This document shows positions 1 to 64,000 of a DNA stretch of 64,000 bases, in pieces. The notes under the pieces are model-generated. The model was not told the origin of the DNA, searched no databases, and worked only from the letters and a program-made list of their open reading frames with translations. Source of the DNA: an uncultured Alphaproteobacteria bacterium (GTDB taxonomy: Bacteria; Pseudomonadota; Alphaproteobacteria; CAAGCB01; CAG-977); the NCBI GenBank assembly GCA_944393745.1, contig CALYBD010000005.1, forward strand, positions 11,165 through 75,164, in the 5' to 3' direction. The translations under genes and the position numbers were made by a program. How positions within the stretch are numbered: position 1 is the first letter of the stretch; each line of letters starts with the position of its first letter.

Positions 1-1202
1 ATTTTGACTTCTTCGCCCGTTTTCTTTGGTTTTAAGGCCAGGGCAAAGACCGGCTTCAGCGGTTCCGGGAAAAACGGATTCGGTTCATGTTTGTCCGCAT
101 ACAGCAAATCCCCCGTTTTTAAATCGTCCATTTTATTAAACGCAACGATTTGGCCGGCTTCACCGGCGGCGGCTTTAACGGTTTTTGTGCCTTGAATGAC
201 ATATAATCCGTTGATTTTTTCCGTTCCGAAGACCGTTGCGTCCGTTATTTCGCCGTCAATAATACGGGCATAGGAGAGCTTTCCGATATGCGGCGCATAG
301 CAGGTTTTGAAAATTTGTGCGGCCGGAGCCGTCATTTCCGGCAATCTGGCGCGCACGGTTTGCAGCGCCGTTACATCGTGCCGCAGTGTTTTCAGTAAAC
401 GAAAGACACCGGCATCCTGTTCCGCCGCACCGAAAAATACGGGAACAACCGTATTTTCCGTTAAAGCCGCCGACAAACTGGAAAAGACTTCTTCTTTTGC
501 GGGGACGGCGTCTTCCAGCAGTTTTTCCAACAAAGCATCATTGTGATCTGCCAGTTGTTCCAGCATTTCCCGGCGTTCTTCGTCATGTTTTAAAGAATCG
601 GGTACCTTTACCAAATGCGCAGAGACGTTGTCTTTATATTCGCCGTCTTTAAAAGCATAAGCGCGTTCGCTGATTAAATCCACAAAGCCGGTAATTTTAT
701 CATCTTCGCGAATCGGTACTTCGCGCAAAATCAGCGGCAGATCGGAAACGCCTTGCAACGCATCGAATATTTCGCGGATCGGCGCTTTGGTGTTTTCGAC
801 TTTATTGATGAAAATCAGATGCGGGACGGCCATATCCTTCAGATATTTCAGCAACGGCGCTGCCATGACGGCCCTGGCCGGATCGGGATCGCAGACGACA
901 ATTGCCACATCGCAGACGGTTAAGGCATTATAGACGTCCTGCGTAAATTCGCTGCTGCCCGGACAGTCCAGAAAAATCCACGGCTCGTCTAAAAAGCGCA
1001 TGGCGGCAATGGTTGTATCCGTACCGGTTTGTCTTTTTTTGTTTTCCGAAGCCATGTCGCCGACGCGTGTTAAATCGGCGGCGGTTCCCTTGCGGTCAAT
1101 GGTTCCCGTGACATACAACAAGCTTTCCAACAGACTGGTTTTCCCGGAGGTATACGGCCCGACAATGGCTGCAACGCGGGTTTGAGAGGATTTTTGATTC
1201 AT
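1..1202 (-). CDS. EF-G-like translational GTPase paralog, partial; the start codon is at 1202 and the C-terminus runs off the left edge of the window
   Basis: Reverse translation from the ATG at 1200-1202 gives MNQKSSQTRVAAIVGPYTSGKTSLLESLLYVTGTIDRKGT... with a P-loop GPYTSGKT and a degenerate DCPGSSEF G3-like motif. The frame stays open to position 1. The ORF track omits it because it is truncated. Confidence 0.55.
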   Translation of the reverse strand, partial: MNQKSSQTRVAAIVGPYTSGKTSLLESLLYVTGTIDRKGTAADLTRVGDMASENKKRQTGTDTTIAAMRFLDEPWIFLDCPGSSEFTQDVYNALTVCDVAIVVCDPDPARAVMAAPLLKYLKDMAVPHLIFINKVENTKAPIREIFDALQGVSDLPLILREVPIREDDKITGFVDLISERAYAFKDGEYKDNVSAHLVKVPDSLKHDEERREMLEQLADHNDALLEKLLEDAVPAKEEVFSSLSAALTENTVVPVFFGAAEQDAGVFRLLKTLRHDVTALQTVRARLPEMTAPAAQIFKTCYAPHIGKLSYARIIDGEITDATVFGTEKINGLYVIQGTKTVKAAAGEAGQIVAFNKMDDLKTGDLLYADKHEPNPFFPEPLKPVFALALKPKKTGEEVK

Positions 1203-1285
1203 AAACGCGCTCCCTGATAATTAAAAAAGAAAAAGATCTTCTTTCAGGGTAGCGCGTTATGAGCCGTTTTCAAAATCCTTTTTTT

Positions 1286-2494
<1,209 letters not shown>

Positions 2495-2557
2495 TCATAC
2501 CCCCTTAATCAGCTAAAAACGGTTGATAGCATACTTTAGTCATCTTTTGTCGTAAAG

Positions 2558-4197
2558 CTATTTTGTTATAATAATTTTATCTTTCATTTCCGGCGGATAA
2601 CAAAGTTGAGGCAAACTGAGTTGAGAGCTGACAAATATCCGGGAAATGGTTGCCGAAACGCTTAATTGCCGACATGTCCATTCGCGTATGTCAAAAGGAA
2701 GAAATTTAAATAAATCTTCGTTGCTTTCATAAAGATTTTTTACCATCAGGACAACTTTGTCCGGATGACGTTTTAATAAAAGATCTCTTTTTTCTTTCAT
2801 TTTTCCGTAATTGGCAATGTTCCACTTTTTCCATGAAGACGGGGCAAGAATTTTCATAAATCCCAACAGGGTAATATTTTTGTTTTGTTCCGTGATTTCC
2901 GTTGCAAAGCCTGCCGTCGGGGCTTCTAAAGTGATCAGTAATGTATTGTCGGGTAAGGATATTTTGTCTTTTAAAAAAGAATAAGAATCTCTTTTCCCCC
3001 AGTAATAAGACAAAAACGGTGTTGATAACAAAATACCGGTTAATATGATTAAAAAAGACAGTCCGAAAATTTCTTTAAAGAGATGTTCTTTTATTTTTAT
3101 CCGTGCTCCGGCAAAAACAAAAATAACGGCACAGCTTGTTTCAATGGGAATGGTAAAACGCAGATTCGCGGAAATAAAAAGCCAAATTAAATAGGAAATA
3201 AAAATCCATACGGCATAAAAATTCATTCGGGCTCCCAGAGGATCGGCTTTCTTAAATACTTTAAGAATTCCCCAGACAACCGCAATTATAAAAGCATAAG
3301 CAAAACGCCAGTCGGATAAATCGGTGACAGATCCGATAAAGCAATCATACGGGTGATAAATTAAATAAAACGGCAGAAATATTCTTTGAAACCACGTTAA
3401 AGTGTGCAAATGTAATCGATCGACATAATTGATGTCCAAATAATAAGGGGATTTAAAAATTTTATTCCAGAACGGAAAGACGGGGTTTTCAAAATTTTTC
3501 CATAAGGTAAGGGCCCAGAACCCGTTTGTAATCAAATACCCGATGAAACCGCCGGTTATCAGCAGGGCAATAAACGTTTTGGGTTTTTTCAAAGATCTGT
3601 AAAACAGGATCAAAGTCATTCCCGTTGAAACGCAGTAGATTGCCGCGGTCAGTTTTAACCCGGCGGCAGCCCCCAACAACACACCGGCGATCAGATAAGA
3701 TTTGTTTTCATCGGGATCTTTTAACAGGCAATAAAGAGCGCTTAAAACAAAAACGGCAATCGATATTTCATGGGTTGATGTCCCGATTTGGAACCAAACA
3801 TTGTAACCGCTGACGGCAATACACAAACAAACGACAATGCAAATTTTTGATTTAAAAGTTTTTCCGTCAAAGAATAAAAGAGTTATTTTAAAAAACAGAA
3901 AACAGAGCAGCCCGAACGGCAATCCCATGATGAAATAGTATAAATCGATATTTTCTTTGCAAAATTTATTCAGTAAAAAACACAGACTGTCCAATAAAGG
4001 GTTGTAATAATTCGGGACGGCAGAAACGGCCAGATCTTTTGTCAGTCGGTCGTTGATAAAGGAAAAACCGTTGTAATAATGATACTGTAGGAAATCAAAC
4101 AGCAATTCGTATTTTAAAGCAGCGGAAAGAATTCCGCCGGCAATCAAAAATGCCCCCAGACAAATTAAATTCAATAAAATACGTCGCCGGGTCATTG
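2558..4197 (-). CDS. Polytopic membrane protein with about 11 TM helices and a periplasmic C-terminal domain, putatively a GT-C-fold glycosyltransferase; paralog A of a tandem pair
   Basis: Strongly hydrophobic with repeated TM segments and a soluble C-terminal tail of about 170 aa, the topology of ArnT/PMT-type enzymes. Start chosen at MTRRR (4195-4197), immediately after the stop codon of paralog B. About 60% identical to the neighbouring gene, plus an identical block. Confidence 0.45.
3419..3762. repeat. Copy 1 of a 343 bp segment that is 100% identical between the two tandem paralogs (gene-conversion tract)
   Basis: Direct comparison: tcgacataattgatgtccaaataataagg...aaaacggcaatcg is identical at 3419-3762 and 5012-5354. 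The antisense ORFs at 3625 and 5217 translate identically across this stretch. Confidence 0.9.
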
Positions 4198-5787
4198 CGT
4201 TGTTTCCTTTTTTACATCGGAAGGTTGACATAATTTTATGTTTGAAAACAAAACGGATTTAACGGCATCAGAGGCTTTTAAAGTTTGGCACTTCCAGTCG
4301 CGCAGAAAAGGATTTTCCCGCAAAACCAGCCCGAAAGCATCTTGATATAAAGCATTGCGGTCCTTGGCCGTGTTTAACAGGTGTTCTCTTTTTTCATTCA
4401 TTTTTCCGGTTCGTGCCATATCCCAACCATACCATTTTTCATCGGAAGGCGATATTAAAACAATTTTTACCGTCGGATTGTTTCGTGCGATTTCGGCAGC
4501 GATACCGGCTAACGGAAAGCGGTATATTTCCAAAACGCTGTTTTCGGAAAGTTCGACATTTTCTTTTAAAAACGATTTTTGTTGCCTTTTTCCCCAGGGC
4601 ATGGACAGAAAGATCGTTGAAATGAAAACAAATAAAAGGATCAGCGCGACCGAATAATAAAAAGATTCGGCAAAAAGGGAATTCGGTTTTTTTATTTTGG
4701 CAAAACAGGAAACCAACACAACGGCCCCGATAATTTCAATCGGAATGATAAAACGCAGATTAGCCGAAACGACAAGCCACACAACATAGGAAACAAACAG
4801 CCACAGAACCGTCTTTTTCATTAAAGAAGAAAGAGAGATTTTTTTTAATATAAAAAAAGGCAAAGAGCAGACAGCGATAATAAACAATGCGGCCAATCTG
4901 AAATCCGTCAATTCCTGGAAAGAAGCAACGGGATCATATCGGGAATGAAGAATCAGGAAGAAAGGCAGGAAAAGAAAATGATACCATTCCAATCCGTCAA
5001 GATGAAGCGTATCGACATAATTGATGTCCAAATAATAAGGGGATTTAAAAATTTTATTCCAGAACGGAAAGACGGGGTTTTCAAAATTTTTCCATAAGGT
5101 AAGGGCCCAGAACCCGTTTGTAATCAAATACCCGATGAAACCGCCGGTTATCAGCAGGGCAATAAACGTTTTGGGTTTTTTCAAAGATCTGTAAAACAGG
5201 ATCAAAGTCATTCCCGTTGAAACGCAGTAGATTGCCGCGGTCAGTTTTAACCCGGCGGCAGCCCCCAACAACACACCGGCGATCAGATAAGATTTGTTTT
5301 CATCGGGATCTTTTAACAGGCAATAAAGAGCGCTTAAAACAAAAACGGCAATCGGTATTTCATGGGAACACGTTCCGATTTGAAACCAGGTTGCCGCGCC
5401 GGTGGCCGCGATGATCAGGCAGGCAATACAGCAGCCTTTTCCTTTCGGTGTTTTAAAATCGAAAAACAGCCGGGAAATTTTAAACGCAACAAACATCAAT
5501 AGTCCGAACGGCAGTCCGGCAATAAAACAATAAAGCGTTGTATTGTCTTTGCATAAATCGTTTAACAGAAACAATACGGCGTCCAATAACGGATTATAAT
5601 ATGTTGCAACGGACGCCGGTGCGATATCCGTCATCAGCCGATCGTTGATAAAAGCAAAGCCGTTATAATGATGGTACAGCAAAAGATCATAAGTTATTTC
5701 AAATTTCAGCGCCGCGGATATCAGTCCGCCGGCGATTAAAAACAATGCAAATGTCAGCAGCTGAAGGCAGATTTGCTTTTTTTGCAT
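4192..5787 (-). CDS. Polytopic membrane protein, putatively a GT-C-fold glycosyltransferase; paralog B of the tandem pair
   Basis: 531 aa protein collinear with paralog A, including shared HYYNGF..INDRL and YYNPLLD motifs, TM-rich, with a divergent C-terminal soluble domain. Confidence 0.45.
   Translation of the reverse strand: MQKKQICLQLLTFALFLIAGGLISAALKFEITYDLLLYHHYNGFAFINDRLMTDIAPASVATYYNPLLDAVLFLLNDLCKDNTTLYCFIAGLPFGLLMFVAFKISRLFFDFKTPKGKGCCIACLIIAATGAATWFQIGTCSHEIPIAVFVLSALYCLLKDPDENKSYLIAGVLLGAAAGLKLTAAIYCVSTGMTLILFYRSLKKPKTFIALLITGGFIGYLITNGFWALTLWKNFENPVFPFWNKIFKSPYYLDINYVDTLHLDGLEWYHFLFLPFFLILHSRYDPVASFQELTDFRLAALFIIAVCSLPFFILKKISLSSLMKKTVLWLFVSYVVWLVVSANLRFIIPIEIIGAVVLVSCFAKIKKPNSLFAESFYYSVALILLFVFISTIFLSMPWGKRQQKSFLKENVELSENSVLEIYRFPLAGIAAEIARNNPTVKIVLISPSDEKWYGWDMARTGKMNEKREHLLNTAKDRNALYQDAFGLVLRENPFLRDWKCQTLKASDAVKSVLFSNIKLCQPSDVKKETTQ
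5012..5354. repeat. Copy 2 of the 343 bp identical segment
   Basis: See copy 1; the flanks diverge immediately outside the block. Confidence 0.9.
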
Positions 5788-5866
5788 TTATTTTCCTTTT
5801 ATCTTCTTGCAAAACAACTGGCAGTCTATCTAAATAAGAGAAGATATTCAACTTTTATCGGGGACA

Positions 5867-7915
5867 ATGAACGTGAATACCATTCCGATGTACCGGCCGA
5901 TGACATCAACGGCGCCGGCTGAATTTAAACTGGTGTCGGCTTTTGAACCTGCCGGCGATCAGCCCGAAGCCGTTCAAGCGCTGGTCAACGGTTTGAACGC
6001 CGGCGAACGTAATCAGGTTTTGCTGGGGGTGACGGGATCGGGCAAGACCTTTACGATGGCGCAGATTATCAAACAGATGAAGCGTCCCGCTTTGATTTTG
6101 GCGCCGAACAAGATTCTGGCCGCTCAGCTGTACGGGGAAATGAAGTCGTTTTTTCCGGAAAACGCCGTTGAGTATTTTGTTTCCTATTACGATTATTATC
6201 AGCCCGAAGCCTATATTCCGCGCACGGATACGTATATTGAAAAAGATTCTGCCATTAACGAACAGATTGACCGTATGCGCCACGGTGCGACGCGGCATAT
6301 TCTGGAACGCCGCGACGTCGTGATTGTTGCTTCGGTATCGTGCATTTACGGTCTGGGCAGTGTGGAATCATATTCGTCCATGGCGTTTACGGTGCAGGCG
6401 GGGCAATCGTATGACATTCGGGAAATTGCGCGCCAGCTGGTTGATTTGCAGTATCAGCGCAACGATTTGGCGTTTACGCGCGGCACGTTTCGTTTAAAGG
6501 GTGACGTTTTGGATATTTTTCCGTCCCACTACGAAGATCTGGCCTGGCGGCTGTCCTTTTTCGGCGACGAGCTGGAGTCTGTTTGCGAATTTGATCCGCT
6601 GACGGGTGAAAAGAAGCTGGAATTAAAAGAAATCACCGTTTACCCGGCCAGCCACTACGTTACGCCGCGTCCGGCTTTGTCGCAGGCGATGAAGACAATC
6701 CGCGAAGAATTAAAGGAACGGCTGTATTATTATACCTCTGAAAACAAACCGCTGGAAGCCGAACGGATTGAGCAAAGGACCCGTTTTGATCTGGAAATGC
6801 TGGAAGCGACCGGGCATTGCAAAGGCATTGAAAACTATTCGCGTCATTTAACCGGCCGCGCGCCGGGCGAACCGCCGCCGACTTTGTTTGAATATCTGCC
6901 CAAAGACGCGATTTTATTCGTTGACGAAAGCCACGTTTCCGTCCCGCAACTGGGCGGCATGTACCGCGGCGACTTTAACCGTAAAAGAACGCTGGCAACG
7001 TATGGTTTCCGCTTGCCCAGCTGTGTGGACAACCGACCTTTGAAATTCGAAGAATGGGATAAAATGCGTCCGCAGACGATTTTTGTGTCCGCCACGCCCG
7101 GACCGTGGGAGTTGGATCAGACTCACGGGGAATTTATCGAACAGATTATTCGTCCGACAGGACTGTTGGATCCGTTGTGCGAAGTCCGTCCCGTTTCGTC
7201 GCAGGTGGACGATCTGCTGGCGGAATGTCGCCTTTGCGCCGAAAAAGGACAGCGCGTTCTGGTGACGACCCTGACAAAGAAAATGGCCGAAGACTTAACG
7301 GATTATCTGGCGGAAAACGGAGTTAAAGTTCGTTATATGCATTCGGATATCGACACGCTGGAACGTATTGAAATCGTCCGGGATTTAAGGCTGGGCGTTT
7401 TTGATGTTCTGGTTGGTATCAACCTGCTGCGCGAAGGGTTGGATATTCCGGAATGCGCGTTGGTCGCGATTCTGGACGCGGATAAAGAAGGCTTTTTGCG
7501 TTCCGACCGTTCTTTGATCCAGACGATCGGGCGGGCGGCGCGCAATGCGGAAGGGCGTGTTATCCTTTATGCCGACAGAATAACGGGATCAATGAAGCGG
7601 GCTTTGGACGAAACGGCCCGGCGCCGCGAAAAACAACAAAGGTTTAATGCCGAACACGGCATCGTGCCGCAGACGATCAAGCGCGACGTCGCCGATATTT
7701 TACAGGAACTGTGCGAAAAAGAAGGCGTTGACAAACTGCCGCAGGGCAAGGAAAAAGATCTGCTGGTGAATGAAAAGAAATTAAAGGATACCATTGCCAA
7801 GCTGACCAAACAAATGCGCAAAGCGGCCGAAGATCTGGAATTTGAACAGGCAGCGAAGATCCGTGACGAAATCAAACGGTTGGAAAATTCAGCTTTATCT
7901 TTATCAGGGGCATGA
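5867..7915 (+). CDS. uvrB: Excinuclease ABC subunit B
   Basis: 682 aa protein with GVTGSGKT Walker A, helicase motifs, the beta-hairpin region and a C-terminal UvrC-interaction coiled coil ([12 protein letters not shown]). Confidence 0.95.
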
Positions 7916-8157
7916 CGCAGAGCAGACAGTATCTGCAATTCCTTTGGGAAAGCAGACAAAAGGCACGCTTTGCACATTATGAACACCTTTCATCATACGC
8001 GTGCCGATATTGTACGGGGGCAATAAATCGGCTCTGCACAAAGGAAAACCTGATCACAATAAACTTTAAAACGTAAAAACAGGCTGAAAACAATGCCAAT
8101 CGTGAAACAATCGGTCAAAGCCGAAACTTTTTTAAGAATTGAAAAAGATCAAAGACA

Positions 8158-8694
8158 TCAGCGCAGCGGAAACAAAGAATTATAATCGATACCTTTGTAT
8201 CTTTTTTCAATCGGTTTAGGCATACTCTGTGCCGTTGCCAGCAGTCCGCGTGAACGCAACGTCCATTCCATGTTCTGCATTTTTTCGCGATATTCCGGGT
8301 GATCGCCGATAATAACGCTGAACCAGTAATAGGAATCGATCGGGTTGTATAAAGGCGTCAGTTCGTTTTGATAGAAAAACGCCAGTTGTTCCTGCGCGGC
8401 TCTTTGTCCGGATTGTGCTGCCAATGTCAGCCATTTTTGCGCGGCATAGCTGTTTTTTACACCGGCCAACCCGTACAAATAAGTCATGCCCACGATATAC
8501 TGCGCGTCCATATCGCCGTTTTGCGCCGGTTCGGACAGATATTCCAGCGCCCGAGGATAATCGGCGGCATTAAATGAATTTAATCCCTTTTCAATATCGG
8601 TATGGGCCGTAAACCCGACTGAAAAAGGATCGGGCAACAAAACACAGGCGGACAACCATAAGACAACCGGGAAAATTAACAATGATTTCATCAT
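8158..8694 (-). CDS. Sel1/TPR-like repeat lipoprotein
   Basis: Signal peptide with a lipobox (LWLSAC), then Sel1-like repeats (AQYIVGMTYLYG..., AAQEQLAFFY). Overlaps the upstream gene by 1 bp. Confidence 0.6.
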   Translation of the reverse strand: MMKSLLIFPVVLWLSACVLLPDPFSVGFTAHTDIEKGLNSFNAADYPRALEYLSEPAQNGDMDAQYIVGMTYLYGLAGVKNSYAAQKWLTLAAQSGQRAAQEQLAFFYQNELTPLYNPIDSYYWFSVIIGDHPEYREKMQNMEWTLRSRGLLATAQSMPKPIEKRYKGIDYNSLFPLR

Positions 8695-9323
8695 TATCTG
8701 CCCGCTCTTTGTCGTAAAAGCGCCGCTTGAACAGGGGTTATCTGTTTTTTTGCCGGTGTGTGGTCTTTGGTTCGCTTGTCGTCCAACTGCACATTGATTT
8801 CGAAAACGCGTTTTAAAATGCCGCGGTTTTCTTTTGTCCGTTTACGCAGTTCGCGGCGCAGGTTTTCCAGATCCTGCGGCGCCATATAAGTGGTGTCCAG
8901 CAAAACGGCGACCGGTTCTTTTTTGCCGGTTATTTTGTTCGGGTGATCTTTATCCAGCTGGTCTAAGATCGTTTCCGCATTGCCGGCCGGGTCAAATTCC
9001 CATTTGTCGCCCGGTTTCGGGGACAGCGGCGTTTTGACGTCAAACGGATATCCTTCCCCGTCATAAAAATCGATATAAGGCGAATCCGAACGCGTCACCG
9101 GTCCTTTAATTTTGCCGGACAGATCGGCTTCGGCGGCGGTCATGGCTTCGCGGATGATTTTACCGATTTTGTTGCCGTGATGCGCGGGATCATTTGTTAA
9201 GGCTTCAAAGTTCGGATAATTTTTGTAACGTGCGGGCACGTCGTCCAAAGTCCTGATTTCCGCCTGGCGGTTTTGCTGTCCGCCGGCTGTTTCAACACGG
9301 GAAGGTTCCGGTAAATCCTGCAT
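8694..9323 (-). CDS. Hypothetical cytoplasmic protein, basic and K/R-rich at the C-terminus
   Basis: 209 aa ORF with no signal peptide and no family I recognise. Translationally coupled to the downstream Sel1 lipoprotein. Confidence 0.5.
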   Translation of the reverse strand: MQDLPEPSRVETAGGQQNRQAEIRTLDDVPARYKNYPNFEALTNDPAHHGNKIGKIIREAMTAAEADLSGKIKGPVTRSDSPYIDFYDGEGYPFDVKTPLSPKPGDKWEFDPAGNAETILDQLDKDHPNKITGKKEPVAVLLDTTYMAPQDLENLRRELRKRTKENRGILKRVFEINVQLDDKRTKDHTPAKKQITPVQAALLRQRAGR

Positions 9324-9694
9324 ACGACACCTCTGTTTTTAAAAACTTATTTATTTTGCTCTAAAAGTGCGGGGTTGTCCAGATGTATATTGTTTGGGCC
9401 AAGAGCCGGAAGAAAAAAGAATTTTTATTTGTTCTGTAAGTTGTTGTACGGAAAAAATCGCGCGAAAACACGGTGTGTCATTGTTCGTATTCTCGGCCGA
9501 CGGAGGGGAAAAATAAAAAAACGGGCAAGGGCGTTTTTGTTTTTTCTGAAAGAAGGAATTGATAAAAAAGTCATGCAAAATATCCGTTTTTTCCCGTTTT
9601 TTTGTTTCGACGCCGTACAAAACAAAGGGAAATTGTTTTGTAAACTTGATTGTCCCGGATAAATCTCTTATCTATAGTTTAAAAAGGAGACACG

Positions 9695-10180
9695 ATGATT
9701 TCTTTGCCGGATCAGGCAAGTCCTGAAGAACTGCTGTCTTATGTCCGCCCGTTATATCCAAATGGGATATTTCCTTTAGGGCCGGGTTGGTTGATAGTAT
9801 TCTGTGTTTTGGGCGGTTTTGTTTTGGCGGGGATTTTGGTTTACAACAGCCCTTTTGCAAGACGCCGTCGGGAAGCATTCAAGGCTTTTGACGTTTTGCG
9901 CCGCAATTTTTTTGAAAACGGAGATCTTTCCGTTTTGGCGGCCGATGTGTCGGTTTTGATGCGCCGTACGGCTTTGGTTCGGTTCGGACGGGGAAAAACG
10001 GCGGGCTTAATCGGCCGGGAATGGACGGACTTTTTGCAGCGGACAGGAGCTGATTTAAACGAACAGGATAAACAGCTGCTGGAAAATCAGGCGTATGCGC
10101 CGCCTTTGTATGACGAAGATTTGGCGCGCGGGCGCCATTTGTTGACGACCGCACGTCAATGGCTGGAGAAAAATTTATGA
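9695..10180 (+). CDS. DUF4381-type small membrane protein, the usual first gene of bat aerotolerance operons
   Basis: 161 aa, single TM helix (LIVFCVLGGFVLAGILV). Position immediately upstream of batA, with an ATGA overlap. Confidence 0.6.
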   Translation: MISLPDQASPEELLSYVRPLYPNGIFPLGPGWLIVFCVLGGFVLAGILVYNSPFARRRREAFKAFDVLRRNFFENGDLSVLAADVSVLMRRTALVRFGRGKTAGLIGREWTDFLQRTGADLNEQDKQLLENQAYAPPLYDEDLARGRHLLTTARQWLEKNL

Positions 10181-11175
10181 CCGGTTTTGTTTATCCGATG
10201 ATGTTTTTGCTGCTGCCGCTGCCACTGTTGATGCGCGCCGTTTTGCCGCGTGTGGACGATAAAAACGAAGAAGCGCTGAAAGTACCGTTTTTTGATGATA
10301 TGCGTCGTTTGTCGCCGGTTGGCAGCCGTTCCGTTTTTACCGGGCTGTCTTTTCGGCGACTGTTGGGGGCATTGATTTGGATTTTGCTGGTTACGGCGGC
10401 GGCCGGTCCGCAATGGGTCGGGGAACCGTCAAAGGTTCCTTCCGAAGGGCGCAATCTGATGCTGGTTTTGGACATTTCAGGTTCAATGCAGGAGGCTGAT
10501 TTCACCGTCCGGGATCAGGCTGTGCGACGCTGGGACGCCGTGCAGGCCGTCGCCGACGCTTTCGTGAAAAAACGTCAAGGCGACAGGGTCGGCATTGTTT
10601 TGTTCGGCGAACGGTCTTATGTATATGTGCCGTTGACGTATGATTTAAAAACGGTTTCCGATTTGTTAAAAGAAGCCGATGTCGGCATGGCCGGTTCACA
10701 GACGGCGATCGGGGACGCCTTGGGGCTGGCCTTAAAAACGATGATTGACGTACCGGCTGAAAGTCGTGTTGTCGTCTTGTTGTCCGACGGGGCGGCGAAT
10801 GCCGGGGTGATGAAACCTTTGGAAGCGGCGGAACTGGCTGAAAAAATGGGGGTTAAAGTTTATACGATCGGGGCAGGATCCGATATGGTTCAGATGATGG
10901 GGTTGTTCGGTATGATGCAGATGCCGCGCGGCGATGAAATTGATGAAAAAACGCTGCAGGAAATCGCGCGCAAAACGGGCGGGCGATATTTCAGGGCAAA
11001 AAATACGCAGGAATTGCTTGAAATTTATCGGGAAATTGATCAATTGGAACCGGTTGTTAACGATGCCGTTTTTGTTCGTCCCGTCAAGACGTTGTTTTAT
11101 TATCCGTTGGCTGCGGCGTTTGCTTTGAGTGTTCTGGGCGGATTGCTGCTGACGGCCGTCAGGAGGACGCCATGA
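10177..11175 (+). CDS. batA: BatA, a VWA-domain membrane protein
   Basis: N-terminal TM helices and a vWFA MIDAS motif (LVLDISGSM...SQTAIGDAL...LLSDG). The likely start is the ATG at 10177 overlapping the upstream stop; the ORF track extends to 10159. Confidence 0.85.
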   Translation: MTGFVYPMMFLLLPLPLLMRAVLPRVDDKNEEALKVPFFDDMRRLSPVGSRSVFTGLSFRRLLGALIWILLVTAAAGPQWVGEPSKVPSEGRNLMLVLDISGSMQEADFTVRDQAVRRWDAVQAVADAFVKKRQGDRVGIVLFGERSYVYVPLTYDLKTVSDLLKEADVGMAGSQTAIGDALGLALKTMIDVPAESRVVVLLSDGAANAGVMKPLEAAELAEKMGVKVYTIGAGSDMVQMMGLFGMMQMPRGDEIDEKTLQEIARKTGGRYFRAKNTQELLEIYREIDQLEPVVNDAVFVRPVKTLFYYPLAAAFALSVLGGLLLTAVRRTP

Positions 11176-12983
11176 CGGAATTTCATTTTCTGCGCCCCGA
11201 ATGGTTTTGGGGCTTTGCCGTTTTTCTGCTGTTGCCGTTTTTGGCCAAAAAGACCCGATCCGGCGGAGGATTATGGCAGGCAATTTGCGATAAATTTTTA
11301 TTGCGATCCCAGTTGGTCAGCGGTTCCGGCGTACGTTTGTTCTGGCCGCTTTTTCTGATTTCCGTTTGTTGGATTATTGCTTTGCTTGCTTTGGCGGGGC
11401 CCGCATGGGAAAAATTGCCGCAGCCGGCCGTAAAAAAAGGAACCGATACTGTTTATCTGCTGGATATTTCCGTGTTTATGACGCCGACGGATATTAAGCC
11501 GTCCCGAATGAACAGGGCTTTGTTTAAAATGCATGATTTTCTGCAGGAAACAAAAGACGGACAGAACGCTTTGATTTTGTATGACAACGCGCCTTTTGTC
11601 GCCGTTCCTTTGACAACGGATCAAAAAGTCATAGATCAAATGCTGCCGACCGTTCAGGCCGGTATGATGGGCGGCCGTATGCCCAACGTTAACGCGGCGT
11701 TGCAAAAAGCCGGCGCGTTGCTGAAACAGGCCGGTGCCGCGGAAGGCCGGATTATTATGCTGGCCGGTTATTTATCCGATGATGAAATGCCGCAAACGCT
11801 GGCGACGGCGGAACAACTGCGAAAAGAAGGCTATACCCTGTCGGTTTTGGGAATCGGTTCAAAACACGGGGCGCCCCTTCAGATGGCAGACGGGGATTTT
11901 TTGATGCATCGCGGCAAGCCTGTATTGTCCGCATTGTCCGAACAAAATATGAAAAAAATTGCCGCTGCCGGCGCGGGCGTTTACCGTACAATCACTTTAA
12001 ATGAAAGCGATGTCCGGGCGCTTGTCGGGGAAAAATCACAGGCTGCGGCTGTTTTTGATGCCGAACCGCAAGACGAAATGCAGGCAGATACTTGGAAGGA
12101 TTTCGGCGCGGTTTTATGTATTTTGATTTTGCCTTTTGCCGCTTTCGGATATCGCCGAGGTTGGCTGGGCGGCTTGATCGTATTTGTTGTTTTTTCTTCC
12201 TCACCGGCTTTTGCCTGGTCCGTATCGGATTTGTGGATTCGTCCTGATCGCAAAGAGGCGGAACGCATTACCGCCGGAGAAAAACCCTCAAATCCTTCAA
12301 TATTTAAAGATAACGCCTGGTTGGGCGCTGCGGCCTATAAAGCCGGAGATTATCAAACGGCTGTTACGGCGCTGGCCGATCCGACAGACGCGGAAATGCG
12401 TTATAATCAGGGGAACGCTTTGGCTCAGGCCGGACAATATCGGCAGGCAATAGAAGCGTATAAAAAAGTGCTGGAAGAAAATCCGAATCACGTCGATGCG
12501 GCCTTTAATAAAAAATATTTGGAAGATCAACTGAAAAACAATCAACAGCAGCAGAACCAGGATCAGCAGCAACAACAGAACCAGGATCAACAGCAGCAGA
12601 ACCAGGATCAACAGCAACAACAGAACCAAGATCAACAGCAGCAACAGAACCAAGATCAGCAACAACAACAAAACCAGGATCAACAGCAACAACAGAACCA
12701 GGATCAACAGCAACAACAGAACCAGGATCAACAGCAACAACAGAACCAGGATCAGCAGCAGCAACAGAACCAGGATCAATCTGTATCGGCTGCGCAACAA
12801 CAACAGGAACAGTCGCAGCGTCCGCCGTCGGAAGAAAAGTCTTTGTCCGAACAGCAAACGGATCAGCAAGATCGGGAAAAACAGGAACAGCGTCAATGGC
12901 TCAGTGTGATCAAGGACGATCCGTCCGGTTTACTGCGTGAACGTATCCGCCGGCATAATTTAATTAAAGGAGGAAGAAGATAA
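11172..12983 (+). CDS. batB: BatB/BatC fusion: TM helices, VWA domain, TPR repeats, then a Q-rich repeat linker
   Basis: VWA motif (DISVFMTPTD), TPR repeats (AWLGAAAYKAGDYQTA..., YNQGNALAQAGQYRQAIEAYKK), then 11 copies of NQDQQQQQ. Operon context. Confidence 0.8.
   Translation: MTEFHFLRPEWFWGFAVFLLLPFLAKKTRSGGGLWQAICDKFLLRSQLVSGSGVRLFWPLFLISVCWIIALLALAGPAWEKLPQPAVKKGTDTVYLLDISVFMTPTDIKPSRMNRALFKMHDFLQETKDGQNALILYDNAPFVAVPLTTDQKVIDQMLPTVQAGMMGGRMPNVNAALQKAGALLKQAGAAEGRIIMLAGYLSDDEMPQTLATAEQLRKEGYTLSVLGIGSKHGAPLQMADGDFLMHRGKPVLSALSEQNMKKIAAAGAGVYRTITLNESDVRALVGEKSQAAAVFDAEPQDEMQADTWKDFGAVLCILILPFAAFGYRRGWLGGLIVFVVFSSSPAFAWSVSDLWIRPDRKEAERITAGEKPSNPSIFKDNAWLGAAAYKAGDYQTAVTALADPTDAEMRYNQGNALAQAGQYRQAIEAYKKVLEENPNHVDAAFNKKYLEDQLKNNQQQQNQDQQQQQNQDQQQQNQDQQQQQNQDQQQQQNQDQQQQQNQDQQQQQNQDQQQQQNQDQQQQQNQDQQQQQNQDQSVSAAQQQQEQSQRPPSEEKSLSEQQTDQQDREKQEQRQWLSVIKDDPSGLLRERIRRHNLIKGGRR
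12544..12779 (+). repeat. Imperfect 24 bp tandem repeat (aaccaggatcaacagcaacaacag), 11 copies, encoding (NQDQQQQQ)n inside batB
   Basis: Read directly from the sequence; one unit is 21 bp, and caa/cag wobble differences are the only variation. Confidence 0.9.
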
Positions 12984-14836
12984 TGAAGAATAAAATTATT
13001 TTTGCCTTTTTTATTTTGTTTGCTTTTTGTCGGACGGCCGCGGCCGGTTTTCAGGCCGATGTCAGCCGTACGGTTATTCCCGAAGGTGAAAGCTTTCAGT
13101 TGTATCTGCGTCAGGACGGCGGTGCCGATCAGCCGGATATATCCGTTTTAAACGAAGATTTTTTAATCGTTATGGAACGTAAAAGTTTCAAGTCGAGTTA
13201 TGTCAACGGTAAGACGCAAACGTTTAACGAAAATGTGTTGACATTGATTCCCAAAAAAACAGGGGAAGTGATCCTGCCGTCCATTCGTGCGGGCAAAGAA
13301 CAGACGAAACCCGTTAAACTGACGGTTATTGCCGGCGGGCAGGCTTTACCGTCTGATCCGGCGGACAGAAAGAAAGTGCAGGCGGCTCAGCCCAATGTAT
13401 TTATTCGTTCGTCGGTTGACAATAAAACGCCGTATGTCGGCCAACAGATACCTTTGACGGTCAGGTTATATTCGTTTGTTCAGACGCCGCTGTTGGACGG
13501 TGCCGTCACGCCGCCGCAGGCTGACGGTATTACGGCCGAACAGTGGGGCGATGTCAAACGGTCGCGGGAAACGGTCAACGGCAGAACGTATGATGTTTTG
13601 GAATATAAGTTTTTGTTATTTGCCCAAAAAAGCGGCCGTATCACCTTGTCCCCCGTTCATTTCAGGGGGACGATCAGCGATCCGGAAGGACGCGATGATA
13701 CCATGGAGGATCTGTTCGGTTTCGGCGGTTCGGACTTTTTTTCGGGCTTTTTCGGCCAGAAAAATATAGCGGTGCAATCGCCCGGCATTACTTTGGACGT
13801 TCAGGGAAAGCCGGATCAGGCAGATACGGGCAATATATGGTTGCCGGCTTTGGACGTTGCCGTTTCCGAAGATTTTACCCCGCCGAAACAAACGATTGCG
13901 TTGGGCGAAGCGTTGACCCGGACGGTGACGGTTATGGCCGCCGGCGTGCGTGATACGCAGCTGCCCGATTTGTTGTTTCCGGACGGGACGGATTATAAAC
14001 AATATCCCGGAAAAACGGATTCAAAAAACCTGTTTGACAACAACGGCATCGTAGGGGTAAAGACCCGCCAGATTGTCTTTATGCCGCTCAAAGCCGGGCA
14101 GATTACTTTGCCGCAGATGGAAATTCCCTGGTTTGACGTTAAATCAAAGCAGATTAAAAAAGCCGTTTTGCCGGCGCGTACGATCACGGTAACACAAACG
14201 GAAGGATCTGCGGTTGTTCCCGAAAATCCGTCTGTTTCCGCAAAAACCGTTTTACCACCGCCTTCGCCCGTTTCCGAACGCCGGGATCCGGCAGAATCCG
14301 AATTTGCACAGGCTTTTTCCCAACCGCCGGAAAATACGGCCGAACAGCAGGCCGCGGCGGCTTTTTGGGAAAAATATGCCGCTTTGCCGCCCGGATATTT
14401 GTTTTTGGCAGGCATCTTGGCCGGCGGCGCGGCTGTCGGCATTTTATGGCTGATTTTCTATTTTCTGCTTTTTAAAAGAAAACCGGCGGCTGAAGTGCAA
14501 AACAACCGTTCGGCCTTGCAATACCGCGAAAGCATTAATCGGGTGAAAACGGCCTGTCTGTCCGGTTCCGCCGAACAAACAAAACAGGCTTTGTTGGACT
14601 TAGGGGGCGTGTTATGGCCGCAAAATCCGCCGTTGACGCTTTCGGATCTGGCAAATCGGTTTGAAGATGAGTCTTTGTCAAAACAGATGGAAAATCTGAA
14701 TCGAGCCTTGTATGCCGGCGCGGCAGCCGATTGGAATGCAAAAGAATTCTGGGCGATTTTTAAAAAAATTGACGCCAAAGCTCAAAAACAAAAACACAAT
14801 GAAAAAATTCCGGTCCCGCCGCTTTATCCCGATTAA
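12983..14836 (+). CDS. batD: BatD, the secreted or membrane-anchored aerotolerance-operon protein
   Basis: 617 aa protein with a signal peptide, a C-terminal TM helix (LFLAGILAGGAAVGILWLIFYFLLF), and the size and operon position typical of BatD. Confidence 0.7.
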   Translation: MKNKIIFAFFILFAFCRTAAAGFQADVSRTVIPEGESFQLYLRQDGGADQPDISVLNEDFLIVMERKSFKSSYVNGKTQTFNENVLTLIPKKTGEVILPSIRAGKEQTKPVKLTVIAGGQALPSDPADRKKVQAAQPNVFIRSSVDNKTPYVGQQIPLTVRLYSFVQTPLLDGAVTPPQADGITAEQWGDVKRSRETVNGRTYDVLEYKFLLFAQKSGRITLSPVHFRGTISDPEGRDDTMEDLFGFGGSDFFSGFFGQKNIAVQSPGITLDVQGKPDQADTGNIWLPALDVAVSEDFTPPKQTIALGEALTRTVTVMAAGVRDTQLPDLLFPDGTDYKQYPGKTDSKNLFDNNGIVGVKTRQIVFMPLKAGQITLPQMEIPWFDVKSKQIKKAVLPARTITVTQTEGSAVVPENPSVSAKTVLPPPSPVSERRDPAESEFAQAFSQPPENTAEQQAAAAFWEKYAALPPGYLFLAGILAGGAAVGILWLIFYFLLFKRKPAAEVQNNRSALQYRESINRVKTACLSGSAEQTKQALLDLGGVLWPQNPPLTLSDLANRFEDESLSKQMENLNRALYAGAAADWNAKEFWAIFKKIDAKAQKQKHNEKIPVPPLYPD

Positions 14837-14905
14837 GTTGTTCACTGTTTATTTACGATACGGGCGTATAACCTGTAAATAACAGTTAATGTCGGGAAAG
14901 TCGGA

Positions 14906-15973
14906 TTGATGCGCAGTCAGCATTTAAATCATGCCGTTTTGGTGTCGCTTTTATGGTGCGCGGCCGTGTTTGTTTTTGTCGGTATGAATTTTATGAAATT
15001 TGAATCCGCGTCCCGTGATTTGCGGGATTCCAGAATTGAAACGGCTTTGACGGAATTGCAGCGCGCGCTGCAGACCGAAATGGACAAAGGAACAATCCTG
15101 CCGGGTATTGAAAAGGCCGAAGACCGCTTGTTTCATTATGCCGCCGAAAATGACGATGTTCTGTCCGTTATGGTGTTTGATACGAAAACGGGGAAAATTC
15201 TGTTCAGTACCGTTGCGGCACAGATCGGGGTAAACGTACCTGATCTTTGGCGTGAAAAATGTGCCGCCCCGGGGACGGTTTTTGTTGAAACGCAGGAAGA
15301 CAAAGAAACAGTCGGTCTGCCGGTTTTAAATTCTTTTTTGGAAACGGAAGGCTGCCTGGCGGCCGAATATAAAACGGAAATAAATAAAGTCGTTCGGGAA
15401 AAAATGATATCGACGTCGTTTCATTTCGCCGTCCGTCTGGCGGTTATCGGCGTTGCCGCCGCTTTTTTGATTTGTTTTTATCCGACATGGTCTTTTTTTA
15501 TTTTCGGAACAAAAAAAATCCGTTCGATCGTGGCGGCGGTTGTTTTTTCGGGCATATTGCTTTTGATGCTTCAGATGAATTTTTCGACAATGTTTCGAAA
15601 GTTCGAACAGGATTTGCGTATGCAAACGGCGGCCAAAACACAAACAATCGCCCGGCAGGTCAAAAATTTAATAGAACTGGCCGTACACAGCGGAATGCCG
15701 TTTAAATCCGTCAGCGGATTGGAAGCTTATCTGGATCAGATTCGTCAGAAAAACAAAGAGATTTTGTTTATTCTGGTAACGGATAAAACCGGACGCGTCC
15801 TGTATGAATCGGGGGCTGCTGCCAAGGCGTTTGATGCCGATCCGCGTACGGGGAAGATTTCTTTGCGTGACGGCTTTTATAATGCTGCGGAACCTGTCAG
15901 CGATGACGAATCCGCGGTGGGCTGGGTTCAGATCGGCGTTAACGAAAGGTTTGTGCGTGAAAAAATTTTTTAG
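14906..15973 (+). CDS. Membrane protein with two TM regions flanking soluble domains; sensor-like, with no kinase or output domain
   Basis: 355 aa protein with a TM helix near aa 10-30 and a TM cluster near aa 185-235. No catalytic motif I recognise. Confidence 0.45.
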   Translation: MMRSQHLNHAVLVSLLWCAAVFVFVGMNFMKFESASRDLRDSRIETALTELQRALQTEMDKGTILPGIEKAEDRLFHYAAENDDVLSVMVFDTKTGKILFSTVAAQIGVNVPDLWREKCAAPGTVFVETQEDKETVGLPVLNSFLETEGCLAAEYKTEINKVVREKMISTSFHFAVRLAVIGVAAAFLICFYPTWSFFIFGTKKIRSIVAAVVFSGILLLMLQMNFSTMFRKFEQDLRMQTAAKTQTIARQVKNLIELAVHSGMPFKSVSGLEAYLDQIRQKNKEILFILVTDKTGRVLYESGAAAKAFDADPRTGKISLRDGFYNAAEPVSDDESAVGWVQIGVNERFVREKIF

Positions 15974-16958
15974 TTGGTTTTTCTTTTTGCTGATTTTTCC
16001 GTTTTTCAGCGCCCAGGCGCAGGCGCCGGCAAAAGTTTATATGGTTTTGTGGGACGGCTGCGAAGAAGCCTGCCGGGGATTTTTGGATTATTTAAAATCC
16101 GTTCACTATGATGTGGAAATCATTCAACGCAACCTGAATAAAAAAACAGATAAAATTCCAGATTTAACGGCGGAAGTCAAAGAACTTTCCCCTGATCTGC
16201 TGGTGACTTGGGGGACTTTGGCTACATTAAAGATGTTGGGGACCCAGGATAACGGCCCCGTTTCGAAATACGGTGCGGTACCGGCTTTGTTTATGGTTGT
16301 TTCCCAGCCGGTGGAAAGCGGGCTGGTTTCTTCTTTGGTGTCGCAGGGACGCAACATTACGGGGGTCATGCATTTGGTTCCTTTGTCCGAACAGCTGCAA
16401 TATGCCAGACAGATTATGCCGTTTAAGCGTTTGGGGATTATTTATAATCCGGCGGAAACAAATGCGCAGATTGCCGTGGATCAGTTAAAACGATATGCCT
16501 CCATGATGAATTTTGAATTGTTGGATCGTCCCGTTCCTTTGGACAAGAAGGGGAATCCCAAGGCCGAAGAAATTGCTGCTCAGGTTGCCGAATTGGCCGA
16601 AAACAAAACAGATTTGATTTATTTGGGCCCGGACGCCTTCATGAATGCGAACCGTCGGACTTTGATCGATACGGCCGCGGCTTTTTCCATTCCGGTGTTT
16701 TCGGCTTCCGAAGGGGCCGTGCGGCATGATAATGCCTTGTTTGCTTTTGTTCACCGCTATTACACGGTCGGACAGATGGCCGGCAGAAAAGCAATGAAAA
16801 TTTTAAAAGATAAAATTCAGGCGTACGATATCCCGATTGAAGCCCCGCCGCGCGCTTTATTGGTTGTGAATATGTCGGCGGCACAGAAAACGGGTGTTTA
16901 TCCGCCCTTGGCATTAATTCAAAATGCGGATTTAATCAATATTCCCGAAAAGAAATAA
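15957..16958 (+). CDS. Periplasmic ABC-type substrate-binding-like protein (PF04392-like)
   Basis: An in-frame GTG at 15957 gives a signal peptide (VKKFFSWFFFLLIFPFFSAQA). The motifs VYMVLWDG, GIIYNPAE and LIYLGPDAF resemble the uncharacterised ABC substrate-binding protein family. No permease or ATPase gene is adjacent. Confidence 0.5.
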   Translation: MKKFFSWFFFLLIFPFFSAQAQAPAKVYMVLWDGCEEACRGFLDYLKSVHYDVEIIQRNLNKKTDKIPDLTAEVKELSPDLLVTWGTLATLKMLGTQDNGPVSKYGAVPALFMVVSQPVESGLVSSLVSQGRNITGVMHLVPLSEQLQYARQIMPFKRLGIIYNPAETNAQIAVDQLKRYASMMNFELLDRPVPLDKKGNPKAEEIAAQVAELAENKTDLIYLGPDAFMNANRRTLIDTAAAFSIPVFSASEGAVRHDNALFAFVHRYYTVGQMAGRKAMKILKDKIQAYDIPIEAPPRALLVVNMSAAQKTGVYPPLALIQNADLINIPEKK

Positions 16959-17402
16959 TTATTTGCGCGGTTGTGTTTTCGGATAAGTTCTGACGGCGCC
17001 GTCTGCCAGTTTTCGCTGGCCGCGCGGGTATAAAAATTGTCCGTTCGGCGTTTTCAACGTCCCGTCCGAATAAAGTTCGAATTTAAAAATATCCATTTTT
17101 GAGAAATCGGCAATGGTCTGAGCACAGTCCCGTTTGCTGCGGCCGCGTTGAAAAATATAACTGTTTGCTTTTGCCGTGGCATATAAACGCAACGCGGCGT
17201 CTTCGGCCGCCTGGGTCGGCGATGTATTGCTGAAGTATCTGCTGAGAATTTCTTCAAACTGGTAGAGTTGGCGATAAGCACCGCACGCCAAAACAACACC
17301 GGCCAGCGTTCCGATACCTTCCGTATTTTGTGCGGACCGCGTCTGCGCCAAAGCGTTGAACGGCGCCGAAAAGATTAGAAATACAAGTAAAAAAACACGC
17401 AT
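16959..17402 (-). CDS. Secreted hypothetical protein
   Basis: Signal peptide MRVFLLVFLIFSAPFNALAQ; no family I recognise. Confidence 0.45.
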   Translation of the reverse strand: MRVFLLVFLIFSAPFNALAQTRSAQNTEGIGTLAGVVLACGAYRQLYQFEEILSRYFSNTSPTQAAEDAALRLYATAKANSYIFQRGRSKRDCAQTIADFSKMDIFKFELYSDGTLKTPNGQFLYPRGQRKLADGAVRTYPKTQPRK

Positions 17403-17565
17403 TTTTAAACTCTTAAAAAAAGACACATTAAAAGTTAATTTAGCAAACAAAGGTTCATAAAATACTAACATTCTTTTGACGACGGGATTTTCTCAATCAG
17501 TGTTTGACGAAAGTTTGCCGCCTCGTTTAAACTAAAAGGAAACAATCGTTTTAAAGGGGGTAGCC

Positions 17566-18837
17566 ATGCCGTATGAAAAAATAAAAGGAAAACTTCTGGT
17601 CGCGCAGGGCGGCGGGCCGACAGCCGTTATTAATCAATCGTTGGTCGGCGTTGTGCTGGAAGCGCGCAAATTCAATCGTGTCGATCTGGTTTACGGCGCC
17701 GTACACGGTGTACGCGGCATTGTGAATGAAGATCTGGTCAATTTGTCCAGTGAAACATCTCATAATCTGGAAATGGTGGGCAACACGCCTTCTTCTGCTT
17801 TGGGAACAACCCGGGACAAGCCGGATTTGAAATACTGTCAGCAGATGCTGAAGGTCATGCAGGCGCACGATATCCGTTACTTTTTGTATATCGGCGGGAA
17901 CGATTCGGCTGATACGACGCGTATTATCAGCGAAGAAGCCAAAAAAGCGAACTATCAGTTGCGCTGCATTCATATTCCCAAGACAATTGACAATGATTTG
18001 ATGCATAACGACCATTGTCCGGGCTATCCGTCGGCTGCGCGTTATGTGTCGCAGGCTTTTGTCGGATTGAACCGTGACAGTTGGGCTTTGGGCGGAACGG
18101 TAATTGCCGTTGTTATGGGACGCCACGCCGGATTTTTAACGGCGGCCGCCGCCATGGGTAAAAAATTTCCGGACGACGGGCCGCATCTGATCTATATGCC
18201 GGAACGCACGTTTGACATTAATGTCTTTGCCGAAGACGTCCGGCGCGTTTATGAAAAATATGACCGCTGTGTCGTTGCGGTCAGCGAAGGCATTCATGAT
18301 GCTTCCGGTCGCCCCGTCATTACACAATTGACAAATTGCCAGGAACGTGATGCGCACGGCAATATTCAGTTGTCCGGCTCCGGCGCTTTGGGAGATTGTC
18401 TGGCGCAGGTATTGCGTGAAAAGGTCGGGATTAAACGTGTGCGTGCCGATACGTTGGGGTATATGCAGCGTTCTTTTGTCGGTTGCGTTTCCGATGTTGA
18501 TCAGCGCGAAGCCCGTGAAGTCGGCGAAAAAGCCGTTCAATTTGCCATGTGGGGAAAATCCGACGGTTCCGTTGTTATTCGGCGCATCGGGTTCTATATG
18601 TGCGATTATGACTTGATTCCTCTGGATCAGGTGGCTGCAAAAACCCGAACGATGCCCGATGAATTCATTACACCTGAAGGCAATGACGTTACGGATGCTT
18701 TTCGTATGTATTTGCGGCCTTTGCTGGGATCAAGAATGCCGGACGCGTATCGTTTGCGTGCGCCGTTTATTCCGAAAATTTTAAACGAAGGCGCACCGTG
18801 TTCTTCGGAACGCCAGCCGAAATTGCCGCAGTGGTGA
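17566..18837 (+). CDS. 6-phosphofructokinase, likely the pyrophosphate-dependent type
   Basis: GGGPTAVIN, FLYIGGNDS and PKTIDNDL motifs; 423 aa, a length typical of the PPi-PFK group; RBS aaaggggg. Confidence 0.85.
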   Translation: MPYEKIKGKLLVAQGGGPTAVINQSLVGVVLEARKFNRVDLVYGAVHGVRGIVNEDLVNLSSETSHNLEMVGNTPSSALGTTRDKPDLKYCQQMLKVMQAHDIRYFLYIGGNDSADTTRIISEEAKKANYQLRCIHIPKTIDNDLMHNDHCPGYPSAARYVSQAFVGLNRDSWALGGTVIAVVMGRHAGFLTAAAAMGKKFPDDGPHLIYMPERTFDINVFAEDVRRVYEKYDRCVVAVSEGIHDASGRPVITQLTNCQERDAHGNIQLSGSGALGDCLAQVLREKVGIKRVRADTLGYMQRSFVGCVSDVDQREAREVGEKAVQFAMWGKSDGSVVIRRIGFYMCDYDLIPLDQVAAKTRTMPDEFITPEGNDVTDAFRMYLRPLLGSRMPDAYRLRAPFIPKILNEGAPCSSERQPKLPQW

Positions 18838-18870
18838 TCAAAAAAACCGGACGCGATGCGCCCGGTTCTT

Positions 18871-19584
18871 TTATTCTTTTTTAAAAACGATTTGTTTTAA
18901 AAATATACGCCAGGCGGCAGTGACGGCAGACGGATTTTCCAGCGGCGGCAGATGTCCGCTGTTTGTAATAACGGCATGAACGGCCGTCGGGATCTGCGCC
19001 GTCATCTGATCCAGTGATTCCGGCGGGGAAAGGGTATCCTGCGCGCCGCCCAAAACCAAAACGGGGCAGGGAATGTTTTTTAATAATTCCGTTGAATCGG
19101 GACGGCTCATAATCGTTTTTTGTTCGTTAACATATTTATCAACGCCCGTCGTTTGTGCCATATGTTCCAAAATATGGCGGATAACGTCGTTTTGACGATG
19201 TTCGGGGGAAATAATGCCGATCAAAGCGGACTCCACAACGGCTTCAATTCCCTGTGCCTGTGCCGTTTCGATCATTTCCAGACGCTTTTTGCGCGCCGGT
19301 TCGGGATCGGCATGGGCATTTGTGTCCATTAAAATCAGCCCGGCAACGCGCTGCGGTGCCTGACGCAGAATTTCAAAAGCGACATAGCCCCCCATTGAAA
19401 TGCCGCCCAGAACAAATTGCCCGCGGATTTGGGATAAAATCCGCCGCGCAGCGTCCGCGACGTTTGTATCCAATCCCAGATCAGGGACAAAAAAGTCGGC
19501 TTCGTTTTCCAACGCTTTGATCTGATGGATAAACAATCCGGCATTACATAACAGCGCGGGCAGTAAAACAACAGGCGTTTTCAT
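18871..19584 (-). CDS. Alpha/beta-fold hydrolase
   Basis: GxSxG nucleophile elbow (GISMGG) and a length typical of the fold. Confidence 0.7.
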   Translation of the reverse strand: MKTPVVLLPALLCNAGLFIHQIKALENEADFFVPDLGLDTNVADAARRILSQIRGQFVLGGISMGGYVAFEILRQAPQRVAGLILMDTNAHADPEPARKKRLEMIETAQAQGIEAVVESALIGIISPEHRQNDVIRHILEHMAQTTGVDKYVNEQKTIMSRPDSTELLKNIPCPVLVLGGAQDTLSPPESLDQMTAQIPTAVHAVITNSGHLPPLENPSAVTAAWRIFLKQIVFKKE

Positions 19585-19596
19585 AAATAAAAATCC

Positions 19597-20145
19597 TTAT
19601 CTGATCAAACGGTTTTGTATGTCTTTGAATTCCGGGGTGCCTGCTTTTCTTAACCATTCGAATAAAACCATTTCCACGGTGGTCAGGAAAATGCCTTCCT
19701 GGCGGAAACGGGTTTCGGCGGCAGTTTCGTTTTCCGCGGTACGACTGCCCGAAGCATCGGTAACGATAAAAACATCAAAGCCTTTTTCTTTTAATTCGAC
19801 GGCAGTTTGTAAAACGCAGATGTGTTCTTCGATGCCGGCAATGATGATCTGTTTTTTGCACAGATCGTTTAATTTTTCCATAAATCCTTCTTCCTGCACG
19901 GCGGACAGGCTGATTTTCGGGAAATAAAGCGCATTTTGCGGCGCGGCGTCCTTGATGTCGAAAATAGAGGCACCGAGCCCTTTGGGATACTGCTCTGTAA
20001 TGATGACGGGAATGTTTAAAATGTCGGCACCTTTTAACAAACGGGCGCACCCGTCAATAACGCGCCGAGGGGCGTTTGTCGCAGGAGCCAGGCGTTCTTG
20101 AACGTCTATGATCAAAAGACATGAATCGGTTTTGTTAATTAACAT
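19597..20145 (-). CDS. Isochorismatase-family cysteine hydrolase
   Basis: LLIIDVQE...ITEQYPKG...catalytic Cys in EEHICVLQTAVE. Start taken at MLINKTD; the ORF track extends to 20208. Confidence 0.75.
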   Translation of the reverse strand: MLINKTDSCLLIIDVQERLAPATNAPRRVIDGCARLLKGADILNIPVIITEQYPKGLGASIFDIKDAAPQNALYFPKISLSAVQEEGFMEKLNDLCKKQIIIAGIEEHICVLQTAVELKEKGFDVFIVTDASGSRTAENETAAETRFRQEGIFLTTVEMVLFEWLRKAGTPEFKDIQNRLIR

Positions 20146-20216
20146 TGTTCTGACCTTCGTTTCGGTATATAACTTTTTTATTCGTGCCACATTTTTAACG
20201 GAATACAAACATAAAA

Positions 20217-21647
20217 ATGAAATTTTCTGATTTAGGATTGAATGAAAACACTCTGAAAGCCGTTGCCGATGTCGGTTACAAGGAACCGACGCCGATACAG
20301 CAAAAGGCTATTCCCGAAATTTTAAAACGCAATGATGTGATGGGGATTGCTCAGACGGGAACGGGCAAGACTGCCGCGTTTACTTTGCCGATGATTGATA
20401 TTCTGGCAAACGGGCGGGCAAAGGCGTTGATGCCCAGAACGCTGATTTTGTCACCGACACGCGAATTGGCCATGCAAATAGCCGAATGTTTTCAGAATTA
20501 CGGTAAATATCAAAAACTGTCGATGGCGTTGCTGATCGGCGGGGAATCCATGATTGAACAGCAAAAGATTTTGTCTCGCGGCGTTGATGTGTTGATCGCG
20601 ACGCCGGGGCGTATGATAGATTTATGTGAACGCGGGCGAATTTTGTTGCGTGACGTACAGATATTCGTGTTGGACGAAGCGGACAGAATGCTGGATATGG
20701 GATTTATTCCCGATGTTGAAAAAATTGCGGCAAAGCTGCCCGCAATGCGTCAGACGTTGTTGTTTTCCGCAACGATGTTGCCGGAAATCAAAGCGTTGGC
20801 AAAAAAGTTTATGAAGTTTCCCGTTGAAGTCCGGGTCGATCCGGCAATGTCTGCGGCGGACACGGTTGAACATTTTATTGTTAAAACGAACGAACGGGGA
20901 AAACGCGAAGTGCTGCGCAATCTGATCCGGTCCGAAAATGTTCAAAACGCAATGATTTTCTGCAACCGCAAGAAGGACGTCGATATTTTGTTTAAATCCT
21001 TTACGAAACATCGATTTTCGGTTGCCGCGTTGCACGGAGATATGGCGCAGGGGGCGCGGACGGAAACGCTGAATGATTTTCGTGACGGCAAGGTACAATT
21101 GTTAGTATGTTCGGACGTTGCCGCGCGCGGCCTGGATTTGCCGGACGTGTCGCACGTATTTAATTTTGATGTTCCCGTTAATCCCGAAGACTACATTCAT
21201 CGGATCGGGCGCACGGGGCGTGCGGGAAAGACGGGGCGGGCTTTTATGCTGGTGACGTCTGCGGATTTTAAAGCTTTGGCTTTGATCGAGAAGATGATCG
21301 GTAAAAAAATCGAAGAAATGTCACGCTTTTCCATTGAAATGGATCCGCCGCCGGAACCCAAAAGCAGGCGGCACGGCAAAAACGGAAAGCAGGTAAGGCC
21401 GGAAAAACCGACACCTGAAAAAAAAGGAAAAGAAAAACGGAAAAAATCCGAGATGGCGGCGAAAAAGGCGGCTTCCGCGCAGGAAGCAAAGGAAAAAAAA
21501 GAAGTGAAAAAAGAAAATTTCCGGCACAAAAAGCATGGCGGTCATATCAGAAAAACGGCAGGAGTTTCTGTTTCCGATGCCGTAGAAATTAAGGCGTTCG
21601 GTAAAACGATGCCGGCGTTTATGATGAATGAGGTGAAGTTGTCATGA
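20217..21647 (+). CDS. DEAD-box ATP-dependent RNA helicase with a Lys-rich C-terminal tail
   Basis: Q-motif, AQTGTGKT, DEAD, SAT and HRIGRTGRAG motifs. Confidence 0.9.
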   Translation: MKFSDLGLNENTLKAVADVGYKEPTPIQQKAIPEILKRNDVMGIAQTGTGKTAAFTLPMIDILANGRAKALMPRTLILSPTRELAMQIAECFQNYGKYQKLSMALLIGGESMIEQQKILSRGVDVLIATPGRMIDLCERGRILLRDVQIFVLDEADRMLDMGFIPDVEKIAAKLPAMRQTLLFSATMLPEIKALAKKFMKFPVEVRVDPAMSAADTVEHFIVKTNERGKREVLRNLIRSENVQNAMIFCNRKKDVDILFKSFTKHRFSVAALHGDMAQGARTETLNDFRDGKVQLLVCSDVAARGLDLPDVSHVFNFDVPVNPEDYIHRIGRTGRAGKTGRAFMLVTSADFKALALIEKMIGKKIEEMSRFSIEMDPPPEPKSRRHGKNGKQVRPEKPTPEKKGKEKRKKSEMAAKKAASAQEAKEKKEVKKENFRHKKHGGHIRKTAGVSVSDAVEIKAFGKTMPAFMMNEVKLS

Positions 21648-22351
21648 AACGGATTTTGACGGATTTGCCGCTGCGGACGTATGCTTCTTTGCCCGAAGGC
21701 AATATTGAGCAGGTCGGGGTATTTTTTCACGGTTACGGCGCTGACGGGCAGGATTTATTTAATATCAGCGGTGTTCTGCGCCATTTTTTCCCGAATGCGG
21801 CGTTTTATTTTCCCGATGCGCCGGAAGAATTGGGGTTTTTCGGCGGTTATCAATGGTTTTCTTTGGACGATTATAATCCCGTTGTTTTGTCGGATCCGAT
21901 GGCCGGAGAAAAATATTTGAATTCTTTGATGCCGTTGGCGGAAATAGCCCGCGGCGTGACGGATCCTTATATGCACGCCGTTCTGGAACACAGCGGTGTT
22001 TCGGCAAATAAAGCGGTTTTATGCGGATTTTCCCAAGGCGGGCTGATGGCCGTTTATACGGCGCTGCGTTTTTCGCAAAAACTGGCCGGATCGGTCGGTT
22101 TGTCCGCCGTGGCCGTTATGTTTGACGGCAATACTTTTTCGCCGGACAAAATTGTTTCCGATCCGCCGATAACGCTTATTCACGGTGATGCGGACAATGT
22201 GGTGCCGCCGGCTGTTTTTGAACGTAACAAACAAAATCTGAAAAACGCCGGTTTGTCGGTTGAAAGCTTTGTTGTGCCGCACTTAATGCACGGCATAGAT
22301 GAAACGGCGCTGAATCACTTGTGTTCTTCACTGAAAAAATATTTTTCTTAA
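21644..22351 (+). CDS. Phospholipase/carboxylesterase-family alpha/beta hydrolase
   Basis: GFSQGG nucleophile motif, an HG pair near the C-terminus, 235 aa. Confidence 0.7.
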   Translation: MKRILTDLPLRTYASLPEGNIEQVGVFFHGYGADGQDLFNISGVLRHFFPNAAFYFPDAPEELGFFGGYQWFSLDDYNPVVLSDPMAGEKYLNSLMPLAEIARGVTDPYMHAVLEHSGVSANKAVLCGFSQGGLMAVYTALRFSQKLAGSVGLSAVAVMFDGNTFSPDKIVSDPPITLIHGDADNVVPPAVFERNKQNLKNAGLSVESFVVPHLMHGIDETALNHLCSSLKKYFS

Positions 22352-22357
22352 AAACAT

Positions 22358-22390
22358 GAAGAGAGCTGTTAAAGGCTCTCTTTTTTGTTT
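22358..22390 (+). terminator. Rho-independent terminator after the carboxylesterase gene
   Basis: gaagagagc-tgttaaag-gctctctt followed by ttttttg. Confidence 0.7.
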
Positions 22391-22452
22391 TATTTCTCTG
22401 CTTTTTTATATTCGGAAAGGTATTTTTAACGAAATAGAGCCACTATTAAAGA

Positions 22453-23157
22453 ATGGAAAAAAGTATGTCAAATGCATCTGTTCGCCAAAATATCAAGAAA
22501 ACCGCGGCTTTGGGAATGCCTGCGGAAAACGGCGGGCGTTTGTCCATGTTTATGTGGTTATCGCGTTTTTTCAGTGTATTGTGCTTTTTTTTAGTAACTT
22601 CGCTTGCCGTTCTGGCATTGTCATTAATACATATTACCAAGGAATTGGAAGTAAATTCCGTTTTGGTAACAGCGCCGACGTATTCGGAAAATCTGGCTTA
22701 TTTCGAACCGCTGCACCCGGATATGCCCGCGATGGATATTCTGGCGGAAATGTTCGTGCGCCAGTATGTGACGGCCAGAAATAACGTTTGGCGTCATGCT
22801 CAGGAAATGCGCCGTATGTGGGGACGCGGCGGTATTGTTCGTTATATGTCGACACCTGCTGTATATGAAGAATTCGCCCGTCGGGAAGTCCCCAGATACT
22901 TTCCCGATCCGGCACAGCCGCCAACGGTTATGGTTGAAACGGATATTAAACGGATTATTAAAGAGGGATGGAACAGCTGGCAGATTTTCTTTGATACCCG
23001 TCGAATGGATACATCGATCAGTATGCCGGTTGTTGAACATTGGATTGCTACCATACAGTTTCGTTATTATTCCGATAACGCCATTATGTTTTTCCGTTTG
23101 CGCAATCCGTTGGGATTTACGGTAACGCAGTATCATTTGGCTCGTCAGAAAATATAA
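22453..23157 (+). CDS. virB8: T4SS VirB8-like protein, paralog 1 (bitopic, NTF2-like periplasmic domain)
   Basis: N-terminal TM helix (FFSVLCFFLVTSLAVLALSLI) and a C-terminal RLRNPLGFTVTQYHL matching the VirB8 NPLGF-V--Y signature. Collinear with paralog 2. Confidence 0.7.
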   Translation: MEKSMSNASVRQNIKKTAALGMPAENGGRLSMFMWLSRFFSVLCFFLVTSLAVLALSLIHITKELEVNSVLVTAPTYSENLAYFEPLHPDMPAMDILAEMFVRQYVTARNNVWRHAQEMRRMWGRGGIVRYMSTPAVYEEFARREVPRYFPDPAQPPTVMVETDIKRIIKEGWNSWQIFFDTRRMDTSISMPVVEHWIATIQFRYYSDNAIMFFRLRNPLGFTVTQYHLARQKI

Positions 23158-23180
23158 TTGTCAGGGAGAGGAGCAAAAAG

Positions 23181-23379
23181 AATGAAAAAAAGACTGTTCG
23201 GAAGAATATTTTTTATAACGGCTTTATGCGCTGTTGTAAGTGCCTGCGGCTCTATTTACGAAAAGGAACCTGTCGGGATCGGTCCCGATATTTCGGAATT
23301 AAAGCGTTCTCCGTGCGCTTGCATGCTTTTAAAGCTGCCGGCGGGCTTGCCCGACTGGATAACGACGGCTCAGGGATAA
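23181..23379 (+). CDS. virB7: Small lipoprotein, VirB7-like by size and position
   Basis: 66 aa; the lipobox, RBS and placement between two virB8 paralogs match the rvh-type cluster layout as I recall it. No strong sequence signature beyond that. Confidence 0.4.
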
Positions 23380-23393
23380 CAGGATAAAAAAAT

Positions 23394-24164
23394 ATGCCAA
23401 CTCCGGTAAAATCAAAACAACAGCTGACAGTGAAAACGCCTGAAAACAACCCGGTTCAAAAGGGTTCCGTTTCCGGCGGATCCAATTTGAAAAAAAATGT
23501 TGTTCGTCAACCCGAACGTGAAGAAATTTCAATTGATCAGCTGCGGGAACGGCGTTATTTGTGGACGGCGCGGGCTTTTGCAATCGTGTCGGCCGTGGCG
23601 TTATGCGTTAATTTGGTTTTGTTGTTGGCGATTATTCATATTATGCCGCTGAAACGCGTTGAACCGTTTTTGCTGACGTTTCAGAACAGAGACGAACAGG
23701 TTGTAAAAATTCGTCCTTTGGCAAAGGATATGGCGGCGGAAGATATTATTTCCGAAGCCATGATCAGACAGTATGTGTTGTTAAGAAATACGATGATTTC
23801 GGACGTTGACGAGATGTCTTTCCGTTGGGGGCAGGACGGTCCTTTGCGCTGGATGTCTTCGGCGCAGGTGTATAACCAGTTTGCCAAAACGGTCAAGGAT
23901 TGGCTGTCAAGAATTAAACTGGAAGGCTTAACGCGCGAAGTCCGAATTGAATCCGTTGTTCGAAATCAAAACATCTGGCTGGTTTATATTGTGACGCGCG
24001 ATATGCTGCCGGAAGCCGAAGAACCCGCTATTTCGCGTTGGCGTATCCGTTTGTCGGTCAAATACTTTGCCAAAGATCAAAAAGAAGTCAAATATATTGA
24101 CCGGTTAAAGAATCCTTTGGGGTTTGCCGTTGACGGATATGCGATTGAAAGTGCTAACGATTAA
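23394..24164 (+). CDS. virB8: T4SS VirB8-like protein, paralog 2
   Basis: TM helix (AFAIVSAVALCVNLVLLLAII) and C-terminal RLKNPLGFAVDGYAI. An EAMIRQYV region parallels paralog 1 (EMFVRQYV). Confidence 0.75.
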   Translation: MPTPVKSKQQLTVKTPENNPVQKGSVSGGSNLKKNVVRQPEREEISIDQLRERRYLWTARAFAIVSAVALCVNLVLLLAIIHIMPLKRVEPFLLTFQNRDEQVVKIRPLAKDMAAEDIISEAMIRQYVLLRNTMISDVDEMSFRWGQDGPLRWMSSAQVYNQFAKTVKDWLSRIKLEGLTREVRIESVVRNQNIWLVYIVTRDMLPEAEEPAISRWRIRLSVKYFAKDQKEVKYIDRLKNPLGFAVDGYAIESAND

Positions 24165-24176
24165 AGAAGGTGTCCC

Positions 24177-25706
24177 GTGAAAAGAAATTTGAAAATTCGC
24201 CTTTTTGCTTTTGTTTCGTTGTCTTTTTGTTTTTTGCCGCAGGTCGTTTCGGCACAACAGACGGCTGCGCGTGAATCCATGGATGCGGCGATTGAACAGT
24301 CAAACGGGCAGTATTCTGAAATCGATATGCCGTTTTGGTCTTTGGGAATGCAACAAAAAGCATGGAATAAACCGATGGAACATATGGGGGAAGGCCAGTC
24401 CAAGCCGGGATATTCCAGATATTTTTGGACGCCTGATCTGGTTTTGCCGCTGCGGATTCGGGAAGGTATGCATACGCTGATTAACTTTCCGTCATGGGAA
24501 TTGATTGAAAATGTTTTTCTGGGAAATGAAAGTGCTTTCGGGGCACAGAAGGTCGCGCAGAATGCGTTGATGGTTTTTGCGGCAAATGTTGACCTGGTCG
24601 GTATGGATACGAATATGATTGTTTTCGGCCGTTCCGGGAACAGATATGTTTTTTATTTAAGAAGCGAAACCTTTAATACGGACAGAATAACCAATTCCGT
24701 CGTGGATATCGTTGTCAATGATGCAAAGTTTGTTCCCGATGATTCCGGGCAAACGCCGTTTGCTTCCGGTGCAGTCGGATCCGGCGCCGTTTCTTTTGGC
24801 GGGTCAGGCGGTTTCGGCGGCGCTTTGCGCGGCGCAAAAAAGACAACAACAAAAAACGGAACGGAAGACTGGTTGGCCGATATTGAAGTCGACCCCGAAA
24901 AATTGCGTTTTGATATTGATGTGTTTGTGCCTAATCCGGCGGATATGGAAATTGCGCCCGAACGCGTCTGGCGTGATGAGATTTTCACGTATATTGATTT
25001 CGGTCCGAAGGCGTTGACAATGACGGAACGTCCGATTGTTAATCTTTTGTCTCAGGGATCCGAAGTGCCGATCGGCTTCAGGACGCGCGGCCCCAACGGC
25101 CGACTGATGGTTGTGGAAGGCATCGGCGATTTGGTTTTGCGTAACGGGAAACGGATTTTATGCCTGAAGATCAGAAAAGATCCTGCTTTTGGCACCGAAT
25201 GGGTAGAATACGAAAAATCCGTTCAGCCGGAATGGTCGCCGGGGCCGATGATAACAACGGGCGGCTATAATGCTCCGTCTGCCGGCGGTGTTGCAAACAA
25301 TGCCGATAATACAAATATGCAGGCGGCAAATGCCATGATGATGCAGGCAGGACCGAACGGTATATTATCGGCCAATCAGATTGCTCAGTTTTCACAGCAG
25401 GGACGGGACAGTTCCCGCATGATCCGCCGTTATCGCGACACGTCTATGGAAACGATTGCGGTTGAACTGGGATCAGACAGCGAAATTGCTCCGTTGGAAC
25501 AGAAATGGGACAATATTTCACGTAAAAACAGGGATTTGCTTAATGCGTATGAACCGTATTACTCTGTTGACGCAGTCGCGGAAGGCGAATCAAAAGATTT
25601 ATTCCGTCTGCGCATCGGTCCGGTCGACAGCATTGAAGCAGGGGATAAACTATGTAATCAATTAGGTCGCCGCGGGGTGACGTGTATGGTTGTGCGGACA
25701 CAATGA
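24177..25706 (+). CDS. virB9: T4SS VirB9-like outer-membrane core protein, extended with a Gly/Ser-rich linker and a C-terminal SPOR-like segment
   Basis: GTG start with RBS; signal peptide (FLPQVVSA). A VirB9 N-domain pattern (HTLINFPSWELIENVFLGNE...MVFAANVDLVGMDTNMIVFGRSGNRYVFYL) and a C-domain pattern (YIDFGPK...IVNLL...GRLMVVEGIGDLVLRNGKRILCLKI). The terminal LFRLRIGPVDSIEAGDKLCNQLGRRGVTCMVV resembles a SPOR second half. Confidence 0.7.
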   Translation: MKRNLKIRLFAFVSLSFCFLPQVVSAQQTAARESMDAAIEQSNGQYSEIDMPFWSLGMQQKAWNKPMEHMGEGQSKPGYSRYFWTPDLVLPLRIREGMHTLINFPSWELIENVFLGNESAFGAQKVAQNALMVFAANVDLVGMDTNMIVFGRSGNRYVFYLRSETFNTDRITNSVVDIVVNDAKFVPDDSGQTPFASGAVGSGAVSFGGSGGFGGALRGAKKTTTKNGTEDWLADIEVDPEKLRFDIDVFVPNPADMEIAPERVWRDEIFTYIDFGPKALTMTERPIVNLLSQGSEVPIGFRTRGPNGRLMVVEGIGDLVLRNGKRILCLKIRKDPAFGTEWVEYEKSVQPEWSPGPMITTGGYNAPSAGGVANNADNTNMQAANAMMMQAGPNGILSANQIAQFSQQGRDSSRMIRRYRDTSMETIAVELGSDSEIAPLEQKWDNISRKNRDLLNAYEPYYSVDAVAEGESKDLFRLRIGPVDSIEAGDKLCNQLGRRGVTCMVVRTQ

Positions 25707-28700
25707 ACGAAGATTTACTCAGCTCATCAGACAGATATTTAAAAAAGTCCAACAGAACACTGTTGATTGTCGGGATTATAGCCTTTTTGGCTTTTCTGAC
25801 AGGCGTCATCGTGCTGTTGAGCGGAGAAGAAGAACGTAAAAAAGATGCCGAAGTAACGATTGAAGGATCAGCGGAAAGCTCCAGCAGTATCGTTGGCGGC
25901 GACGCCGATACCTTTAGTCTGCCCGAAGAGGCAACAGCATCTACGGTGCGTTTGGTCGTTACCCCCGAAACCATGCGGTTTGATCAGGTCGTTCTGGGAA
26001 CAATGGCGGAAGGAACATTGACGTTATCGGCTTCTTCCGGGCGGATCAGCGTGACGGCAATCGAATTTGAAAATAAACAGGAAGACGGCTTTGTTCTGGA
26101 AAATAAATGTCGTAAAGATATTGTCCTGACCGGAGACGTCACCTGTAACGTTGTCGTGCGCTGGGAACCGAAAACGGCGCGGACGATTCAGTCTAATCTG
26201 GCTGTTCGCTGGACAGATGAAACGTTCGGCGGTATCGGGCGAAAAGTTATTGTTCCCATTTCGGCAATGGCAATTGATACCAGTATGTGCGGCGTTTGTG
26301 ATGAAGTGCCGGGCAGCAGCGGATCCATGCTGGATCAGCTGCGTCAAAAAGGTCGTGTCATTTTGGGGCCTGACGGGAAACCGATCGGATATGCCGACGA
26401 AAACGGTGTTGTTTACGGGTTGGACGGCAAAAGAATCGGAACTTTGCGCGAAGACGGAACCGTTGTTGATGATCAGGGCTATGTGATCGGTGTTGCGGAA
26501 GGCAGCAGAATAGCCATCGGTCCGAACGGGGAAATCCTGGGTACGATTCTGCCGGACGGCCGCGTAATAGATAAAGACGGCCGTTTGATCGGTTATGCTT
26601 TGCCGGACGGTACCATTGTTGATGAAAACGGAAACGTGATCGGATCTGCGATTAAAACGGGAATCGCGTATGATAAAAACGGCAATCCGATCGGGCGGAT
26701 TATGCCGGACGGGACGGTTGTCGACGATGAAGGCAACGTGATCGGCTATGTGAATCCGGACGGGACGATCGTTGATGCCAACGGTAATATTATCGGATCC
26801 GTTGCGCCGCAGGGAACGGTGGTTGACGCTTCGGGAAAACCGCTGGGAATTGTTATGCCGGACGGGACGGTCGTTGATGCTGACGGCAATATTATCGGCC
26901 GGACTTTACCAAACGGCTTTGTCGTTGACAGAGACGGCAATATTATCGGCCGTGTTGTCAAAGAAGGATTGGCAATCGGGCCCGGTTGCCGCATGATCGG
27001 CAGAATCAGTACGGACGGTTCCGTTATGTCTTCAAACAGACAGGTGGGGCGTTTAACGGCTTCCATGACCGTTGTCGATATGGCGGGCAATCCGATCGGC
27101 GGCTATGTTGAAGAAGGCGCTCTGATTGACTGGGCGGGGAAAATTATCGGTAAGGTCGATCAGGACGGACACCCCGTTTCTTTTAAAGGGGATCCTCTGG
27201 GGTGTTTAACGCCGTACGGGACGGTTGTTAACGATTCTGAAGAAATTATTGCCGCCGTTTTGCCGAAAGGAACGGTTGTCGGAACGCAGTGCGGCGTTGT
27301 CGGACGTGTTATGCCGGACGGCAGTGTTGTCGGCGATGGTCAGATTAAAGGACGCATTTTGCCGGATAAATCATTTTTATCGACAGAAGGGAAAATTGCG
27401 GGCGCTTTGGCGCGTCAGAATGTCGGTGTCGGACCGGGGTGTATGTCTTTGGGATATGTCAATCTTGACGGACAGGTTATGACAGCCAAGGGCGAACTGG
27501 TCGGCTGTCTGGCGGCGAACGGGGAAATCCTTGATAATCAAAAAGTCGTTTTGGGAAAAATATTGGATTCCGCCGTTGCCATAAATCCCGACGGGCGGGT
27601 TGTCGGCGTAATGGATCCGGTCGGCAGAATTCAGGATAAAGAAGGAAAAATTTTAGGCTGTGCGGATCCTGACGGGCTGGTTATTAACTCCAAAAACGAA
27701 TCGGTCGGCATAATGATGCCGACGGGCGGTGTTTTGGATCGTGACGGGCGTACAATCGGCTGGGTTATGCCGGACGGTTCTGTTTCAAACGGAAAAAACA
27801 GCACTGTCGGTAAAGTCATGCCGGACGGGACTGTCATTGACCTGACCGGACAAACGGTTGCTCGTGTCGCACCGTATAAAGGACTGGCTTTAAGAGGCAG
27901 CTGTGAACCGGTCGGCAACGTTTTGATTGACGGGCGTGTCGTTGATAATGAATTTAAACGGACGGCTTATATCCGCATGGACGACAGTCTGGCAAACGAA
28001 GCCGGTGATTTTGTCGGCCGTATCGCTTATGGCGCCAGAGGCATCAGTGCCAAAGACGTTTATTTGGGGGCAACGGGAAATGACGGCACGTTATATAATC
28101 CGGCCGGCGAAAAAATCGGTTGCTTGCGCCCGGATTCTTTATTCGTTGACGCAGAAAATAAATTTTTGGGCGCGGCTCTTCCCGAAGGAGTGGCTGTTAA
28201 TGATAAATCAGAACTGTATGCCCGAGGCGATTCGATCGCCAAAGCGCTGGATCTGAAAGGATCGGAATTTATCGGTTCGGTGACGCTCAGCGGCTTTATC
28301 AAAGAAGGCGACAGAATTTCCGGCGGAATTATTCCGGACAGAGCTGATGTTTTGGATATTAAAACCAGTGAAAAAATCGGTCGTTTATTGCCTGACGGTA
28401 CGGCGCTGGATTTGCTCAGCCGTTATTTGGGACGGTTAAGAATGCCCAGTGGGGAAATTGTCAATAAAGACGGCCGCGTCGTCGGTAAGATCTTTGTCGG
28501 TATGCGCCAAGTGATCGGCCCGAACGGAGAAATTCTGGGGGTGGTGATGCCGGACGGTACCGTGGTAGATGCTTCGGGTCGCGTTATCGGCAAAGCCGAT
28601 TTGAACGGTAAAGTCGTTGATAAAGACGGACGGGTCATCGGTGAAGTCATTCCGGTCGGCCAGCCGATTATCGGCCCTGACGGGAAAATTATCGGTTACG

Positions 28701-31700
28701 TCGGTGTCGACGGCCAGATTGTTGACAAAGACGGGAATCCCGTTTTAGGTCCCGACGGAAAGCCTTTGCGTTATCGTGCCGGCGGTTCTGTCGTTGAAGA
28801 CGGCGGAGAAGTGATCGGAAAAATCGGCGAGACTCTGGAACGTCTGGTTTATGATGAAAACGGCAATGTGATCGGCCGGGTATTGCCGGACGGAACGGTC
28901 GTTGATTTGGAAGGCAACGTGATCGGCACGATGCGTCCGGACGGCACGGTGGTGGATAAAGACGGCAATGTGATCGGCAGGGCAGGTCAGCCGGAACGTC
29001 TGGTTTATGATGAAAACGGTAATTTAATCGGTCGCGTATTGCCGGACGGAACGGTCGTCGATCTGAAAGGCAACGTGATCGGCCGTGTTCAGGACGACGG
29101 TACGGTGACGGCTTTGGGCTCTAAAGTGATCGGCTATACGGTCAAAGACGGTCTGGGACTGAACTTTAAAAATGAAATTATCGGTAAAATCAATTCTTCC
29201 GGTCAGCTTAAAGAACCCGGTTCGGATAAATCTTTGGGTTTTTTGCAGGCAGATGACACCATTACGGACGCAACGAATACCGTTATCGGCAAAGGGGTTG
29301 TTAATGCCGTTCCCATTGGTCTGCAATGTCAGATGCTGGGGACGATTGACGATAACGGGCAGGTTATTGATACAACGGGACGGCAGATCGGCCGGCTGAA
29401 TTATGATCGTTCTTTGGTTAATGCTTCGAATGCTCAGATCGGTTTGGCTTTGGGGCAGGAATCCATTATTAATGAACCGTGTGAGATTATCGGGCAGATT
29501 ACGACCGAAGGAAAAGCAGTCGATACCAAAGGTCAGGAAATCGGCTGTGTTGATTTTGAAGGGCTGGTAAAAGATAAAAACGGAAAACGACTGGGACGAA
29601 TCGTTCAGAAAGGACAGGTGCGCGGCCCCGATGATCAGATTATCGGCAGGATCGTTGCCAACGGTGAAGCGTTGGGATCTCAGGGGGACGTGTTAGGGTG
29701 TTTTTCGATTGACGGTGCCGTTTTGGATAAAAATAAAAAAATCCTGGGGGTTTCTGCCGACATGAAATATGCCATTGACGATCAGGGGAAAGTCATTGCT
29801 CATATTTTGGGCGGCACGTACGGCGTTAATCCTGCAGGCGGATCTTTTGTCGGTATGTTAAACGGGCAAAATCTGATCGGCGCAGAAAATCGTCAGTTGG
29901 GCGTACTTGTTCCTGCCGGCAGAAAAGTCATTGCAACGGACGGTAAGATTGTCGGAACCGTTCTGCCGCGCGGGCAGGTTCATAATGACCGCGGAGAAGA
30001 TGTCGGTTATGCCACTTCGTCCATGCGAGTTTTAACCGCAGATCGTAAATTTTTGGGACGCGTCGTCCCGATCGGCGAAGAATGTAAAGACGGTAAAAAC
30101 AACGTTGTCGGTACCGTCCACTTTGACGGCACGATTATTGACGAAAGAAAACAGGTCTTAGGACGTTTGCTGGCCAGCGGCCAGGCTTTGGACAATTCCG
30201 GTGCTCATTTATGTATGATTTCTTTGATCAGTACAAATGATGACGGGTCTTTGTTCCCGAAAGGGTTGATCGGAAAAATGGTTTACGGTCCGGACGGAAA
30301 GCCGTTGGGTGTTATCGGTGAAGACGGGTTTATTCGTGATGCAAACGGTAATATTATCGGACGTGTTTTGCCGGACGGCACGGTCGTCGATTTGGACGGC
30401 AACGTGATCGGCAAGGCTTATCCGAAAGGGGCTGTTTTCAGTCCTGACGGTAAATTTTTGGGTATTGTTGACGCAGACGGGTATTTGCGGGACGAAAACG
30501 GCAATATCATCGGCAGAATGTTGCCGGACGGTACCGTTGTCGATATGAACGGTAACATTATCGGCCGGGCTTTGCAGGAAGACGGTATTGTCGATTCAAA
30601 AGGGAATTTCCTGACAAAAGCAGGCGAAGACCGTTTGGTTTATGATGCCAACGGCAACGTGATCGGACGTGTTTTGCCGGACGGTACCGTTGTTGATTTA
30701 AAGGGGAACGTTATCGGCAGAATGTTGCCGGACGGTACGGTCGTTGATGCAAACGGCAATGTGATCGGTCGGGCGGGGCCGCCCGAGCGTTTGGCCTATG
30801 ATGCGAACGGCAATGTGATCGGTCGGGTATTGCCGGACGGTACCGTTGTTGATTTTAAAGGCAATGTAATCGGAAGAGTACAGCCCGACGGGACAATTGT
30901 TGATGCGACCGGGAAAGTTATCGGTCGGGCCGGGCCGCCTGTTGAGGCAAAAAATGTTCGTATTGCTGTCGGGCGTGACGGTAAATTTTTGGGTGTTGTC
31001 GGTGAAGACGGTCTTGTCCGTGACGAAAACGGCAATGTGATCGGCCGGGTATTGCCGGACGGAACGGTTGTTGACATGAACGGAAATGTAATCGGTTCTG
31101 TGATTGAAGGAGAACCGATGCGTGATGCAAACGGCAATATTATCGGTGTTATCATGCCGGACGGCCGCGTTGTTGATTTAGACGGCAATGTGATCGGTCG
31201 CATTAATGCAAACGGGGAAATCGTTGATGCGGACGGAACGGTTTTGGGCACATGGCGCGGCGGGAAACTGACGGCAATGAGCGATAAGCTGCAGAAAAAA
31301 CGTTTTGCGTTCGGCAAGGACGGCAAAAGAATCGGTATGATTATGCCGGACGGAACGGTTGTTGATGAAAACGGCAATATTATCGGTCGCGTTGATGAAG
31401 ACGGTAATGTGGTCGATTTAGACGGCAACATCATCGGGACGGTTGAAGAACCGTCTGCGGGAGGGCCGGCAGAAGAAGATAAAAAAGAAGGCAGTGTTTC
31501 CATTTTTGGTGCTTTTGATCCGGAAAATTACCGGTATCGCGGTAAATCTTTGGGATCCGGCGGCGGTACGGGAAAAGGGGAACGTTATGATCCCGCCCGC
31601 ATAAAACAGCTTCGGGCATTGCAATTGGCTTATCGTCGTCAGATCAGACCCGGACGGGGGATCGGCATTGCCTCGACCGAAGAAGATTTGCTGAAAAAGC

Positions 31701-32728
31701 AAAAACGCAGCAAAAGTTGGGCTGATTTGGGTGTGCTGAAGAATGTATCATCATATCGTGTCAATATGGATAATATGATTTTGGCGGATAAAGCCATACC
31801 GGCCGTTTTGGCGCGTTCCATTGATACGGAACAGGAAGATATTCCCATTTCCGCAATTGTTGAACGCAACATTTATTCGGAATCGGGACGTAAAATTATT
31901 ATTCCCGCCGGCAGCCGTGTTATTGGCGAACTCAGCGGTTCTTCGGCCAGTGAAGAAGTCGGAGCGGCTTCAAAAGTCGAAATTTCCTGGACACGCCTGA
32001 TTCGTCCGGACGGTGCGGCGTTCCAGTTTGACGAAGGATCTTCGGGTGATGCTTCCGGTCGTGCGGGCGTCGGCGCGTATATGGACCGACAGTTGATGAA
32101 GAAATACGGACTGCCGATGGTTCAGTCGACAATTACTTCTGCAATTTTGTATGCCATGGCAACGGATGACGCGGCCGAAGTCGGATCAGAAGGTGAAGTT
32201 GCCATGTCGGGTCGTCAGCAGGCGGCTGAAGATGCACGTACCAGATTTTCCGATACGATGCAGCAGATTTTTGATGATATCATCAGTGAAACGTCACAGT
32301 TAAAAACGCGCTTGTTTGTTCCTTCCGGTACACGAATTACGATTTTTGCAAACGCGGATTTATGGCTGCGCAGTGAAGCAGAAGATGAAGATGAAGCGTC
32401 TATCGGCAAGAAAGATGTTTTGATTGATCCAGATAAAGATGATGACAGAAATGTTGTTGATGATCCTTCTACGATTTCTTCGGGTACGACGACTCCGCAT
32501 GATCCGAACGCTCAAAATGTCCAAAATGATCCAAATAACTTGCAACAACAGCAGCAAATTTACTATAATAATTATGCTGGTCAGCAGGCGCCGCAACAGC
32601 AACAGCCTCCGCAGGGCAGATTGATCGACAGTAATAAGCAGCAACAACAACAGCAGCAGCCACTTCCGCCGCCGATTATACAGGAAAAGAAAGAAGAACC
32701 GGTTGATCCCGTTCCCGAACTTTTCTAA
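25703..32728 (+). CDS. virB10: Giant T4SS VirB10-like protein (about 2,340 aa): N-terminal TM anchor, a beta-rich domain, an internal repeat array of about 1,700 aa, a canonical VirB10/TrbI C-terminal domain, and a Q/P-rich tail
   Basis: Likely ATG at 25703 overlapping the virB9 stop (ATGA); the track starts at the GTG at 25682. TM helix LLIVGIIAFLAFLTGVIVLL. The C-terminal block IIPAGSRVIGELSG...KVEISWTRLIRPDGAAFQFDEGSSGDASGRAGVGAYMDRQLMKKYG matches the conserved VirB10/TrbI signature (IPAG-R-IGE...W-RLI-PDG....G.D..GRAG..G). Confidence 0.8.
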   Translation: MNEDLLSSSDRYLKKSNRTLLIVGIIAFLAFLTGVIVLLSGEEERKKDAEVTIEGSAESSSSIVGGDADTFSLPEEATASTVRLVVTPETMRFDQVVLGTMAEGTLTLSASSGRISVTAIEFENKQEDGFVLENKCRKDIVLTGDVTCNVVVRWEPKTARTIQSNLAVRWTDETFGGIGRKVIVPISAMAIDTSMCGVCDEVPGSSGSMLDQLRQKGRVILGPDGKPIGYADENGVVYGLDGKRIGTLREDGTVVDDQGYVIGVAEGSRIAIGPNGEILGTILPDGRVIDKDGRLIGYALPDGTIVDENGNVIGSAIKTGIAYDKNGNPIGRIMPDGTVVDDEGNVIGYVNPDGTIVDANGNIIGSVAPQGTVVDASGKPLGIVMPDGTVVDADGNIIGRTLPNGFVVDRDGNIIGRVVKEGLAIGPGCRMIGRISTDGSVMSSNRQVGRLTASMTVVDMAGNPIGGYVEEGALIDWAGKIIGKVDQDGHPVSFKGDPLGCLTPYGTVVNDSEEIIAAVLPKGTVVGTQCGVVGRVMPDGSVVGDGQIKGRILPDKSFLSTEGKIAGALARQNVGVGPGCMSLGYVNLDGQVMTAKGELVGCLAANGEILDNQKVVLGKILDSAVAINPDGRVVGVMDPVGRIQDKEGKILGCADPDGLVINSKNESVGIMMPTGGVLDRDGRTIGWVMPDGSVSNGKNSTVGKVMPDGTVIDLTGQTVARVAPYKGLALRGSCEPVGNVLIDGRVVDNEFKRTAYIRMDDSLANEAGDFVGRIAYGARGISAKDVYLGATGNDGTLYNPAGEKIGCLRPDSLFVDAENKFLGAALPEGVAVNDKSELYARGDSIAKALDLKGSEFIGSVTLSGFIKEGDRISGGIIPDRADVLDIKTSEKIGRLLPDGTALDLLSRYLGRLRMPSGEIVNKDGRVVGKIFVGMRQVIGPNGEILGVVMPDGTVVDASGRVIGKADLNGKVVDKDGRVIGEVIPVGQPIIGPDGKIIGYVGVDGQIVDKDGNPVLGPDGKPLRYRAGGSVVEDGGEVIGKIGETLERLVYDENGNVIGRVLPDGTVVDLEGNVIGTMRPDGTVVDKDGNVIGRAGQPERLVYDENGNLIGRVLPDGTVVDLKGNVIGRVQDDGTVTALGSKVIGYTVKDGLGLNFKNEIIGKINSSGQLKEPGSDKSLGFLQADDTITDATNTVIGKGVVNAVPIGLQCQMLGTIDDNGQVIDTTGRQIGRLNYDRSLVNASNAQIGLALGQESIINEPCEIIGQITTEGKAVDTKGQEIGCVDFEGLVKDKNGKRLGRIVQKGQVRGPDDQIIGRIVANGEALGSQGDVLGCFSIDGAVLDKNKKILGVSADMKYAIDDQGKVIAHILGGTYGVNPAGGSFVGMLNGQNLIGAENRQLGVLVPAGRKVIATDGKIVGTVLPRGQVHNDRGEDVGYATSSMRVLTADRKFLGRVVPIGEECKDGKNNVVGTVHFDGTIIDERKQVLGRLLASGQALDNSGAHLCMISLISTNDDGSLFPKGLIGKMVYGPDGKPLGVIGEDGFIRDANGNIIGRVLPDGTVVDLDGNVIGKAYPKGAVFSPDGKFLGIVDADGYLRDENGNIIGRMLPDGTVVDMNGNIIGRALQEDGIVDSKGNFLTKAGEDRLVYDANGNVIGRVLPDGTVVDLKGNVIGRMLPDGTVVDANGNVIGRAGPPERLAYDANGNVIGRVLPDGTVVDFKGNVIGRVQPDGTIVDATGKVIGRAGPPVEAKNVRIAVGRDGKFLGVVGEDGLVRDENGNVIGRVLPDGTVVDMNGNVIGSVIEGEPMRDANGNIIGVIMPDGRVVDLDGNVIGRINANGEIVDADGTVLGTWRGGKLTAMSDKLQKKRFAFGKDGKRIGMIMPDGTVVDENGNIIGRVDEDGNVVDLDGNIIGTVEEPSAGGPAEEDKKEGSVSIFGAFDPENYRYRGKSLGSGGGTGKGERYDPARIKQLRALQLAYRRQIRPGRGIGIASTEEDLLKKQKRSKSWADLGVLKNVSSYRVNMDNMILADKAIPAVLARSIDTEQEDIPISAIVERNIYSESGRKIIIPAGSRVIGELSGSSASEEVGAASKVEISWTRLIRPDGAAFQFDEGSSGDASGRAGVGAYMDRQLMKKYGLPMVQSTITSAILYAMATDDAAEVGSEGEVAMSGRQQAAEDARTRFSDTMQQIFDDIISETSQLKTRLFVPSGTRITIFANADLWLRSEAEDEDEASIGKKDVLIDPDKDDDRNVVDDPSTISSGTTTPHDPNAQNVQNDPNNLQQQQQIYYNNYAGQQAPQQQQPPQGRLIDSNKQQQQQQQPLPPPIIQEKKEEPVDPVPELF
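26350..31450 (+). repeat. In-frame tandem repeat array inside virB10: on the order of 100 units of about 17 aa (consensus LPDGTVVDxxGNVIGRx, two G-x-(V/I)-(V/I) half-units), with higher-order units of about 50 aa
   Basis: Visible directly in the translation (for example RVLPDGTVVDLKGNVIGRMLPDGTVVDANGNVIGRAGPPERLAYDANGNVIGR...) and at DNA level, with related copies at 28848-29085 and 30625-30950. The repeat generates many spurious antisense ORFs. Confidence 0.9.
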
Positions 32729-32746
32729 ATTGAAAAGGATATTGAA

Positions 32747-33724
32747 ATGAGTATGGATTCTTTTCAGGTTTTAAGATCGACATTGCGTTATCTGTCATAT
32801 TGGTATGAACAAGATAACGTCGAAGAAGTCGCGATTAACCGTCCGAACGAAATTTGGTTGCGTTTGCGCGGACGCAGGGCTCATCCTTGGGCATGCCAGC
32901 AGGACGCCAATCTGTCCAGAACGTATCTGACGGACATCATGCATATTATCGCCAACACGTTTGAACTGCCGTTTGATCCCGAACAGGGATCGCCGGCCGT
33001 GTATGCCACGCTGCCGGGCGATCACCGTTTTACGGGAATTGCGGGCAAAAACGTTATGTATGATAACGAGGATCTGACCGGCGGTATTGCCATGTGCGTT
33101 CGTGTTCATTCCGATGATGTGAAATTCGGATTGGGGGATTACGGCCTGAAATCGGGGGAACGCCTGCAAAAGCTTAATAAATTGAAAGAAGTTGAAAATC
33201 CGGAAGATCCGTATGAACGCCTGATTTTATCAATTAAGCGCGGCGACCATATTTTGGTTTCCGGGGCAACGGCAACCGGTAAAACGACATTTTTGAATAA
33301 CCTGCTGACCATTTTGGATTCGCATAAACGGGTAATTACGATTGAAGATACCCGCGAATTAATTGTGCCGCATCCCAACCATGTACATTTGGTGTTATCG
33401 CGTACGGAACAAACAAACACAATGACATATCCGAAATTGATTGACCTGGTTGTTCGTTTTACGCCGGATGCGATTATCGGCGGGGAAATTTCAACGGCTA
33501 ATGCCGGGGCGTTGTGGGAATTGATGGGATCCGGGCATGACAACTGCTTTGCGACAATTCACGCCGAAAATTCCGAAGCGGCCTATAAAGCGTTTACGGA
33601 TCGTATTCTGCATTGCTATCCGACGATTGACCGTGAAAAAACAATTGCCGAAATGCATGATAAGCTGCGGGTGGTTCAGATCAATCGTCAGGGAAATATC
33701 CGTGCCGTGACAGAAGTGACCTAA
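32747..33724 (+). CDS. virB11: T4SS ATPase VirB11 (traffic ATPase)
   Basis: Walker A GATATGKTT, Asp box IEDTRELIV, His box GSGHDNCFATIHA; 325 aa; directly downstream of virB10. Confidence 0.85.
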   Translation: MSMDSFQVLRSTLRYLSYWYEQDNVEEVAINRPNEIWLRLRGRRAHPWACQQDANLSRTYLTDIMHIIANTFELPFDPEQGSPAVYATLPGDHRFTGIAGKNVMYDNEDLTGGIAMCVRVHSDDVKFGLGDYGLKSGERLQKLNKLKEVENPEDPYERLILSIKRGDHILVSGATATGKTTFLNNLLTILDSHKRVITIEDTRELIVPHPNHVHLVLSRTEQTNTMTYPKLIDLVVRFTPDAIIGGEISTANAGALWELMGSGHDNCFATIHAENSEAAYKAFTDRILHCYPTIDREKTIAEMHDKLRVVQINRQGNIRAVTEVT

Positions 33725-33764
33725 AAGTACGCCTGCGAATTACTTTTCAGTTAGGATCTGGTTT

Positions 33765-35252
33765 TTGCGTTTAAGTTTTACACTTTATATTTCCGGTTAT
33801 CTTTTGTTGTTTCTGGGGATTTCCATGCTTATTCCGGCAGGATTGGATTATGCCCAGGGGCGGGGTGATTTTGCGTTTTCTTTCGTAAAGTCGTCGGGTG
33901 TAACAGTGTTTTGGGGAACATTGTTTGTTCTGGCTTTCAAGGGGGTTTATAAAAAACTGACTCTTGCTCAGATGTATTTGGCAACGACATTATCGTGGAT
34001 TTTGATGTGTTCTTTTGCCGCAATACCGTTTGTCTTTGCGCCGTATTCCATTTCGTATACGGATGCTTTTTTTGAATCAATGTCCGGATTAACGACTTCG
34101 GGAGCAACGATCTATTCTGATTTGACGCTTTGTTCGAACGGTATTATTTTATGGCGCAGTTTGTTGCATTGGTTTGGCGGACTGGGAATTGTCGCGTTGG
34201 CCATGCTGTTGTTGCCGTTTTTAAGAATAGGCGGCATGCAGTTGTTTCAGATGGAAAGTTCTGATAAAAACGATAAAGTAAAGCCCAGAACGGTACAGGT
34301 TATCGGGACAATTACGGTTGTTTATGTCGTTGTTACGGCGTTATGCGTGGCATGCCTGTTATTAACGGAATTGGATTTTTTTGAAGCATTGAATTTCAGT
34401 ATGGCCAGTATTTCCACCGGCGGTTTTGCCCCGCGCAATACGTCGGCCGTTGATTTGTCCCCTGCGGCGCAGTATATCATAGCCTTTTTTATGTTTATTT
34501 CGGGTATGCCGTTGTTTTCCTTATATTTTATTTATAAAAGGGAATGGAAAAAAGTCACGGAAGATATTCAGATCAAAACTTATTTTTGGGTTGTTGCCGC
34601 TTTAACCGCCGTTGTGACGGCATGGCTGATGATCCATTATCCGGAAACGGATTTTTTCAAAATTTTCAGGACGACTTTATTTAATGTTATTTCGATTATT
34701 TCTTCCACCGGTTTTAACGCATCGAATTTGGAAACGGGCGGAGCCTTTGTTATTTGCATTTATTCGCTGCTGACGGTCATCGGCGCTTGTACCGGATCAA
34801 CCAGCGGCGGCATAAAAATCTTTCGTTTCAACATCCTGGCCATAACCGTTATTCAGTCGCTGCGCCAAAAAATAATGCCGCATACGGTTTTAATGCCTAA
34901 ATTTAACAATCGTCCGCTGACAACGGACGTTGTTTTCAGCGTGGTTGTGTTCATGGTGATGTTCTTTTTAACATCTGTTGTTTCCATTTTACTGTTGTCG
35001 ATGTACGGCTTGGATTTTTTAACATCGGTTTCTTCGGTTTTTTCGGCGATCGGAAATACGGGAATCGGACTGGGCCCCGTTGTCGGCAGTTCCGGAGGCG
35101 GTTATTGTTCTTTGCCGACTTTTGTTAAGTGGGTTTTATCCGCAGATATGCTTTTGGGGCGTTTGGAATTTATGAGCATTTTTATTTTGATTATGCCCAT
35201 GACGTGGCGTCGCAACAGTTTAAAGCGCACCAAGTCAGAAACGGCGCTTTAA
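33765..35252 (+). CDS. trkH: TrkH/KtrB-family potassium uptake protein
   Basis: A TTG start is the only in-frame start before TM1. Repeated membrane-pore-membrane architecture with glycine-containing selectivity-filter motifs (SGLTTSGAT, STGGFA, SSTGFN, GNTGIG). Confidence 0.8.
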   Translation: MRLSFTLYISGYLLLFLGISMLIPAGLDYAQGRGDFAFSFVKSSGVTVFWGTLFVLAFKGVYKKLTLAQMYLATTLSWILMCSFAAIPFVFAPYSISYTDAFFESMSGLTTSGATIYSDLTLCSNGIILWRSLLHWFGGLGIVALAMLLLPFLRIGGMQLFQMESSDKNDKVKPRTVQVIGTITVVYVVVTALCVACLLLTELDFFEALNFSMASISTGGFAPRNTSAVDLSPAAQYIIAFFMFISGMPLFSLYFIYKREWKKVTEDIQIKTYFWVVAALTAVVTAWLMIHYPETDFFKIFRTTLFNVISIISSTGFNASNLETGGAFVICIYSLLTVIGACTGSTSGGIKIFRFNILAITVIQSLRQKIMPHTVLMPKFNNRPLTTDVVFSVVVFMVMFFLTSVVSILLLSMYGLDFLTSVSSVFSAIGNTGIGLGPVVGSSGGGYCSLPTFVKWVLSADMLLGRLEFMSIFILIMPMTWRRNSLKRTKSETAL

Positions 35253-35261
35253 AGTCGGGGA

Positions 35262-35684
35262 TTATTTTTGTTCGGCCGATGCGGAAGGGGCTTGTTCTTT
35301 TTCATTTTGCTGTTGTGCCCGGCGCAGACTTTGTTCGTTTAATCCGCGGGCAATATTCATGTTGATGCTGATCAAAATTTCCAAAGACTGAGCCGATGGT
35401 TTTGCCATAACGGCGAAAGTATGCTTAAAAATAAAATGAGCCAGATTAAAAATATTTTGTTTGATTTCCAACGGCAGCGGATTGGATTCTTCCGTTGCGC
35501 CGGTGACCAGAATTGTCCACAATTTTCTGTTCAGATCCAGGGCTTCATGCAATTCGGCGGTCGGCACGGGCCAGCGTTCTTTGATTGTGTTCAGCCGGGA
35601 AGCCGTTCGGATCAAAGCGCGGGCTTCCAGTTCGTTTTGGGGCAGGGCGGAAGATTCTGTGGCAGCATACGGATTGATGGTCAT
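35262..35684 (-). CDS. flaF: Flagellar biosynthesis regulator FlaF
   Basis: 140 aa protein; LEARALIRTASRL...LNRKLWTILVTGATEESNPLPLEIKQNIFNLAHFIF matches the FlaF family pattern. Confidence 0.7.
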   Translation of the reverse strand: MTINPYAATESSALPQNELEARALIRTASRLNTIKERWPVPTAELHEALDLNRKLWTILVTGATEESNPLPLEIKQNIFNLAHFIFKHTFAVMAKPSAQSLEILISINMNIARGLNEQSLRRAQQQNEKEQAPSASAEQK

Positions 35685-35746
35685 GACGGGCTCCTTTTTA
35701 AAAACAAAATTATGATAACCGAAGGTGTGTTAAAAAGCAAAAATCT

Positions 35747-36235
35747 TTGCTAAATTATAAAAATGAAAAGATTAAAGATGGGTTGAATATGACGGAAAAC
35801 GAAGACGTTTTTTCATGGGAAGGCGATGCCTGTCGCGATATGGTGACATATCGTTTTATTGAATTGTCCGGGACTGCTTTGGCCGTGGCGTTTGAACAGG
35901 ATCCGGAACTGCGTAAAAAATACGCTTTATGGCTGTCACAAAAAGAGATCGGAACAAAGCCGGTCATTTTATATACCTTTGAATTGGAACACGATGATGA
36001 GGTTTCTGTTTTTGCCATGCCGCGGGAAAATCATTTTCTGGTGCGGTTTCATACCTCATTGTTTGAAACATTGGTTTCAATCGTTTATGATATGGAATTA
36101 ATGAATATCCGTGCGGCCAGAATCGTGATGTTCACCGGCAAAGCTTTGTATGCCGTTTCATGGGCAGAGGCCTTGCATGACATATGGGGCGATGAGTTTA
36201 TGGCTTTGATGCGTTCAAAAGGAGATGATGCATGA
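35747..36235 (+). CDS. Hypothetical protein
   Basis: ORF with an ATGA overlap onto the downstream gene. The start may be the internal Met at 35789. No family I recognise. Confidence 0.4.
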   Translation: MLNYKNEKIKDGLNMTENEDVFSWEGDACRDMVTYRFIELSGTALAVAFEQDPELRKKYALWLSQKEIGTKPVILYTFELEHDDEVSVFAMPRENHFLVRFHTSLFETLVSIVYDMELMNIRAARIVMFTGKALYAVSWAEALHDIWGDEFMALMRSKGDDA

Positions 36236-37179
36236 TAATACGGTTTTGTATAGCTGTTCTTACAATACTTTTTTTGTCGTCCGATCCGGCTTTTGCCGCA
36301 CCGATTAAGGAAAAAAGTCCGTATCCCGTAGATAATTGCGGCGCAACATATAACAGCCAACCGTTCAGGATTGTCGGTTTTAAAGATTATCCGCCTTTTT
36401 CCTGGGGGGAATTAGATGAAAGATTTTATCAGGATACGGGGAAAAAACGTTATACATTTCACGGTTTTATTCTGGATCCTTTAAAACAGGCTCTGGCAGA
36501 TATTCATGTCAAACAAATCAGTGATCTGGCTTTTGATGATTTTAATGAGGCACAGAAAGCCATGTTGCACGGCAAAGCGGATTTGTTGTTTATCGGTTAT
36601 TATATCGATGAAAGCAAATCGGGAATGGATTATATTTATCCGGCTTATTTCGGAAATCCTTTTGTTGTTGTGTCCCGGAAAACAAAGAAAATTGACGTGG
36701 AAGATTTTTCCGGATTAAAAGGACTGAAGGGGGTCGTCCGCCGAGAAGAAGAAGTCGAACCGTTAATTCGCGGTTTGTTGCCGACGGATACAAAGCTGGA
36801 GGTTGTTGACGGTCCCGAAACGGCTTTTCGCAAGCTGCTGTCCGGCGATGTGGATTTTATGATTACCAGTCCTTATGCTGCCGATGCCGAATCGAAACGT
36901 TTTAAGGTCAAAGATAAATTGCATTTCGGAACAAAAGTGTTGCGCCATATCAAATATTTTATGGCTTTTTCGAAAATGTCGGTTTGCCGCCGTTATAAGG
37001 ATATCTTTACTCAAAAACTAGACGCGCGCATCAGAAACAAGGCGGAAATAGAAAAACTGATCCATAAATATATTGATATCTGGGTCGAAAAGCATGCCGA
37101 TGAACCGCCGCTGGAATATGTTCCCGCCAATGATACGCCTGCGGCCGCAGCTCAGCCGTCGGCCGTTCCGCAGGCCTAA
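36232..37179 (+). CDS. Periplasmic solute-binding-domain protein (amino-acid SBP family 3-like), with no transporter partner
   Basis: Signal peptide (LTILFLSSDPAFAAP); ADLLFIGYYIDESKSG...YIYPAYFGNPFVVVSRK resembles SBP_bac_3. Confidence 0.5.
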   Translation: MIIRFCIAVLTILFLSSDPAFAAPIKEKSPYPVDNCGATYNSQPFRIVGFKDYPPFSWGELDERFYQDTGKKRYTFHGFILDPLKQALADIHVKQISDLAFDDFNEAQKAMLHGKADLLFIGYYIDESKSGMDYIYPAYFGNPFVVVSRKTKKIDVEDFSGLKGLKGVVRREEEVEPLIRGLLPTDTKLEVVDGPETAFRKLLSGDVDFMITSPYAADAESKRFKVKDKLHFGTKVLRHIKYFMAFSKMSVCRRYKDIFTQKLDARIRNKAEIEKLIHKYIDIWVEKHADEPPLEYVPANDTPAAAAQPSAVPQA

Positions 37180-37261
37180 AACCGGGTAGGGGATTTTTTC
37201 CCGAAAAGGGGCAAAAGGGATACCCCCCCCCCTTGAAACCGACAGAACGACGGACAAGAAT

Positions 37262-37300
37262 AAAAAAGGTAAAAGAGGGAACGCTCTTTTACCTTTTTGA
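37262..37300. terminator. Bidirectional intrinsic terminator
   Basis: aaaaaa-ggtaaaagag-ggaacg-ctcttttacc-ttttt: a perfect 10 bp stem flanked by an A-run and a T-run. Confidence 0.7.
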
Positions 37301-37593
37301 CGTTTATGTCGGGAACAACAATAAAGGATTGTTCGAGTTTTAAACTGTTTTCGGACGGTCGGGCCGAAAAACACTTTTTTAAAAGACGGGTACTTTTCGG
37401 CCTGCCGGCGATTTTATCGATAAAAGAAGGGAGCGTATGGCAGAGTTTATTTTGATTTGCCGTAATGCAGAGGGGGGATATCCGGATTTTTGGCAACACG
37501 CCGTTATGATAAGGCAATGTTTTTTATGACGGATTTGTTCAAAAGAGCAAGAGTCTTTTCTCTTCAGACTGAAAAAGCAGATACAAAAAAACA

Positions 37594-37622
37594 GGCCGCG
37601 AAGAAAATATCGCGGCCCGTTT
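37594..37622 (-). terminator. Intrinsic terminator for the adenosine deaminase gene on the minus strand
   Basis: ggccgcga-agaaaata-tcgcggcc; on the minus strand it is followed by a run of seven T. Confidence 0.65.
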
Positions 37623-37635
37623 GAAAAAGTTTCGG

Positions 37636-38910
37636 TTATGACCTGCCGGCAGATTTTTGTGCCAGTAACGCAAACCGGGACGCCTTCATGGTTTTCATGG
37701 TTTTTGCGCGCCGTTTTTGGATTTCAAGCTTTTTTGCTGTTTTTTCACTTTCGGCAACGCGGGTTTCCAGACGTTTTTTCAAATACGGATTTTTGGCATT
37801 ATCTGCCAGATCTTTCATTTCCCGACGATCATCAGCGGTCATTTTTTTATAGATATTTTCTTTGACCTGTTTGCGAGTTTTAACGTCGGCAAACGAATTT
37901 TCAACGGCACATAAAGTAATGTCGAGCATTTCAGCCTTTGTAAATCCGAATTTTTCGGCACTGATCCGGTGTTCTTTTCCCGTATGCGTTCCGAAAATTC
38001 CGGCATCGTCCGGGTTTAGGGAAATACGTATGCCGGCATCATATAATTGACGTGCCGGGTGATTGGCCAGATCGCCTTTTAAATCGGTGACCAAAATGCG
38101 GTTGGAGGTCGGGCAGACTTCAACCATGATATTTTTTTCCGCCAGTTCTTTCATAACTGCCGGATCTTGCGGCGCGGAAACACCGTGTCCGATTCGCGCA
38201 GCGCCCAGACGTACGGCGTCTTTAATGCTTTCGGGGCCGCAGATTTCCCCGGCATGCAGAGCCAGCTTTAACCCGGCCGATTTTGCGATGGACAACGCTT
38301 CGGCAAAATCATCAAATTTGCCGGCGCGTTCGTTTCCGGCAATTCCGAATCCCGTTACCAGCGGGTGGGGGTTGTCACGAATAAATTCGGCAACCTGTTT
38401 GACGTTTTCGGCCCCCAGATTGCGTACCCCCGTTGCGATGAAACGCGTTTCCAGTCCGGTTTCTTCTTTGACTTCGTCGGCGGCTTTGGTAATGGCTTCC
38501 ATCATTGCGCGATAACGCGGGGCGGATAATTCGCTTTTGCCGGTTTCGGGGTTGACTTCCACCGCCATATGGGCCGGAGATAAAATCAATTCCGCATAGA
38601 CGCCGCCTTCCGCAGCGTTTTTGCTGAGATAATCTTTTGTGACATCATAATAATCCTGCGGCGTGCGCATCATGTCCGCCACATTGTCGTATGTGTTGAT
38701 GAAAGCCCAAAAATCGCTTTCGTCATAGGCATAACGACCGTTCGGAAAATCATTTTTATCGTATTGTCCTTCAGCCATGACAAAGTTGTCCGGCAGCGTA
38801 ATATGATGACGCTGAGCCAGTTTGGCCGCCATTTCGGGCGTAACGGTTCCTTCAATATGTTCGTGCAGTGTTGCTTTGGGCAAAGACGCCGTATTAAATT
38901 CTTTTGTCAT
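37636..38910 (-). CDS. Adenosine/adenine deaminase-family metallohydrolase with a Lys-rich C-terminal extension
   Basis: HEHIEGT metal-binding start, HAGE, EVCPTSN, SLNPDDAGIFGT motifs. Confidence 0.8.
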   Translation of the reverse strand: MTKEFNTASLPKATLHEHIEGTVTPEMAAKLAQRHHITLPDNFVMAEGQYDKNDFPNGRYAYDESDFWAFINTYDNVADMMRTPQDYYDVTKDYLSKNAAEGGVYAELILSPAHMAVEVNPETGKSELSAPRYRAMMEAITKAADEVKEETGLETRFIATGVRNLGAENVKQVAEFIRDNPHPLVTGFGIAGNERAGKFDDFAEALSIAKSAGLKLALHAGEICGPESIKDAVRLGAARIGHGVSAPQDPAVMKELAEKNIMVEVCPTSNRILVTDLKGDLANHPARQLYDAGIRISLNPDDAGIFGTHTGKEHRISAEKFGFTKAEMLDITLCAVENSFADVKTRKQVKENIYKKMTADDRREMKDLADNAKNPYLKKRLETRVAESEKTAKKLEIQKRRAKTMKTMKASRFALLAQKSAGRS

Positions 38911-39184
38911 AGTTCACCTTCTTGGGGCATTCCGGCCCTCTGTTTATTTATTTCTTACACTTCTTCCATTATTAACGATTCAGCATACCTGATTTTAAAA
39001 CAGATGTCAACAATTTGTCCAATTTGTCCATTAAGCAATTATTAACGGTTTGTTTAGAAATAAATTTTTGTGTTTGTAATAATTTTATTTTCTGAAAAAG
39101 AAGGATAAAAGTCTTTCTTGCTCTTTTTTATGTGTCCCTGTAATATCCTAGGCAAAGAATGATATTGTTTTTTTGGGGGGAAAT

Positions 39185-40078
39185 ATGGCTGTTTCTTCGG
39201 TGTTTGTTCGAACCGGCTTGTTTGTTTTGCTTGCGTTTCTGGGGGCGTGTTCTTCCGTTGACGAGGAAGAATTGTTCGGCTACGGATACGAAGAAGACTT
39301 TAGTGTCCCGCCGCCGGATATGGTGCCGGTTACGCCTGACGACAATCCCGGACGGACGGTGGACGAGATGTTGAATTTAAAACCGTCCGTAACGGTTAAA
39401 AAAGCTGATTATCAGACTTCCGATCAGCCGCAACAGGTTTATGAACATTCCGGTCGTTTCGGGTCAAAGGAAAAAATATCTTTGCGTAAAGGGTTAAATG
39501 CACCGGATTCGGGGATTGTTTACAGTCCGCGCAAACGCCGGGCGGCCGAAGTGGTGCGGCCTTTGGAATTAAAAGAACAGGAAAAGGACGAATTGCTGGC
39601 CGCTTCCGAAGAAGAAATGTTGGCAGATATCGTTGCTCCGAAAACGCAAAAAGTCGAAATGATCGAGGTTGTTCCGGCTTCTGTTCCGGAAAAAACCGAA
39701 TTGGCGGAAAAAACAAAAGAATCCGTTTCCTCCGCATCAAATGAAAAACCGGTATCCGAACCGATTGTTCCGGCGGTTCAGATGACGCCGCCGACGGAAA
39801 AAGAACCTGTTTTTGAAAAGGCCGCCACACTTTCTGAGCCGGAATCCCCGATGCAGCCGTTGGTCCCGGCTCGGGAAACGTTGGTTTTTGAACCGTTGGT
39901 TCAGCCGGAACCGGTTGTGGCATTAACGCCTCCCGGCGAAACGGGCGGCATTGTTTTAACGCCTCCCGAAACAACGGAAGGGATTGTTTTAACGCCTCCC
40001 GGCGAAACGGGCGACATTGTTTTGACACCTCCGCCGGGCGAGGAGTCGGAATCTTCGATAGAACTCTTTTTGGAATAA
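39185..40078 (+). CDS. Acidic, P/E-rich lipoprotein with three IVLTPP tandem repeats at the C-terminus
   Basis: Lipobox LAFLGAC; low-complexity body; GETGGIVLTPPETTEGIVLTPPGETGDIVLTPPPGEE at the end. Confidence 0.55.
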   Translation: MAVSSVFVRTGLFVLLAFLGACSSVDEEELFGYGYEEDFSVPPPDMVPVTPDDNPGRTVDEMLNLKPSVTVKKADYQTSDQPQQVYEHSGRFGSKEKISLRKGLNAPDSGIVYSPRKRRAAEVVRPLELKEQEKDELLAASEEEMLADIVAPKTQKVEMIEVVPASVPEKTELAEKTKESVSSASNEKPVSEPIVPAVQMTPPTEKEPVFEKAATLSEPESPMQPLVPARETLVFEPLVQPEPVVALTPPGETGGIVLTPPETTEGIVLTPPGETGDIVLTPPPGEESESSIELFLE

Positions 40079-40086
40079 ACAGGTGC

Positions 40087-41385
40087 GTGATGTCAGAGGT
40101 ATTTAAAGTTGCCGTTGCCGGATTGGGAACCGTTGGCAGCGGAGTTGTTCGGTTGTTGCAGGAACAAAAGGACGTTTTATTAAAACGCTGCGGCCGGCAG
40201 ATCAAGTTAACAGCCGTTTCCGATTTAAATCCTGCCCGTATGAAAGAGCTGAACCTGCCCGATAGTGTTTCTTTTTACGGCGATGCGCGGGAAATGGCCG
40301 ATAAAGCATCGGCAGACATTATGATCGAATTGATCGGCGGCGCGGACGGAATTGCTTATGATGTTTGTCGTTGTGCTTTGAATCGGGGCATGAATTTTGT
40401 GACGGCGAATAAAGCCATGATTGCGCATCATGGCAATGAACTGGCGCGTCTGGCTGAAGAAAAAGGCGTCTTTTTCGGTTATGAAGCCGCGGTTGCCGGC
40501 GGTATTCCGATTATCAAAGCGTTGCGCGAAGGGTTGGTCGGCAACAGAATTTCCGAAGTTTACGGGATCTTGAACGGCACGTGTAACTATATCCTGACGA
40601 TGATGCGCGAAACGGGACGCCCGTTTGACGAAGTGCTGGCCGATGCGCAAAAACTGGGCTATGCCGAAGCGGATCCGAGCTTTGATATTGACGGTATCGA
40701 TACGGCGCACAAAACGTGTATTTTGGGGTCATTGGCTTTTGGCATGCCGATAGATCTGAAGGCATTAAGCGTTGAAGGAATTCGTTTTATTACGGACGCG
40801 GACATTGCTTTTGCCGAGGAGCTGGGATTCAGAATCAAGCTTTTGGGGGTCGGACGACGTTATGCCGAAGGTGTGTCGTTGAACGTGTATCCGTGTATGA
40901 TCCCGCAGACGGCTGAAATCGCCCATGTGGACGGTGTTTTTAATGCCGTGATTACCGAAGGGGATTTTGTCGGCCATTCAATGTTTGTCGGCCGCGGTGC
41001 GGGCGAACGTCCCACGGCATCGGCTGTTGTTGCCGACATCGCAGACGCGGCGATGCATCGCGGGTTGCCGTTGCTGACGGTGGCAAATAAGGAAATCCGA
41101 CCGGTTCCGGTTATTTCTTTGGCACAGCGCGAAGGGGAATACTATGTCCGTTTTGAAGTGCGGGATCAACCGGGCGTCATCGCGGATATTGCACGGATTT
41201 TAGGCAATGAAAAGGTATCGATTGCATCTATGATACAACGCGGTCGGGCACAGGGCGGCACGGTGCCTTTGATCATGACGTTTCATAAATCAAAAGAAAG
41301 TGCGGTAACGGCGGCATTGGCGGAAATAGAGCGTCTGGACTGCGTTTTGGATAAGCCTTGCATGATCAGAATCGAACGGTTATGA
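40087..41385 (+). CDS. hom: Homoserine dehydrogenase with a C-terminal ACT domain
   Basis: NAD-binding VAVAGLGTVGSG, catalytic-domain motifs, ACT region (YYVRFEVRDQPGVIADIARILG). Confidence 0.9.
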   Translation: MMSEVFKVAVAGLGTVGSGVVRLLQEQKDVLLKRCGRQIKLTAVSDLNPARMKELNLPDSVSFYGDAREMADKASADIMIELIGGADGIAYDVCRCALNRGMNFVTANKAMIAHHGNELARLAEEKGVFFGYEAAVAGGIPIIKALREGLVGNRISEVYGILNGTCNYILTMMRETGRPFDEVLADAQKLGYAEADPSFDIDGIDTAHKTCILGSLAFGMPIDLKALSVEGIRFITDADIAFAEELGFRIKLLGVGRRYAEGVSLNVYPCMIPQTAEIAHVDGVFNAVITEGDFVGHSMFVGRGAGERPTASAVVADIADAAMHRGLPLLTVANKEIRPVPVISLAQREGEYYVRFEVRDQPGVIADIARILGNEKVSIASMIQRGRAQGGTVPLIMTFHKSKESAVTAALAEIERLDCVLDKPCMIRIERL

Positions 41386-41386
41386 C

Positions 41387-43159
41387 ATGAAACAAAAAGC
41401 GGTTTTAGGCGTTGAAAATTCTTTGACGTCTCAGTTTTGGGCGGCACACGAGGTCAATCCCGAATCGGTGGCGGCGATTGCCCGTACGGCAAATGTTCCC
41501 GAAATTGTTGCGCGACTGTTGGCCGTGCGTCAGGTTACGCCTGAAAATGCGTTGTTTTTTCTTACTCCTTCTTTCAGAAATCATTTGCCCGATCCGTATA
41601 TTCTGCGCGATATGGAAAAAGCGGCGGAACGTATTGCCGCAGCCGTTATCAACAAGGAAAAAATCGCTGTTTTCGGAGATTATGACGTTGACGGCGCCAC
41701 GTCCAGCGCCGTAATGGTCAGGTTTTTGAAAATGCTTGACGGAGACGTCATCGTACGTATTCCCGAACGCGAAGAAGGATACGGTCCCGGCGAAAAAGCC
41801 ATGCGGGAGTTTGTCGAAGCCGGCGTTTCACTGACGATTACGGTTGACTGCGGCACAACGGCTTTTGAACCGTTGGGATTTTTAACAAAACAAGGTAAAG
41901 ATGTTATCGTGATCGATCATCACGAACCTGATGTGACGCTGCCGGATGTTTACGCCGTGGTTAATCCGAAACGGCTGGACGAACCGACGGATAACCCTTG
42001 CCGTCAGATGGCGGCCGTAGGGGTTGTCTTTATGACGATTGTCGCCGTTAACCGCCTGCTGCGCGAAAAAGGATACTACGCAAACAGAACCGAACCGAAT
42101 TTGATGCAGTTTTTGGATCTGGTCGCGTTGGGAACAGTGTGCGACGTTGTTGCTTTGCGCGGATTGAACAGATTGTTCGTTAAATCCGGTCTGGCCGCCA
42201 TGGCGCAAAGAAGAAATAAAGGGCTGTGCGTTTTAAGCGATTTGGCACACATAAAGGAAAAACCGTCCGCTTATCATCTGGGATTTGTTCTCGGGCCGCG
42301 TTTAAATGCCTGCGGCCGGATCGGAGAAGCTTCTTTGGGCACAAAATTGTTGTGCGCTTCAGATGAGGCGGAAGCAATGGAAATTGCCCGTCATTTGGAC
42401 GAATTAAACACGATCCGCCGTCAGATGTGCGAAGATATTTATAAACAGGCCATTGCGCAAATGGAACGAACGACGGAAGCTGATAAAATTGCTTTTGTCT
42501 GCGGCAAAGGGTGGCATTCCGGCGTTGTCGGCATTATTGCCGGTCGGTTAAAAGAACGCTATAACATTCCGTCTTTGGTTATGTCGCAAAACGAAGACGA
42601 ACTGCGCGGTTCCGGACGTTCCGTTGCCGGCGTCGATCTGGGGGCGGCCGTTCTGGCGGCCAAGGAAAAAGGAATCCTGATAACGGGCGGCGGTCATGCG
42701 ATGGCGGCGGGATTTTCGTTAAAAACGGAAAAAGCCGATGAATTTAAAAACTTTTTGATCGATTATTTTGAAACGCATAAACACGGACAGGAACAGCCGG
42801 CAGATTACCGGATCGATTCCGTTATTGACATCGGCGCCGTTTCAGGCCGTCTGCTGGAAACGTTAAACGCGATGGAACCGTTCGGCGAAGGCAATCCCGA
42901 ACCGCGTTTTGCCATTCCGGACATAGCCGTTTCTTCGGCGCGTATTGTCGGTTCGGGACATATTTCCTGTTCTTTTGTCGGGCGCAACGGCAAAACCCGT
43001 CTGCGTGCCATTGCTTTTCGTGCGGCCGATTCGATTATCGGCTGTTCTTTGCTGAATCATAAGGGCGCCTTGTTTCATGCCGCCGGGTATATTCGCCCCG
43101 ATACGTTCCGCGGCGGGGATCATGTTCAGTTTGTGATTGAAGATCTGGCTTTGGCGTAA
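41387..43159 (+). CDS. recJ: Single-stranded-DNA-specific exonuclease RecJ
   Basis: DHH motifs (GDYDVDGATS, VDCGT, DHH), a DHHA1 region (GGGHAMAAG), 590 aa. Confidence 0.9.
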   Translation: MKQKAVLGVENSLTSQFWAAHEVNPESVAAIARTANVPEIVARLLAVRQVTPENALFFLTPSFRNHLPDPYILRDMEKAAERIAAAVINKEKIAVFGDYDVDGATSSAVMVRFLKMLDGDVIVRIPEREEGYGPGEKAMREFVEAGVSLTITVDCGTTAFEPLGFLTKQGKDVIVIDHHEPDVTLPDVYAVVNPKRLDEPTDNPCRQMAAVGVVFMTIVAVNRLLREKGYYANRTEPNLMQFLDLVALGTVCDVVALRGLNRLFVKSGLAAMAQRRNKGLCVLSDLAHIKEKPSAYHLGFVLGPRLNACGRIGEASLGTKLLCASDEAEAMEIARHLDELNTIRRQMCEDIYKQAIAQMERTTEADKIAFVCGKGWHSGVVGIIAGRLKERYNIPSLVMSQNEDELRGSGRSVAGVDLGAAVLAAKEKGILITGGGHAMAAGFSLKTEKADEFKNFLIDYFETHKHGQEQPADYRIDSVIDIGAVSGRLLETLNAMEPFGEGNPEPRFAIPDIAVSSARIVGSGHISCSFVGRNGKTRLRAIAFRAADSIIGCSLLNHKGALFHAAGYIRPDTFRGGDHVQFVIEDLALA

Positions 43160-43174
43160 AAGGATTTTCTGATT

Positions 43175-44932
43175 ATGCGGCGTTTTGTTTTTATTTTGTC
43201 GGGCATTTTGATTGCTGTTGTTTCGTCGTACAAATTTTATTTGCGTGACAATGCTCCGCAATCTTTGGAAAACAAACACGGATCCGTTTTTCTTTATTTT
43301 TCGGACGCTTCCCGTAAAGACGTTCGTGTTTCGGATTTGCACGGCGCCAGACGCGAGGAGAAATTGGATTATTGTTTATCCCCCGGTTCAAACTGCCTGC
43401 TTTTTTCGCTTGATACGGAATTGTCTTTTAAAAAAGCGGAAATCCGCCTGCTTTCCGATAAAGATACAGAGGCTGAAATTATTTTTACCGGTCCTTTGTC
43501 GGAACGGCTGAAAGAAAAAAGAATAGAGGTTGATTTTAAAAACTTTTATCTGGACGGCGAACCTGTTTTTCAAAAAACGCAAAGCAGCTGGCGACGCTAC
43601 CAGATTATTTACGGCTTTAAAATTGAAAAAGAAAAACCTGTTTCGATATCGTTCGAATACCGCAGGCATATTCCGGATTATGAAAATATCAGCTGGCTTG
43701 TTTTGTTAACGGTTATTTTGCTGGCAGGTGTGATTTTTGATCGGCTTGAAAAACCGTTTTTCGGCTTTTTTTATCGGCTGTACGGTAAAGGAACAGTCGG
43801 GCAAAAGATTTTTTTGACATTGTTCTTTTTGATACTGTGCGTACCGGCCGTACGTTTGGATCATAGGGAAGAATCTGTTTTTGAAAACAGAAAACTGGCG
43901 AAAAAACCGTCTCTGGTCGTAAAAACAAAAAGAGGGGATAACGGTTTGGCATTGGAATACGGAAAGTATTTCGATTATTGGTTCAGTGATCGCTTTTTCG
44001 GTCGGTTGGAAGTGATTTCTTTTTATCATGCCTTACAAAAAAGTTTGCGATTTCGTTTAAAAACGCGAACGGCTTTTGTCGGAAGGGATAATGATATTTT
44101 TCAAATCCGGGATTTAAAAGTCTTTGATCCCGCTTTTTTAAAACAGTTGGAACGGGAATCCGAAAAATACATAAATGTTTTGCAGAAACTGAAAAAATGG
44201 ACCGATCAAAAAAACATGAAACTGTATGTGGTTCTTGTCCCGGTCAAAGAAAGTATTCTGTATGATCGTTTGGGAAAAGGAATGCCCGCGCAAACAGCGG
44301 CTTTTGATCAATGGGTCGGGGAAATAAAAGAAGCTTCCGGTGTTAATATCATTTATCCGAAAAAAGAAATCAGACAAGCGGTTTTGAATAATCGGGATTT
44401 AATCTTTTTTAAACAGGACCATCATTATACGGACTTCGGAATGACGTTTTTGATCCGAGAACTCATGAAACAGATAACGCATGATTTTCCGGATATTCCC
44501 GTCTTGTCGGAAAAAGACTTTAGCGTTACGTATGATCACCGTATCCGCCACGGTGCCAGCTTATCTAAATGGCAGACGTTGTCGCATTTATGCACGCTGT
44601 TGATGATTTTTGACAAAGAAGAATGCCGCAGCTATGCAAAACCGTATCGGTATTATCGAAACAAAAATCAGAATGTGGAAATTGATGTCATAAACAACAA
44701 AACGACAACTTATTTCAATCCCGAAGGGAAATATTCATTATATCTTTTGGGAACATCGCATACAAATCAGATGTCAGTCTTTTTGCCGTTTTCATTTAAA
44801 CAAGTGATTAAAGAAGTAAAAGCGGATACCAATATTACGCTAAAGAACGTTTCCCGATATAATCCCGATGCGTTGATTGTCGTTTTGCAAACGACGGTTG
44901 CGGACCGTTTGAAAGATTTGTTTAAGGAATAA
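43175..44932 (+). CDS. DHHW-family protein (AlgJ/AlgX-like, putative polysaccharide O-acetyltransferase periplasmic component)
   Basis: N-terminal TM helix and a DHHYT motif in the KQDHHYTDFGM context. Located upstream of an MBOAT gene. Confidence 0.5.
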   Translation: MRRFVFILSGILIAVVSSYKFYLRDNAPQSLENKHGSVFLYFSDASRKDVRVSDLHGARREEKLDYCLSPGSNCLLFSLDTELSFKKAEIRLLSDKDTEAEIIFTGPLSERLKEKRIEVDFKNFYLDGEPVFQKTQSSWRRYQIIYGFKIEKEKPVSISFEYRRHIPDYENISWLVLLTVILLAGVIFDRLEKPFFGFFYRLYGKGTVGQKIFLTLFFLILCVPAVRLDHREESVFENRKLAKKPSLVVKTKRGDNGLALEYGKYFDYWFSDRFFGRLEVISFYHALQKSLRFRLKTRTAFVGRDNDIFQIRDLKVFDPAFLKQLERESEKYINVLQKLKKWTDQKNMKLYVVLVPVKESILYDRLGKGMPAQTAAFDQWVGEIKEASGVNIIYPKKEIRQAVLNNRDLIFFKQDHHYTDFGMTFLIRELMKQITHDFPDIPVLSEKDFSVTYDHRIRHGASLSKWQTLSHLCTLLMIFDKEECRSYAKPYRYYRNKNQNVEIDVINNKTTTYFNPEGKYSLYLLGTSHTNQMSVFLPFSFKQVIKEVKADTNITLKNVSRYNPDALIVVLQTTVADRLKDLFKE

Positions 44933-44936
44933 AAAA

Positions 44937-46328
44937 ATGCTTTTTTCGTCAATGACTTTTTTATTTCTGTTTTTGCCGGTAGTTTGCGCCGCTTATTATT
45001 TATCGCCCAAACGTTTCAGAAACGATGTGTTGCTGTTTGCCAGCATTTTCTTTTACGCTTGGGGGGAACCGCGCTATGTTTCCATTATGCTTTTGGTGAT
45101 TTTTATTAATTATTTCGGGGCGTTGTTTATTGAAAAAACAAACAGGAAAAAGCTTTTTTTAATTTTAACGATTGTTTTGAATCTGTCTTTTTTGGCGTAC
45201 TTTAAGTACATGAATTTCTTTATCGAAAATATCAACCGGCTGTTTCATGCAAATATTGATTTTCTGTATGTCATTATGCCGATCGGCATATCTTTTTATA
45301 CGTTTCAGGCAATGTCATATGTGTGTGACGTTTACGCCAAAACAGTTCCGGCGCAGAAAAATGTTTATAATCTGATGCTGTATATTGTTCTGTTTCCTCA
45401 ATTGATTGCGGGGCCGATCGTAAAATATCACGATATCGCCGATCAGATTGCGTCCCGTAACGAAAATATCGATAAGGTATATCGCGGTGTTTTGCGCTTT
45501 ATCGGCGGTTTGGCCAAAAAAGTGTTGTTGGCAAATACTCTGGGAGCCGTTGCCGATGAGATCTTTGCTTCCGATCTGCAATACATTTCCGTTTCTTTGG
45601 CTTGGATCGGCGCAGTGGCCTATGCTTTTCAGATTTATTTTGATTTCAGCGGTTATTCCGATATGGCCATCGGATTATGTCTGATATTCGGTTTTAACAT
45701 TCCGGAAAACTTTAATTATCCGTATATTTCGAAATCCGTTACGGAATTTTGGCGACGCTGGCATATTTCCTTGTCAACATGGTTTAAACAGTATTTGTAT
45801 ATTCCTTTAGGCGGGAACAGAATTTCCAAATTCAGAACAGCGGTTAATTTAATGATAGTTTTTTTCGTCACCGGTTTTTGGCACGGAGCCAGCTGGAATT
45901 TTATCGTATGGGGACTTTGGCACGGCTTTTTTGTCGTTATGGAAAAGCTGATTGCTCCGGATACGCAGAAAAAGGGAATTATCCGAAACGGTTTGTTGCA
46001 TTGTTATGCTTTGCTGACGGTATTGTTCGGCTGGATTATTTTTCGTGCCGAAACATTGCCGAGAGCCTGGGAATATATCCGCAAAATGTTCGGCTTTATT
46101 CCGAATCGGTATGAAGCGTTGGACTTGTTATATTATGTCGACGGACAAGAGCTGCTGACTTTTGTTTTTGCGATTTTGCTTTCAACGCCGCTGGCCAAAG
46201 GATTTTTTAATGCTTCCGGAAAGCTTAAAAGTGCCGGTATTCAGGTGTTTGCGTTGCTGTTGTTTTTGCTGTCGTCCGTTATGATTGCGGCCGGAACGTA
46301 TAATCCGTTTATTTATTTCCGGTTTTAG
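44937..46328 (+). CDS. MBOAT-family membrane O-acyltransferase (AlgI/DltB-like)
   Basis: Multi-TM; the conserved His region FWRRWHISLSTWFKQYLYIPLGGNR and FFVTGFWHGASW. Confidence 0.85.
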   Translation: MLFSSMTFLFLFLPVVCAAYYLSPKRFRNDVLLFASIFFYAWGEPRYVSIMLLVIFINYFGALFIEKTNRKKLFLILTIVLNLSFLAYFKYMNFFIENINRLFHANIDFLYVIMPIGISFYTFQAMSYVCDVYAKTVPAQKNVYNLMLYIVLFPQLIAGPIVKYHDIADQIASRNENIDKVYRGVLRFIGGLAKKVLLANTLGAVADEIFASDLQYISVSLAWIGAVAYAFQIYFDFSGYSDMAIGLCLIFGFNIPENFNYPYISKSVTEFWRRWHISLSTWFKQYLYIPLGGNRISKFRTAVNLMIVFFVTGFWHGASWNFIVWGLWHGFFVVMEKLIAPDTQKKGIIRNGLLHCYALLTVLFGWIIFRAETLPRAWEYIRKMFGFIPNRYEALDLLYYVDGQELLTFVFAILLSTPLAKGFFNASGKLKSAGIQVFALLLFLLSSVMIAAGTYNPFIYFRF

Positions 46329-46330
46329 GA

Positions 46331-47443
46331 TCAGTTAATCGGAATAATTCGTTCGTAGGTTTTGTGTTCGTCAACGCCCTGCAGCACAACGCCGTCAAAT
46401 CCCAGATCCATAATGCTTTTAAAATAAACGCCCAGTATGCGTTTCCAGGCGGGATTCCAATAATCGACGACAATGCCGGCCGGATTTGTTCTGGATTGAA
46501 AGCGCAGCCATACCGGTTCGCGCAGTTTCCATGAAGGTTCCCAATAAAGGCGGGTGTCTTCGGCCACGGCGACATTCAGCACGGCAAAAACCAGCCGCCG
46601 TGCGCCGAGCTTTTTTGCTTGGATTTGTTTGACTTCTTCTTTGGTTAAAGGAATATTTGATTTAAAAAACGGTTCAATGATCAGTAAATCGTAATTTGTA
46701 TCGCCCAACGCCTTGACCCACAAATCTTTGTCCGTAAAGTTTCTTGTGTTGGTCATGATCAGCATATTGCGGACTTTTGCCAAAGAATCAATGTTTTCCG
46801 GATTTTCCAAAAACAATTCTGTTTCAACGGGGATACGGTCGAAAACAGCGGTTTTATCCGTATCGGCGTGGACGGGTATTTTTTTGCGCGCCAAAGTCAA
46901 AACGGCGTTTTCCCGTTGTTTTTCGGAATCGCAATGTTCCGCGCCGATAACGGCCAGTCCGTATTGTTCGGCAATTTTTTTTACTTGCGAAGAAAGGGCA
47001 CCCTTTGCCGGCGAACAGACCTGATTGGTAACCAGCAGCCCGTTGACGGCCATAATGTATCTGCGGATCGGCGTTCCGGCCGGGACCGGGTGTTCCGGGG
47101 AAAACAATTTTAACAAAAAGCGTTCGTCGTCCGTTTGTGCGCCGGCCATTTCCGCACGGTGCAAATCGTCCAGGTCGTTTTCCCACTGTCCGCGGGTCAG
47201 CAGATCCAGCCCGCCGTCCAGGATAATTTGAAATTCCGGCCTGTTTTCCCGCGCATATTGTCCCAGCGCGACAATAACGTCACGCATCATTTCCCGATAA
47301 TTGGGAATATAGGCGGCTTCGATTTTAAAGCGTTCTTCCAGCGGATCAAAATCTTCGGGAATCTGCGATGTTTCCTGGGCCTTTCCCGGACCGAGCAAGG
47401 CCAAGATCAGACAAAGTGCATAAAAATATGCTTTTTTGATCAT
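46331..47443 (-). CDS. Secreted TIM-barrel glycoside hydrolase-like protein (GH114/endo-alpha-1,4-polygalactosaminidase-like)
   Basis: Signal peptide; VFAVLNVAVAEDTRLYWEPSW and GFDGVVLQGVDE resemble GH114 conserved blocks. Confidence 0.45.
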   Translation of the reverse strand: MIKKAYFYALCLILALLGPGKAQETSQIPEDFDPLEERFKIEAAYIPNYREMMRDVIVALGQYARENRPEFQIILDGGLDLLTRGQWENDLDDLHRAEMAGAQTDDERFLLKLFSPEHPVPAGTPIRRYIMAVNGLLVTNQVCSPAKGALSSQVKKIAEQYGLAVIGAEHCDSEKQRENAVLTLARKKIPVHADTDKTAVFDRIPVETELFLENPENIDSLAKVRNMLIMTNTRNFTDKDLWVKALGDTNYDLLIIEPFFKSNIPLTKEEVKQIQAKKLGARRLVFAVLNVAVAEDTRLYWEPSWKLREPVWLRFQSRTNPAGIVVDYWNPAWKRILGVYFKSIMDLGFDGVVLQGVDEHKTYERIIPIN

Positions 47444-47532
47444 AAAAGAGTACTTTCTTAATGTTTTTTTTCCTTAATTTTAGGTATTCTATTTTAAATT
47501 CATTTGAAATTCATTAACAAAAGAAGGGTAAA

Positions 47533-48513
47533 GTGACTGATAAAACAATATGGGTGCTGGCCGATGACAGAGCCGGCAATACGGCGCAGGCTTTGGGAAC
47601 GGCGGAAGCCGTCGGCGCAAATACCATCATCAAAAAAGTGCGTTACACCAAGACAATCGTTCTGCCGAATGTATTAAGAGGCGCTTCGGCAATCGGGGTA
47701 ACACCGGAAACGCTGGCGGAAATAACGGAACCTTTCCCCGATGTCGCCATTGCGGCCGGACGACGTGCCGCGCCGTTGTTGCGCTATATTAAAAAGCGTT
47801 CGGGCGGGAAAACAAAAATTGTTCAGATTATGTTTCCCGGATATTTCGGTTTGTCGGATTTTGATTTGGTTGTTCTGCCCGGCCACGACGGCTGCAAACT
47901 GGTTCGCCCCAATATTATGCGTACGACGGGGGCGCCGCATCGTATTACGCCCGAACGGCTGGCGGCGGAAAAAGAAAAATGGAACAGCGTTTTTGAAAGC
48001 CTTCCGGCGCCGCGTGTTGCTCTGATTGTCGGCGGCGCAACAAAGGACAAGCCCTTTAGCGTCGAAATGGCAAAGGATTTGGCACAGCGTTCCGTGGCGC
48101 TTTTGCGGGCGCTGGGCGGCGGATCTTTTCTGGTTACAACGTCCCGACGCACCGGAGAACAACAGGAAAAAATTATCCGCGAGGCTTTGCCCGAACCGAC
48201 ATTTTTTTACGGGTGGGGTAATAAGGAAATCGAAAACCCTTACTTTGGCTTTTTGGCTCTGGCGGATCATATTATCGTGACCGGAGATTCCGTTTCCATG
48301 TGTTCGGAAGCCTGTGCGGCCGGTGTCCCCGTTTATATTTACGCTCCGCCGGGCAGCGTCGGGAAAAAACATGCTTTGCTGCACCGGGAATTATATGAAA
48401 AGGGGTATGCCGTTGAGTTGACGGAAAATCCCGTTCCCGTTTCGCTTGGCGAACCCAAACGGCTGAATGCGGCCTGGGACGTTGCTGCCAGAATAAAGGA
48501 AATGATCGGATAA
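47533..48513 (+). CDS. ELM1/DUF1022-family protein (GT-B-like, uncharacterised)
   Basis: GTG start; the IWVLADDRAGNTAQALG N-terminus is typical of bacterial Mito_fiss_Elm1-family proteins. Confidence 0.5.
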   Translation: MTDKTIWVLADDRAGNTAQALGTAEAVGANTIIKKVRYTKTIVLPNVLRGASAIGVTPETLAEITEPFPDVAIAAGRRAAPLLRYIKKRSGGKTKIVQIMFPGYFGLSDFDLVVLPGHDGCKLVRPNIMRTTGAPHRITPERLAAEKEKWNSVFESLPAPRVALIVGGATKDKPFSVEMAKDLAQRSVALLRALGGGSFLVTTSRRTGEQQEKIIREALPEPTFFYGWGNKEIENPYFGFLALADHIIVTGDSVSMCSEACAAGVPVYIYAPPGSVGKKHALLHRELYEKGYAVELTENPVPVSLGEPKRLNAAWDVAARIKEMIG

Positions 48514-49274
48514 TGGTTTCTTTTTGTGCCGATATAGATCGCCTGTTTGCCGATATGCCTTTTTTGGAACGCTGCAAGGCGGCGAAGGATAACGGTTTTT
48601 CTTCGGTGGAATTTACCCTGCCCGATAAGGTCGGACTGGGACAACTGGGGGACGCTGCCGCGTATAAAGGATTAAAAGTCATGGTTTTGACCATGCCGGC
48701 AGATCAGGCGGCTTTGGCTTTTGAAAAAAAAGAAAAATCAAAATTTCTGGCAGCGTTTGACGCTTTGCTGGACAAGGCGGATTTTCTGGAATGTAAAAAA
48801 ATTTTCATTCCGGGAAAAGTAATTGCCGAAAATGAATTTGACGAAGCGCATGATGCTTTTGTTTCTGCTTTGCACGCTGCGGCGCCGCGGGCGCGTCATG
48901 CCGGCGTGAAAATTCTGCTGGGATTTAAAAACCCGATTGAAAATCCGGATTTTTATCCGGCTTCAACGTCGGAAGTTTTGGACCTGCTGGACGAATTAAA
49001 TGACGATAAGGCTTTCGGATATTTGTTTGACGTTTATCAGACGCAGACGGGGGAGGGCGGATTAAGCAATACGATTGATGCGCTGATTTCTTTGATCGGG
49101 CACGTCCGTATTGCCGGCGTTCCGGCCGGGGAAGAACCCGATACGGGCGAAGTTAATTACGATTATTTGCTGTCTTTGTTGGAAATGCAGGGGTATCAGG
49201 GGCATATCGGGTGTTCTTATACGCCGCGCATGAAAACGACGGACGGACTGAAGTGGATGAAAAAATATGTTTGA
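48513..49274 (+). CDS. Hydroxypyruvate isomerase-family / xylose-isomerase-like TIM-barrel protein
   Basis: FSSVEF and the overall pattern resemble the Hyi/OtnI family; 1 bp overlap with the upstream gene. Confidence 0.65.
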   Translation: MVSFCADIDRLFADMPFLERCKAAKDNGFSSVEFTLPDKVGLGQLGDAAAYKGLKVMVLTMPADQAALAFEKKEKSKFLAAFDALLDKADFLECKKIFIPGKVIAENEFDEAHDAFVSALHAAAPRARHAGVKILLGFKNPIENPDFYPASTSEVLDLLDELNDDKAFGYLFDVYQTQTGEGGLSNTIDALISLIGHVRIAGVPAGEEPDTGEVNYDYLLSLLEMQGYQGHIGCSYTPRMKTTDGLKWMKKYV

Positions 49275-50043
49275 AGCGCAGACTGCTTTGGCTCAACAAA
49301 TGGCTGATGCTTCCGGCGAACTGATTTTAAAATATTTCCGCTGCCCGGTCGATATCAGCGATAAAGCAGACGCTTCGCCCGTTACCGAAGCCGATAAAAA
49401 AGCAGAGCTGTTGATGCGCTCTATGATAGAACGTTATTTCCCGGATGACGGCATTATCGGGGAAGAGTACGGCAGGAAAAAAGAAAACGCCGAATTTGTC
49501 TGGGTGCTGGACCCGATTGACGGAACGCAGTCGTTTGTTGCGGGCGTCCCATTGTTCGGAACACTGATCGCTTTGCTGCAAAACGGCAAACCCGTTCTGG
49601 GGCTGATCAATCAGCCGTATACAAAAGAACGTTGGATCGGTGTGACGGGAACCCGTACGACATTTAACGGATCCGTTATTCGGACGCGCCGTTGTGCCGA
49701 ATTGCAACAGGCCGTTTTGTTTTCGACGGCCGACAAGCAAATGTTTGCCGATCCTGACGATAAACGGCGTTTTACGGCTTTGTGCGATCGGGTGAAAACA
49801 GCACGGTTCAGTACGGACTGCTACGGATATGCCTTGCTGGCCGCAGGTTGTGCGGACATTGTCTGCGAAGCCGATATGAAGCTGTATGATTATGCGGCGT
49901 TGATGCCGATTATTGCCGGCGCCGGCGGTATGATGTCGGATTGGGAAGGCAATCCTTTGTCCGAAAACAAAGGGGCGGGTCATATCCTGGCGCTTGGGGA
50001 TCCGCTGCTGCTGCCCGCTGCGCTGGAGGCGTTGAATCAATGA
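49267..50043 (+). CDS. Inositol monophosphatase-family phosphatase (SuhB/HisN-like)
   Basis: EEYG, WVLDPIDGTQSFV and the other IMPase motifs. Confidence 0.85.
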   Translation: MFEAQTALAQQMADASGELILKYFRCPVDISDKADASPVTEADKKAELLMRSMIERYFPDDGIIGEEYGRKKENAEFVWVLDPIDGTQSFVAGVPLFGTLIALLQNGKPVLGLINQPYTKERWIGVTGTRTTFNGSVIRTRRCAELQQAVLFSTADKQMFADPDDKRRFTALCDRVKTARFSTDCYGYALLAAGCADIVCEADMKLYDYAALMPIIAGAGGMMSDWEGNPLSENKGAGHILALGDPLLLPAALEALNQ

Positions 50044-51926
50044 AAATATTCCGGCTGATTTTTTGTTTTATGCTTTTATCGTTTTCTGCCGACGCGCAAC
50101 AGTACCAGGCAACGCCGGCCAAAGGGGTCGCCATGCACGGAAAACCGCGTTACGGCTGGAATTTCAGGTATTTTGATTACGCCAATCCCGACGCACCGAA
50201 AGGCGGCACATTAAAAATGTCGGCTTTTGGCAGTTTTGACACGTTTAATCCGTTTACGATCAAAGGCGTGGCTGCCGCCGGGACGGGTATGCTGTATGAT
50301 ACGCTGATGGTTGAATCGGCGGACGAACCGTTTTCGGAATACGGTCTGATCGCCGAAACGATTGAAATGCCCGCGGACAGATCCTGGGTTGCCTTTAATA
50401 TCAATAAAAAAGCCCGCTTTCACGACGGGACGCCCGTAACCGCGGAAGATGTCGTTTTTTCGTTTGATCTGTTACGTGCAAAAGGCCTGCCGATGTTTCG
50501 GTATTACTACGGCAATGTTGATAAAGCCGTAGCCGAAAAACCGATGCGCGTTTTGTTTACGTTCAAACCCGGCGACAACCGCGAATTACCGCTGATTTTG
50601 GGGCAGATGCCCGTTTTTTCAAAAAAATACTGGCAGGACAAAGATTTTGAAGCAACGACTTTGGATCCGCCGATTGGCAGCGGGCCTTATAAAATCGCCG
50701 AATTTGAAACGGGACGTTATATTGTTTACGAACGTGATCCGAACTATTGGGCACAGGATTTGCCGCCGGTCAAGGGCTTTTATAACTTTGATCAAATCCG
50801 CTATGACTATTACCGGGACGCAACGGTCGCGGTAGAGGCTTTTAAAGCCGGCGCTTTTGATCTGCGCATAGAAAACGAAGCAAAAAAGTGGGTGTCGGCT
50901 TATGAAGGCTTTGATAAAAAAAAGGGGGTAATCAAAAAAAATTTCGGTCATGCTCTGCCTTCGGGCATGCAGGGATTTGTTTTTAACACTCGCCGTCCGA
51001 TTTTTTCGGACAGACGCGTGCGCCAAGCTTTGGGGTTAGCCTTTGATTTTGAATGGTCAAATAAAAATCTGTTTTACGGATTATACAAAAGGACGCAAAG
51101 CTATTTTGACAATTCGGAAATGGCGGCCAAAGGATTACCGCGCGGCGAAGAATTAAAGTTATTGAACAAATATCGCGATCAATTGCCGCCGGAAGTCTTT
51201 AAACAGCCGTTTTCATTGGAAAAAACAACGGCAGACGGTAATATTCGCCCGCAGTTGGAAAAGGCGTTTAAATTGTTGGAAGAAGCCGGCTGGACAGTAC
51301 GGGACGGCGTTTTAAAAAACGAAGCGGGTGATCCGTTTCGTTTTGAAATCTTAATTGATGCGGCGTCTTCGTCTGCCTGGGAACGGATAACGTTGCCTTA
51401 TATTCGTAATTTAAAACGTCTGGGAATCGAGGCCGTTTTGCGTTCGGTTGATACAACGCAGTATAAAAACCGAACGGATTCCTATGATTACGACATGATT
51501 GTCAATATTTGGGGACAATCGACTTCCCCGGGTAACGAACAGCGTTATTTTTGGGGATCTGCCGCCGCCGATCTGCCCGGAACACAAAATTATGCAGGCA
51601 TAAAAAATCCTGTCGTTGATGAATTGATTGAAAAAATTATCGAAGCACCCGACAGAAAAAAACTGGTTGCTGCCGTTAAGGCGCTGGATCGCGTGTTATT
51701 GTGGGAATATTATGTTGTTCCGCATTGGTTTGTTCCTTCGGTGCGCTTGGTTTATTGGGACAAATTCGGCGTGCCGGCCGATTCTGTCATGAAAGGGGCG
51801 CAGATTATGACCTGGTGGGTTGATCCGAAAAAAGAACGACGGCTGAATATTTTGCGCAAAAAAGAAAAAGATCAGCAGGCAGCCGGGAAAAAAACGGTGT
51901 TTCAGCGGTTAAAGGAGTGGTTTTGA
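50040..51926 (+). CDS. yejA: ABC transporter periplasmic substrate-binding protein, family 5 (oligopeptide/microcin C-type, YejA-like)
   Basis: ATG at 50040 (ATGA overlap) gives the signal peptide [19 protein letters not shown]; about 630 aa SBP_bac_5 architecture, upstream of yejBEF. Confidence 0.8.
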
Positions 51927-53038
51927 TGTTTCGGTATTTTTTACGCCGTTTGGCCTTAATTCCTTTAACTTTGTTCGGCATTATGGCTGTTAACTTTCTG
52001 TTTGTTCAATTGGCGCCGGGCGGTCCCGTGGAACAAGTGATTGCCAAACTGCAAAACGGATCAGGATCGCCGGCGGCTAAAATCGGCGGCGCCGCCGGGG
52101 CGGAAGGCGGCATGATCGGCGCACAGACCGGGCGGCAGAATTATGCCCTCCAGTCGAAATATCGCGGGGCGCAGGGGCTGGATCCCGCTTTGATCAAAGA
52201 ATTGGAAATCCAGTTCGGTTTTGACAAGCCTTTGCATGTTCGTTTCTTTACCATGATTAAAAACTATCTGTTTTTTGATTTCGGAAAAAGCTTTTACCGC
52301 GATACGCCCGTTACACAGCTGATCGGGGAAAAAATGCCGGTGTCCGTTTCTTTGGGCGTTTGGACAACGTTGATCATTTATCTGATATCCATACCGTTGG
52401 GAATTCTCAAAGCCGTTCGGGACGGGTCGAAATTTGATGCCGTTTCCAGCTGGGTGATTATTATCGGCTATGCCGTGCCGGCTTTTTTGTTTGCCATGCT
52501 GCTGATCGTTTTGTTTTGCGGGGGCAGGTATTTCAGCTGGTTTCCTTTGCGCGGTTTGTTTTCCGAAAATTGGGATCAGCTCGATATGTTTGGTAAGCTC
52601 AAAGATTACTTTTGGCATCTGGCCATGCCCGTGTGCGCCATGGTTGCCGGCGGATTTGCCGGATTGACAATGTTAACGAAAAATTCGTTTTTGGAAGAAA
52701 TTTCAAAGCAGTACGTCCTGACGGCCAAAGCTAAAGGATTGGACGGCACGTCGATTTTATACGGTCATGTTTTCAGGAATGCCATGTTGGTCGTATTGGC
52801 CGGATTTCCGGCTGTTTTGGTGGGAATGCTGTTTACGGGATCTGTCTTGATCGAAGTTATTTTTTCTTTGGACGGCCTGGGGCTGCTGGGGTTCGAGGCT
52901 GTCATGACGCGTGATTATCCCGTTATTTTCGGGACGTTGTATATTTTCGGATTGATCGGGCTTTTATTAAATCTGGCCAGCGATATGACTTATCACCTGG
53001 TTGATCCGCGCATTGATTTCGGAGGCCGCCATGAATGA
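51917..53038 (+). CDS. yejB: ABC transporter permease (YejB-like, DppB/OppB family)
   Basis: Multi-TM; the EAA-like region ([20 protein letters not shown]) is typical of BPD permeases. Confidence 0.85.
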
Positions 53039-54047
53039 ACGCACCCGTGAACGCTGGCGAAAATTCAAAGCCAATAAGCGCGGTTATTATGCTTTTGTAT
53101 TGTTTTGTTTTATTCTGGTGTTCGTTTTGGCAGCGGATTTTATTGCTAATGACAAACCGTTGATCGTCCGCTATGACGGACAGTGGTACTTTCCGATTTT
53201 TAAAGAATATCCCGAAACTGTTTTCGGGGGCTCTTTTAAAACGCAGGCGGATTATCGGGATCCTTATGTTCAAAAGAAAATCAACGAAAAAGGATTTTAT
53301 GTTATGCCGCCCGTCCCGTACCGTTATGATACGATTAATTATAATTTGCCGTCTGCGGCACCGTCTGCACCGTCTGCGGAAAATTGGCTGGGCACGGACG
53401 ATCTGGGACGTGATGTTCTGGCTCGATTGATTTACGGGCTGCGTTCGTCTTTGCTGTTCGGATTGATTTTAACGGTTGTTTCTTCTGTATTCGGCGTTTT
53501 TGCCGGTGCCGTGCAGGGATATTTCGGCGGTAAAATCGATTTGTTTGCTCAGCGCTTTTTGGAAATATGGGCGTCTTTGCCGCAGTTGTTTGTGTTGATT
53601 ATCGTGTCCAGCATTATTGCACCGGGATTTTGGACACTGCTGTTTGTGTTGTTGTTGTTTTCTTGGACGGCGCTGGTGCCGGTCGTCCGCGCCGAATTTC
53701 TGCGTGCCAGGAATTTTGACTATGTCCGGGCGGCTTATGCTTTGGGCGTTCCGGATTTTGTGATTATGTTTAAACACGTATTTCCTAATGCCATGGTGGC
53801 AACGCTGACATATTTACCGTTTATTTTATCCGGTGCGGTCGTGTCTTTGACGGCATTGGATTTCTTGGGCTTTGGTCTGCCGCCGGGATCGCCGTCTTTG
53901 GGGGATTTGGTTCGTCAGGGCAAAGAAAACCTTCAGGCGCCGTGGCTGGCGGCGTCGGCTTTTGTTGCTTTGGCTTTTTTGTTGACTGTCCTGGTCTTTA
54001 TCGGGGAAGCCGTGCGGGACGCTTTTGATCCGAGGAAAAACAAATGA
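53031..54047 (+). CDS. yejE: ABC transporter permease (YejE-like, DppC/OppC family)
   Basis: ATG at 53031 overlapping the yejB stop; multi-TM; the permease signature ([22 protein letters not shown]). Confidence 0.85.
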
Positions 54048-55627
54048 CACTGCTGTCCGTTCAAAATTTAAGCGTACGTTTCGGCCCAAATCCGCCGGTG
54101 GTTGACGGCGTGTCTTTTCAAATTGCCAAAGGAGAAACGTTGGCCTTGGTCGGTGAAAGCGGATCGGGAAAGTCGGTAACGGCATTGTCGATTATGCAGC
54201 TGTTGGATTATCCGTATGCGTCGCACCCGTCGGGATCAATAAAATTCAACGGTCGCGAGCTGATCGGCGCAAGTGAATATGTTTTGCGTGATTTTCGCGG
54301 TAATCGGGCGGCAATGATTTTTCAGGAACCGATGACATCGCTGAATCCGCTGCATACTATAGAAAAACAGGTGGCAGAAACAATGATTCTGCATGCCGGC
54401 ATGACAAAAGACGACGCGACAGAACAGGTAAAAGAATTGTTGGAATTGGTCGGTTTGCGTGATGCAGACCGGCGTCTGAATGCTTTGCCCCATGAATTAT
54501 CCGGCGGTGAACGTCAGCGTGTGATGATCGCCATGGCTTTGGCCAACAAGCCCGATTTGCTGATTGCCGATGAACCGACAACGGCTTTGGACGTAACGGT
54601 TCAGGCACAGATACTGAATTTGCTGTCTTCGTTGCAAAAAAAACTGGGGTTGGCCGTTTTGTTTATTTCTCATGATCTGGACGTTGTGGCGCGGGTGGCT
54701 TCGCGCGTTTGTGTGATGAAAGACGGTCGGATTGTCGAAAGCGGGTCAAGCGAAACGGTTTTAAAAAATCCGTCGCATGCATATACGAAAATGCTGGTCG
54801 CTTCCAAGCCGTCCGGGATTCCCGTCGGCAGCGCAAAAAACGCATCGGATTTGGTCAGAGCGGAAAATGTAAAAGTTTCGTTTGTTTTGAAAAAAACTTT
54901 TTTCGGGCAGGCATTGTCGGTTTTAAATGCGGTTGACGGCGTTGATCTGAAAATAAAGGAAGGCCAGGCCGTCGGTCTGGTCGGCGAAAGCGGATCGGGA
55001 AAATCGACGTTGGGATTTTCGTTGTTAAAATTACAAAAAGCCGGCGGCAAAATTATTTTCAACGGAACGGACATAACCGGTTTAAAAGGGGAAAAATTGC
55101 GCCGGTTAAGAACGCAGATGCAGATTGTTTTTCAGGATCCTTATTCTTCGCTCAGCCCGCGTTTGACGGTGGAACAAATCATTGCCGAAGGGTTGAATGT
55201 TCACCGGCGCGATTTAACGGCGGATCAGAAAAAAGCACTGATCGAACAGGCGGTAAAGGACGTCGGTTTGTCAACGGATATTTTAAACCGTTATCCGAAT
55301 ATGTTTTCGGGCGGCCAGCGTCAAAGAATTGCTTTGGCGCGTGCGTTGGTGTTAAAACCGCGTCTGATTGTTTTGGACGAACCGACCAGCGCTTTGGACG
55401 TTACCGTTCAGGCGCAGATGATAGAGCTTTTGAAAAATTTGCAAAAACAGTATAAGATGGCTTATCTGTTCATCAGTCACGATATGCGCGTTGTCAAAGC
55501 TTTGGCCGAATATATCTATGTGATGAAGGACGGCCGTATCGTTGAATCGGGAAAAAATCCCGATTTGTTTGAAACCCCGCAGCAGCCGTATACCCGTCAA
55601 TTAATGGCCGCCGCATTTGATTTTTAA
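54044..55627 (+). CDS. yejF: Dual-ABC-domain ATPase (YejF-like)
   Basis: Two Walker A motifs (GESGSGKS twice), two LSGGERQR/FSGGQRQR signatures, two Walker B motifs (IADEPT/VLDEPT). Confidence 0.9.
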   Translation: MTLLSVQNLSVRFGPNPPVVDGVSFQIAKGETLALVGESGSGKSVTALSIMQLLDYPYASHPSGSIKFNGRELIGASEYVLRDFRGNRAAMIFQEPMTSLNPLHTIEKQVAETMILHAGMTKDDATEQVKELLELVGLRDADRRLNALPHELSGGERQRVMIAMALANKPDLLIADEPTTALDVTVQAQILNLLSSLQKKLGLAVLFISHDLDVVARVASRVCVMKDGRIVESGSSETVLKNPSHAYTKMLVASKPSGIPVGSAKNASDLVRAENVKVSFVLKKTFFGQALSVLNAVDGVDLKIKEGQAVGLVGESGSGKSTLGFSLLKLQKAGGKIIFNGTDITGLKGEKLRRLRTQMQIVFQDPYSSLSPRLTVEQIIAEGLNVHRRDLTADQKKALIEQAVKDVGLSTDILNRYPNMFSGGQRQRIALARALVLKPRLIVLDEPTSALDVTVQAQMIELLKNLQKQYKMAYLFISHDMRVVKALAEYIYVMKDGRIVESGKNPDLFETPQQPYTRQLMAAAFDF

Positions 55628-55639
55628 CGGATAAAGAAA

Positions 55640-55987
55640 ATGACACAGGAACAGGAAAATGAAGATTTAAAAGAAACCGTTCTTCAGCGTGTGTTCGGCG
55701 ACGAAGCGTTGATGGGCGTTAATGTTGATCTGTCCGTTGTTTTGGGGCGGACGCTTTTGCGGGTTTATCAGTTGTTGAAGCTGGGGCGCGGCGCTGTTGT
55801 CGAACTTAACCAGCTGTTAAACGAACCCGTTGAGATTTTGGCAAACGAAATCCCGATTGCCAAAGGGGAAATCATTGTTACGGACGAAGGATACATCGGT
55901 GTTAAAATTACCGATTTGATGATTTCCCGCAAAGGATCGGACGGATCGCTGATCAGTAAATCGGCAGTCGGTTCTTTTGGCAAATAA
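55640..55987 (+). CDS. fliN: Flagellar motor switch protein FliN (SpoA domain)
   Basis: VDLSVVLGRTLLRVYQLLKLGRGAVVELNQLLNEPVEILANEIPIAKGEIIV matches the FliN SpoA pattern. Confidence 0.75.
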   Translation: MTQEQENEDLKETVLQRVFGDEALMGVNVDLSVVLGRTLLRVYQLLKLGRGAVVELNQLLNEPVEILANEIPIAKGEIIVTDEGYIGVKITDLMISRKGSDGSLISKSAVGSFGK

Positions 55988-55995
55988 AGCGATAC

Positions 55996-56433
55996 TCAGG
56001 AAATTGAAGTGTCTGTCGACAAGGAACGCAGGGCTCTGATCCGGCGGCACAGCGATTGAATGATGTTTCTTTCCAGCGCCTTATGTTCATTCATCAGTCG
56101 GTACAAAGCCGGACCGGAAATTTTAAATAAAGTCGAATCTTCCAAAGCGGTAACGGTTATATCGGCCTGCACCGGATCCAAAGCGGCCAATTCGCCAAAG
56201 ACTTCCAACGCATTGCATTCCCGAAGGGTTTGGCCGTTTTTATGAAAGCGAACTTGTCCTTGCAAAATAATATACATATCATTCCATTCACTGCCTTCTT
56301 TGATAATATCCGTACCGATCATGGCGGCTGTTTCTTCGCTGGCAGCGATAATATCGGACAATGCGGCTTCGGGAATGCCGGCAAACAGCGGAATATTTTT
56401 TAAGATCAGAACTTTTTCAAGCGTTAAGCGCAT
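55996..56433 (-). CDS. Cyclic-nucleotide-binding-domain protein with no DNA-binding domain
   Basis: An LKNIPLFAGIPEAAL start and an FGELAAL phosphate-binding cassette-like motif. Start chosen at MRLTLEK; the ORF track extends to 56499. Confidence 0.65.
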   Translation of the reverse strand: MRLTLEKVLILKNIPLFAGIPEAALSDIIAASEETAAMIGTDIIKEGSEWNDMYIILQGQVRFHKNGQTLRECNALEVFGELAALDPVQADITVTALEDSTLFKISGPALYRLMNEHKALERNIIQSLCRRIRALRSLSTDTSIS

Positions 56434-56446
56434 AATTGACAACTCC

Positions 56447-59269
56447 TTAAAAAACAGTTTGGCCCGTTCCGTCAATAATAAAGCGGGCAGTTCGGGCAAC
56501 GCCGCTGGCCGGATCCGTCAGACAGCCGGCAAGCAAACGAGAAGATTCTTCACGCGGCAGAATTTGTCCGATGGCCCATACGGCCGTTTCCCGTACGATC
56601 GGATCCGGATCGTCCAATAAAGCCGTTAAACTGTTGACGAACGAGATTTCTTTGATATTGCCGGCGCTATAAGCGGCACATGCACGCGTCCAATCCGTCA
56701 GCTCTCCTTTCGGCGTGTCCAAAAGATCGCGGATATGTCCGTCAACGGAAAGAACGGGCGGAAAGAAATGCGGACGCAGTAATGCCAGCTGCTGGCGGAC
56801 AGTCTTTTTTTCAAATAAAGGCAGGCAAAGCGTTCTGAGTTCGCCGGATAAGATTTTATCAACGATTTTTATCGTTTCATTGCTTGTTTCGTCCGCACCG
56901 GCGGCATAACGGCGGTCCAGAAATTCTCTGATGGCAGCGGAAGGCTGTAACAATGCCAGCAAAAGCAAGATGCGTTCTTTGATATATTCTATTTCGCCGG
57001 TTAAAGCGGATTTTAAAATTTCCAAAGATTCCGCATGATCCGGATTGTCGTCTTTGTCAAATACGCTGACAGCGGCCAACAGCCCCGTTGCCGTTTCAAT
57101 TTCATCATACAGACACAAACGGACGGCATTGACGTTTTTGCCGACAGCCTTGCTGCCGGATAAAACCAGCGATTTGGCAATGTTGAAACGAATTTCCCGA
57201 TCTTCGATTCGAATGTGCTTAAACAGGAATTTTTCCGATTCCGGCGAAGAAATTCGGCTGACCACACGTGTCAGCAGGATTCGGAATTGAACGGGGTAAT
57301 CCTTACTTAACAAAACAGTTTCAATTTGCCGAAAAGCTTTTTCACCGAATTGCAACAAAACATCAACGCCGCTTTCACGCAGTTCCGGAAAACGGAATGT
57401 TTCCATCACGGCGGGCAATAAGCGGGGATTTTGCAGTTTTCCCGCGGCGTCCAGTGCGGCTTTGCAAACGGAGATATCTTCATCGTTCAATAAATGAATC
57501 AACGGATGATAAAACGCCGGATTGCCGGCATTGCCCAAAACAACGGCGGCCAGCAGTCTGTCCGCGGGATCCTCCGATACAGCCAAAGATGCCGTTCGTT
57601 CAATGGCAACGAAGACGCCTTCTCGTCCGACGGCCAGCAGTCCGGCCAGTGCTCCGGCACAGACGTCCCGGTCATTAATTAAATCAACGGCTTTGTCGCG
57701 TGCTTCCTCTCCGCCCAGACGACACATAACACGTAAAGCCGTCCGGCGCACGTTCAAACTTTCGTCATTTTGTACCATCAGTTCCACAAAGCCGACCGCT
57801 TCGTAAAACTTTAAAGATTCGATTTTTGCCAGCGCATACAGGCGGACATCTTCGTTTTTGTGATGCAATGCCCGTTCCAAGCAATCAAAGAAAATCGGAC
57901 TTTGAGCTTCTTCCAAAGCGCGCAGAGCGTATAAAACTTTTTGTGTATCCGAATCGGCAAGACAGGACGTCAGATATTTTGAAACTCTTTTTCCCGTCAG
58001 CAACAGCCGGCCGCCGCGCCATAAATACGATTTCAGCATATTTAAAATCAAACGCAGGTATACGCGGCGCATGATCAAAACAGCAACGAAAACAATAACA
58101 GCCAGCATTGTCATAACGTAAATCAGAATCTGTTCTGCCATTTTGTTTTCCGCATACCAGACAAACACCCCGCACAAGGCCATTGCAAACGGTTCGACCA
58201 CGGATTTGCGCAACATGTTTGCCCGGAATCCCGTGCGCAAAGAAACAGCCAAAGGAATAGTTAAAAGGGTGGATTCTCGTGCTTCGGGGGCTGCCAGATC
58301 CAAAACGGCTTTGCCCGCGGCAATCAGCCCGAAAATTGAAAACCAGCCGCCGCCGGCCGCTGCCAGCAAAGCAACAGGAATGACGTACAACAAGAAAAAG
58401 GGAGAGAGTTTTCCTTTGGCCGATAACTGCAGCAAAGCGAAACTCAAAACCGCCGTTAAAGCAAAAACGACACTGTAAACGTTCGCCATTTCCGCCGGTC
58501 GGTTTTCATACGTCAGGGCGGTCAGACTCAGGAAGTAATAATTGAAAAGGCCTGCGGCAAAAAATAACAGCCCGGATAAAACATAAAAGCAAAGATATAT
58601 TTCCCGCTGGACGGAATCGCTGCCGGATCGTTTGATTTTTTGTTTGCGGAAAGCCGGTTTTTCCACAATCGGCATGGCTGTATCGGCGATTAATGTGTTT
58701 AATGTGAATGCTGCGGCAAAAGTAAAGACGGCCGACCAAAGCATTAAACTGTCCAGCAGGGCGTTCGGCGTTAAACGGATCAGTCCCGCCGCACATAAAA
58801 CGGCAAAAGCCTGGGCGGTTAAAATGAAAAGAAGCTTTTTGGATCGGCCGTTGAAAACACCGAAACGAAAAGCGGCAACCCAGAAAACCGTTTCCGCAAT
58901 AATTTTAAATCCTTCTTTCCATACCATGGCGCCCGCATAGATCAGCGGTTCGGCCGTTAAAAAAGAAAGCGCATAAAAAATAAGGCTGATCACGCCGGCG
59001 ATAAAAAGAATAACGGCCAGGCGTCCGGCTTTTTTCCCGCGTAAAGTTGCCAGTCCCGGCCAGATCAGAAAAAACAATACGGCCGTTGCGATAAAAATTT
59101 GCGCAATATTGTGTCCCGAATAGGCGTTTAAAAACAAAACGGAGGATCCGGCGTCCAAAGAAACAACGGCGAACGTTTTAAAAAACGAACATAAAACCAA
59201 TAAAACGGCCGGCAGAATTTCCTGTACCGACAGATAAGCGTCCGTTCCTAATTTTTTTATGCGAGCCAT
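56447..59269 (-). CDS. Fusion protein: an N-terminal multi-TM transporter-like domain (TLC/Npt ATP:ADP-translocase-like) plus about 500 aa of C-terminal HEAT repeats
   Basis: About 12 TM segments in the first 420 aa. The N-terminal pattern EILPAVLLVLCSFF...LDAGSSVLFL...IFIATAVL parallels the TLC-family N-terminus. PBS-lyase-type HEAT repeats (DPDPIVRETAVWAIGQI, NEDVRLYALAKI). The start ATG overlaps the ftsY stop. Confidence 0.55.
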   Translation of the reverse strand: MARIKKLGTDAYLSVQEILPAVLLVLCSFFKTFAVVSLDAGSSVLFLNAYSGHNIAQIFIATAVLFFLIWPGLATLRGKKAGRLAVILFIAGVISLIFYALSFLTAEPLIYAGAMVWKEGFKIIAETVFWVAAFRFGVFNGRSKKLLFILTAQAFAVLCAAGLIRLTPNALLDSLMLWSAVFTFAAAFTLNTLIADTAMPIVEKPAFRKQKIKRSGSDSVQREIYLCFYVLSGLLFFAAGLFNYYFLSLTALTYENRPAEMANVYSVVFALTAVLSFALLQLSAKGKLSPFFLLYVIPVALLAAAGGGWFSIFGLIAAGKAVLDLAAPEARESTLLTIPLAVSLRTGFRANMLRKSVVEPFAMALCGVFVWYAENKMAEQILIYVMTMLAVIVFVAVLIMRRVYLRLILNMLKSYLWRGGRLLLTGKRVSKYLTSCLADSDTQKVLYALRALEEAQSPIFFDCLERALHHKNEDVRLYALAKIESLKFYEAVGFVELMVQNDESLNVRRTALRVMCRLGGEEARDKAVDLINDRDVCAGALAGLLAVGREGVFVAIERTASLAVSEDPADRLLAAVVLGNAGNPAFYHPLIHLLNDEDISVCKAALDAAGKLQNPRLLPAVMETFRFPELRESGVDVLLQFGEKAFRQIETVLLSKDYPVQFRILLTRVVSRISSPESEKFLFKHIRIEDREIRFNIAKSLVLSGSKAVGKNVNAVRLCLYDEIETATGLLAAVSVFDKDDNPDHAESLEILKSALTGEIEYIKERILLLLALLQPSAAIREFLDRRYAAGADETSNETIKIVDKILSGELRTLCLPLFEKKTVRQQLALLRPHFFPPVLSVDGHIRDLLDTPKGELTDWTRACAAYSAGNIKEISFVNSLTALLDDPDPIVRETAVWAIGQILPREESSRLLAGCLTDPASGVARTARFIIDGTGQTVF

Positions 59270-60198
59270 CAGACCTCCTTTTCCGTCAGTCCCATCAGGG
59301 ATCGGGCATAATCCCGGGCTTTAAACGGTTGCAAATCGGTGATTTGTTCCCCGACACCGATCAGATATACGGGTAATTTAAATTCGTCGGCCAGCGCAAT
59401 GGTCACACCGCCTTTGGCCGTACCGTCCAATTTTGTTAAAACCAGTCCCGTGACGGGGATCATTTCGGAAAAAATTTTAACTTGGGAATGAGCGTTCTGA
59501 CCGACAGTCGCGTCCAAAACCTGCAGACAGGCATGCGGCGCATCGGGAATTTGTTTTTTTATGGTGCGAATGATTTTTTGTAATTCTTCCATCAGTTCCG
59601 ATTTGTTTTGCAGTCGTCCGGCCGTATCGATAAATAAAACGTCATCATTGTTTTTGCGCGCTTCGGTCAGCGCGTCGAACACCAGTCCGGCCGCATCTGC
59701 GCCTGTCGGGCGGGAAACAACGGGACAGCCCGTGCGTTCTCCCCATATTTTTAATTGTTCGACGGCTGCGGCTCTGAAAGTATCGGCGGCCGCAAAGCGA
59801 ACTTTGAGCCCTTTGGATTTGTATACATAAGCCAGTTTGCCGATCGTTGTTGTTTTCCCCGCGCCGTTGACGCCGGCCATTAAAATAACAAAAGGCTTTC
59901 GGGTCGGATCGATTTTTAATTCCTGCGCATAAGGCGCCAGCTTTTCTGCGATTTTATCGGCAAAGAAAGAGCGAACTTCTGCGGAATCGACTTCTTTGTC
60001 AAATTTTTCTTTGGCCAGTTCGGCGGTCAGATCGGCGGCCGTTTTCGTTCCGACGTCTGCCATAATCAGCAGATCCTCAATGTCGTTCAGCGTTTCTTTA
60101 TCAAGCTTTTTTTTGGTCAGCAAACCGCCGATTCCCGAAACCAGCGGCGCGGCGGTGCGCGATAATCCTTGCTTTATGCGTTCAAACCAGCCCGACAT
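59269..60198 (-). CDS. ftsY: Signal recognition particle receptor FtsY
   Basis: NG domain motifs: GVNGAGKTTT, DTAGR, TKLDG. Confidence 0.9.
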   Translation of the reverse strand: MSGWFERIKQGLSRTAAPLVSGIGGLLTKKKLDKETLNDIEDLLIMADVGTKTAADLTAELAKEKFDKEVDSAEVRSFFADKIAEKLAPYAQELKIDPTRKPFVILMAGVNGAGKTTTIGKLAYVYKSKGLKVRFAAADTFRAAAVEQLKIWGERTGCPVVSRPTGADAAGLVFDALTEARKNNDDVLFIDTAGRLQNKSELMEELQKIIRTIKKQIPDAPHACLQVLDATVGQNAHSQVKIFSEMIPVTGLVLTKLDGTAKGGVTIALADEFKLPVYLIGVGEQITDLQPFKARDYARSLMGLTEKEV

Positions 60199-60201
60199 TT
60201 T

Positions 60202-61413
60202 TTAAAGAACGCTCCCTTCAAAAATTCCTGTTTGCTTTATTCCCGTCAGCCGGACGGGGATAAACTCTCCTGCTTTAAAGCGGCCGGCAACGTGTACGTT
60301 CAGATAATGTTCGCACAGTCCTTTTTGGTCTGTTTCATACAACACAACGGCCGTTTGCCCTATTCTGCCCCGCATATATTCAAAAAGCAAGCGTTCTCCG
60401 GCGTCTCTTAATATTTTCGCCCGTTCTTTGCGTACGGGGACGGGAATCTGCGGCATTTTGGCAGCCGGCGTTCCCGGTCGCACGGAGTACGGAAAAACGT
60501 GCAGATGCGTCAGGCCGGCCGTTTCCGTCAGATCAATCGTATTGCGGAACATTTCGTCTGTTTCCGTCGGAAAGCCTGTAATAAAATCGGCGCCGAAAAC
60601 AATATCCGGCCGTGCGGCGCGCAGTTTTTGACACAAGGTCAGAATATCCTCGCGCGTATGCCGGCGGGCCATGCGTTTTAAGATCATGTTATCGCCGGAC
60701 TGGGCGGACAAATGAACGTGCGGCTGTAAAATATCGGACCGGCCGAACAGAGAAATCAGATCATCGCGGATACATGCCGGATCAAGCGATCCCAGCCGCA
60801 GCCGTTTAAGTCCGTTGATTTTTGTCAAGGCTTCGACCAGCTTTGCAAAATCGGGATAATCCGTGATCTCAACGCCGGTCAGGTTAATTTCGGCGTATCC
60901 CCGATCAACCAGTTTTCGGGCGTGGTTTAAAATTTTTTGTGCCGGCAGATAAACGCTTTTGCCGCGCGCCTGCGGGACGATGCAAAACGTGCAGTGATTG
61001 TTGCAGCCCTGCTGGATTTGAATAAACGCCCGGCAGCGCCCGTCAAAGAAAACGGGTTCCGGCGCTTTAAAGTCAACGGGCGTGTCAAGTCCGGCGGCCA
61101 GAACGGCAGGTTTTTCGGGCGTGAAGTTGTCGGCGTTCAGCTTTTCCCGATTACCTAAAACGCGATCGACTTCGGGCATTTGCGCGTAAAGTTCGGGGTG
61201 AACCTGGGCGGCGCAGCCGGTAACGACCAGATAAGCGTCCGGGTGTTCGCGGCGCAGTTTTCGGATCATTTGCCGGCACTGACGTTCCGCTTCGCCCGTT
61301 ACGGCGCAGGTGTTAACAATAACGATATTGTCCGGCAGGCCGCTCATTTCCTGTATGGCGGCGGATTCATAAGCGTTTAAGCGGCAGCCGAAAGTAATAA
61401 TTTGCACGGGCAT
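60202..61413 (-). CDS. mtaB: MiaB-like radical-SAM methylthiotransferase (MtaB-type)
   Basis: An N-terminal MTTase domain with a Cys triad and a radical-SAM motif (CNNHCTFCIVP). Upstream of ftsY, the arrangement I recall as usual in alphaproteobacteria. Confidence 0.8.
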   Translation of the reverse strand: MPVQIITFGCRLNAYESAAIQEMSGLPDNIVIVNTCAVTGEAERQCRQMIRKLRREHPDAYLVVTGCAAQVHPELYAQMPEVDRVLGNREKLNADNFTPEKPAVLAAGLDTPVDFKAPEPVFFDGRCRAFIQIQQGCNNHCTFCIVPQARGKSVYLPAQKILNHARKLVDRGYAEINLTGVEITDYPDFAKLVEALTKINGLKRLRLGSLDPACIRDDLISLFGRSDILQPHVHLSAQSGDNMILKRMARRHTREDILTLCQKLRAARPDIVFGADFITGFPTETDEMFRNTIDLTETAGLTHLHVFPYSVRPGTPAAKMPQIPVPVRKERAKILRDAGERLLFEYMRGRIGQTAVVLYETDQKGLCEHYLNVHVAGRFKAGEFIPVRLTGIKQTGIFEGSVL

Positions 61414-61522
61414 GATGTATCCTGAATTTTAAACAGCGGCTAACTTAACAAAAAACAAACTGCGGAGCAAACAATTGCTGTTAAATTTTTTGTTTTTATC
61501 GGCGAAAAAGAGTCTTTCTGTG

Positions 61523-61551
61523 TTGACTCCGCCTTGTTAAAAGGATATAAA
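61523..61551 (+). promoter_or_regulatory. Sigma70-type promoter candidate upstream of ffh
   Basis: TTGACT, a 17 nt spacer, then TATAAA; reads toward ffh. Confidence 0.45.
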
Positions 61552-61663
61552 AAAACCTGATTTCATATAGGTTTTAACAGCCTTATGCCTCTAAGGAGGT
61601 CCGTCTGCCGGTGAAGGTACGCTCACAGACGCCTTTTTTGTGTGCATGGGGGACAAGGGAAAA

Positions 61664-63052
61664 ATGTTTGATACTTTGGCAGAAAAATTAGGCGGCGTGT
61701 TTGACCGTCTGGCACGCAGGGGCGCTTTAAGCGAGGCCGATGTCGATGCGGCTATGCGCGAAATCCGCATTGCGCTGCTGGAGGCCGATGTCGCTTTGCC
61801 CGTCGTGAAGGATTTTGTCGCCAAAGTCAAAGAGCAGGCTGTCGGCCAGGCCGTTATTAAATCCGTTACCCCGTCACAGATGGTTGTCAAAATCGTTCAT
61901 GACGCTTTGAAAGAAATGTTGGGCGGGGAAAATGCCGCGCTGGATCTGGCCGCCGTTCCGCCCGTACCGGTTTTAATGGTCGGTCTGCAGGGATCGGGAA
62001 AAACAACGACGTCGGCCAAGCTGGCCTTGCGTCTGAAAAAGGAAAAAAAGAAAGTATTGCTGGCCTCTTTGGATATTTACCGACCGGCGGCACAAGAACA
62101 GTTGGCTCAATTGGGGCGCCAGATCGGAGTCAGTACGCTGCCCGTCATTATCGGCGAAAAGCCCAAAGCGATTGCACAGCGCGCCATGACCGAAGGACGT
62201 ACCGGAAATTATGATGTCGTTATTCTGGATACGGCCGGGCGGCTGCATATTGATCTGGACATGATGGGCGAAGTGGCCGAAATCCGCGCGCTGGTTCAAC
62301 CGAAGGAAACGCTTTTGGTTGTTGACGCGCTGGCCGGACAGGACGCGGTAAATATTGCACGCGAATTTAACGATAAAATCGGCGTGACGGGCATTATTCT
62401 GACTCGTATTGACGGCGATTCGCGCGGCGGGGCGGCTTTGTCGATGCGCGCGGTGACGGGGCGGCCGATCAAGTTTTTGGGGGCCGGCGAAAAAGTTGAA
62501 GCGTTGGAACCTTTTCACCCGGATCGTCTGGCCGGCCGTATTTTAGGCATGGGCGACGTTGTTTCTTTGGTGGAAACGGCGGCCGAAAAAATGGATAAGG
62601 ACGAGGCGGAACGCGTTGCCAAACGCATGATGGACGGCCGCTTTGATTTAAACGATATGCTTTCGCAGTTGCGTCAGATGCAAAAAATGGGCGATTTAAA
62701 GGGGTTGCTGGGTATGTTGCCGGGAATCGGTAAATTTAAGGCACAGCTGGACGCAGCCAAAATCGACAATAAGGTTTTTAAACGGCAGGAGGCGATCATT
62801 CTTTCCATGACACCTCGGGAACGCCGTAATCCGGATATCATCAAAGCGGCGCGCAAAAAACGCATTGCCGCGGGGTGCGGTTTGTCCGTTCAGGACGTCA
62901 ACAAGTTGTTGAAGCAGTATGAACAAATCGCGGATATGATGAAAAAAATGAAAAAAATGGGTCATCGGGGACTGTTCGGGGGTCTGCCCGGCGGTTTCGG
63001 CGGCGGAAACGGGACGGGAGGTTTTCCTCCGTTCGGCGGTTTTTCGTCATAA
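61664..63052 (+). CDS. ffh: Signal recognition particle protein Ffh (SRP54)
   Basis: The canonical MFDTLAEKL start; GLQGSGKTTT, DTAGR and TRIDGD motifs; an M-domain with a Met-rich C-terminus. Confidence 0.9.
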   Translation: MFDTLAEKLGGVFDRLARRGALSEADVDAAMREIRIALLEADVALPVVKDFVAKVKEQAVGQAVIKSVTPSQMVVKIVHDALKEMLGGENAALDLAAVPPVPVLMVGLQGSGKTTTSAKLALRLKKEKKKVLLASLDIYRPAAQEQLAQLGRQIGVSTLPVIIGEKPKAIAQRAMTEGRTGNYDVVILDTAGRLHIDLDMMGEVAEIRALVQPKETLLVVDALAGQDAVNIAREFNDKIGVTGIILTRIDGDSRGGAALSMRAVTGRPIKFLGAGEKVEALEPFHPDRLAGRILGMGDVVSLVETAAEKMDKDEAERVAKRMMDGRFDLNDMLSQLRQMQKMGDLKGLLGMLPGIGKFKAQLDAAKIDNKVFKRQEAIILSMTPRERRNPDIIKAARKKRIAAGCGLSVQDVNKLLKQYEQIADMMKKMKKMGHRGLFGGLPGGFGGGNGTGGFPPFGGFSS

Positions 63053-63092
63053 AGCAGACAGTAATTTAATTTTTAAAGTGAGGTAATAAAAT

Positions 63093-63488
63093 ATGTCAGT
63101 TCGTATCAGACTTGCCCGCGGCGGATCGAAAGGAGCTCCTTTCCATAAGATCGTTGTGGCCGACCAGCGCGCACCGCGCGATGGCCGTTTTATTGAACGT
63201 GTCGGTTCTTACAACCCGTTGTTGCCGGCGGAACACGCCGAACGCGTTGTTGTCAAAGCCGACCGGATCAAGTATTGGTTGGGTGTCGGGGCTCAGCCGA
63301 CCGAACGCGTTGCAAAGCTGTTGTCCAAAATGGGGCTGTGCGCCGCGCCGGTAATTAATGACCGGCCGAAAAAATCAGCGCCGAAGGCAAAGGCTCAGGA
63401 ACGCGCAAAGGCGAAGGCCGAAGCTGCCGCCGCCGCTGCTGAAGCTGCTGCTCCGGCTGCGGATTCTGCCGAACCGGCCGAAGCTTAA
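63093..63488 (+). CDS. rpsP: 30S ribosomal protein S16 with an Ala/Lys-rich C-terminal extension
   Basis: [24 protein letters not shown]... is the canonical S16 N-terminus. Confidence 0.9.
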
Positions 63489-63511
63489 TTTCTTTTAAGG
63501 AAGAAAACGGC

Positions 63512-64000
63512 AATGACAGTTTCCGGGGAACGTAACAATCTGGTTTGCGTGGGCGTCATTACGACGGTTCACGGCGTGCGCGGAAATGTCAAAGTCAAAA
63601 GCTTTACACAAAAAGCGGCTGATTTTGCCGGTTTTGGGGCTTTATGCGATGCTGCCGGCAAGCGTTCGTTTAACGTAAAGATCATCGGGGAAAGCAAAGG
63701 AATTTTTCTGGTGCAGATTGACGGGATAACGGACAGAACGGCGGCCGAAGCACTGCGGGGAACAGAGTTGTATGTTTCCCGTGATAAATTGCCCGAAACG
63801 GCGGAAAACGAATTTTACTATACGGATTTAGTCGGCATGACGGCAAAATCGCCGGACGGTAAAGTTCTGGGACAGGTTAAGGCTGTTTATAATTTCGGCG
63901 CGGGGGATATGCTGGAAATCAACGGTGTGGACGATTTTGTTTCGTTTTGCGATCAAAATATTCCCGATGTTGATTTGAAAAACCGCGTGATAACGGTCTG
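63512..64000 (+). CDS. rimM: Ribosome maturation factor RimM, partial; runs off the right edge of the window
   Basis: LVCVGVITTVHGVRGNVKVKSFT is the RimM N-terminal motif. Standard ffh-rpsP-rimM order. Confidence 0.8.

What the first reader, a model, noticed from the sequence alone, without database searches (positions are those of the whole stretch)
22453..33724. Partial P-type type IV secretion cluster whose gene order (B8-B7-B8-B9-B10-B11) matches the Rickettsiales rvh layout as I recall it
Six consecutive co-directional genes encode two VirB8 paralogs flanking a tiny lipoprotein, then VirB9, VirB10 and VirB11, mostly with overlapping or tightly spaced start and stop codons. Duplicated virB8 around a virB7 is the layout I associate with the Rickettsiales vir homolog (rvh) system. 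In that system the inner-membrane and ATPase components (virB2/3/4/6, virD4) sit elsewhere on the chromosome, which would explain their absence here. The cluster lies between a carboxylesterase gene and trkH, and is preceded by an intrinsic terminator. This implies a secretion or conjugation-derived machine in what otherwise looks like a reduced, host-associated genome.
Basis: partly seen in the sequence, partly recalled or inferred. Interest (0 to 1): 0.8.

Follow-up and report, generated by a model that had tools for sequence, protein, structure and literature searches.

The report
Type IV secretion with giant VirB10
This is a real six-gene piece of a type IV secretion machine in an uncultured, flagellated gut alphaproteobacterium (not a Rickettsia relative), and its channel subunit VirB10 is six times the normal size because about 100 small beta-hairpin repeats sit in its periplasmic linker, an architecture I could not find described.

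Summary
Window 22453-33724 (+) encodes VirB8a, a 65-aa lipoprotein in the VirB7 position, VirB8b, VirB9, VirB10 and VirB11. The genes are tightly packed, follow a terminator, and lie between a carboxylesterase gene and trkH.

VirB10 is 2,341 aa. A canonical TrbI barrel sits at the C-terminus, behind about 1,700 aa of 17-residue beta-hairpin repeats (Pfam beta-flower). VirB9 also carries a C-terminal SPOR peptidoglycan-binding domain.

The cluster, with giant VirB10 (2,015-2,666 aa), is conserved at a chromosomal locus in more than 30 species-level gut, rumen and faecal Alphaproteobacteria MAGs. A sister clade splits VirB10 into a membrane-anchored half and a Sec-exported half.

Relatives carry four tandem VirB6-like genes, VirB4 and VirD4 elsewhere or nearby. 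None of these was found in this window.

The rvh-like order is real but probably convergent. The nearest ordinary relative is a contiguous P-type operon with a single VirB8 in a 68% GC contig (VirB11 64% identical).

I read this as the outer-membrane-core and ATPase islet of a domesticated, expanded T4SS. It is a new variant of a known kind. Its substrate and target are unknown.

The parts
22358..22393 (+). Intrinsic terminator-like hairpin plus T-run after the carboxylesterase gene. It marks the upstream boundary of the cluster.
   Evidence: 10-bp stem, 6-nt loop, TTTGTTTTAT tail; sequence read.
22453..23157 (+). virB8a: the divergent VirB8 paralogue, 234 aa, a bitopic inner-membrane protein.
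   Evidence: Pfam VirB8 2.7e-14. It is 29% identical to VirB8b, E 2e-28. A profile search of the PDB gives Brucella VirB8 (2bhm) 5.9e-9 as best hit. Orthologues are present in the related loci.
23182..23379 (+). virB7-position lipoprotein, 65 aa. It has a signal peptide with lipobox VSAC and a conserved CGSIY..EP.GI...LK.SPCAC motif.
   Evidence: It has no Pfam or NCBIfam hit. It is conserved in 19 loci, 54% identical to the 58-aa gene at the VirB7 position of L048, and 40% identical to the L049 61-aa gene. It lacks the P[ILV]NK motif.
23394..24164 (+). virB8b: the orthologue of the single VirB8 of ordinary operons, 256 aa.
   Evidence: Pfam VirB8 8e-22. It is 43% identical to L048 VirB8. A profile search of the PDB gives 4mei VirB8 4e-7.
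24177..25706 (+). virB9, 509 aa: signal peptide, CagX/VirB9 domain (aa 81-330), low-complexity linker, C-terminal SPOR domain.
   Evidence: Pfam CagX 1.2e-13. There are 1,142 homologues, and the best 120 are 470-615 aa.
25563..25697 (+). SPOR (peptidoglycan-binding) domain at the C-terminus of VirB9, aa 463-507.
   Evidence: Pfam SPOR 3.8e-5, 24.4 bits against a cut-off of 21. PF05036 is precomputed on about 15 of the 120 orthologue clusters listed.
25703..32728 (+). virB10, 2,341 aa from ATG 25703 (the ORF is open from GTG 25682).
   Evidence: Orthologues are 2,015-2,666 aa.
25757..25822 (+). VirB10 N-terminal transmembrane helix, aa about 19-40, after an 18-aa cytoplasmic tail.
   Evidence: Sequence. 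The AF2 helix spanning residues 3-46 (pLDDT 81 in block 21-30; lower at both ends). The N-terminus is conserved across orthologues.
25952..26230 (+). Probable Ig-like (ASH / choice-of-anchor-D type) domain, aa about 84-176, with invariant Cys136 and Cys148.
   Evidence: The evidence is weak. NCBIfam choice_anch_D gives 0.0015. It is 27% identical to the same region of L048 VirB10, E 5e-5. Telmatospirillum VirB10 has Pfam ASH here, but the pairwise comparison is not significant. The AF2 single-sequence model has low confidence here.
26339..31438 (+). Beta-hairpin (beta-flower) repeat array, aa about 213-1912: about 100 units of 17 aa (51 nt), consensus LPDGTVVDxxGNVIGRV.
   Evidence: Pfam Bflower_2 2.9e-138 (18 stretches), DUF3659 2.6e-52, Bflower 2e-42. 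The DNA period is 51 nt and copies are 60-80% identical. 36 of 76 motif spacings are exactly 17. AF2 models regular hairpins at pLDDT 70-90. There are 14 conserved Cys, lost only in pairs.
28805..29092 (+). Length hot spot 1 of the array, aa about 1035-1130. The VirB10 split of the sister clade also maps here.
   Evidence: Indels of 17, 35, 52-53 and 104-108 aa between orthologues. The junction of the L025 gene pair aligns to aa about 1100-1116.
30245..30892 (+). Length hot spot 2 of the array, aa about 1515-1730, made of regular 51-52-aa (three-hairpin) modules.
   Evidence: Indels of 49-52, 73 and 109 aa. There is a 153-nt repeat family, and a 266-nt pair 28838-29103 / 30629-30894 at 78%.
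31778..32368 (+). Canonical VirB10/TrbI C-terminal barrel with a two-helix antenna.
   Evidence: Pfam TrbI 1.8e-30. PDB sequence hits are ComB10 1.2e-17, TrwE 3e-9 and CagY 3e-7. AF2 models the barrel plus helices at model residues 490-513 and 531-559. Foldseek matches TrwE, CagY, Xanthomonas VirB10 and TraF at E 1e-10 to 3e-14, TM about 0.61-0.70 on the target.
32369..32725 (+). Low-complexity Gln/Pro-rich C-terminal tail of VirB10 ending in PELF. It is the least conserved part.
   Evidence: Sequence. AF2 pLDDT is below 50. Identity to L001 is 68%, against 87% for the barrel. The consensus ends in PxLF.
32747..33724 (+). virB11: hexameric-ATPase family protein, 325 aa, Walker A GATATGKTT.
   Evidence: Pfam T2SSE 6.4e-21. 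NCBIfam VirB11 TIGR02788 1.4e-42, 146 bits against a cut-off of 250. It is 94-99% identical in 24 congeneric loci.

Best explanation
The region is the outer-membrane-core and ATPase islet (VirB8a, VirB7-like lipoprotein, VirB8b, VirB9, VirB10, VirB11) of a chromosomally fixed, vertically inherited, VirB-type (P-type) type IV secretion system. The host is an uncultured, flagellated gut alphaproteobacterium.

Shown:
- The gene identities.
- Conservation of the cluster and its chromosomal position in more than 30 species.
- A canonical VirB10 barrel with antenna, and a VirB11 with an intact Walker A motif.
- A 1,700-aa array of 17-residue beta-hairpins between the N-terminal membrane anchor and the barrel of VirB10.
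- A SPOR domain on VirB9.

Inferred:
1. The other components are encoded elsewhere in this genome, as in relatives: VirB4, VirD4, four VirB6-like proteins with an HTH regulator, and possibly a small two-TM protein in the VirB2/B3 position.
2. The hairpin array lies in the periplasm. Its topology places it between the inner-membrane helix and the outer-membrane barrel, and it has invariant cysteines that are lost only in pairs 72-73 residues apart, as expected for disulfides. It folds into about 20 beta-flower-like modules per chain.
3. Multiplied by the roughly 14 VirB10 copies of a core complex, the array would build a multi-megadalton periplasmic cage or ring. This would be an 'expanded' core complex analogous to Cag or Dot/Icm, made by enlarging one subunit rather than adding new ones. 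VirB9-SPOR would tether it to peptidoglycan.
4. The machine exports protein substrates to neighbouring cells rather than mediating conjugation. No relaxase or mobile-element features are present, and the locus is fixed.
5. The rvh-like features (VirB8 duplicated around VirB7, multiple VirB6, scattering) arose independently from an ordinary alphaproteobacterial virB operon.
For: - Gene identities.
- Conservation and synteny: the same order is seen in L001-L034, with VirB11 94-99% identical in 24 loci and 65-77% in deeper clades. The flanks are housekeeping genes.
- A broad giant-VirB10 clade: at least 25 clusters at 50% identity are 1,400-2,400 aa long. Lengths fall to 500-630 aa only below about 37% identity.
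- Purifying selection on the array: identity in the repeats equals that in the barrel (87/87% against L001, 57/62% against L010). Indels occur only at two hot spots and are mostly near whole-hairpin sizes (17, 35, 52, 104-109 aa), with some exceptions.
- Periplasmic location: there are 18 Cys, nearly all invariant. C530/C602 are lost together in L011 and L021, and C1260/C1333 are lost together in L008.
- Structure: hairpins are modelled at pLDDT 70-90, and the barrel has two antenna helices.
- Missing parts exist in the family: VirB6 x4 with HTH_3; VirB4 and VirD4 in L049.
- Descent from an ordinary operon: L048 has VirB11 64% identical, VirB9 45%, VirB8 43% (to B8b) and 30% (to B8a), VirB7 54%. 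Its regulator is 42-44% identical to the regulator of the VirB6 islets. Its VirB4 C-terminus is 70% identical to that of L049.
Against: - VirB4, VirD4, VirB6 and a pilin were not found in this window or within about 10 kb of virB11 in 24 congeneric loci. Completeness of the machine in this genome is therefore an extrapolation from relatives in other genera.
- Nothing here shows expression, assembly, stoichiometry, or where the repeats end up.
- The beta-flower fold has no known function (PMC10584680).
- All six proteins score far below the NCBIfam equivalog cut-offs, so they are very divergent.
- The sister-clade split of VirB10 shows that a covalent inner-to-outer-membrane bridge is not essential. 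This weakens any model that relies on VirB10 as an energy-transducing strut.
- The convergence argument lacks a phylogeny that includes Rickettsiales sequences.
Confidence: 0.72

Rival explanations
1. It is a true member, by common descent, of the Rickettsiales vir homolog (rvh) system. Either the lineage is an unrecognised relative of Rickettsiales, or it acquired rvh laterally.
For: - The order B8-B7-B8-B9-B10-B11 equals the inner part of Rickettsia islet C.
- The genes are scattered into islets.
- Relatives carry four tandem VirB6-like genes.
- The stated rvh hallmarks include VirB8 duplication and multicopy VirB6 (PMC11077975).
- The best curated hit for the VirB10 barrel is ComB10. Gillespie 2009 noted ComB affinities of rvh components.
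Against: - The closest ordinary relative (L048, 67.6% GC) has a single VirB8 that is orthologous to VirB8b, and a contiguous canonical operon. Its VirB11 is 64% identical, so the duplication post-dates that split.
- No second virB9 lies next to the cluster, and virD4 does not follow virB11.
- The VirB7-position protein lacks P[ILV]NK.
- L049 has a weak VirB5-like gene after virB4.
- Profile searches of the PDB with either VirB8 returned Brucella, Bartonella and plasmid VirB8s. From memory, a Rickettsia typhi VirB8 structure (4O3V) exists; I saw no chain I could attribute to it even at E<=10, but the listing gives no organisms.
- The host MAGs are deposited as Rhodospirillaceae or unclassified Alphaproteobacteria, and the lineage is flagellated.
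Confidence: 0.1
2. The repeat region of VirB10 is a surface-exposed or host-facing variable module, like the CagY repeats. On this reading it would be used for adhesion, immune modulation or tuning of secretion by repeat recombination, rather than as a periplasmic scaffold.
For: - The repeats occupy the same place in the protein as the CagY repeats, between the N-terminal anchor and the VirB10 domain (PMC9371333).
- Protein length varies from 2,015 to 2,666 aa between species, through hairpin-sized indels at two hot spots.
- The habitat is the animal gut.
Against: - The array is as conserved as the barrel domain, and most of it shows one-to-one orthology.
- The DNA copies are only 60-80% identical, so frequent homologous recombination is unlikely.
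- The repeats are beta-hairpins, not the alpha-helical modules of CagY.
- The topology places the array between an inner-membrane helix and an outer-membrane barrel.
- The paired conserved cysteines fit a folded periplasmic structure.
Confidence: 0.12
3. It is a decaying remnant of a conjugative element or ICE. On this reading it is a non-functional partial virB operon left in the chromosome.
For: - Only half of a T4SS is present in 64 kb.
- The nearest ordinary relative (L048) sits next to a TraI-like helicase and VirD4, as on a mobile element.
Against: - All six ORFs are intact, including a 7-kb gene, in more than 30 species. Sequence is conserved throughout and the chromosomal neighbours are the same.
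- There are no integrase, relaxase or repeat boundaries, and no GC discontinuity.
- Partner islets are conserved in relatives.
Confidence: 0.04
4. It is a DNA-uptake or DNA-release (competence-type, ComB-like) T4SS rather than an effector translocator.
For: - The best-scoring curated model and the best PDB sequence hit for the barrel are ComB10 (NF038092 at 114 bits; 2bhv at 1.2e-17).
- No effector genes were recognised near the cluster.
Against: - From my own knowledge (not tested here), ComB systems lack VirB11 and VirD4. Here virB11 is part of the cluster, and virD4 is present in the related L049 and L048 loci.
- A VirB6-like protein with M23 peptidase and VgrG3-like C domains in relatives hints at cell-wall attack or remodelling.
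- All scores are far below the equivalog cut-offs, so 'ComB10-like' is not an assignment.
Confidence: 0.08

Closest known systems
Canonical alphaproteobacterial VirB/VirD4 (P-type, 'minimized') T4SS, represented here by locus L048 and by the solved R388 Trw, pKM101 and Xanthomonas core complexes
   Same: - It has homologous VirB7-position lipoprotein, VirB8, VirB9, VirB10 barrel with antenna, and VirB11.
- The gene order B7-B8-B9-B10-B11 is the same.
- The divergent HTH_3 regulator is orthologous.
- Identities to L048 are VirB11 64%, VirB9 45% and VirB8b 43%.
   Different: - There is an extra VirB8 paralogue upstream of VirB7.
- VirB10 is about 4-6 times longer, because of the beta-hairpin array.
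- VirB9 carries a SPOR domain.
- The operon is broken up: B2-B6, B4 and D4 are not in the cluster.
- VirB6 is multiplied to four copies in relatives.
- No relaxase is present, and the chromosomal position is fixed.
Rickettsiales vir homolog (rvh) T4SS
   Same: - VirB8 is duplicated around VirB7, followed by B9-B10-B11.
- Components are scattered into islets.
- Relatives carry several tandem VirB6-like genes, some with long extensions.
   Different: - The host is not Rickettsiales.
- There is no adjacent virB9a and no virD4 after virB11.
- VirB10 is giant, whereas as I recall RvhB10 is of ordinary size.
- The VirB7-position protein has no P[ILV]NK motif.
- The nearest relatives are ordinary single-VirB8 operons, so the likeness is probably convergent.
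Helicobacter pylori CagY (VirB10 homologue of the expanded Cag T4SS)
   Same: - It is a roughly 2,000-aa VirB10 homologue with a long repeat region N-terminal to the VirB10 domain.
- It belongs to a system with enlarged core subunits.
- The barrel matches structurally (6x6k/6odi, E about 1e-12; PMC9371333).
   Different: - CagY repeats are alpha-helical modules; these are 17-residue beta-hairpins (beta-flower).
- CagY repeat DNA recombines, but here the copies are 60-80% identical and positionally conserved.
- No CagM or Cag3-type accessory genes are seen.
Legionella Dot/Icm core complex (DotG = VirB10 homologue; DotK with a peptidoglycan-binding domain, from my own knowledge)
   Same: - The VirB10-like subunit is enlarged.
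- The core complex is expected to contact peptidoglycan.
- The barrel is weakly similar in structure (9ngw, 7muq).
   Different: - It is a type IVB system with many extra subunits.
- As I recall, the DotG repeats are pentapeptide repeats.
- Here the peptidoglycan contact would come from a SPOR domain fused to VirB9.
Beta-flower proteins (Pfam PF21784/PF21785, clan CL0395; Durairaj et al. 2023, PMC10584680)
   Same: - The Pfam matches are strong (Bflower_2 2.9e-138).
- The [DNEQ]xxG hairpin-tip motif is present.
- Short antiparallel hairpins are predicted.
   Different: - Described beta-flowers are small proteins of about 100 residues, single-domain or lipoprotein, with no known function.
- Here about 100 hairpins are strung inside a secretion-system subunit and stapled by conserved cysteine pairs.

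Membership tests
VirB-type (P-type) type IV secretion system | VirB8-family bitopic inner-membrane protein | tested here: met
   There are two copies, with Pfam VirB8 at 2.7e-14 and 8e-22. PDB profile hits are to VirB8 and TrwG.
VirB-type (P-type) type IV secretion system | VirB9/CagX periplasmic and outer-membrane core subunit | tested here: met
   Pfam CagX 1.2e-13; NCBIfam VirB9 4.5e-11, below the equivalog cut-off.
VirB-type (P-type) type IV secretion system | VirB10/TrbI C-terminal barrel with a helical antenna and an N-terminal inner-membrane anchor | tested here: met
   Pfam TrbI 1.8e-30. The AF2 model has the barrel plus two long helices. Foldseek matches TrwE, CagY, TraF and Xanthomonas VirB10 at E 1e-10 to 3e-14. 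The N-terminal TM helix is at aa 19-40.
VirB-type (P-type) type IV secretion system | VirB11 ATPase | tested here: met
   TIGR02788 VirB11 1.4e-42 is the best hit, ahead of TrbB. The Walker A motif is present.
VirB-type (P-type) type IV secretion system | VirB4 ATPase, which I recall is universal in T4SSs | tested here: inconclusive
   It is absent from the 64-kb window and from about 10 kb either side of virB11 in 24 congeneric loci. An 807-aa gene with the CagE_TrbE_VirB domain lies upstream of the orthologous cluster in L049. The rest of this genome could not be searched.
VirB-type (P-type) type IV secretion system | VirB6/TrbL polytopic channel protein and VirD4 coupling protein | tested here: inconclusive
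   Neither is in the window. Four tandem VirB6-like genes occur in related genomes. VirD4 is present in L049 and L048.
VirB-type (P-type) type IV secretion system | VirB7 lipoprotein that binds VirB9 (P[ILV]NK motif) | tested here: inconclusive
   A lipoprotein of the right size and position is present, homologous to the gene at the same position in L048. The P[ILV]NK motif is absent and no family model matches.
Rickettsiales vir homolog (rvh) T4SS | VirB8 duplication, with the two copies flanking virB7 | tested here: met
   The Rickettsia layout is given.
Rickettsiales vir homolog (rvh) T4SS | Multicopy VirB6 | tested here: inconclusive
   Four tandem paralogues are present in related genera (L037, L039, L044, L046, L060). 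They were not located in this genome.
Rickettsiales vir homolog (rvh) T4SS | VirB9 and VirB4 duplication | tested here: inconclusive
   There is no second virB9 in the window or in the flanks of the related loci. The VirB9 homologue search listed only orthologues among its best 120. The VirB4 copy number could not be examined.
Rickettsiales vir homolog (rvh) T4SS | No VirB5 analogue | tested here: inconclusive
   The L049 227-aa gene directly after virB4 resembles the L048 gene at the VirB5 position only weakly (phmmer 3.4e-6 in a tiny database).
Rickettsiales vir homolog (rvh) T4SS | virD4 directly downstream of virB11 (islet C) | tested here: not met
   trkH follows virB11 here. Housekeeping or unknown genes follow it in the relatives.
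Rickettsiales vir homolog (rvh) T4SS | Carried by Rickettsiales and sharing descent with their system ('bona fide rickettsial signature', PMC11077975) | tested here: not met
   The hosts are gut Alphaproteobacteria MAGs with flagellar genes. The nearest relative outside the clade is a single-VirB8 contiguous operon at 67.6% GC. No phylogeny that includes Rickettsiales could be built.
CagY-type expanded VirB10 | Long repeat region between the N-terminal anchor and the VirB10 domain | tested here: met
CagY-type expanded VirB10 | Alpha-helical repeat modules encoded by recombining, near-identical DNA repeats | tested here: not met
   The repeats are beta-hairpins. The DNA copies are 60-80% identical. 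The array is positionally conserved between species.
Beta-flower fold (Pfam CL0395: PF21784/PF21785) | Match to the family models above the gathering score, hairpin repeats, and the [DNEQ]xxG tip motif | tested here: met
   Bflower_2 scores 452.6 bits against a cut-off of 38, and Bflower 144.6 bits against 25. The motif and the 17-aa period are seen. Closure of the hairpins into flowers was not checked on coordinates.
SPOR peptidoglycan-binding domain | Match to PF05036 above the gathering score | tested here: met
   It scores 24.4 bits against a cut-off of 21, but covers only profile positions 34-76 of 76. The domain is also recorded on several orthologues.

The most novel reading that the evidence does not exclude
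Mammalian-gut Alphaproteobacteria (many species, human to ruminant) carry a previously undescribed class of expanded, chromosomally domesticated T4SS.

- The VirB10 strut has been turned into a 250-kDa chain of about 20 disulfide-stapled beta-flower modules.
- In a sister clade this chain is naturally split into separate inner-membrane and outer-membrane proteins.
- VirB9 is anchored to peptidoglycan by a SPOR domain.
- The system has independently converged on the 'Rickettsiales-only' rvh hallmarks: VirB8 duplication around VirB7, VirB6 proliferation, and scattered islets.

If this is right, it gives the first functional context for the orphan beta-flower fold. It also provides a natural experiment on whether VirB10 must span both membranes as one polypeptide, and a lead to the unknown lifestyle of these uncultured gut bacteria (killing neighbours, or interacting with gut eukaryotes).
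Probability: 0.55. Interest if true: 0.78.

Novelty: new variant of a known kind. Interest (0 to 1): 0.66.

Why it matters
**T4SS architecture.** Known 'expanded' systems (Cag, Dot/Icm, F) grow by adding subunits or alpha-helical and pentapeptide repeats. Here one canonical subunit is enlarged six-fold with a fold described only in 2023 and still without a function. The array is under the same constraint as the pore domain. The natural split of VirB10 in a sister clade bears on the long-standing idea that VirB10 transduces energy across the envelope as a single membrane-spanning chain.

**Evolution.** The rvh hallmarks are used as an order-level signature of Rickettsiales and as a filter to recognise rickettsial MAGs (PMC11077975). 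An independent origin of the same layout in gut Alphaproteobacteria would show the layout is a recurrent solution. It would also warn against using it alone for taxonomy.

**Gut microbiology.** The lineage is widespread in humans, ruminants and horses and is uncultured. A conserved secretion machine, with a VirB6-like protein carrying peptidoglycan-hydrolase domains in relatives, is a concrete handle on how these bacteria interact with neighbours.

Tried and rejected
1. **Other T4SS genes in the window.** I ran Pfam on about 45 ORFs and tblastn with VirB4, VirB6, VirD4, the regulator and accessory proteins from relatives. No further T4SS genes turned up. The window is otherwise housekeeping.

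2. **VirB4 or VirD4 in the flanks of 36 related loci.** The large unmatched ORFs proved to be FlgK, FlgE, GyrB, AddAB-like, PNPase and similar.

3. **Linking a VirB6 islet to the window's own genus.** I compared NCBI record names, GC content and tblastx against the flanks. No physical or assembly link was found.

4. The one genome-contig scan went on VirB11. The one metagenome-contig scan was lost to a tool error. A targeted search for virB4 in complete MAGs was therefore impossible.

5. **The third homologue search.** It used VirB9 and was meant to reveal a second VirB9 paralogue. It listed only orthologues among its best 120.

6. **Affinity to Rickettsia VirB8.** Single-sequence and profile searches of the PDB gave only weak hits to Brucella, Bartonella and plasmid VirB8. 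This does not support an rvh link, but it is not a phylogeny.

7. **The Ig-like N-domain of VirB10.** Pairwise BLAST to Telmatospirillum VirB10 was not significant, and the AF2 single-sequence model had low confidence there. I kept the domain only as 'probable'.

8. **Short VirB10 hits.** The 433-721-aa hits looked like normal-sized relatives. At least one (P0008/L042) is a contig-end fragment of a giant gene. Full-length representatives are 1,400-2,400 aa.

9. **Literature.** Searches for RF32 or CAG-239 with secretion systems, and for VirB10 with DUF3659 or beta-flower, found nothing relevant.

10. **Other.** The afdb50 fold library was unavailable and the taxonomy look-up of the CAG name failed. 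'RF32' as the GTDB order is only my recollection and is not used as evidence.

Full report
**Observation**

Window 22453-33724 carries six co-directional genes on the + strand. Pfam assigns them as follows:

| Gene | Coordinates | Pfam result |
|---|---|---|
| virB8a | 22453-23157 | VirB8, 2.7e-14 |
| virB8b | 23394-24164 | VirB8, 8e-22 |
| virB9 | 24177-25706 | CagX, 1.2e-13 |
| virB10 | ORF 25682-32728 | TrbI, 1.8e-30 |
| virB11 | 32747-33724 | T2SSE, 6e-21 |

- A 65-aa lipoprotein lies between the two virB8 genes (ATG 23182-23379; MKKRLFGRIFFITALCAVVSAC).
- NCBIfam gives VirB11 (TIGR02788, 1.4e-42) as the best model for the ATPase, ahead of TrbB.
- The spacers are 24, 14 and 12 nt, then a 4-nt ATGA overlap, then 18 nt.
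- A hairpin with a T-run at 22358-22393 follows the upstream carboxylesterase gene. trkH follows virB11.

- The 'virB10' ORF is 2,348 codons (2,341 from the likely ATG at 25703). The TrbI domain occupies only ORF residues 2033-2229.
- Residues about 213-1912 give very strong matches to the beta-flower families: PF21785 at 2.9e-138 in 18 stretches, PF21784 at 2e-42, and DUF3659 at 2.6e-52.
- The unit is a 17-residue hairpin with consensus LPDGTVVDxxGNVIGRV, and 36 of 76 motif spacings are exactly 17. It is encoded with a 51-nt period, and the DNA copies are only 60-80% identical.
- VirB9 is also unusual. After its CagX domain and a low-complexity linker it ends in a SPOR domain (24.4 bits against a cut-off of 21).

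**Whose genome it is**

A scan of one genome per GTDB species with VirB11 returned 36 loci.

- 24 have VirB11 94-99% identical to the window. Deeper clades are at about 76% and 65-67%.
- All come from uncultured Alphaproteobacteria MAGs. The records are titled Alphaproteobacteria bacterium, uncultured Rhodospirillaceae or Rhodospirillales, or 'Acetobacter sp. CAG:977'. One record (L014) is titled Limosilactobacillus gorillae.
- The record titles name human-gut collections, rumen samples from sheep, roe deer and water buffalo, and horse faeces.
- The rest of the window is housekeeping: uvrB, a BatA-D-like operon, pfk, a DEAD helicase, trkH, flaF, hom, recJ, an Opp-type ABC transporter, ftsY, ffh and rpsP. 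Relatives have flagellar hook and rod genes next to the cluster.
- GC content shows no break across the cluster.

This is a chromosomal, vertically inherited locus in a motile gut lineage. It is not Rickettsiales and not an obvious mobile element.

**Conservation of the oddities**

- Every locus that reaches far enough upstream has B8a-B7-B8b-B9 and a giant VirB10 of 2,015-2,666 aa.
- An exhaustive search of 1.84 billion representative proteins with the C-terminal 415 aa found at least 25 clusters at 50% identity that are 1,400-2,400 aa long. Lengths drop to 500-630 aa only below about 37% identity.
- The short hits of the first search include at least one contig-end fragment.
- In pairwise alignments the repeat array is as conserved as the pore domain (87% and 87% against L001; 57% and 62% against L010).
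- Length differences are confined to two hot spots, aa about 1035-1130 and about 1515-1730. Indel sizes are 17, 35, 52 and 104-109 aa, which are whole numbers of hairpins.
- The protein has 18 cysteines, nearly all invariant. Where they are missing, they are missing in pairs 72-73 residues apart: C530 with C602 in L011 and L021, and C1260 with C1333 in L008. This is what disulfide partners in an oxidising compartment would show.

**Structure**

- An AlphaFold model of the last 702 residues, built on a 33-sequence alignment, shows regular hairpins at pLDDT 70-90, then a disordered linker, then a barrel with two long helices.
- Foldseek matches the barrel to the VirB10 C-terminal domains of solved core complexes: TrwE, CagY, Xanthomonas VirB10, TraF, ComB10 and DotG. 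E-values run from 3e-14 to 3e-4, and TM on the target is about 0.54-0.70.
- The N-terminal model shows a long N-terminal helix spanning the membrane-anchor segment, and again hairpins from residue about 219.
- A probable Ig-like domain at aa about 84-176 rests on weak evidence only.

**Missing components**

- Nothing else of a T4SS is in the 64 kb.
- In the sister clade (L025-L030, L039-41, L046-47) an islet lies about 6-7 kb downstream of virB11. It consists of a small two-TM ORF (66-69 aa) and four tandem VirB6-like genes, next to a divergent HTH_3 regulator.
- In other genera the same islet sits elsewhere in the chromosome (L037, L044, L060).
- In L049, whose VirB11 is 79% identical and whose VirB10 is 2,406 aa, an 807-aa VirB4 gene lies upstream of B8a. 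It is separated from B8a by five signal-peptide proteins, and virD4 lies 8.6 kb downstream.
- The family therefore has VirB4, VirD4 and multiple VirB6. That this particular genome has them is an inference.

**Relation to rvh**

- Gillespie et al. give Rickettsia islet C as virB9a-virB8a-virB7-virB8b-virB9b-virB10-virB11-virD4, and islet A as virB3-virB4a-virB6a-e. The stated rvh hallmarks are duplication of RvhB8, RvhB9 and RvhB4, multicopy RvhB6 and no VirB5, and the system is called a bona fide rickettsial signature. The window matches the inner part of islet C, and the family matches the multicopy VirB6.
- The nearest system with an ordinary VirB10 (L048, 67.6% GC) is a contiguous operon: HTH_3 | TrbC-B3-B4-278 aa-547 aa-B7-B8-B9-B10(579 aa)-B11-SLT-D4, followed by a TraI-like helicase. 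It has a single VirB8.
- L048's proteins compare with the window's as follows: VirB11 64% identical, VirB9 45%, VirB7 54%, VirB8 43% to VirB8b but only 30% to VirB8a.
- Its VirB4 C-terminus is 70% identical to L049's. Its regulator is 42-44% identical to the regulator of the VirB6 islets.
- The simplest history is that an ordinary alphaproteobacterial virB operon was domesticated in this gut lineage. It was then broken up, with VirB8 duplicated, VirB6 multiplied and VirB10 inflated.
- Other differences from rvh: virD4 does not follow virB11, no second virB9 is adjacent, the VirB7-position protein lacks P[ILV]NK, and L049 has a weak VirB5-like gene.
- PDB searches with either VirB8 (as single sequences and as profiles) found Brucella, Bartonella and plasmid VirB8s and nothing I could attribute to Rickettsia.

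I therefore read the rvh likeness as convergent. A phylogeny with rickettsial sequences is still needed to settle it.

**A natural split**

- In six independent MAGs of the sister clade, VirB10 is two genes.
  - The first encodes the N-terminal tail, the TM helix, the Ig-like region and 900-1,700 aa of hairpins.
  - The second starts with a typical Sec signal peptide (for example MNKKTLLKLFVTFQLSIFSFSVHAADV). It carries more hairpins and the TrbI barrel.
- The junction maps near aa 1100 of the window protein, inside length hot spot 1.
- The unsplit form is found in the window clade, in L049 and in the most divergent locus L032, so the split looks derived.
- It implies that the two halves can work without a covalent link, presumably by hairpin-array contacts.

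**Mechanism proposed**

Shown:
- The gene products and their domain order.

Inferred:
- VirB8a/b, VirB9, VirB10 and the lipoprotein form the envelope-spanning scaffold, and VirB11 is one of its ATPases.
- The hairpin array lies in the periplasm, folded into about 20 flower-like modules per chain.
- With the 14-fold O-layer typical of minimized systems, that would add several megadaltons around the stalk. The result would be an expanded core complex made from one inflated subunit.
- VirB9-SPOR would fasten the complex to peptidoglycan.
- The substrate is probably protein, delivered on contact. The family has VirD4, there is no relaxase, and the locus is fixed.
- The target is open. The only hint is a VirB6-like protein with M23 peptidase and VgrG3-like C-terminal domains in relatives. 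That fits either cell-wall remodelling for assembly or attack on other bacteria.

**Comparison and novelty**

- CagY is the closest analogue in plan: a roughly 1,900-aa VirB10 homologue with internal repeats. Its repeats are alpha-helical and recombine.
- DotG is another enlarged VirB10.
- The beta-flower fold was described in 2023 from small proteins of unknown function.
- I found no paper linking it to T4SS, and none on secretion systems of this gut lineage.
- I rate this a new variant of a known kind.

**Verdict**

- The more interesting finding is the giant, sometimes split, beta-flower VirB10 and the SPOR-tagged VirB9.

Noticed in passing
L025:2212-9983, L026, L027, L028:1345-9984, L030, L033:1-9961: In the sister clade the giant VirB10 is split into two genes. 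One encodes an inner-membrane-anchored half with repeats. The other encodes a Sec-signal-peptide half with repeats plus the TrbI barrel. The split is consistent in six MAGs, so it is not an assembly artefact.
   Followed up: partly
L037:8136-15535; L039:7393-16661; L046:8183-17191; L025:17262-20962: There is a conserved islet made of a 66-69-aa two-TM ORF plus four tandem VirB6-like genes (424-1,014 aa), next to a divergent 322-aa HTH_3 regulator. That regulator is 42-44% identical to the regulator of an ordinary virB operon (L048).
   Followed up: partly
L044:7735-11598, L045:7488-11351, L060:7784-11647: The third VirB6-like gene (1,287 aa) carries Peptidase_M23 and T6SS VgrG3-like C-terminal domains. 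It is a possible cell-wall hydrolase fused to a channel subunit.
   Followed up: no
L049:1-9969 and 25810-27221: A relative with an orthologous giant-VirB10 cluster keeps virB4 upstream. Five signal-peptide proteins (227-526 aa, no family hits) separate virB4 from B8a. Two of them (the 455- and 414-aa proteins) share a 75%-identical 88-aa segment. virD4 lies on the opposite strand 8.6 kb downstream.
   Followed up: partly
L039:986-6163; L046:596-6875; L044:15449-17722: Conserved genes of unknown function travel with the system in relatives. They are a 694-817-aa acidic protein, proteins of about 229-252 aa, 420-423 aa (the 446-aa L025 orthologue has a lipoprotein-type signal peptide) and about 225-234 aa, plus an extra 431-aa gene in L046. 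None has a homologue in the window.
   Followed up: no
L043:10001-15356 (Telmatospirillum siberiense PIUM01000001.1): A free-living Rhodospirillales genome has a virB10 (ASH/Ig-like + TrbI, 518 aa)-virB11-virD4-prepilin peptidase islet with no virB8 or virB9 upstream. Scattered virB islets therefore also occur in other non-rickettsial Alphaproteobacteria.
   Followed up: no
window 25703-32728 (VirB10 residues 429-1504): Invariant cysteines are spaced 72-73 residues apart (429/501, 530/602, 580/653, 734/807, 1209/1282, 1260/1333). They are lost only as pairs in orthologues, which is covariation consistent with disulfide staples.
   Followed up: yes
window 2558-5787 (-): Two tandem paralogous polytopic membrane proteins (557 and 531 aa, 8-10 predicted TM segments) lie in a low-GC stretch (about 40% against 48%). 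Their only family hints are sub-threshold (GT87, FTR1).
   Followed up: partly
window 33765-35252 versus L042:2152-3598: trkH lies between virB11 and flaF in the window. In a related contig virB11 is followed directly by flaF, so the downstream junction of the cluster is not fixed.
   Followed up: no
window 55996-59269 (-): A 940-aa HEAT-repeat protein overlaps the start of a small cyclic-nucleotide-binding-domain protein. This is an unusual pair for a small bacterial genome.
   Followed up: no
window 47533-48513 (+): This gene has a strong match to the 'mitochondrial fission ELM1' family (PF06258, 5e-81). It sits beside genes for a sugar-phosphate isomerase-like protein and an inositol monophosphatase.
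   Followed up: no
L014 (CAVCSV010000010.1): A contig carrying this alphaproteobacterial cluster is deposited under the name Limosilactobacillus gorillae. This is probably a binning or labelling error in the public record.
   Followed up: no

What the first reader, a model, noticed from the sequence alone, without database searches (positions are those of the whole stretch)
25703..32728. Giant VirB10 (about 2,340 aa) with an internal repeat array of about 1,700 aa, analogous to CagY/DotG
Canonical VirB10 proteins are about 380-480 aa. This one keeps the N-terminal TM anchor and an unmistakable C-terminal VirB10/TrbI barrel domain (IIPAGSRVIGELSG...ISWTRLIRPDGAAFQFDEGSSGDASGRAGVGAYMDRQLMKKYG). 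Between them sits about 5.1 kb of in-frame tandem repeats, where VirB10 normally has only a short Pro-rich linker spanning the periplasm. From what I know, the only comparably expanded VirB10 homologs are Helicobacter CagY, whose repeat region recombines to tune T4SS function and immune evasion, and Legionella/Coxiella DotG with pentapeptide repeats. A repeat-expanded VirB10 in an rvh-like alphaproteobacterial system would be a new instance of this theme. It suggests a greatly lengthened or surface-exposed, possibly variable, channel component.
Basis: partly seen in the sequence, partly recalled or inferred. Interest (0 to 1): 0.9.

Follow-up and report, generated by a model that had tools for sequence, protein, structure and literature searches.

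The report
Giant beta-flower-repeat VirB10 in gut Alphaproteobacteria
A core channel protein of a bacterial type IV secretion machine is about six times its normal size here because its periplasmic linker is replaced by about 100 short beta-hairpin repeats, and this giant form is conserved across dozens of uncultured gut Alphaproteobacteria, apparently undescribed.

Summary
Window 25703-32728 (+) is one intact 2,341-aa ORF lying between virB9 and virB11. It has an N-terminal cytoplasmic tail, one TM helix, a PapD/ASH-like Ig domain and about 1,700 aa of 17-residue repeats. It ends in a TrbI/VirB10 domain and a Q/P-rich tail finishing in PVPELF.

The repeats belong to Pfam Bflower_2 (E 3e-138). 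This beta-flower fold is known only from AlphaFold models and has no known function.

It is not an artefact. The identical ORF occurs on at least 6 independently assembled contigs. All 71 evaluable related genomes carry a giant version. dN/dS across the array is 0.06-0.12.

It is not CagY-like in its dynamics. DNA repeats are only 60-82% identical. Three strain alleles have the same array length. Between species, length changes are confined to two hotspots.

A monophyletic subclade (43 species) splits the gene in mid-array. The C-terminal piece gains a Sec signal peptide, which places the array in the periplasm.

Similar arrays occur in a type IVB DotG, in Tad-pilus CpaB, and in OmpA-family and prepilin-like proteins. 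The best reading is a periplasmic scaffold or collar. This is a new variant of the CagY/DotG theme.

The parts
22453..23157 (+). virB8 paralog 1
   Evidence: Pfam VirB8 E 2.7e-14. Its position is conserved in related loci.
23182..23379 (+). 65-aa lipoprotein, a likely VirB7
   Evidence: It has a signal peptide and lipobox...AVVSA|C. It is called as a 65-aa gene in L085-L090. It occupies the same position as rvhB7 in Rickettsia. The VirB7 assignment is inferred from position and size only.
23394..24164 (+). virB8 paralog 2
   Evidence: Pfam VirB8 E 8e-22.
24177..25706 (+). virB9 (509 aa) with a C-terminal SPOR peptidoglycan-binding domain
   Evidence: Pfam CagX E 1.2e-13 and SPOR E 3.8e-5. The SPOR segment is found by tblastn in all related loci whose upstream flank is present.
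25703..32728 (+). Giant virB10, 2,341 aa, 246 kDa
   Evidence: Intact ORF. Identical on at least 6 independent contigs. Mass.
25703..25825 (+). Cytoplasmic tail (conserved SSSxxYLKKSNR) and single TM helix
   Evidence: Read directly from the sequence. AF2 predicts a helix at residues 4-44. The motif is conserved across the clade.
25952..26275 (+). PapD-like/ASH Ig-type beta-sandwich domain
   Evidence: AF2 pLDDT is 75-87. Foldseek hits HYDIN PapD-like domains (TMt 0.62-0.71) and CEP192 ASH domains. Pfam ASH is weak at E 0.007.
26348..31447 (+). Beta-flower array: about 100 units of 17 aa, 1,700 aa, 176 kDa, net charge -49
   Evidence: Pfam Bflower_2 E 2.9e-138 with 18 stretches, plus DUF3659 and Bflower. 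Unit consensus and periodicity. AF2 predicts all beta hairpins in blocks of about 105 aa. dN/dS is 0.06-0.12.
28769..29086 (+). Copy-number hotspot 1 (51-52-aa super-repeat of 3 units)
   Evidence: Indels between species cluster here. TRF finds an array at 28862-29085. It is 78% identical over 266 nt to hotspot 2.
30299..30961 (+). Copy-number hotspot 2
   Evidence: Indels of about 51 aa among L004-L010. TRF finds a 156-nt period with 81% matches.
31448..31777 (+). Gly-rich and basic linker (ERYDPARIKQLRALQLAYRRQIRP)
   Evidence: Conserved in all relatives. pI is 9.8.
31778..32368 (+). TrbI/VirB10 barrel domain including the helix-loop-helix antenna region
   Evidence: Pfam TrbI E 1.8e-30. It aligns end to end with ComB10 2bhv.
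32369..32728 (+). Acidic then Q/P-rich tail ending in conserved PVPELF
   Evidence: The terminal P-x-L-F is conserved in most relatives. Poly-Q length differs by one residue between strains.
32747..33724 (+). virB11 ATPase
   Evidence: NCBIfam VirB11 E 1.4e-42 and Pfam T2SSE.

Best explanation
This is a functional, chromosomally encoded VirB10 of an rvh-like type IVA secretion system in an uncultured gut alphaproteobacterium.

The short Pro-rich periplasmic linker of ordinary VirB10 has been replaced by two modules. The first is a PapD/ASH-like Ig domain. The second is about 100 beta-hairpin repeats of 17 aa, roughly 18 beta-flower domains totalling 176 kDa.

Shown:
- The protein keeps the canonical bitopic plan: N-terminus in the cytoplasm, one TM helix, and a C-terminal TrbI barrel with an antenna region.
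- The array is conserved, collinear between species and under strong purifying selection.
- In one subclade the gene is cut in mid-array, and the C-terminal half acquires a Sec signal peptide.

Inferred:
- The whole array is periplasmic. With the usual 13-16 VirB10 copies per machine, it would build a multi-megadalton periplasmic scaffold or collar between the inner-membrane complex and the outer-membrane core complex.
- The scaffold is held together by non-covalent flower-to-flower contacts, which is why it still works as two polypeptides.
- This is the role proposed for the repeat regions of DotG and CagY.

The confidence of 0.55 refers to the scaffold/collar mechanism. The identity as a real, giant, beta-flower-repeat VirB10 I put at about 0.95.
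For: Identity as VirB10:
- Pfam TrbI is above its cutoff and the gene sits between virB9 and virB11.
- Sequence homology to the solved proteins ComB10, TrwE and CagY covers the whole barrel plus antenna.

A real gene:
- The identical ORF is on at least 6 contigs.
- 71 of 71 evaluable related loci are giant: 28 fused (1,273-2,666 aa) and 43 split (sum 2,550-3,500 aa).
- 18 full-length giants of 1,498-2,406 aa appear among the cluster representatives.

Constraint: dN/dS across the array is 0.057-0.117 against four species.

Periplasmic location:
- The positive-inside KKSNR motif followed by the TM helix.
- C-pieces start with signal peptides of the type ...ARA|QEITAIDFNG, conserved across a monophyletic clade.
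- There are 18 Cys residues in recurring sequence contexts.

Scaffold role:
- Arrays of the same 17-aa unit occupy the equivalent position in a type IVB DotG, which sits in an icmL-icmK-dotG context.
- They also follow the SAF and RcpC domains of CpaB, the inner-membrane-to-secretin connector of Tad pili.
- They occur in an OmpA-family protein and in a prepilin-like protein.
- DotG and CagY repeats have been proposed to form the periplasmic collar (10.1101/2023.03.22.533729).
Against: - No structure or localisation data exist. The organism is uncultured.
- The AF2 models have only moderate confidence (pLDDT 68-72). I could not inspect coordinates to confirm that the hairpins close into discrete flowers or how the flowers pack.
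- The rest of the T4SS (VirB2, B3, B4, B6, D4) is not in the window, so the activity and substrate of the machine are unknown.
- About 18 domains per chain strung end to end would far exceed the periplasmic width. A compact packing has to be assumed.
- The collar role of DotG and CagY repeats is itself only a proposal.
Confidence: 0.55

Rival explanations
1. The array is a peptidoglycan- or envelope-binding tether or spacer rather than a self-associating collar. In this reading the beta-flower domains bind the cell wall or membrane lipids. They fix the machine in the envelope or set the inner-to-outer-membrane distance, acting together with the SPOR domain on VirB9.
For: - VirB9 in this clade carries a conserved SPOR domain.
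- Beta-flower arrays are also fused to an OmpA-family peptidoglycan-binding domain.
Against: - No binding motif or ligand has been identified.
- About 100 repeats per chain is far more than tethering would need.
- This reading is not exclusive of the scaffold model.
Confidence: 0.2
2. This is a CagY-like, surface-exposed and rapidly recombining region that tunes T4SS activity or evades host immunity.
For: - It has the same gross architecture as CagY.
- The organisms are host-associated gut bacteria.
- Two hotspots gain or lose 51-52-aa super-repeats between species.
Against: - DNA repeats are 60-82% identical and there are no long exact repeats.
- Three strain alleles have the same array length and are 99.6% identical.
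- dN/dS is 0.06-0.12.
- The array is collinear across species that share only 60-88% identity.
- Topology and the Sec-exported C-piece place it in the periplasm.
Confidence: 0.07
3. The array is an Rhs/YD-repeat shell that encapsulates a cargo. One source annotates a relative as a 'YD repeat-containing protein'.
For: - Pfam RHS_repeat E 7.6e-21 and NCBIfam YD_repeat_2x E 1.4e-29 on the whole protein.
- The top Foldseek hits are RhsA and Tse15.
Against: - No single RHS or YD stretch is significant on its own (0 stretches).
- The period is 17 aa.
- There is no Rhs core, PAAR or toxin domain.
- Bflower_2 fits about 117 orders of magnitude better by E-value.
Confidence: 0.03
4. It is an assembly artefact or a pseudogene.
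For: - In one older MAG (L001, GCA_002437805.1) the homolog is broken into ORFs of 1,916 and 468 aa.
- Most catalogue entries are fragments.
Against: - Identical sequence in at least 6 independent assemblies.
- Intact giant ORFs in 71 of 71 evaluable species.
- Strong purifying selection.
Confidence: 0.01

Closest known systems
Helicobacter pylori CagY (Cag7), 1,927 aa
   Same: A VirB10 homolog with a C-terminal TrbI-type domain (E 3e-7 to 1e-5). A very large repeat region sits N-terminal to that domain. It belongs to an expanded host-associated T4ASS.
   Different: - The repeat sequences are unrelated.
- CagY repeats recombine and vary between strains (PMC6761968). Here the array is stable and under purifying selection.
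- The protein here is longer, at 2,341 aa and up to 2,666 aa in fused relatives.
- The locus is not a cag-type locus.
Legionella/Coxiella DotG (IcmE), 1,000 to more than 1,500 aa
   Same: A VirB10 homolog with a TM anchor, central repeats and a C-terminal TrbI domain. Its repeats have been proposed to form the periplasmic collar.
   Different: - It belongs to a type IVB system.
- Legionella repeats are a 10-aa motif whose number varies.
- A separate DotG lineage (P0084 in L091) does use beta-flower repeats. That lineage is the closest functional parallel.
Rickettsiales rvh T4SS (RvhB10 and its islet)
   Same: Gene order B8, B7, B8, B9, B10, B11, with duplicated virB8, in a chromosomal islet flanked by housekeeping genes.
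   Different: - virD4 does not follow virB11 here.
- No rvhB9-I lies upstream.
- The host is a gut alphaproteobacterium, not a member of the Rickettsiales.
- From my own knowledge, RvhB10 is of ordinary size. I did not check this here.
Beta-flower fold families (Pfam PF21784/PF21785; Durairaj et al. 2023)
   Same: A strong Bflower_2 match. The hairpin unit has turn motifs of the [DNEQ]xxG type.
   Different: The fold was described as small stand-alone domains of about 96 residues with unknown function. Here about 18 of them are concatenated inside a secretion-machine subunit.
Canonical VirB10, TrwE, TraF and ComB10 (about 220-480 aa)
   Same: TM anchor, C-terminal barrel with antenna, and a position between virB9 and virB11.
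   Different: About six times longer. The Pro-rich linker is replaced by an Ig domain plus the array. A Q/P-rich C-terminal tail is added. NCBIfam equivalog models score below their cutoffs.

Membership tests
VirB10/TrbI family | C-terminal TrbI/VirB10 beta-barrel domain | tested here: met
   Pfam PF03743 scores 106.7 bits against a cutoff of 35. phmmer against PDB gives ComB10 1e-17, TrwE 3e-9, CagY and Xac VirB10.
VirB10/TrbI family | Bitopic topology: N-terminal cytoplasmic tail and a single TM helix | tested here: met
   KKSNR is followed by a 23-residue hydrophobic segment. AF2 predicts a helix at 4-44. This is a prediction only.
VirB10/TrbI family | Encoded between virB9 and virB11 in a virB-type cluster | tested here: met
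   The arrangement is conserved in all related loci.
VirB10/TrbI family | Short Pro-rich periplasmic linker after the TM helix | tested here: not met
   It is replaced by the Ig-like domain and the 1,700-aa array. P/Q-rich sequence is found only in the C-terminal tail.
VirB10/TrbI family | Equivalog-level match to NCBIfam T4SS_VirB10 or ComB10 | tested here: not met
   95 bits against a cutoff of 220, and 114 bits against 300. It is a divergent member, homologous at domain level only.
Beta-flower (Pfam CL0395: PF21785/PF21784) | Sequence match above the gathering threshold | tested here: met
   Bflower_2 scores 452.6 bits against 38, with 18 stretches. Bflower scores 144.6 bits against 25.
Beta-flower (Pfam CL0395: PF21785/PF21784) | Closed 4-, 5- or 6-fold shallow barrel of beta hairpins | tested here: inconclusive
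   AF2 gives regular hairpins (5-residue and 3-residue strands per 17 aa) in blocks of about 105 aa separated by low-pLDDT breaks. Coordinates could not be inspected. No PDB counterpart was found.
CagY-type variable VirB10 | Near-identical DNA repeats that allow in-frame recombination | tested here: not met
   Repeat identity is 60-82%. The best long pair is 78% over 266 nt.
CagY-type variable VirB10 | Length variation between strains | tested here: not met
   Three distinct alleles of 2,340 or 2,341 aa differ only by one Gln in the tail. The sample is small.
rvh-type T4SS | Islet order B8, B7, B8, B9, B10, B11 with duplicated virB8 | tested here: met
   compared with PMC4676284.
rvh-type T4SS | virD4 after virB11; duplicated B4, B9 and B6; no virB5 | tested here: inconclusive
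   trkH follows virB11 and there is no virD4 in the window. Other islets lie outside the window and could not be fetched.
Rhs/YD repeat proteins | Individually significant YD/RHS repeats, an Rhs core and a cocoon fold | tested here: not met
   No stretch passes on its own. Foldseek TM-score is 0.09.
DotG/IcmE (T4BSS) | icmL-icmK-dotG context and 10-aa repeats | tested here: not met
   The window has a virB8, virB9, virB11 context and the repeat unit is 17 aa.

The most novel reading that the evidence does not exclude
Beta-flower arrays may be a general, modular periplasmic building block that unrelated trans-envelope machines have recruited repeatedly. The examples found here are T4A VirB10, T4B DotG, Tad-pilus CpaB, a pseudopilin-like protein and an OmpA-family protein.

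In this clade, 13-16 copies of an 18-flower chain would build a megadalton collar or cage around the T4SS stalk. The cage would be held together non-covalently, which is why evolution could cut the gene in two.

If true, this would give the first functional context for the beta-flower fold. It would also offer a tractable, well-folded model for the still-unresolved collar of the Cag and Dot/Icm systems.
Probability: 0.4. Interest if true: 0.8.

Novelty: new variant of a known kind. Interest (0 to 1): 0.7.

Why it matters
Repeat-expanded VirB10 proteins (CagY, DotG) are central to two of the best-studied pathogenic T4SSs. Their repeat regions have never been resolved, and their role is debated: collar, spring or immune decoy.

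This is a third, independent and larger expansion, and it differs in useful ways:
- It is built from a repeat that AlphaFold predicts as regular beta hairpins.
- It is evolutionarily stable.
- It is widespread in commensal gut Alphaproteobacteria of humans and livestock.
- Nature has already run a domain-splitting experiment on it, in the fission subclade.

It also attaches a concrete cellular context to the beta-flower fold, which until now was a function-less curiosity from the AlphaFold database.

There is a practical point too. Gene callers and protein catalogues systematically fragment or miss these genes. In one NCBI MAG an antisense ORF was called instead. T4SS surveys of gut MAGs therefore probably mis-annotate them.

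Tried and rejected
- Assembly collapse or artefact. Rejected: identical sequence in at least 6 assemblies and diverged DNA repeats.
- CagY-like recombination. Rejected on DNA identity, strain alleles and dN/dS.
- Rhs/YD cocoon. Rejected.
- Protein-catalogue searches with the C-terminal and N-terminal parts returned only fragments (up to 724 aa and up to 357 aa). These first looked like a mid-size family. Inspection showed they all start inside the array.
- Mapping the fission point with short local alignments failed, because generic repeat similarity dominates. Only the coarse blastp mapping to window aa about 800-1150 is usable.
- A weak phmmer hit of the array to PDB 9das, a 'flagellin hook IN motif' protein (E 6e-4), was not pursued.
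- Literature searches for VirB10 together with beta-flower, DUF3659, YD repeat or RF32/CAG-239 found no description.
- No tRNA or Rfam features occur in the window.

Full report
**1. Observation**

The window contains an uninterrupted ORF at 25682-32728 (+). The biologically sensible start is the ATG at 25703. It overlaps the virB9 stop codon in an ATGA arrangement, and public gene calls use it, giving 2,341 aa. The calculated mass is 246 kDa.

Pfam places a TrbI/VirB10 domain at the C-terminus, at 106.7 bits against a cutoff of 35. phmmer against PDB sequences finds ComB10 (1e-17), TrwE, CagY and Xanthomonas VirB10. The ComB10 alignment runs through the whole barrel and the helix-loop-helix antenna region.

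The N-terminus is a short tail (SSSDRYLKKSNR) followed by a 23-residue hydrophobic helix.

Residues 216-1915 are a 17-aa repeat with consensus G-N-V-I-G-R-V-L-P-D-G-T-V-V-D-x-[DN]. Identity autocorrelation is 0.246 at lag 17 against a background of 0.079, with further peaks at 34 and 51.

**2. The gene is real**

- At the DNA level the repeats are only 60-82% identical. The best long pair is 78% over 266 nt. Short-read collapse is not expected.
- The nucleotide-identical gene is present on at least 6 contigs from different samples and assemblers. Two further alleles differ by 8-10 amino acids.
- A scan of one genome per GTDB species found 575 genomes with a related TrbI domain. I examined the best 80.
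- In all 71 loci that are not cut by a contig end, the virB10 locus is giant.
- Nei-Gojobori dN/dS between the window and four species is 0.057-0.117 over the array. That is as low as, or lower than, the value for the TrbI domain.
- A library of 1.84 billion cluster representatives holds 18 full-length relatives of 1,498-2,406 aa.

**3. What the parts are**

- The repeats match Pfam Bflower_2 (E 2.9e-138, 18 stretches), Bflower and DUF3659. The beta-flower fold was defined in 2023 from AlphaFold models only. It is a shallow barrel of 4-6 beta-hairpin petals, of unknown function, placed in one Pfam clan with the Tubby domain (PMC10584680).
- My AF2 model of 406 array residues (pLDDT 72) shows a regular pattern of one 5-residue and one 3-residue strand per unit. 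Low-confidence breaks occur about every 105 residues. I could not inspect coordinates, so closure into flowers is not verified.
- Between the TM helix and the array lies a beta-sandwich (pLDDT 75-87). It matches PapD-like/ASH domains of HYDIN and CEP192, with TMt 0.62-0.71.
- After the TrbI domain comes an acidic and then Q/P-rich tail. It ends in PVPELF, a terminus conserved as P-x-L-F in most relatives.

**4. Genomic context**

The neighbours are two virB8 paralogs, a 65-aa lipoprotein lying between them, and virB9. A likely identity for the lipoprotein is VirB7. The virB9 carries a C-terminal SPOR domain. The giant virB10 and virB11 follow.

Housekeeping genes flank the cluster on both sides: a DEAD-box helicase and a hydrolase upstream, trkH and flaF downstream, and further out uvrB, pfk, hom, recJ and ffh.

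The order matches the Rickettsia islet rvhB8-II | rvhB7-rvhB8-I-rvhB9-II-rvhB10-rvhB11 | rvhD4 (PMC4676284), except that no virD4 follows here.

The related genomes are MAGs labelled Alphaproteobacteria, 'Azospirillum sp.', Proteobacteria bacterium CAG:495 and Candidatus Scatocola. The MAG titles point to human (HGUT, Hadza), sheep, roe deer, yak, rabbit ('Lapin') and chicken gut sources.

**5. How the array evolves**

Orthologs at 60-88% identity are collinear with the window protein. Length differences are concentrated in two places, aa about 1030-1135 and about 1540-1750. There, 51-52-aa super-repeats of three units are gained or lost. These are also the only stretches that TRF detects.

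Within the species, three alleles have the same array length. The array is therefore an old, diverged and position-specifically conserved structure. It is not a CagY-type recombination cassette (for CagY and DotG see PMC6761968).

**6. A natural fission**

In 43 of the 71 loci the virB10 locus is two genes:

- The N-piece is 1,037-1,574 aa. It carries the tail, the TM helix, the Ig domain and repeats.
- The C-piece is about 1,400-2,100 aa. It starts with a hydrophobic signal peptide and an A-x-A-type site directly before the conserved sequence QEITAIDFNGDLLGKV. More repeats and the TrbI domain follow.

In an NJ tree of the TrbI region all split forms make one clade and all fused forms lie outside it. 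This is consistent with a single fission of an ancestrally fused gene.

This is the strongest mechanistic clue, for two reasons:

- The C-terminal half of the array is exported by Sec, so the array is periplasmic.
- A covalent connection from the inner-membrane anchor to the outer-membrane barrel is dispensable.

The fission point maps only coarsely, to window aa about 800-1150.

**7. The same array in other machines**

Among the closest array-bearing proteins that are not members of this clade, Pfam and genomic context identify four kinds:

- A DotG/IcmE of a type IVB system, with TM helix, Bflower repeats and TrbI domain, 700-914 aa. It is encoded after icmL and icmK.
- CpaB/RcpC of a Tad pilus locus. 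The SAF and RcpC domains are followed by a beta-flower array, 780-900 aa. It is encoded next to the secretin, the ATPase and tadB/tadC.
- A protein with a prepilin N-methylation motif.
- An OmpA-family protein.

All of these are periplasmic or envelope-spanning proteins.

**8. Mechanism**

Shown: domain order, predicted topology, conservation, fission, and recurrence in periplasmic connectors.

Inferred: with the usual 13-16 VirB10 copies per machine, the arrays would contribute about 2.3-2.8 MDa of beta-flower domains in the periplasm. About 18 domains per chain cannot be accommodated end to end, so they must pack. The most plausible packing is a ring or cage around the stalk. That is the collar role proposed, though never resolved, for DotG and CagY repeats (10.1101/2023.03.22.533729).

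A peptidoglycan- or lipid-tethering role is a serious alternative or complement. The SPOR domain on VirB9, the OmpA fusion and the Tubby clan relationship all point that way.

**9. Novelty**

Full-text searches found no paper that links VirB10 with beta-flower, DUF3659 or YD repeats, or that describes T4SSs of these gut Alphaproteobacteria. Protein catalogues mostly hold fragments. The 2,341-aa product has no Pfam hit on record.

At 2,341 aa, and up to 2,666 aa fused or 3,500 aa split, these proteins exceed CagY at 1,927 aa.

I classify it as a new variant of a known kind, namely repeat-expanded VirB10. Four traits make it distinctive:

- the repeat fold;
- the evolutionary stability of the array;
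- the fission subclade;
- the parallel use of the same array in DotG and CpaB.

Noticed in passing
window 23182-23379 (+): A 65-aa ORF between the two virB8 genes has a lipoprotein signal and lipobox (…AVVSA|CGS…). It is a likely VirB7 and sits in the same position as rvhB7 in Rickettsia. It has no Pfam hit.
   Followed up: partly
window 24177-25706 (+), SPOR at about 25560-25703: VirB9 is 509 aa and carries a C-terminal SPOR peptidoglycan-binding domain. The domain is found in every related locus whose upstream flank is present. I am not aware of SPOR on other VirB9 proteins; that rests on my own knowledge and was not checked.
   Followed up: partly
L045 3103-6519 and about 6554-11116 (Proteobacteria bacterium CAG:495), plus 42 other loci: The giant virB10 is naturally split into a TM-anchored N-piece and a C-piece carrying a signal peptide. 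The split forms make a monophyletic clade.
   Followed up: yes
L091 4585-7269: A type IVB DotG/IcmE, encoded after icmL and icmK, has central repeats made of beta-flower units rather than the Legionella 10-aa motif.
   Followed up: partly
L092 1349-4051: A Tad-pilus CpaB/RcpC of 900 aa carries a beta-flower array after its SAF and RcpC domains. It is encoded next to the secretin, the TadA-like ATPase and tadB/tadC.
   Followed up: partly
L001 4264-11302 (GCA_002437805.1): The homolog is broken into ORFs of 1,916 and 468 aa. The public gene call instead took a 1,489-aa antisense ORF inside the array. No comparably long antisense ORF exists in the window (longest is 235 aa), so the antisense call is spurious.
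   Followed up: partly
window 32369-32728: The Q/P-rich C-terminal tail ends in PVPELF, and a terminal P-x-L-F is conserved in most relatives. The poly-Q tract differs by one residue between strains. The function is unknown. A C-terminal aromatic residue is reminiscent of outer-membrane protein targeting signals.
   Followed up: no
window 26348-31447: The protein has 18 Cys in all. 14 lie in the array in two recurring contexts (G-x-x-C-x-x-x-G and [IL]-G-C) and 4 lie in the N-terminal region. This suggests periplasmic disulfides. The turn motifs D-x-[DN]-G-N and P-D-G-T are rich in Asp, Asn and Gly and could bind Ca2+.
   Followed up: no
window 2558-5787 (-): Two large overlapping-end ORFs of 557 and 531 aa have no Pfam hit. 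They lie in a region of lower G+C (0.40-0.42 against about 0.48 for the window).
   Followed up: no
window 9695-14836 (+): A Bat-like operon: DUF4381, a VWA protein, a VWA+TPR protein and BatD. The related aerotolerance operon is best known from Bacteroides.
   Followed up: no
window 35747-37179 (+): Two ORFs of 162 and 315 aa have no Pfam or NCBIfam hit. They recur a short distance downstream of virB11 in many related loci, near flaF. Whether they relate to the T4SS or to the flagellum is unknown.
   Followed up: no
window 56447-59269 (-): A 940-aa HEAT/Armadillo-repeat protein, which is unusual for a bacterium.
   Followed up: no

What the first reader, a model, noticed from the sequence alone, without database searches (positions are those of the whole stretch)
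24177..25706. VirB9 homolog extended by a Gly/Ser-rich linker and a C-terminal SPOR-like peptidoglycan-binding segment
The protein is 509 aa against about 270-300 for a typical VirB9. A low-complexity insert (ASGAVGSGAVSFGGSGGFGGALRGAKK) lies between the VirB9 N- and C-domains. After the C-domain, the tail LFRLRIGPVDSIEAGDKLCNQLGRRGVTCMVV matches the second beta-alpha-beta half of SPOR domains (FRVRVGPF...A...L...G...VV). A PG-binding module on the outer-membrane core subunit would anchor the secretion channel to the sacculus. This is unusual for VirB9 but fits an extra-long VirB10-spanned envelope complex.
Basis: partly seen in the sequence, partly recalled or inferred. Interest (0 to 1): 0.55.

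Follow-up and report, generated by a model that had tools for sequence, protein, structure and literature searches.

The report
VirB9 secretion-channel subunit with SPOR tail
The outer-membrane ring protein (VirB9) of a type IV secretion system in an uncultured gut alphaproteobacterium carries a conserved extra domain on a floppy tether. The domain has the fold of a cell-wall-binding SPOR module, so it probably ties the machine to the cell wall, but it lacks the one residue best known to be needed for that binding.

Summary
ORF 24177-25706 (+) encodes a 509-aa VirB9 (Pfam CagX E=1.2e-13). It sits in a virB8 / virB7-like / virB8 / virB9 / virB10 / virB11 islet. The Gly/Ser-rich stretch (res 196-222) is an expanded, fast-evolving version of the normal linker between the N- and C-terminal domains.

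After a second disordered linker (res 341-424) comes a complete SPOR-fold domain (res 425-508), not just half of one:
- Pfam SPOR scores above its gathering threshold.
- The AlphaFold model has pLDDT about 90.
- The best PDB fold matches are the SPOR domains of CwlC and RlpA (TM about 0.7).

The tail is present in all 119 full-length proteins among the 120 best homologs and is under strong purifying selection (dN/dS about 0.05). A remote version sits on plasmid VirB9s of cultured Sphingomonadales that have ordinary-sized VirB10. It is therefore not tied to the giant VirB10 here. Rickettsia and a Holosporales VirB9 lack it.

The glycan-contacting L-x-R-x-R strand of RlpA is kept. The canonical Gln (FtsN Q251) is an invariant Glu, and Q251E weakens FtsN binding.

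Most likely the tail is a periplasmic cell-wall tether for the outer-membrane complex. A co-opted protein-docking role is the main rival. I rate it a new variant of a known kind, of moderate interest.

The parts
24177..25706 (+). virB9 gene with a C-terminal SPOR-type domain (509 aa plus stop)
   Evidence: ORF. Pfam CagX and SPOR. 1142 homologs.
24177..24254 (+). Sec signal peptide (res 1-26, ...VVSA|QQ)
   Evidence: Read directly from the sequence. The N-terminus aligns with homologs.
24255..24416 (+). Conserved N-terminal extension (res 27-80) before the Pfam VirB9 match; function unknown
   Evidence: Many invariant columns. dN/dS 0.02-0.03. Shared with Erythrobacter plasmid VirB9. No Pfam hit.
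24417..24716 (+). VirB9 N-terminal domain (res 81-180), the periplasmic I-layer part
   Evidence: Pfam CagX starts at res 81. TIGR02781 matches res 85-165. Weak colinear match to 6gyb VirB9 residues 31-96. dN/dS 0.01-0.03.
24717..24872 (+). Linker 1 (res 181-232), which contains the Gly/Ser-rich run at res 196-222 (nt 24762-24842)
   Evidence: pLDDT below 50 over res 165-243. Variable in sequence and length among homologs. dN/dS 0.09-0.15.
24873..25196 (+). VirB9 C-terminal domain (res 233-340), the O-layer part, with invariant C329 in the last strand
   Evidence: Pfam CagX runs to res 330. Colinear with 6gyb residues 177-250. Invariant C329. Its position in the last CTD strand resembles that of the Cys which PMC2653234 implicates in the VirB7 disulfide; this is my inference, not an alignment.
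25197..25448 (+). Linker 2 (res 341-424), a disordered low-complexity tether rich in Gly, Asn, Gln, Ala and Met
   Evidence: pLDDT below 50 over res 335-351 and 357-423. Length varies widely among homologs (alignment gaps; protein lengths 470-615 aa). dN/dS 0.21-0.32.
25449..25700 (+). SPOR-fold domain (res 425-508): b1 426-434, a1 437-455, b2 460-465, b3 475-483, a2 486-498, b4 504-508. Key residues: E430, L475/R477/R479, C493, C503.
   Evidence: Pfam SPOR above its gathering score. AlphaFold pLDDT above 90. Foldseek top hits are the CwlC, RlpA and DedD SPOR domains. dN/dS 0.04-0.06.
22453..23157 (+). Context: first virB8 copy
   Evidence: Pfam VirB8, E=2.7e-14.
23158..23379 (+). Context: 73-aa lipoprotein, a VirB7 candidate (lipobox VSAC; KRSPC motif)
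   Evidence: Sequence. The motif resembles the [KI]KSP-Cys motif of Rickettsia VirB7 and ComB7 (PMC2653234). No Pfam hit.
23394..24164 (+). Context: second virB8 copy
   Evidence: Pfam VirB8, E=8e-22.
25703..32728 (+). Context: giant virB10. The likely ATG at 25703 overlaps the virB9 stop as ATGA. The TrbI domain lies near the C-terminus, preceded by a long run of beta-flower repeats.
32747..33724 (+). Context: virB11-type ATPase
   Evidence: Pfam T2SSE, E=6.4e-21.

Best explanation
The protein is a type IV secretion VirB9 subunit. Its C-terminal domain, which in known systems forms the outer ring of the O-layer under the outer membrane in 14 or more copies, is followed by a disordered tether of about 85 residues and a small, probably disulfide-stabilised, SPOR-family domain.

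The domain is exported with the rest of the protein. It would hang in the periplasm around the channel and bind the glycan strands of the sacculus through the open face of its beta-sheet. Many copies per machine would give avidity. This would fix or position the outer-membrane complex relative to the cell wall.

Canonical SPOR domains prefer peptide-free ('denuded') glycan made by amidases. The tether could therefore bias assembly to remodelled wall, such as the division site or new pole, or the hole opened for the machine. The Gln-to-Glu change suggests lower affinity or a shifted ligand preference compared with FtsN and RlpA.

Shown here: the domain architecture, the fold, the conservation and the purifying selection. 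Inferred: periplasmic location, disulfide formation, peptidoglycan binding, and any role in localisation.
For: - VirB9 identity and gene context.
- The SPOR Pfam match is above the gathering score in this protein and significant in 54 of 55 relatives.
- AlphaFold gives a confident beta-alpha-beta-beta-alpha-beta domain, pLDDT about 90 alone and above 90 in the full-length model.
- The best PDB fold matches are peptidoglycan-binding SPOR domains. CwlC 1x60 has E=2.8e-4 and TM 0.67/0.72. RlpA bound to denuded glycan (6i09) has TM 0.71/0.78 and rmsd 2.3 A. DedD (6ztg) also matches.
- Strand 3 reads L475-F-R477-L-R479-I-G-P. This is in register with FtsN W283-N-R285-V-V-I-G-P and so with RlpA L307/R309/R311, residues that contact MurNAc (PMC6895207). 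R479 is invariant and R477 is at least 90% conserved.
- A folded SPOR unit on a low-complexity linker is the usual SPOR architecture (PMC6895207).
- The tail has dN/dS 0.04-0.06 against 0.2-0.3 for the linker.
- The tail is present in all 119 full-length proteins of the top 120 homologs and, in remote form, in Sphingomonadales plasmid T4SSs.
- C493 and C503 are invariant. This fits an oxidising compartment. FtsN's SPOR domain also needs a disulfide.
Against: - The residue equivalent to the most conserved SPOR binding residue (FtsN Q251, RlpA Q270, DamX Q351) is an invariant Glu (E430). It is Asp in remote relatives and Gln in only one representative.
- Q251E in FtsN reduces septal localisation and denuded-glycan binding (bioRxiv 10.1101/2024.05.13.594014).
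- The first half of the domain does not align to the Pfam SPOR model.
- Invariant acidic or polar residues on strand 2 (S463, D465) may neutralise the basic patch that is described as strictly preserved in SPOR domains.
- Precedent for caution: DotK and Lpg0657 in the Legionella Dot/Icm core complex have peptidoglycan-binding folds but lack key residues, and their authors think they do not bind peptidoglycan (PMC7511231).
- No experiment exists. The organism is uncultured.
Confidence: 0.5

Rival explanations
1. The SPOR fold is kept but wall binding has been lost. The domain is a co-opted protein-protein module that docks on another T4SS part (VirB10, VirB7, VirB8 or a neighbouring VirB9). It would add a ring or a regulatory latch to the outer-membrane complex.
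For: - Invariant Glu replaces the canonical Gln, and Q251E weakens FtsN binding.
- Residues of helix 1 are invariant (L440, E441, W444, N451), which is unusual for SPOR domains, whose pairwise identity is typically below 20% (PMC6895207).
- The tail is very highly conserved (mean column identity 71% in A2).
- Precedent: DotK and Lpg0657 have peptidoglycan-binding folds, lack key residues and contact DotD rather than peptidoglycan (PMC7511231).
Against: - The glycan-contacting L-x-R-x-R strand is conserved.
- The tether is long, disordered and highly variable in length and sequence. That suits reaching a diffuse target better than fixed docking.
- The tail occurs with very different VirB10 partners (2348 aa here, 529 aa in Erythrobacter), so VirB10 repeats are not the partner.
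Confidence: 0.3
2. The tail is displayed outside the cell and acts as an adhesin for glycans on a target cell, bacterial or host.
For: - Parts of the VirB9/TraO C-domain were once reported to protrude from the outer membrane (figure legend quoted in PMC2653234).
- The Cys pair would also suit an extracellular domain.
- The neighbouring VirB10 carries a very large repeat region of the kind often found on surfaces.
Against: - Current structures place VirB9 C-domains in the outer ring of the O-layer (review PMC12857230). From established knowledge of T4SS core-complex structures, not tested here, this ring lies under the outer membrane and the membrane is crossed by VirB10.
- There is no transmembrane or beta-barrel segment between the C-domain and the tail, only a disordered linker.
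- All characterised SPOR domains act on the cell's own wall.
Confidence: 0.05
3. The extension is not a real part of VirB9. It could be a gene-calling or assembly fusion with a neighbouring small SPOR gene, or a decaying remnant.
For: In one lineage (L032-L034) the VirB9 core and a 116-aa SPOR ORF are called as two overlapping genes.
Against: - There is a single uninterrupted frame here and in all 119 full-length proteins of the top 120 homologs.
- The split in L032-L034 is a frameshift inside linker 2, at a site that carries Ns or sequence differences between assemblies. The 116-aa ORF has no signal peptide.
- The tail is under strong purifying selection.
- virB10 starts at an ATGA overlap with the virB9 stop.
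Confidence: 0.03

Closest known systems
SPOR domains of FtsN, DamX, DedD, RlpA (E. coli, P. aeruginosa) and CwlC (B. subtilis), Pfam PF05036
   Same: - About 80-aa beta-alpha-beta-beta-alpha-beta RNP-like fold.
- Pfam match above the gathering score.
- Strand-3 hydrophobic-x-Arg-x-Arg motif as in RlpA L307/R309/R311 and FtsN W283/R285.
- Attached through a disordered low-complexity linker.
- A Cys pair, as in FtsN, although placed differently.
   Different: - Fused to a secretion-system ring subunit instead of a membrane anchor, lytic transglycosylase or amidase.
- The canonical strand-1 Gln is an invariant Glu.
- The first beta-alpha-beta half is too divergent for the Pfam model.
- Helix 1 carries invariant residues.
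- Binding has not been tested.
Canonical VirB9/TraO/TrbG (A. tumefaciens, pKM101, X. citri 6gyb; R. typhi RvhB9a, 247 aa)
   Same: - Signal peptide, N-domain, linker and C-domain.
- Pfam CagX match.
- Conserved Cys in the last strand.
- Encoded between virB8 and virB10.
   Different: - About twice as long.
- Extra conserved N-terminal segment (res 27-80).
- Longer Gly-rich inter-domain linker.
- 170 extra C-terminal residues (tether plus SPOR), where canonical proteins end within about 5-15 residues of the last strand.
VirB9 of Erythrobacter aureus YH-07 plasmid NZ_CP031358.1 (WP_115418090.1, 432 aa) and Sphingosinicella sp. BN140058 p1 (WP_129392748.1, 430 aa)
   Same: - Same N-terminal extension motif (QKAW.NP...GYSR).
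- Homologous C-terminal domain (hhalign 96%, E=2.4e-9 over 77 columns), with an acidic residue on strand 1, R-L-R-x-G-P and the Cys pair.
   Different: - Only about 33% identical overall.
- Shorter linkers.
- Pfam SPOR does not detect their tails.
- They sit in complete plasmid virB2-virB11/virD4 clusters with an ordinary 529-aa VirB10.
Peptidoglycan-binding-fold subunits of other secretion machines: DotK and Lpg0657 in the Legionella Dot/Icm core complex. From my own knowledge, not checked here: OmpA-like or LysM modules on T6SS TssL/TagL, T4P TsaP and Brucella VirB12.
   Same: A wall-binding fold is recruited to an envelope-spanning nanomachine near the outer membrane.
   Different: - Those are OmpA-like or LysM folds, usually on separate accessory proteins. 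Here a SPOR fold is fused to the core subunit VirB9.
- DotK and Lpg0657 are thought not to bind peptidoglycan (PMC7511231). That is a warning for this case as well.

Membership tests
VirB9/TrbG/CagX family (PF03524) | Sequence match to the family model above its curated threshold | tested here: met
   PF03524: 51.7 bits against a cut-off of 34.2, E=1.2e-13, res 81-330. All 55 aligned relatives match.
VirB9/TrbG/CagX family (PF03524) | Two beta-rich domains (N and C) colinear with a solved VirB9 | tested here: inconclusive
   The best PDB sequence hit is X. citri VirB9 6gyb_b, with both domains in order, but E=0.84. The AlphaFold model of these domains has low confidence (pLDDT 50-60) and found no VirB9 by Foldseek.
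VirB9/TrbG/CagX family (PF03524) | Exported (signal peptide) and encoded between virB8 and virB10 | tested here: met
   The signal peptide is read directly from the sequence. virB8 lies upstream. A TrbI-domain gene follows, overlapping by ATGA.
VirB9 equivalog (NCBIfam TIGR02781) | Score above the equivalog cut-off | tested here: not met
   42.8 bits against a cut-off of 217.7. It is a divergent family member, not an equivalog of the P-type conjugative VirB9.
SPOR domain (PF05036) | Sequence match above Pfam's gathering score | tested here: met
   24.4 bits (whole protein) and 28.1 bits (tail alone) against 21. Only profile positions 34-76 align. 54 of 55 relatives match at E<=0.01.
SPOR domain (PF05036) | About 70-80-aa RNP-like beta-alpha-beta-beta-alpha-beta fold | tested here: met
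   AlphaFold pLDDT 90.5 with that exact order of elements. Foldseek top hits: CwlC SPOR (E=2.8e-4, TM 0.67/0.72), RlpA SPOR (TM 0.71/0.78) and DedD.
SPOR domain (PF05036) | Conserved Gln on strand 1 that hydrogen-bonds MurNAc lactyl and GlcNAc N-acetyl (RlpA Q270, FtsN Q251, DamX Q351) | tested here: not met
   V-E430-L-G-S aligns with V-Q-C-G-S (FtsN), V-Q-V-G-A (RlpA) and V-Q-I-G-A (CwlC). The Glu is invariant in 55 relatives. It is Asp in remote relatives and Gln in only one. The role of the Gln comes from PMC6895207.
SPOR domain (PF05036) | Basic and hydrophobic residues on strand 3 facing the glycan (RlpA L307/R309/R311; FtsN W283/R285) | tested here: met
   L475-x-R477-x-R479-I-G-P is in register with FtsN W283-N-R285-V-V-I-G-P. 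R479 is invariant and R477 at least 90% conserved.
SPOR domain (PF05036) | Binds peptide-free glycan strands and localises to the septum | not testable with these tools
   This needs sacculus pull-down, ITC and fluorescent fusions.
Rickettsiales vir homolog (rvh)-type T4SS | Scattered chromosomal islets. One islet has duplicated virB8 genes around a virB7 lipoprotein, followed by virB9, virB10, virB11 and virD4. virB9 is duplicated. | tested here: inconclusive
   The order virB8 / lipoprotein (KRSPC motif) / virB8 / virB9 / virB10 / virB11 among housekeeping genes resembles Rickettsia islet C. However, all genes are on one strand, no virD4 follows (TrkH instead), no second virB9 is in the window, and no phylogeny was made.

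The most novel reading that the evidence does not exclude
The Glu-type SPOR domain on VirB9 defines a secretion-system-specific branch of the SPOR family. This branch would read a different wall feature from FtsN and RlpA, for example glycan ends or chemically modified (de-N-acetylated or amidated) strands. It would use that feature to place type IV secretion machines at a defined site such as the new pole. That would give a simple, testable mechanism for T4SS positioning that is shared by gut Alphaproteobacteria and Sphingomonadales plasmids.
Probability: 0.15. Interest if true: 0.65.

Novelty: new variant of a known kind. Interest (0 to 1): 0.45.

Why it matters
How type IV secretion machines are fitted into the cell wall and positioned relative to it is poorly understood. 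Attention has gone mostly to VirB1-type wall-cutting enzymes. A wall-reading domain fused to the core ring subunit would be a direct physical link between the outer-membrane complex and the sacculus. Because SPOR domains recognise amidase-processed glycan, it could also explain septal or polar placement.

The family is large: more than 1000 clusters at 90% identity in gut and rumen Alphaproteobacteria. It also has culturable relatives (Erythrobacter and Sphingosinicella plasmids), so the idea can be tested.

The natural Gln-to-Glu replacement is a useful probe of what SPOR domains need for binding. Public annotation calls these proteins only 'TrbG/VirB9 family' proteins. I found no paper that mentions VirB9 together with a SPOR domain.

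Tried and rejected
- PDB sequence search with the tail alone (phmmer) found nothing meaningful. With the tail profile, the CwlC SPOR domain came first but at E=0.092. The fold comparison was needed.
- PDB profile search with the full family found no significant VirB9.
- The full-length AlphaFold model is confident only in the tail. It found no VirB9 structure by Foldseek.
- The word-index protein search with the tail profile returned only short fragments of the same family, so it says nothing about the nearest non-VirB9 SPOR proteins.
- Cluster look-ups gave almost no organism names for remote relatives, so the taxonomic spread beyond the named MAGs and plasmids is unresolved.
- tblastn of the tail alone against plasmids found nothing. 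The whole protein was needed to find the Erythrobacter homolog.
- The idea of a genuinely separate SPOR gene (L032-L034) was rejected. The split is a frameshift at an assembly-ambiguous site inside linker 2.
- The idea that the tail goes with the giant VirB10 was rejected because of the Sphingomonadales clusters.
- The geometry of the Cys pair and of the sheet face could not be measured, because model coordinates are not exposed to the script tool.
Full report
**Observation.** The ORF at 24177-25706 (+) is real. It encodes 509 aa from a GTG start preceded by a GAAGG Shine-Dalgarno-like motif. It begins with a typical signal peptide (…VVSA|QQ). Pfam places a CagX/VirB9 match at residues 81-330 (E=1.2e-13, 51.7 bits against a cut-off of 34.2). 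It places a SPOR match at residues 463-507 (24.4 bits against a cut-off of 21; 28.1 bits and E=2.6e-6 when the last 99 residues are scanned alone). NCBIfam's VirB9 equivalog model matches only weakly (42.8 against 217.7), so this is a divergent VirB9.

The quoted tail is residues 475-506. For comparison:
- R. typhi VirB9a and VirB9b are 247 and 158 aa (PMC2653234).
- Xanthomonas VirB9 is 255 aa and ends about 5 residues after the position aligned to family-profile position 336, roughly residue 330 of this protein.
- A Holosporales (Paracaedimonas) plasmid VirB9 is 318 aa with no tail.

**Context.** Upstream lie two VirB8 genes (22453-23157 and 23394-24164; Pfam E=2.7e-14 and 8e-22). They flank a 73-aa lipoprotein candidate (23158-23379). 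It has a VSAC lipobox and a KRSPC motif that resembles the [KI]KSP-Cys motif noted for Rickettsia VirB7 and ComB7.

Downstream, virB10 most likely starts at the ATG at 25703, which overlaps the virB9 stop as ATGA. It encodes about 2340 aa. Only residues 2033-2229 are the TrbI domain. Most of the rest matches beta-flower/DUF3659 repeat models. A VirB11-type ATPase follows. After that comes TrkH rather than VirD4. The rest of the window is housekeeping. The islet therefore resembles, but does not equal, islet C of the Rickettsiales vir-homolog system.

The closest genomes are uncultured gut and rumen Alphaproteobacteria MAGs from human, ruminant and horse samples.

**Anatomy of the protein.** An alignment of 55 relatives with 48-90% identity (A1) and an AlphaFold model give this layout:

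| Segment | Residues |
|---|---|
| Signal peptide | 1-26 |
| Conserved N-terminal extension, no known family | 27-80 |
| VirB9 N-domain | 81-180 |
| Linker 1 | 181-232 |
| VirB9 C-domain (invariant C329 in the last strand) | 233-340 |
| Linker 2 | 341-424 |
| Folded tail domain | 425-508 |

Both linkers are predicted disordered (pLDDT below 50). They vary in sequence and length among relatives, and family members range from 470 to 615 aa.

Codon analysis against 20 related loci gives these dN/dS values:
- N-terminal extension and the two VirB9 domains: 0.01-0.04.
- Tail domain: 0.04-0.06.
- Linker 1: 0.09-0.15.
- Linker 2: 0.21-0.32.

Synonymous sites are near saturation, so the ratios are qualitative. 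The 'insert' is thus a stretched version of the normal inter-domain linker. The tail is a selected, functional domain.

**The tail is a complete SPOR-fold domain.**
- Modelled alone with 26 family tails, it gives pLDDT 90.5 and the element order b1-a1-b2-b3-a2-b4. The same domain is the only confident part of the full-length model.
- Against the PDB, the best Foldseek match is the CwlC SPOR domain (1x60, E=2.8e-4, TM 0.67/0.72).
- Also among the top hits are the P. aeruginosa RlpA SPOR domain bound to denuded glycan (6i09, TM 0.71/0.78, rmsd 2.3 A), the apo form (6i05) and DedD (6ztg) (same result with the full model).
- Other ferredoxin-like folds score much lower in TM.
- 54 of 55 relatives hit Pfam SPOR at E<=0.01.

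**Binding residues.** I aligned the tail with E. coli FtsN, DamX and RlpA SPOR sequences taken from MG1655, and ran relaxed hhalign runs that also included CwlC. Strand 1, I-A-V-E430-L-G-S, falls on W-M-V-Q251-C-G-S (FtsN), F-M-V-Q-V-G-A (RlpA) and Y-K-V-Q-I-G-A (CwlC). Helix 1 starts at the same offset.

Strand 3, L475-F-R477-L-R479-I-G-P, falls on FtsN W283-N-R285-V-V-I-G-P. The RlpA-glycan paper states that Q270 (equivalent to FtsN Q251) is the only highly conserved residue. Its amide hydrogen-bonds the MurNAc lactyl group and the GlcNAc N-acetyl group. R302/R309/R311 form the basic patch, R285 of FtsN matches R309, and W283 matches L307 (PMC6895207).

The tail therefore keeps the hydrophobic-x-Arg-x-Arg strand. 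R479 is invariant and R477 at least 90% conserved. But it replaces the key Gln by an invariant Glu. In FtsN, Q251E reduces septal localisation and denuded-glycan binding of the isolated domain (bioRxiv 10.1101/2024.05.13.594014).

Across more distant VirB9 tails the position is Glu or Asp. It is Gln in only one representative. Two Cys residues (C493 in helix 2, C503 at the start of strand 4) are invariant. A disulfide is likely but was not measured.

**Distribution.**
- The word-index search found 1142 relatives. Of the top 120, 119 are full length and all 119 end in the tail.
- An exhaustive profile search of 1.84 billion cluster representatives found 1305 proteins at E<=1e-3.
- Among the 111 listed representatives of at least 300 aa, 29 carry a tail detectable by an iterated tail profile.
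- About 22 more end in a two-Cys beta-alpha-beta unit related to the second half of the domain (hhalign 81-96%).
- The remainder stop soon after the C-domain or have unrelated tails.
- In annotated plasmids, the VirB9 of Erythrobacter aureus YH-07 (432 aa) and Sphingosinicella sp. BN140058 (430 aa) share the N-terminal extension and a homologous tail (hhalign 96%, E=2.4e-9 over 77 columns). Pfam does not recognise those tails.
- Those two plasmid VirB9s lie next to ordinary-sized VirB10 genes (529 aa in Erythrobacter), and the Erythrobacter cluster is a complete virB2-virB11/virD4 set. The tail is therefore not an adaptation to the giant VirB10.
- Azospirillum and Paracaedimonas VirB9s lack it.

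**Mechanism.** In solved systems, VirB9 C-domains together with VirB7 form the outer ring of the O-layer and VirB9 N-domains form the I-layer, in 14 or more copies (review PMC12857230). The tail starts a few residues after the last C-domain strand. A disordered tether of about 85 residues can span the roughly 10 nm from the outer membrane to the wall; this distance is from my own knowledge.

The most economical reading is a ring of SPOR-type domains that hold the wall around the channel. Multivalency would give avidity. If the canonical preference for peptide-free glycan is retained, there would be a bias toward amidase-processed wall, such as the septum or new pole, or a locally opened hole. 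I give this 0.5.

The main rival (0.3) is that the fold has been co-opted for protein docking. The evidence for it is the Gln-to-Glu change, the invariant helix-1 residues, and the precedent of DotK and Lpg0657. Those two proteins have peptidoglycan-binding folds in the Dot/Icm core complex, lack key residues, and are thought not to bind peptidoglycan (PMC7511231). The evidence against it is the conserved Arg strand and the long, length-variable tether.

An extracellular adhesin role (0.05) and an annotation artefact (0.03) are unlikely. The one lineage in which the core and tail are called as two ORFs has a frameshift at an ambiguous assembly site inside linker 2, and its tail ORF lacks a signal peptide.

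**Novelty.** Both parts are well-known families. The fusion is visible in precomputed Pfam annotations for some members. I found no paper that mentions VirB9 together with a SPOR domain, or SPOR domains as T4SS parts. The proteins are annotated only as TrbG/VirB9 family proteins.

It is a new variant of a known kind: a core T4SS subunit with a built-in SPOR-family module that has a natural substitution at the canonical binding residue. It is widespread in gut Alphaproteobacteria and present in remote form in culturable Sphingomonadales. Interest is moderate (0.45). It gives a testable handle on how T4SS machines relate to the wall, but function is unproven and wall-binding folds on secretion machines are not new in principle.

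Noticed in passing
window 25682/25703-32728 (+): The giant VirB10 has 2348 aa by the ORF list; the likely ATG at 25703 overlaps the virB9 stop as ATGA. The TrbI domain covers only res 2033-2229. Most of the rest matches beta-flower (PF21785/PF21784), DUF3659 and RHS-like repeat models, 13 stretches for PF21785 alone. In being a very long VirB10 homolog with large repeat regions it recalls H. pylori CagY (comparison from my own knowledge).
   Followed up: partly
window 22453-24164 (+): Two VirB8 paralogs flank a 73-aa lipoprotein (lipobox VSAC, KRSPC motif). This mirrors the virB8a / virB7 / virB8b arrangement and the VirB7 motif described for Rickettsia. No virD4 follows virB11; TrkH sits at 33765-35252.
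   Followed up: partly
window 24255-24416 (VirB9 res 27-80): A strongly conserved N-terminal extension lies ahead of the Pfam VirB9 match (dN/dS 0.02-0.03). It has no family hit. The motif QKAW.(N/D)P...GYSR is shared with the Erythrobacter aureus plasmid VirB9. Function unknown.
   Followed up: partly
L032 6719-8351, L033, L034: In one related lineage the VirB9 core (405-438 aa) and a 116-aa SPOR ORF are called separately. The frameshift lies in linker 2, at a spot with Ns or sequence differences between three assemblies. This suggests an error-prone or variable low-complexity site.
   Followed up: yes
L038 8911-10209 (Erythrobacter aureus plasmid NZ_CP031358.1); L040 1405-2697 (Sphingosinicella p1): VirB9 proteins on plasmids of cultured Sphingomonadales carry a homologous tail (VDLG…RLRVGPF…C…C) that Pfam SPOR misses. 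They offer a culturable test system.
   Followed up: yes
L041 1246-2898 (Microvirga pMVF16-3 VirB9, 550 aa); representatives P0199, P0211-P0215, P0230, P0232, P0237 and others: Many other long VirB9 proteins end in a two-Cys beta-alpha-beta unit (…A..xC…x6-9…C.v). It is related to the second half of the tail (hhalign 81-96%). A C-terminal add-on to VirB9 may be much more widespread than the SPOR-scoring clade.
   Followed up: partly
window 10159-14836 (+): Two VWA-domain proteins (the second also with TPR repeats) and a BatD-like protein form a Bat-type (aerotolerance-like) operon. It is unrelated to the T4SS islet.
   Followed up: no
window 2558-5787 (-), 8158-9323 (-), 35747-37179 (+), 46331-47443 (-): Several sizeable ORFs (162-557 aa) have no Pfam match at E<=1e-5. 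They were not examined further.
   Followed up: no
window 56447-59269 (-): A 940-aa protein made largely of HEAT/Armadillo-type repeats. This is unusual for a bacterial chromosome and could be an effector-like protein.
   Followed up: no
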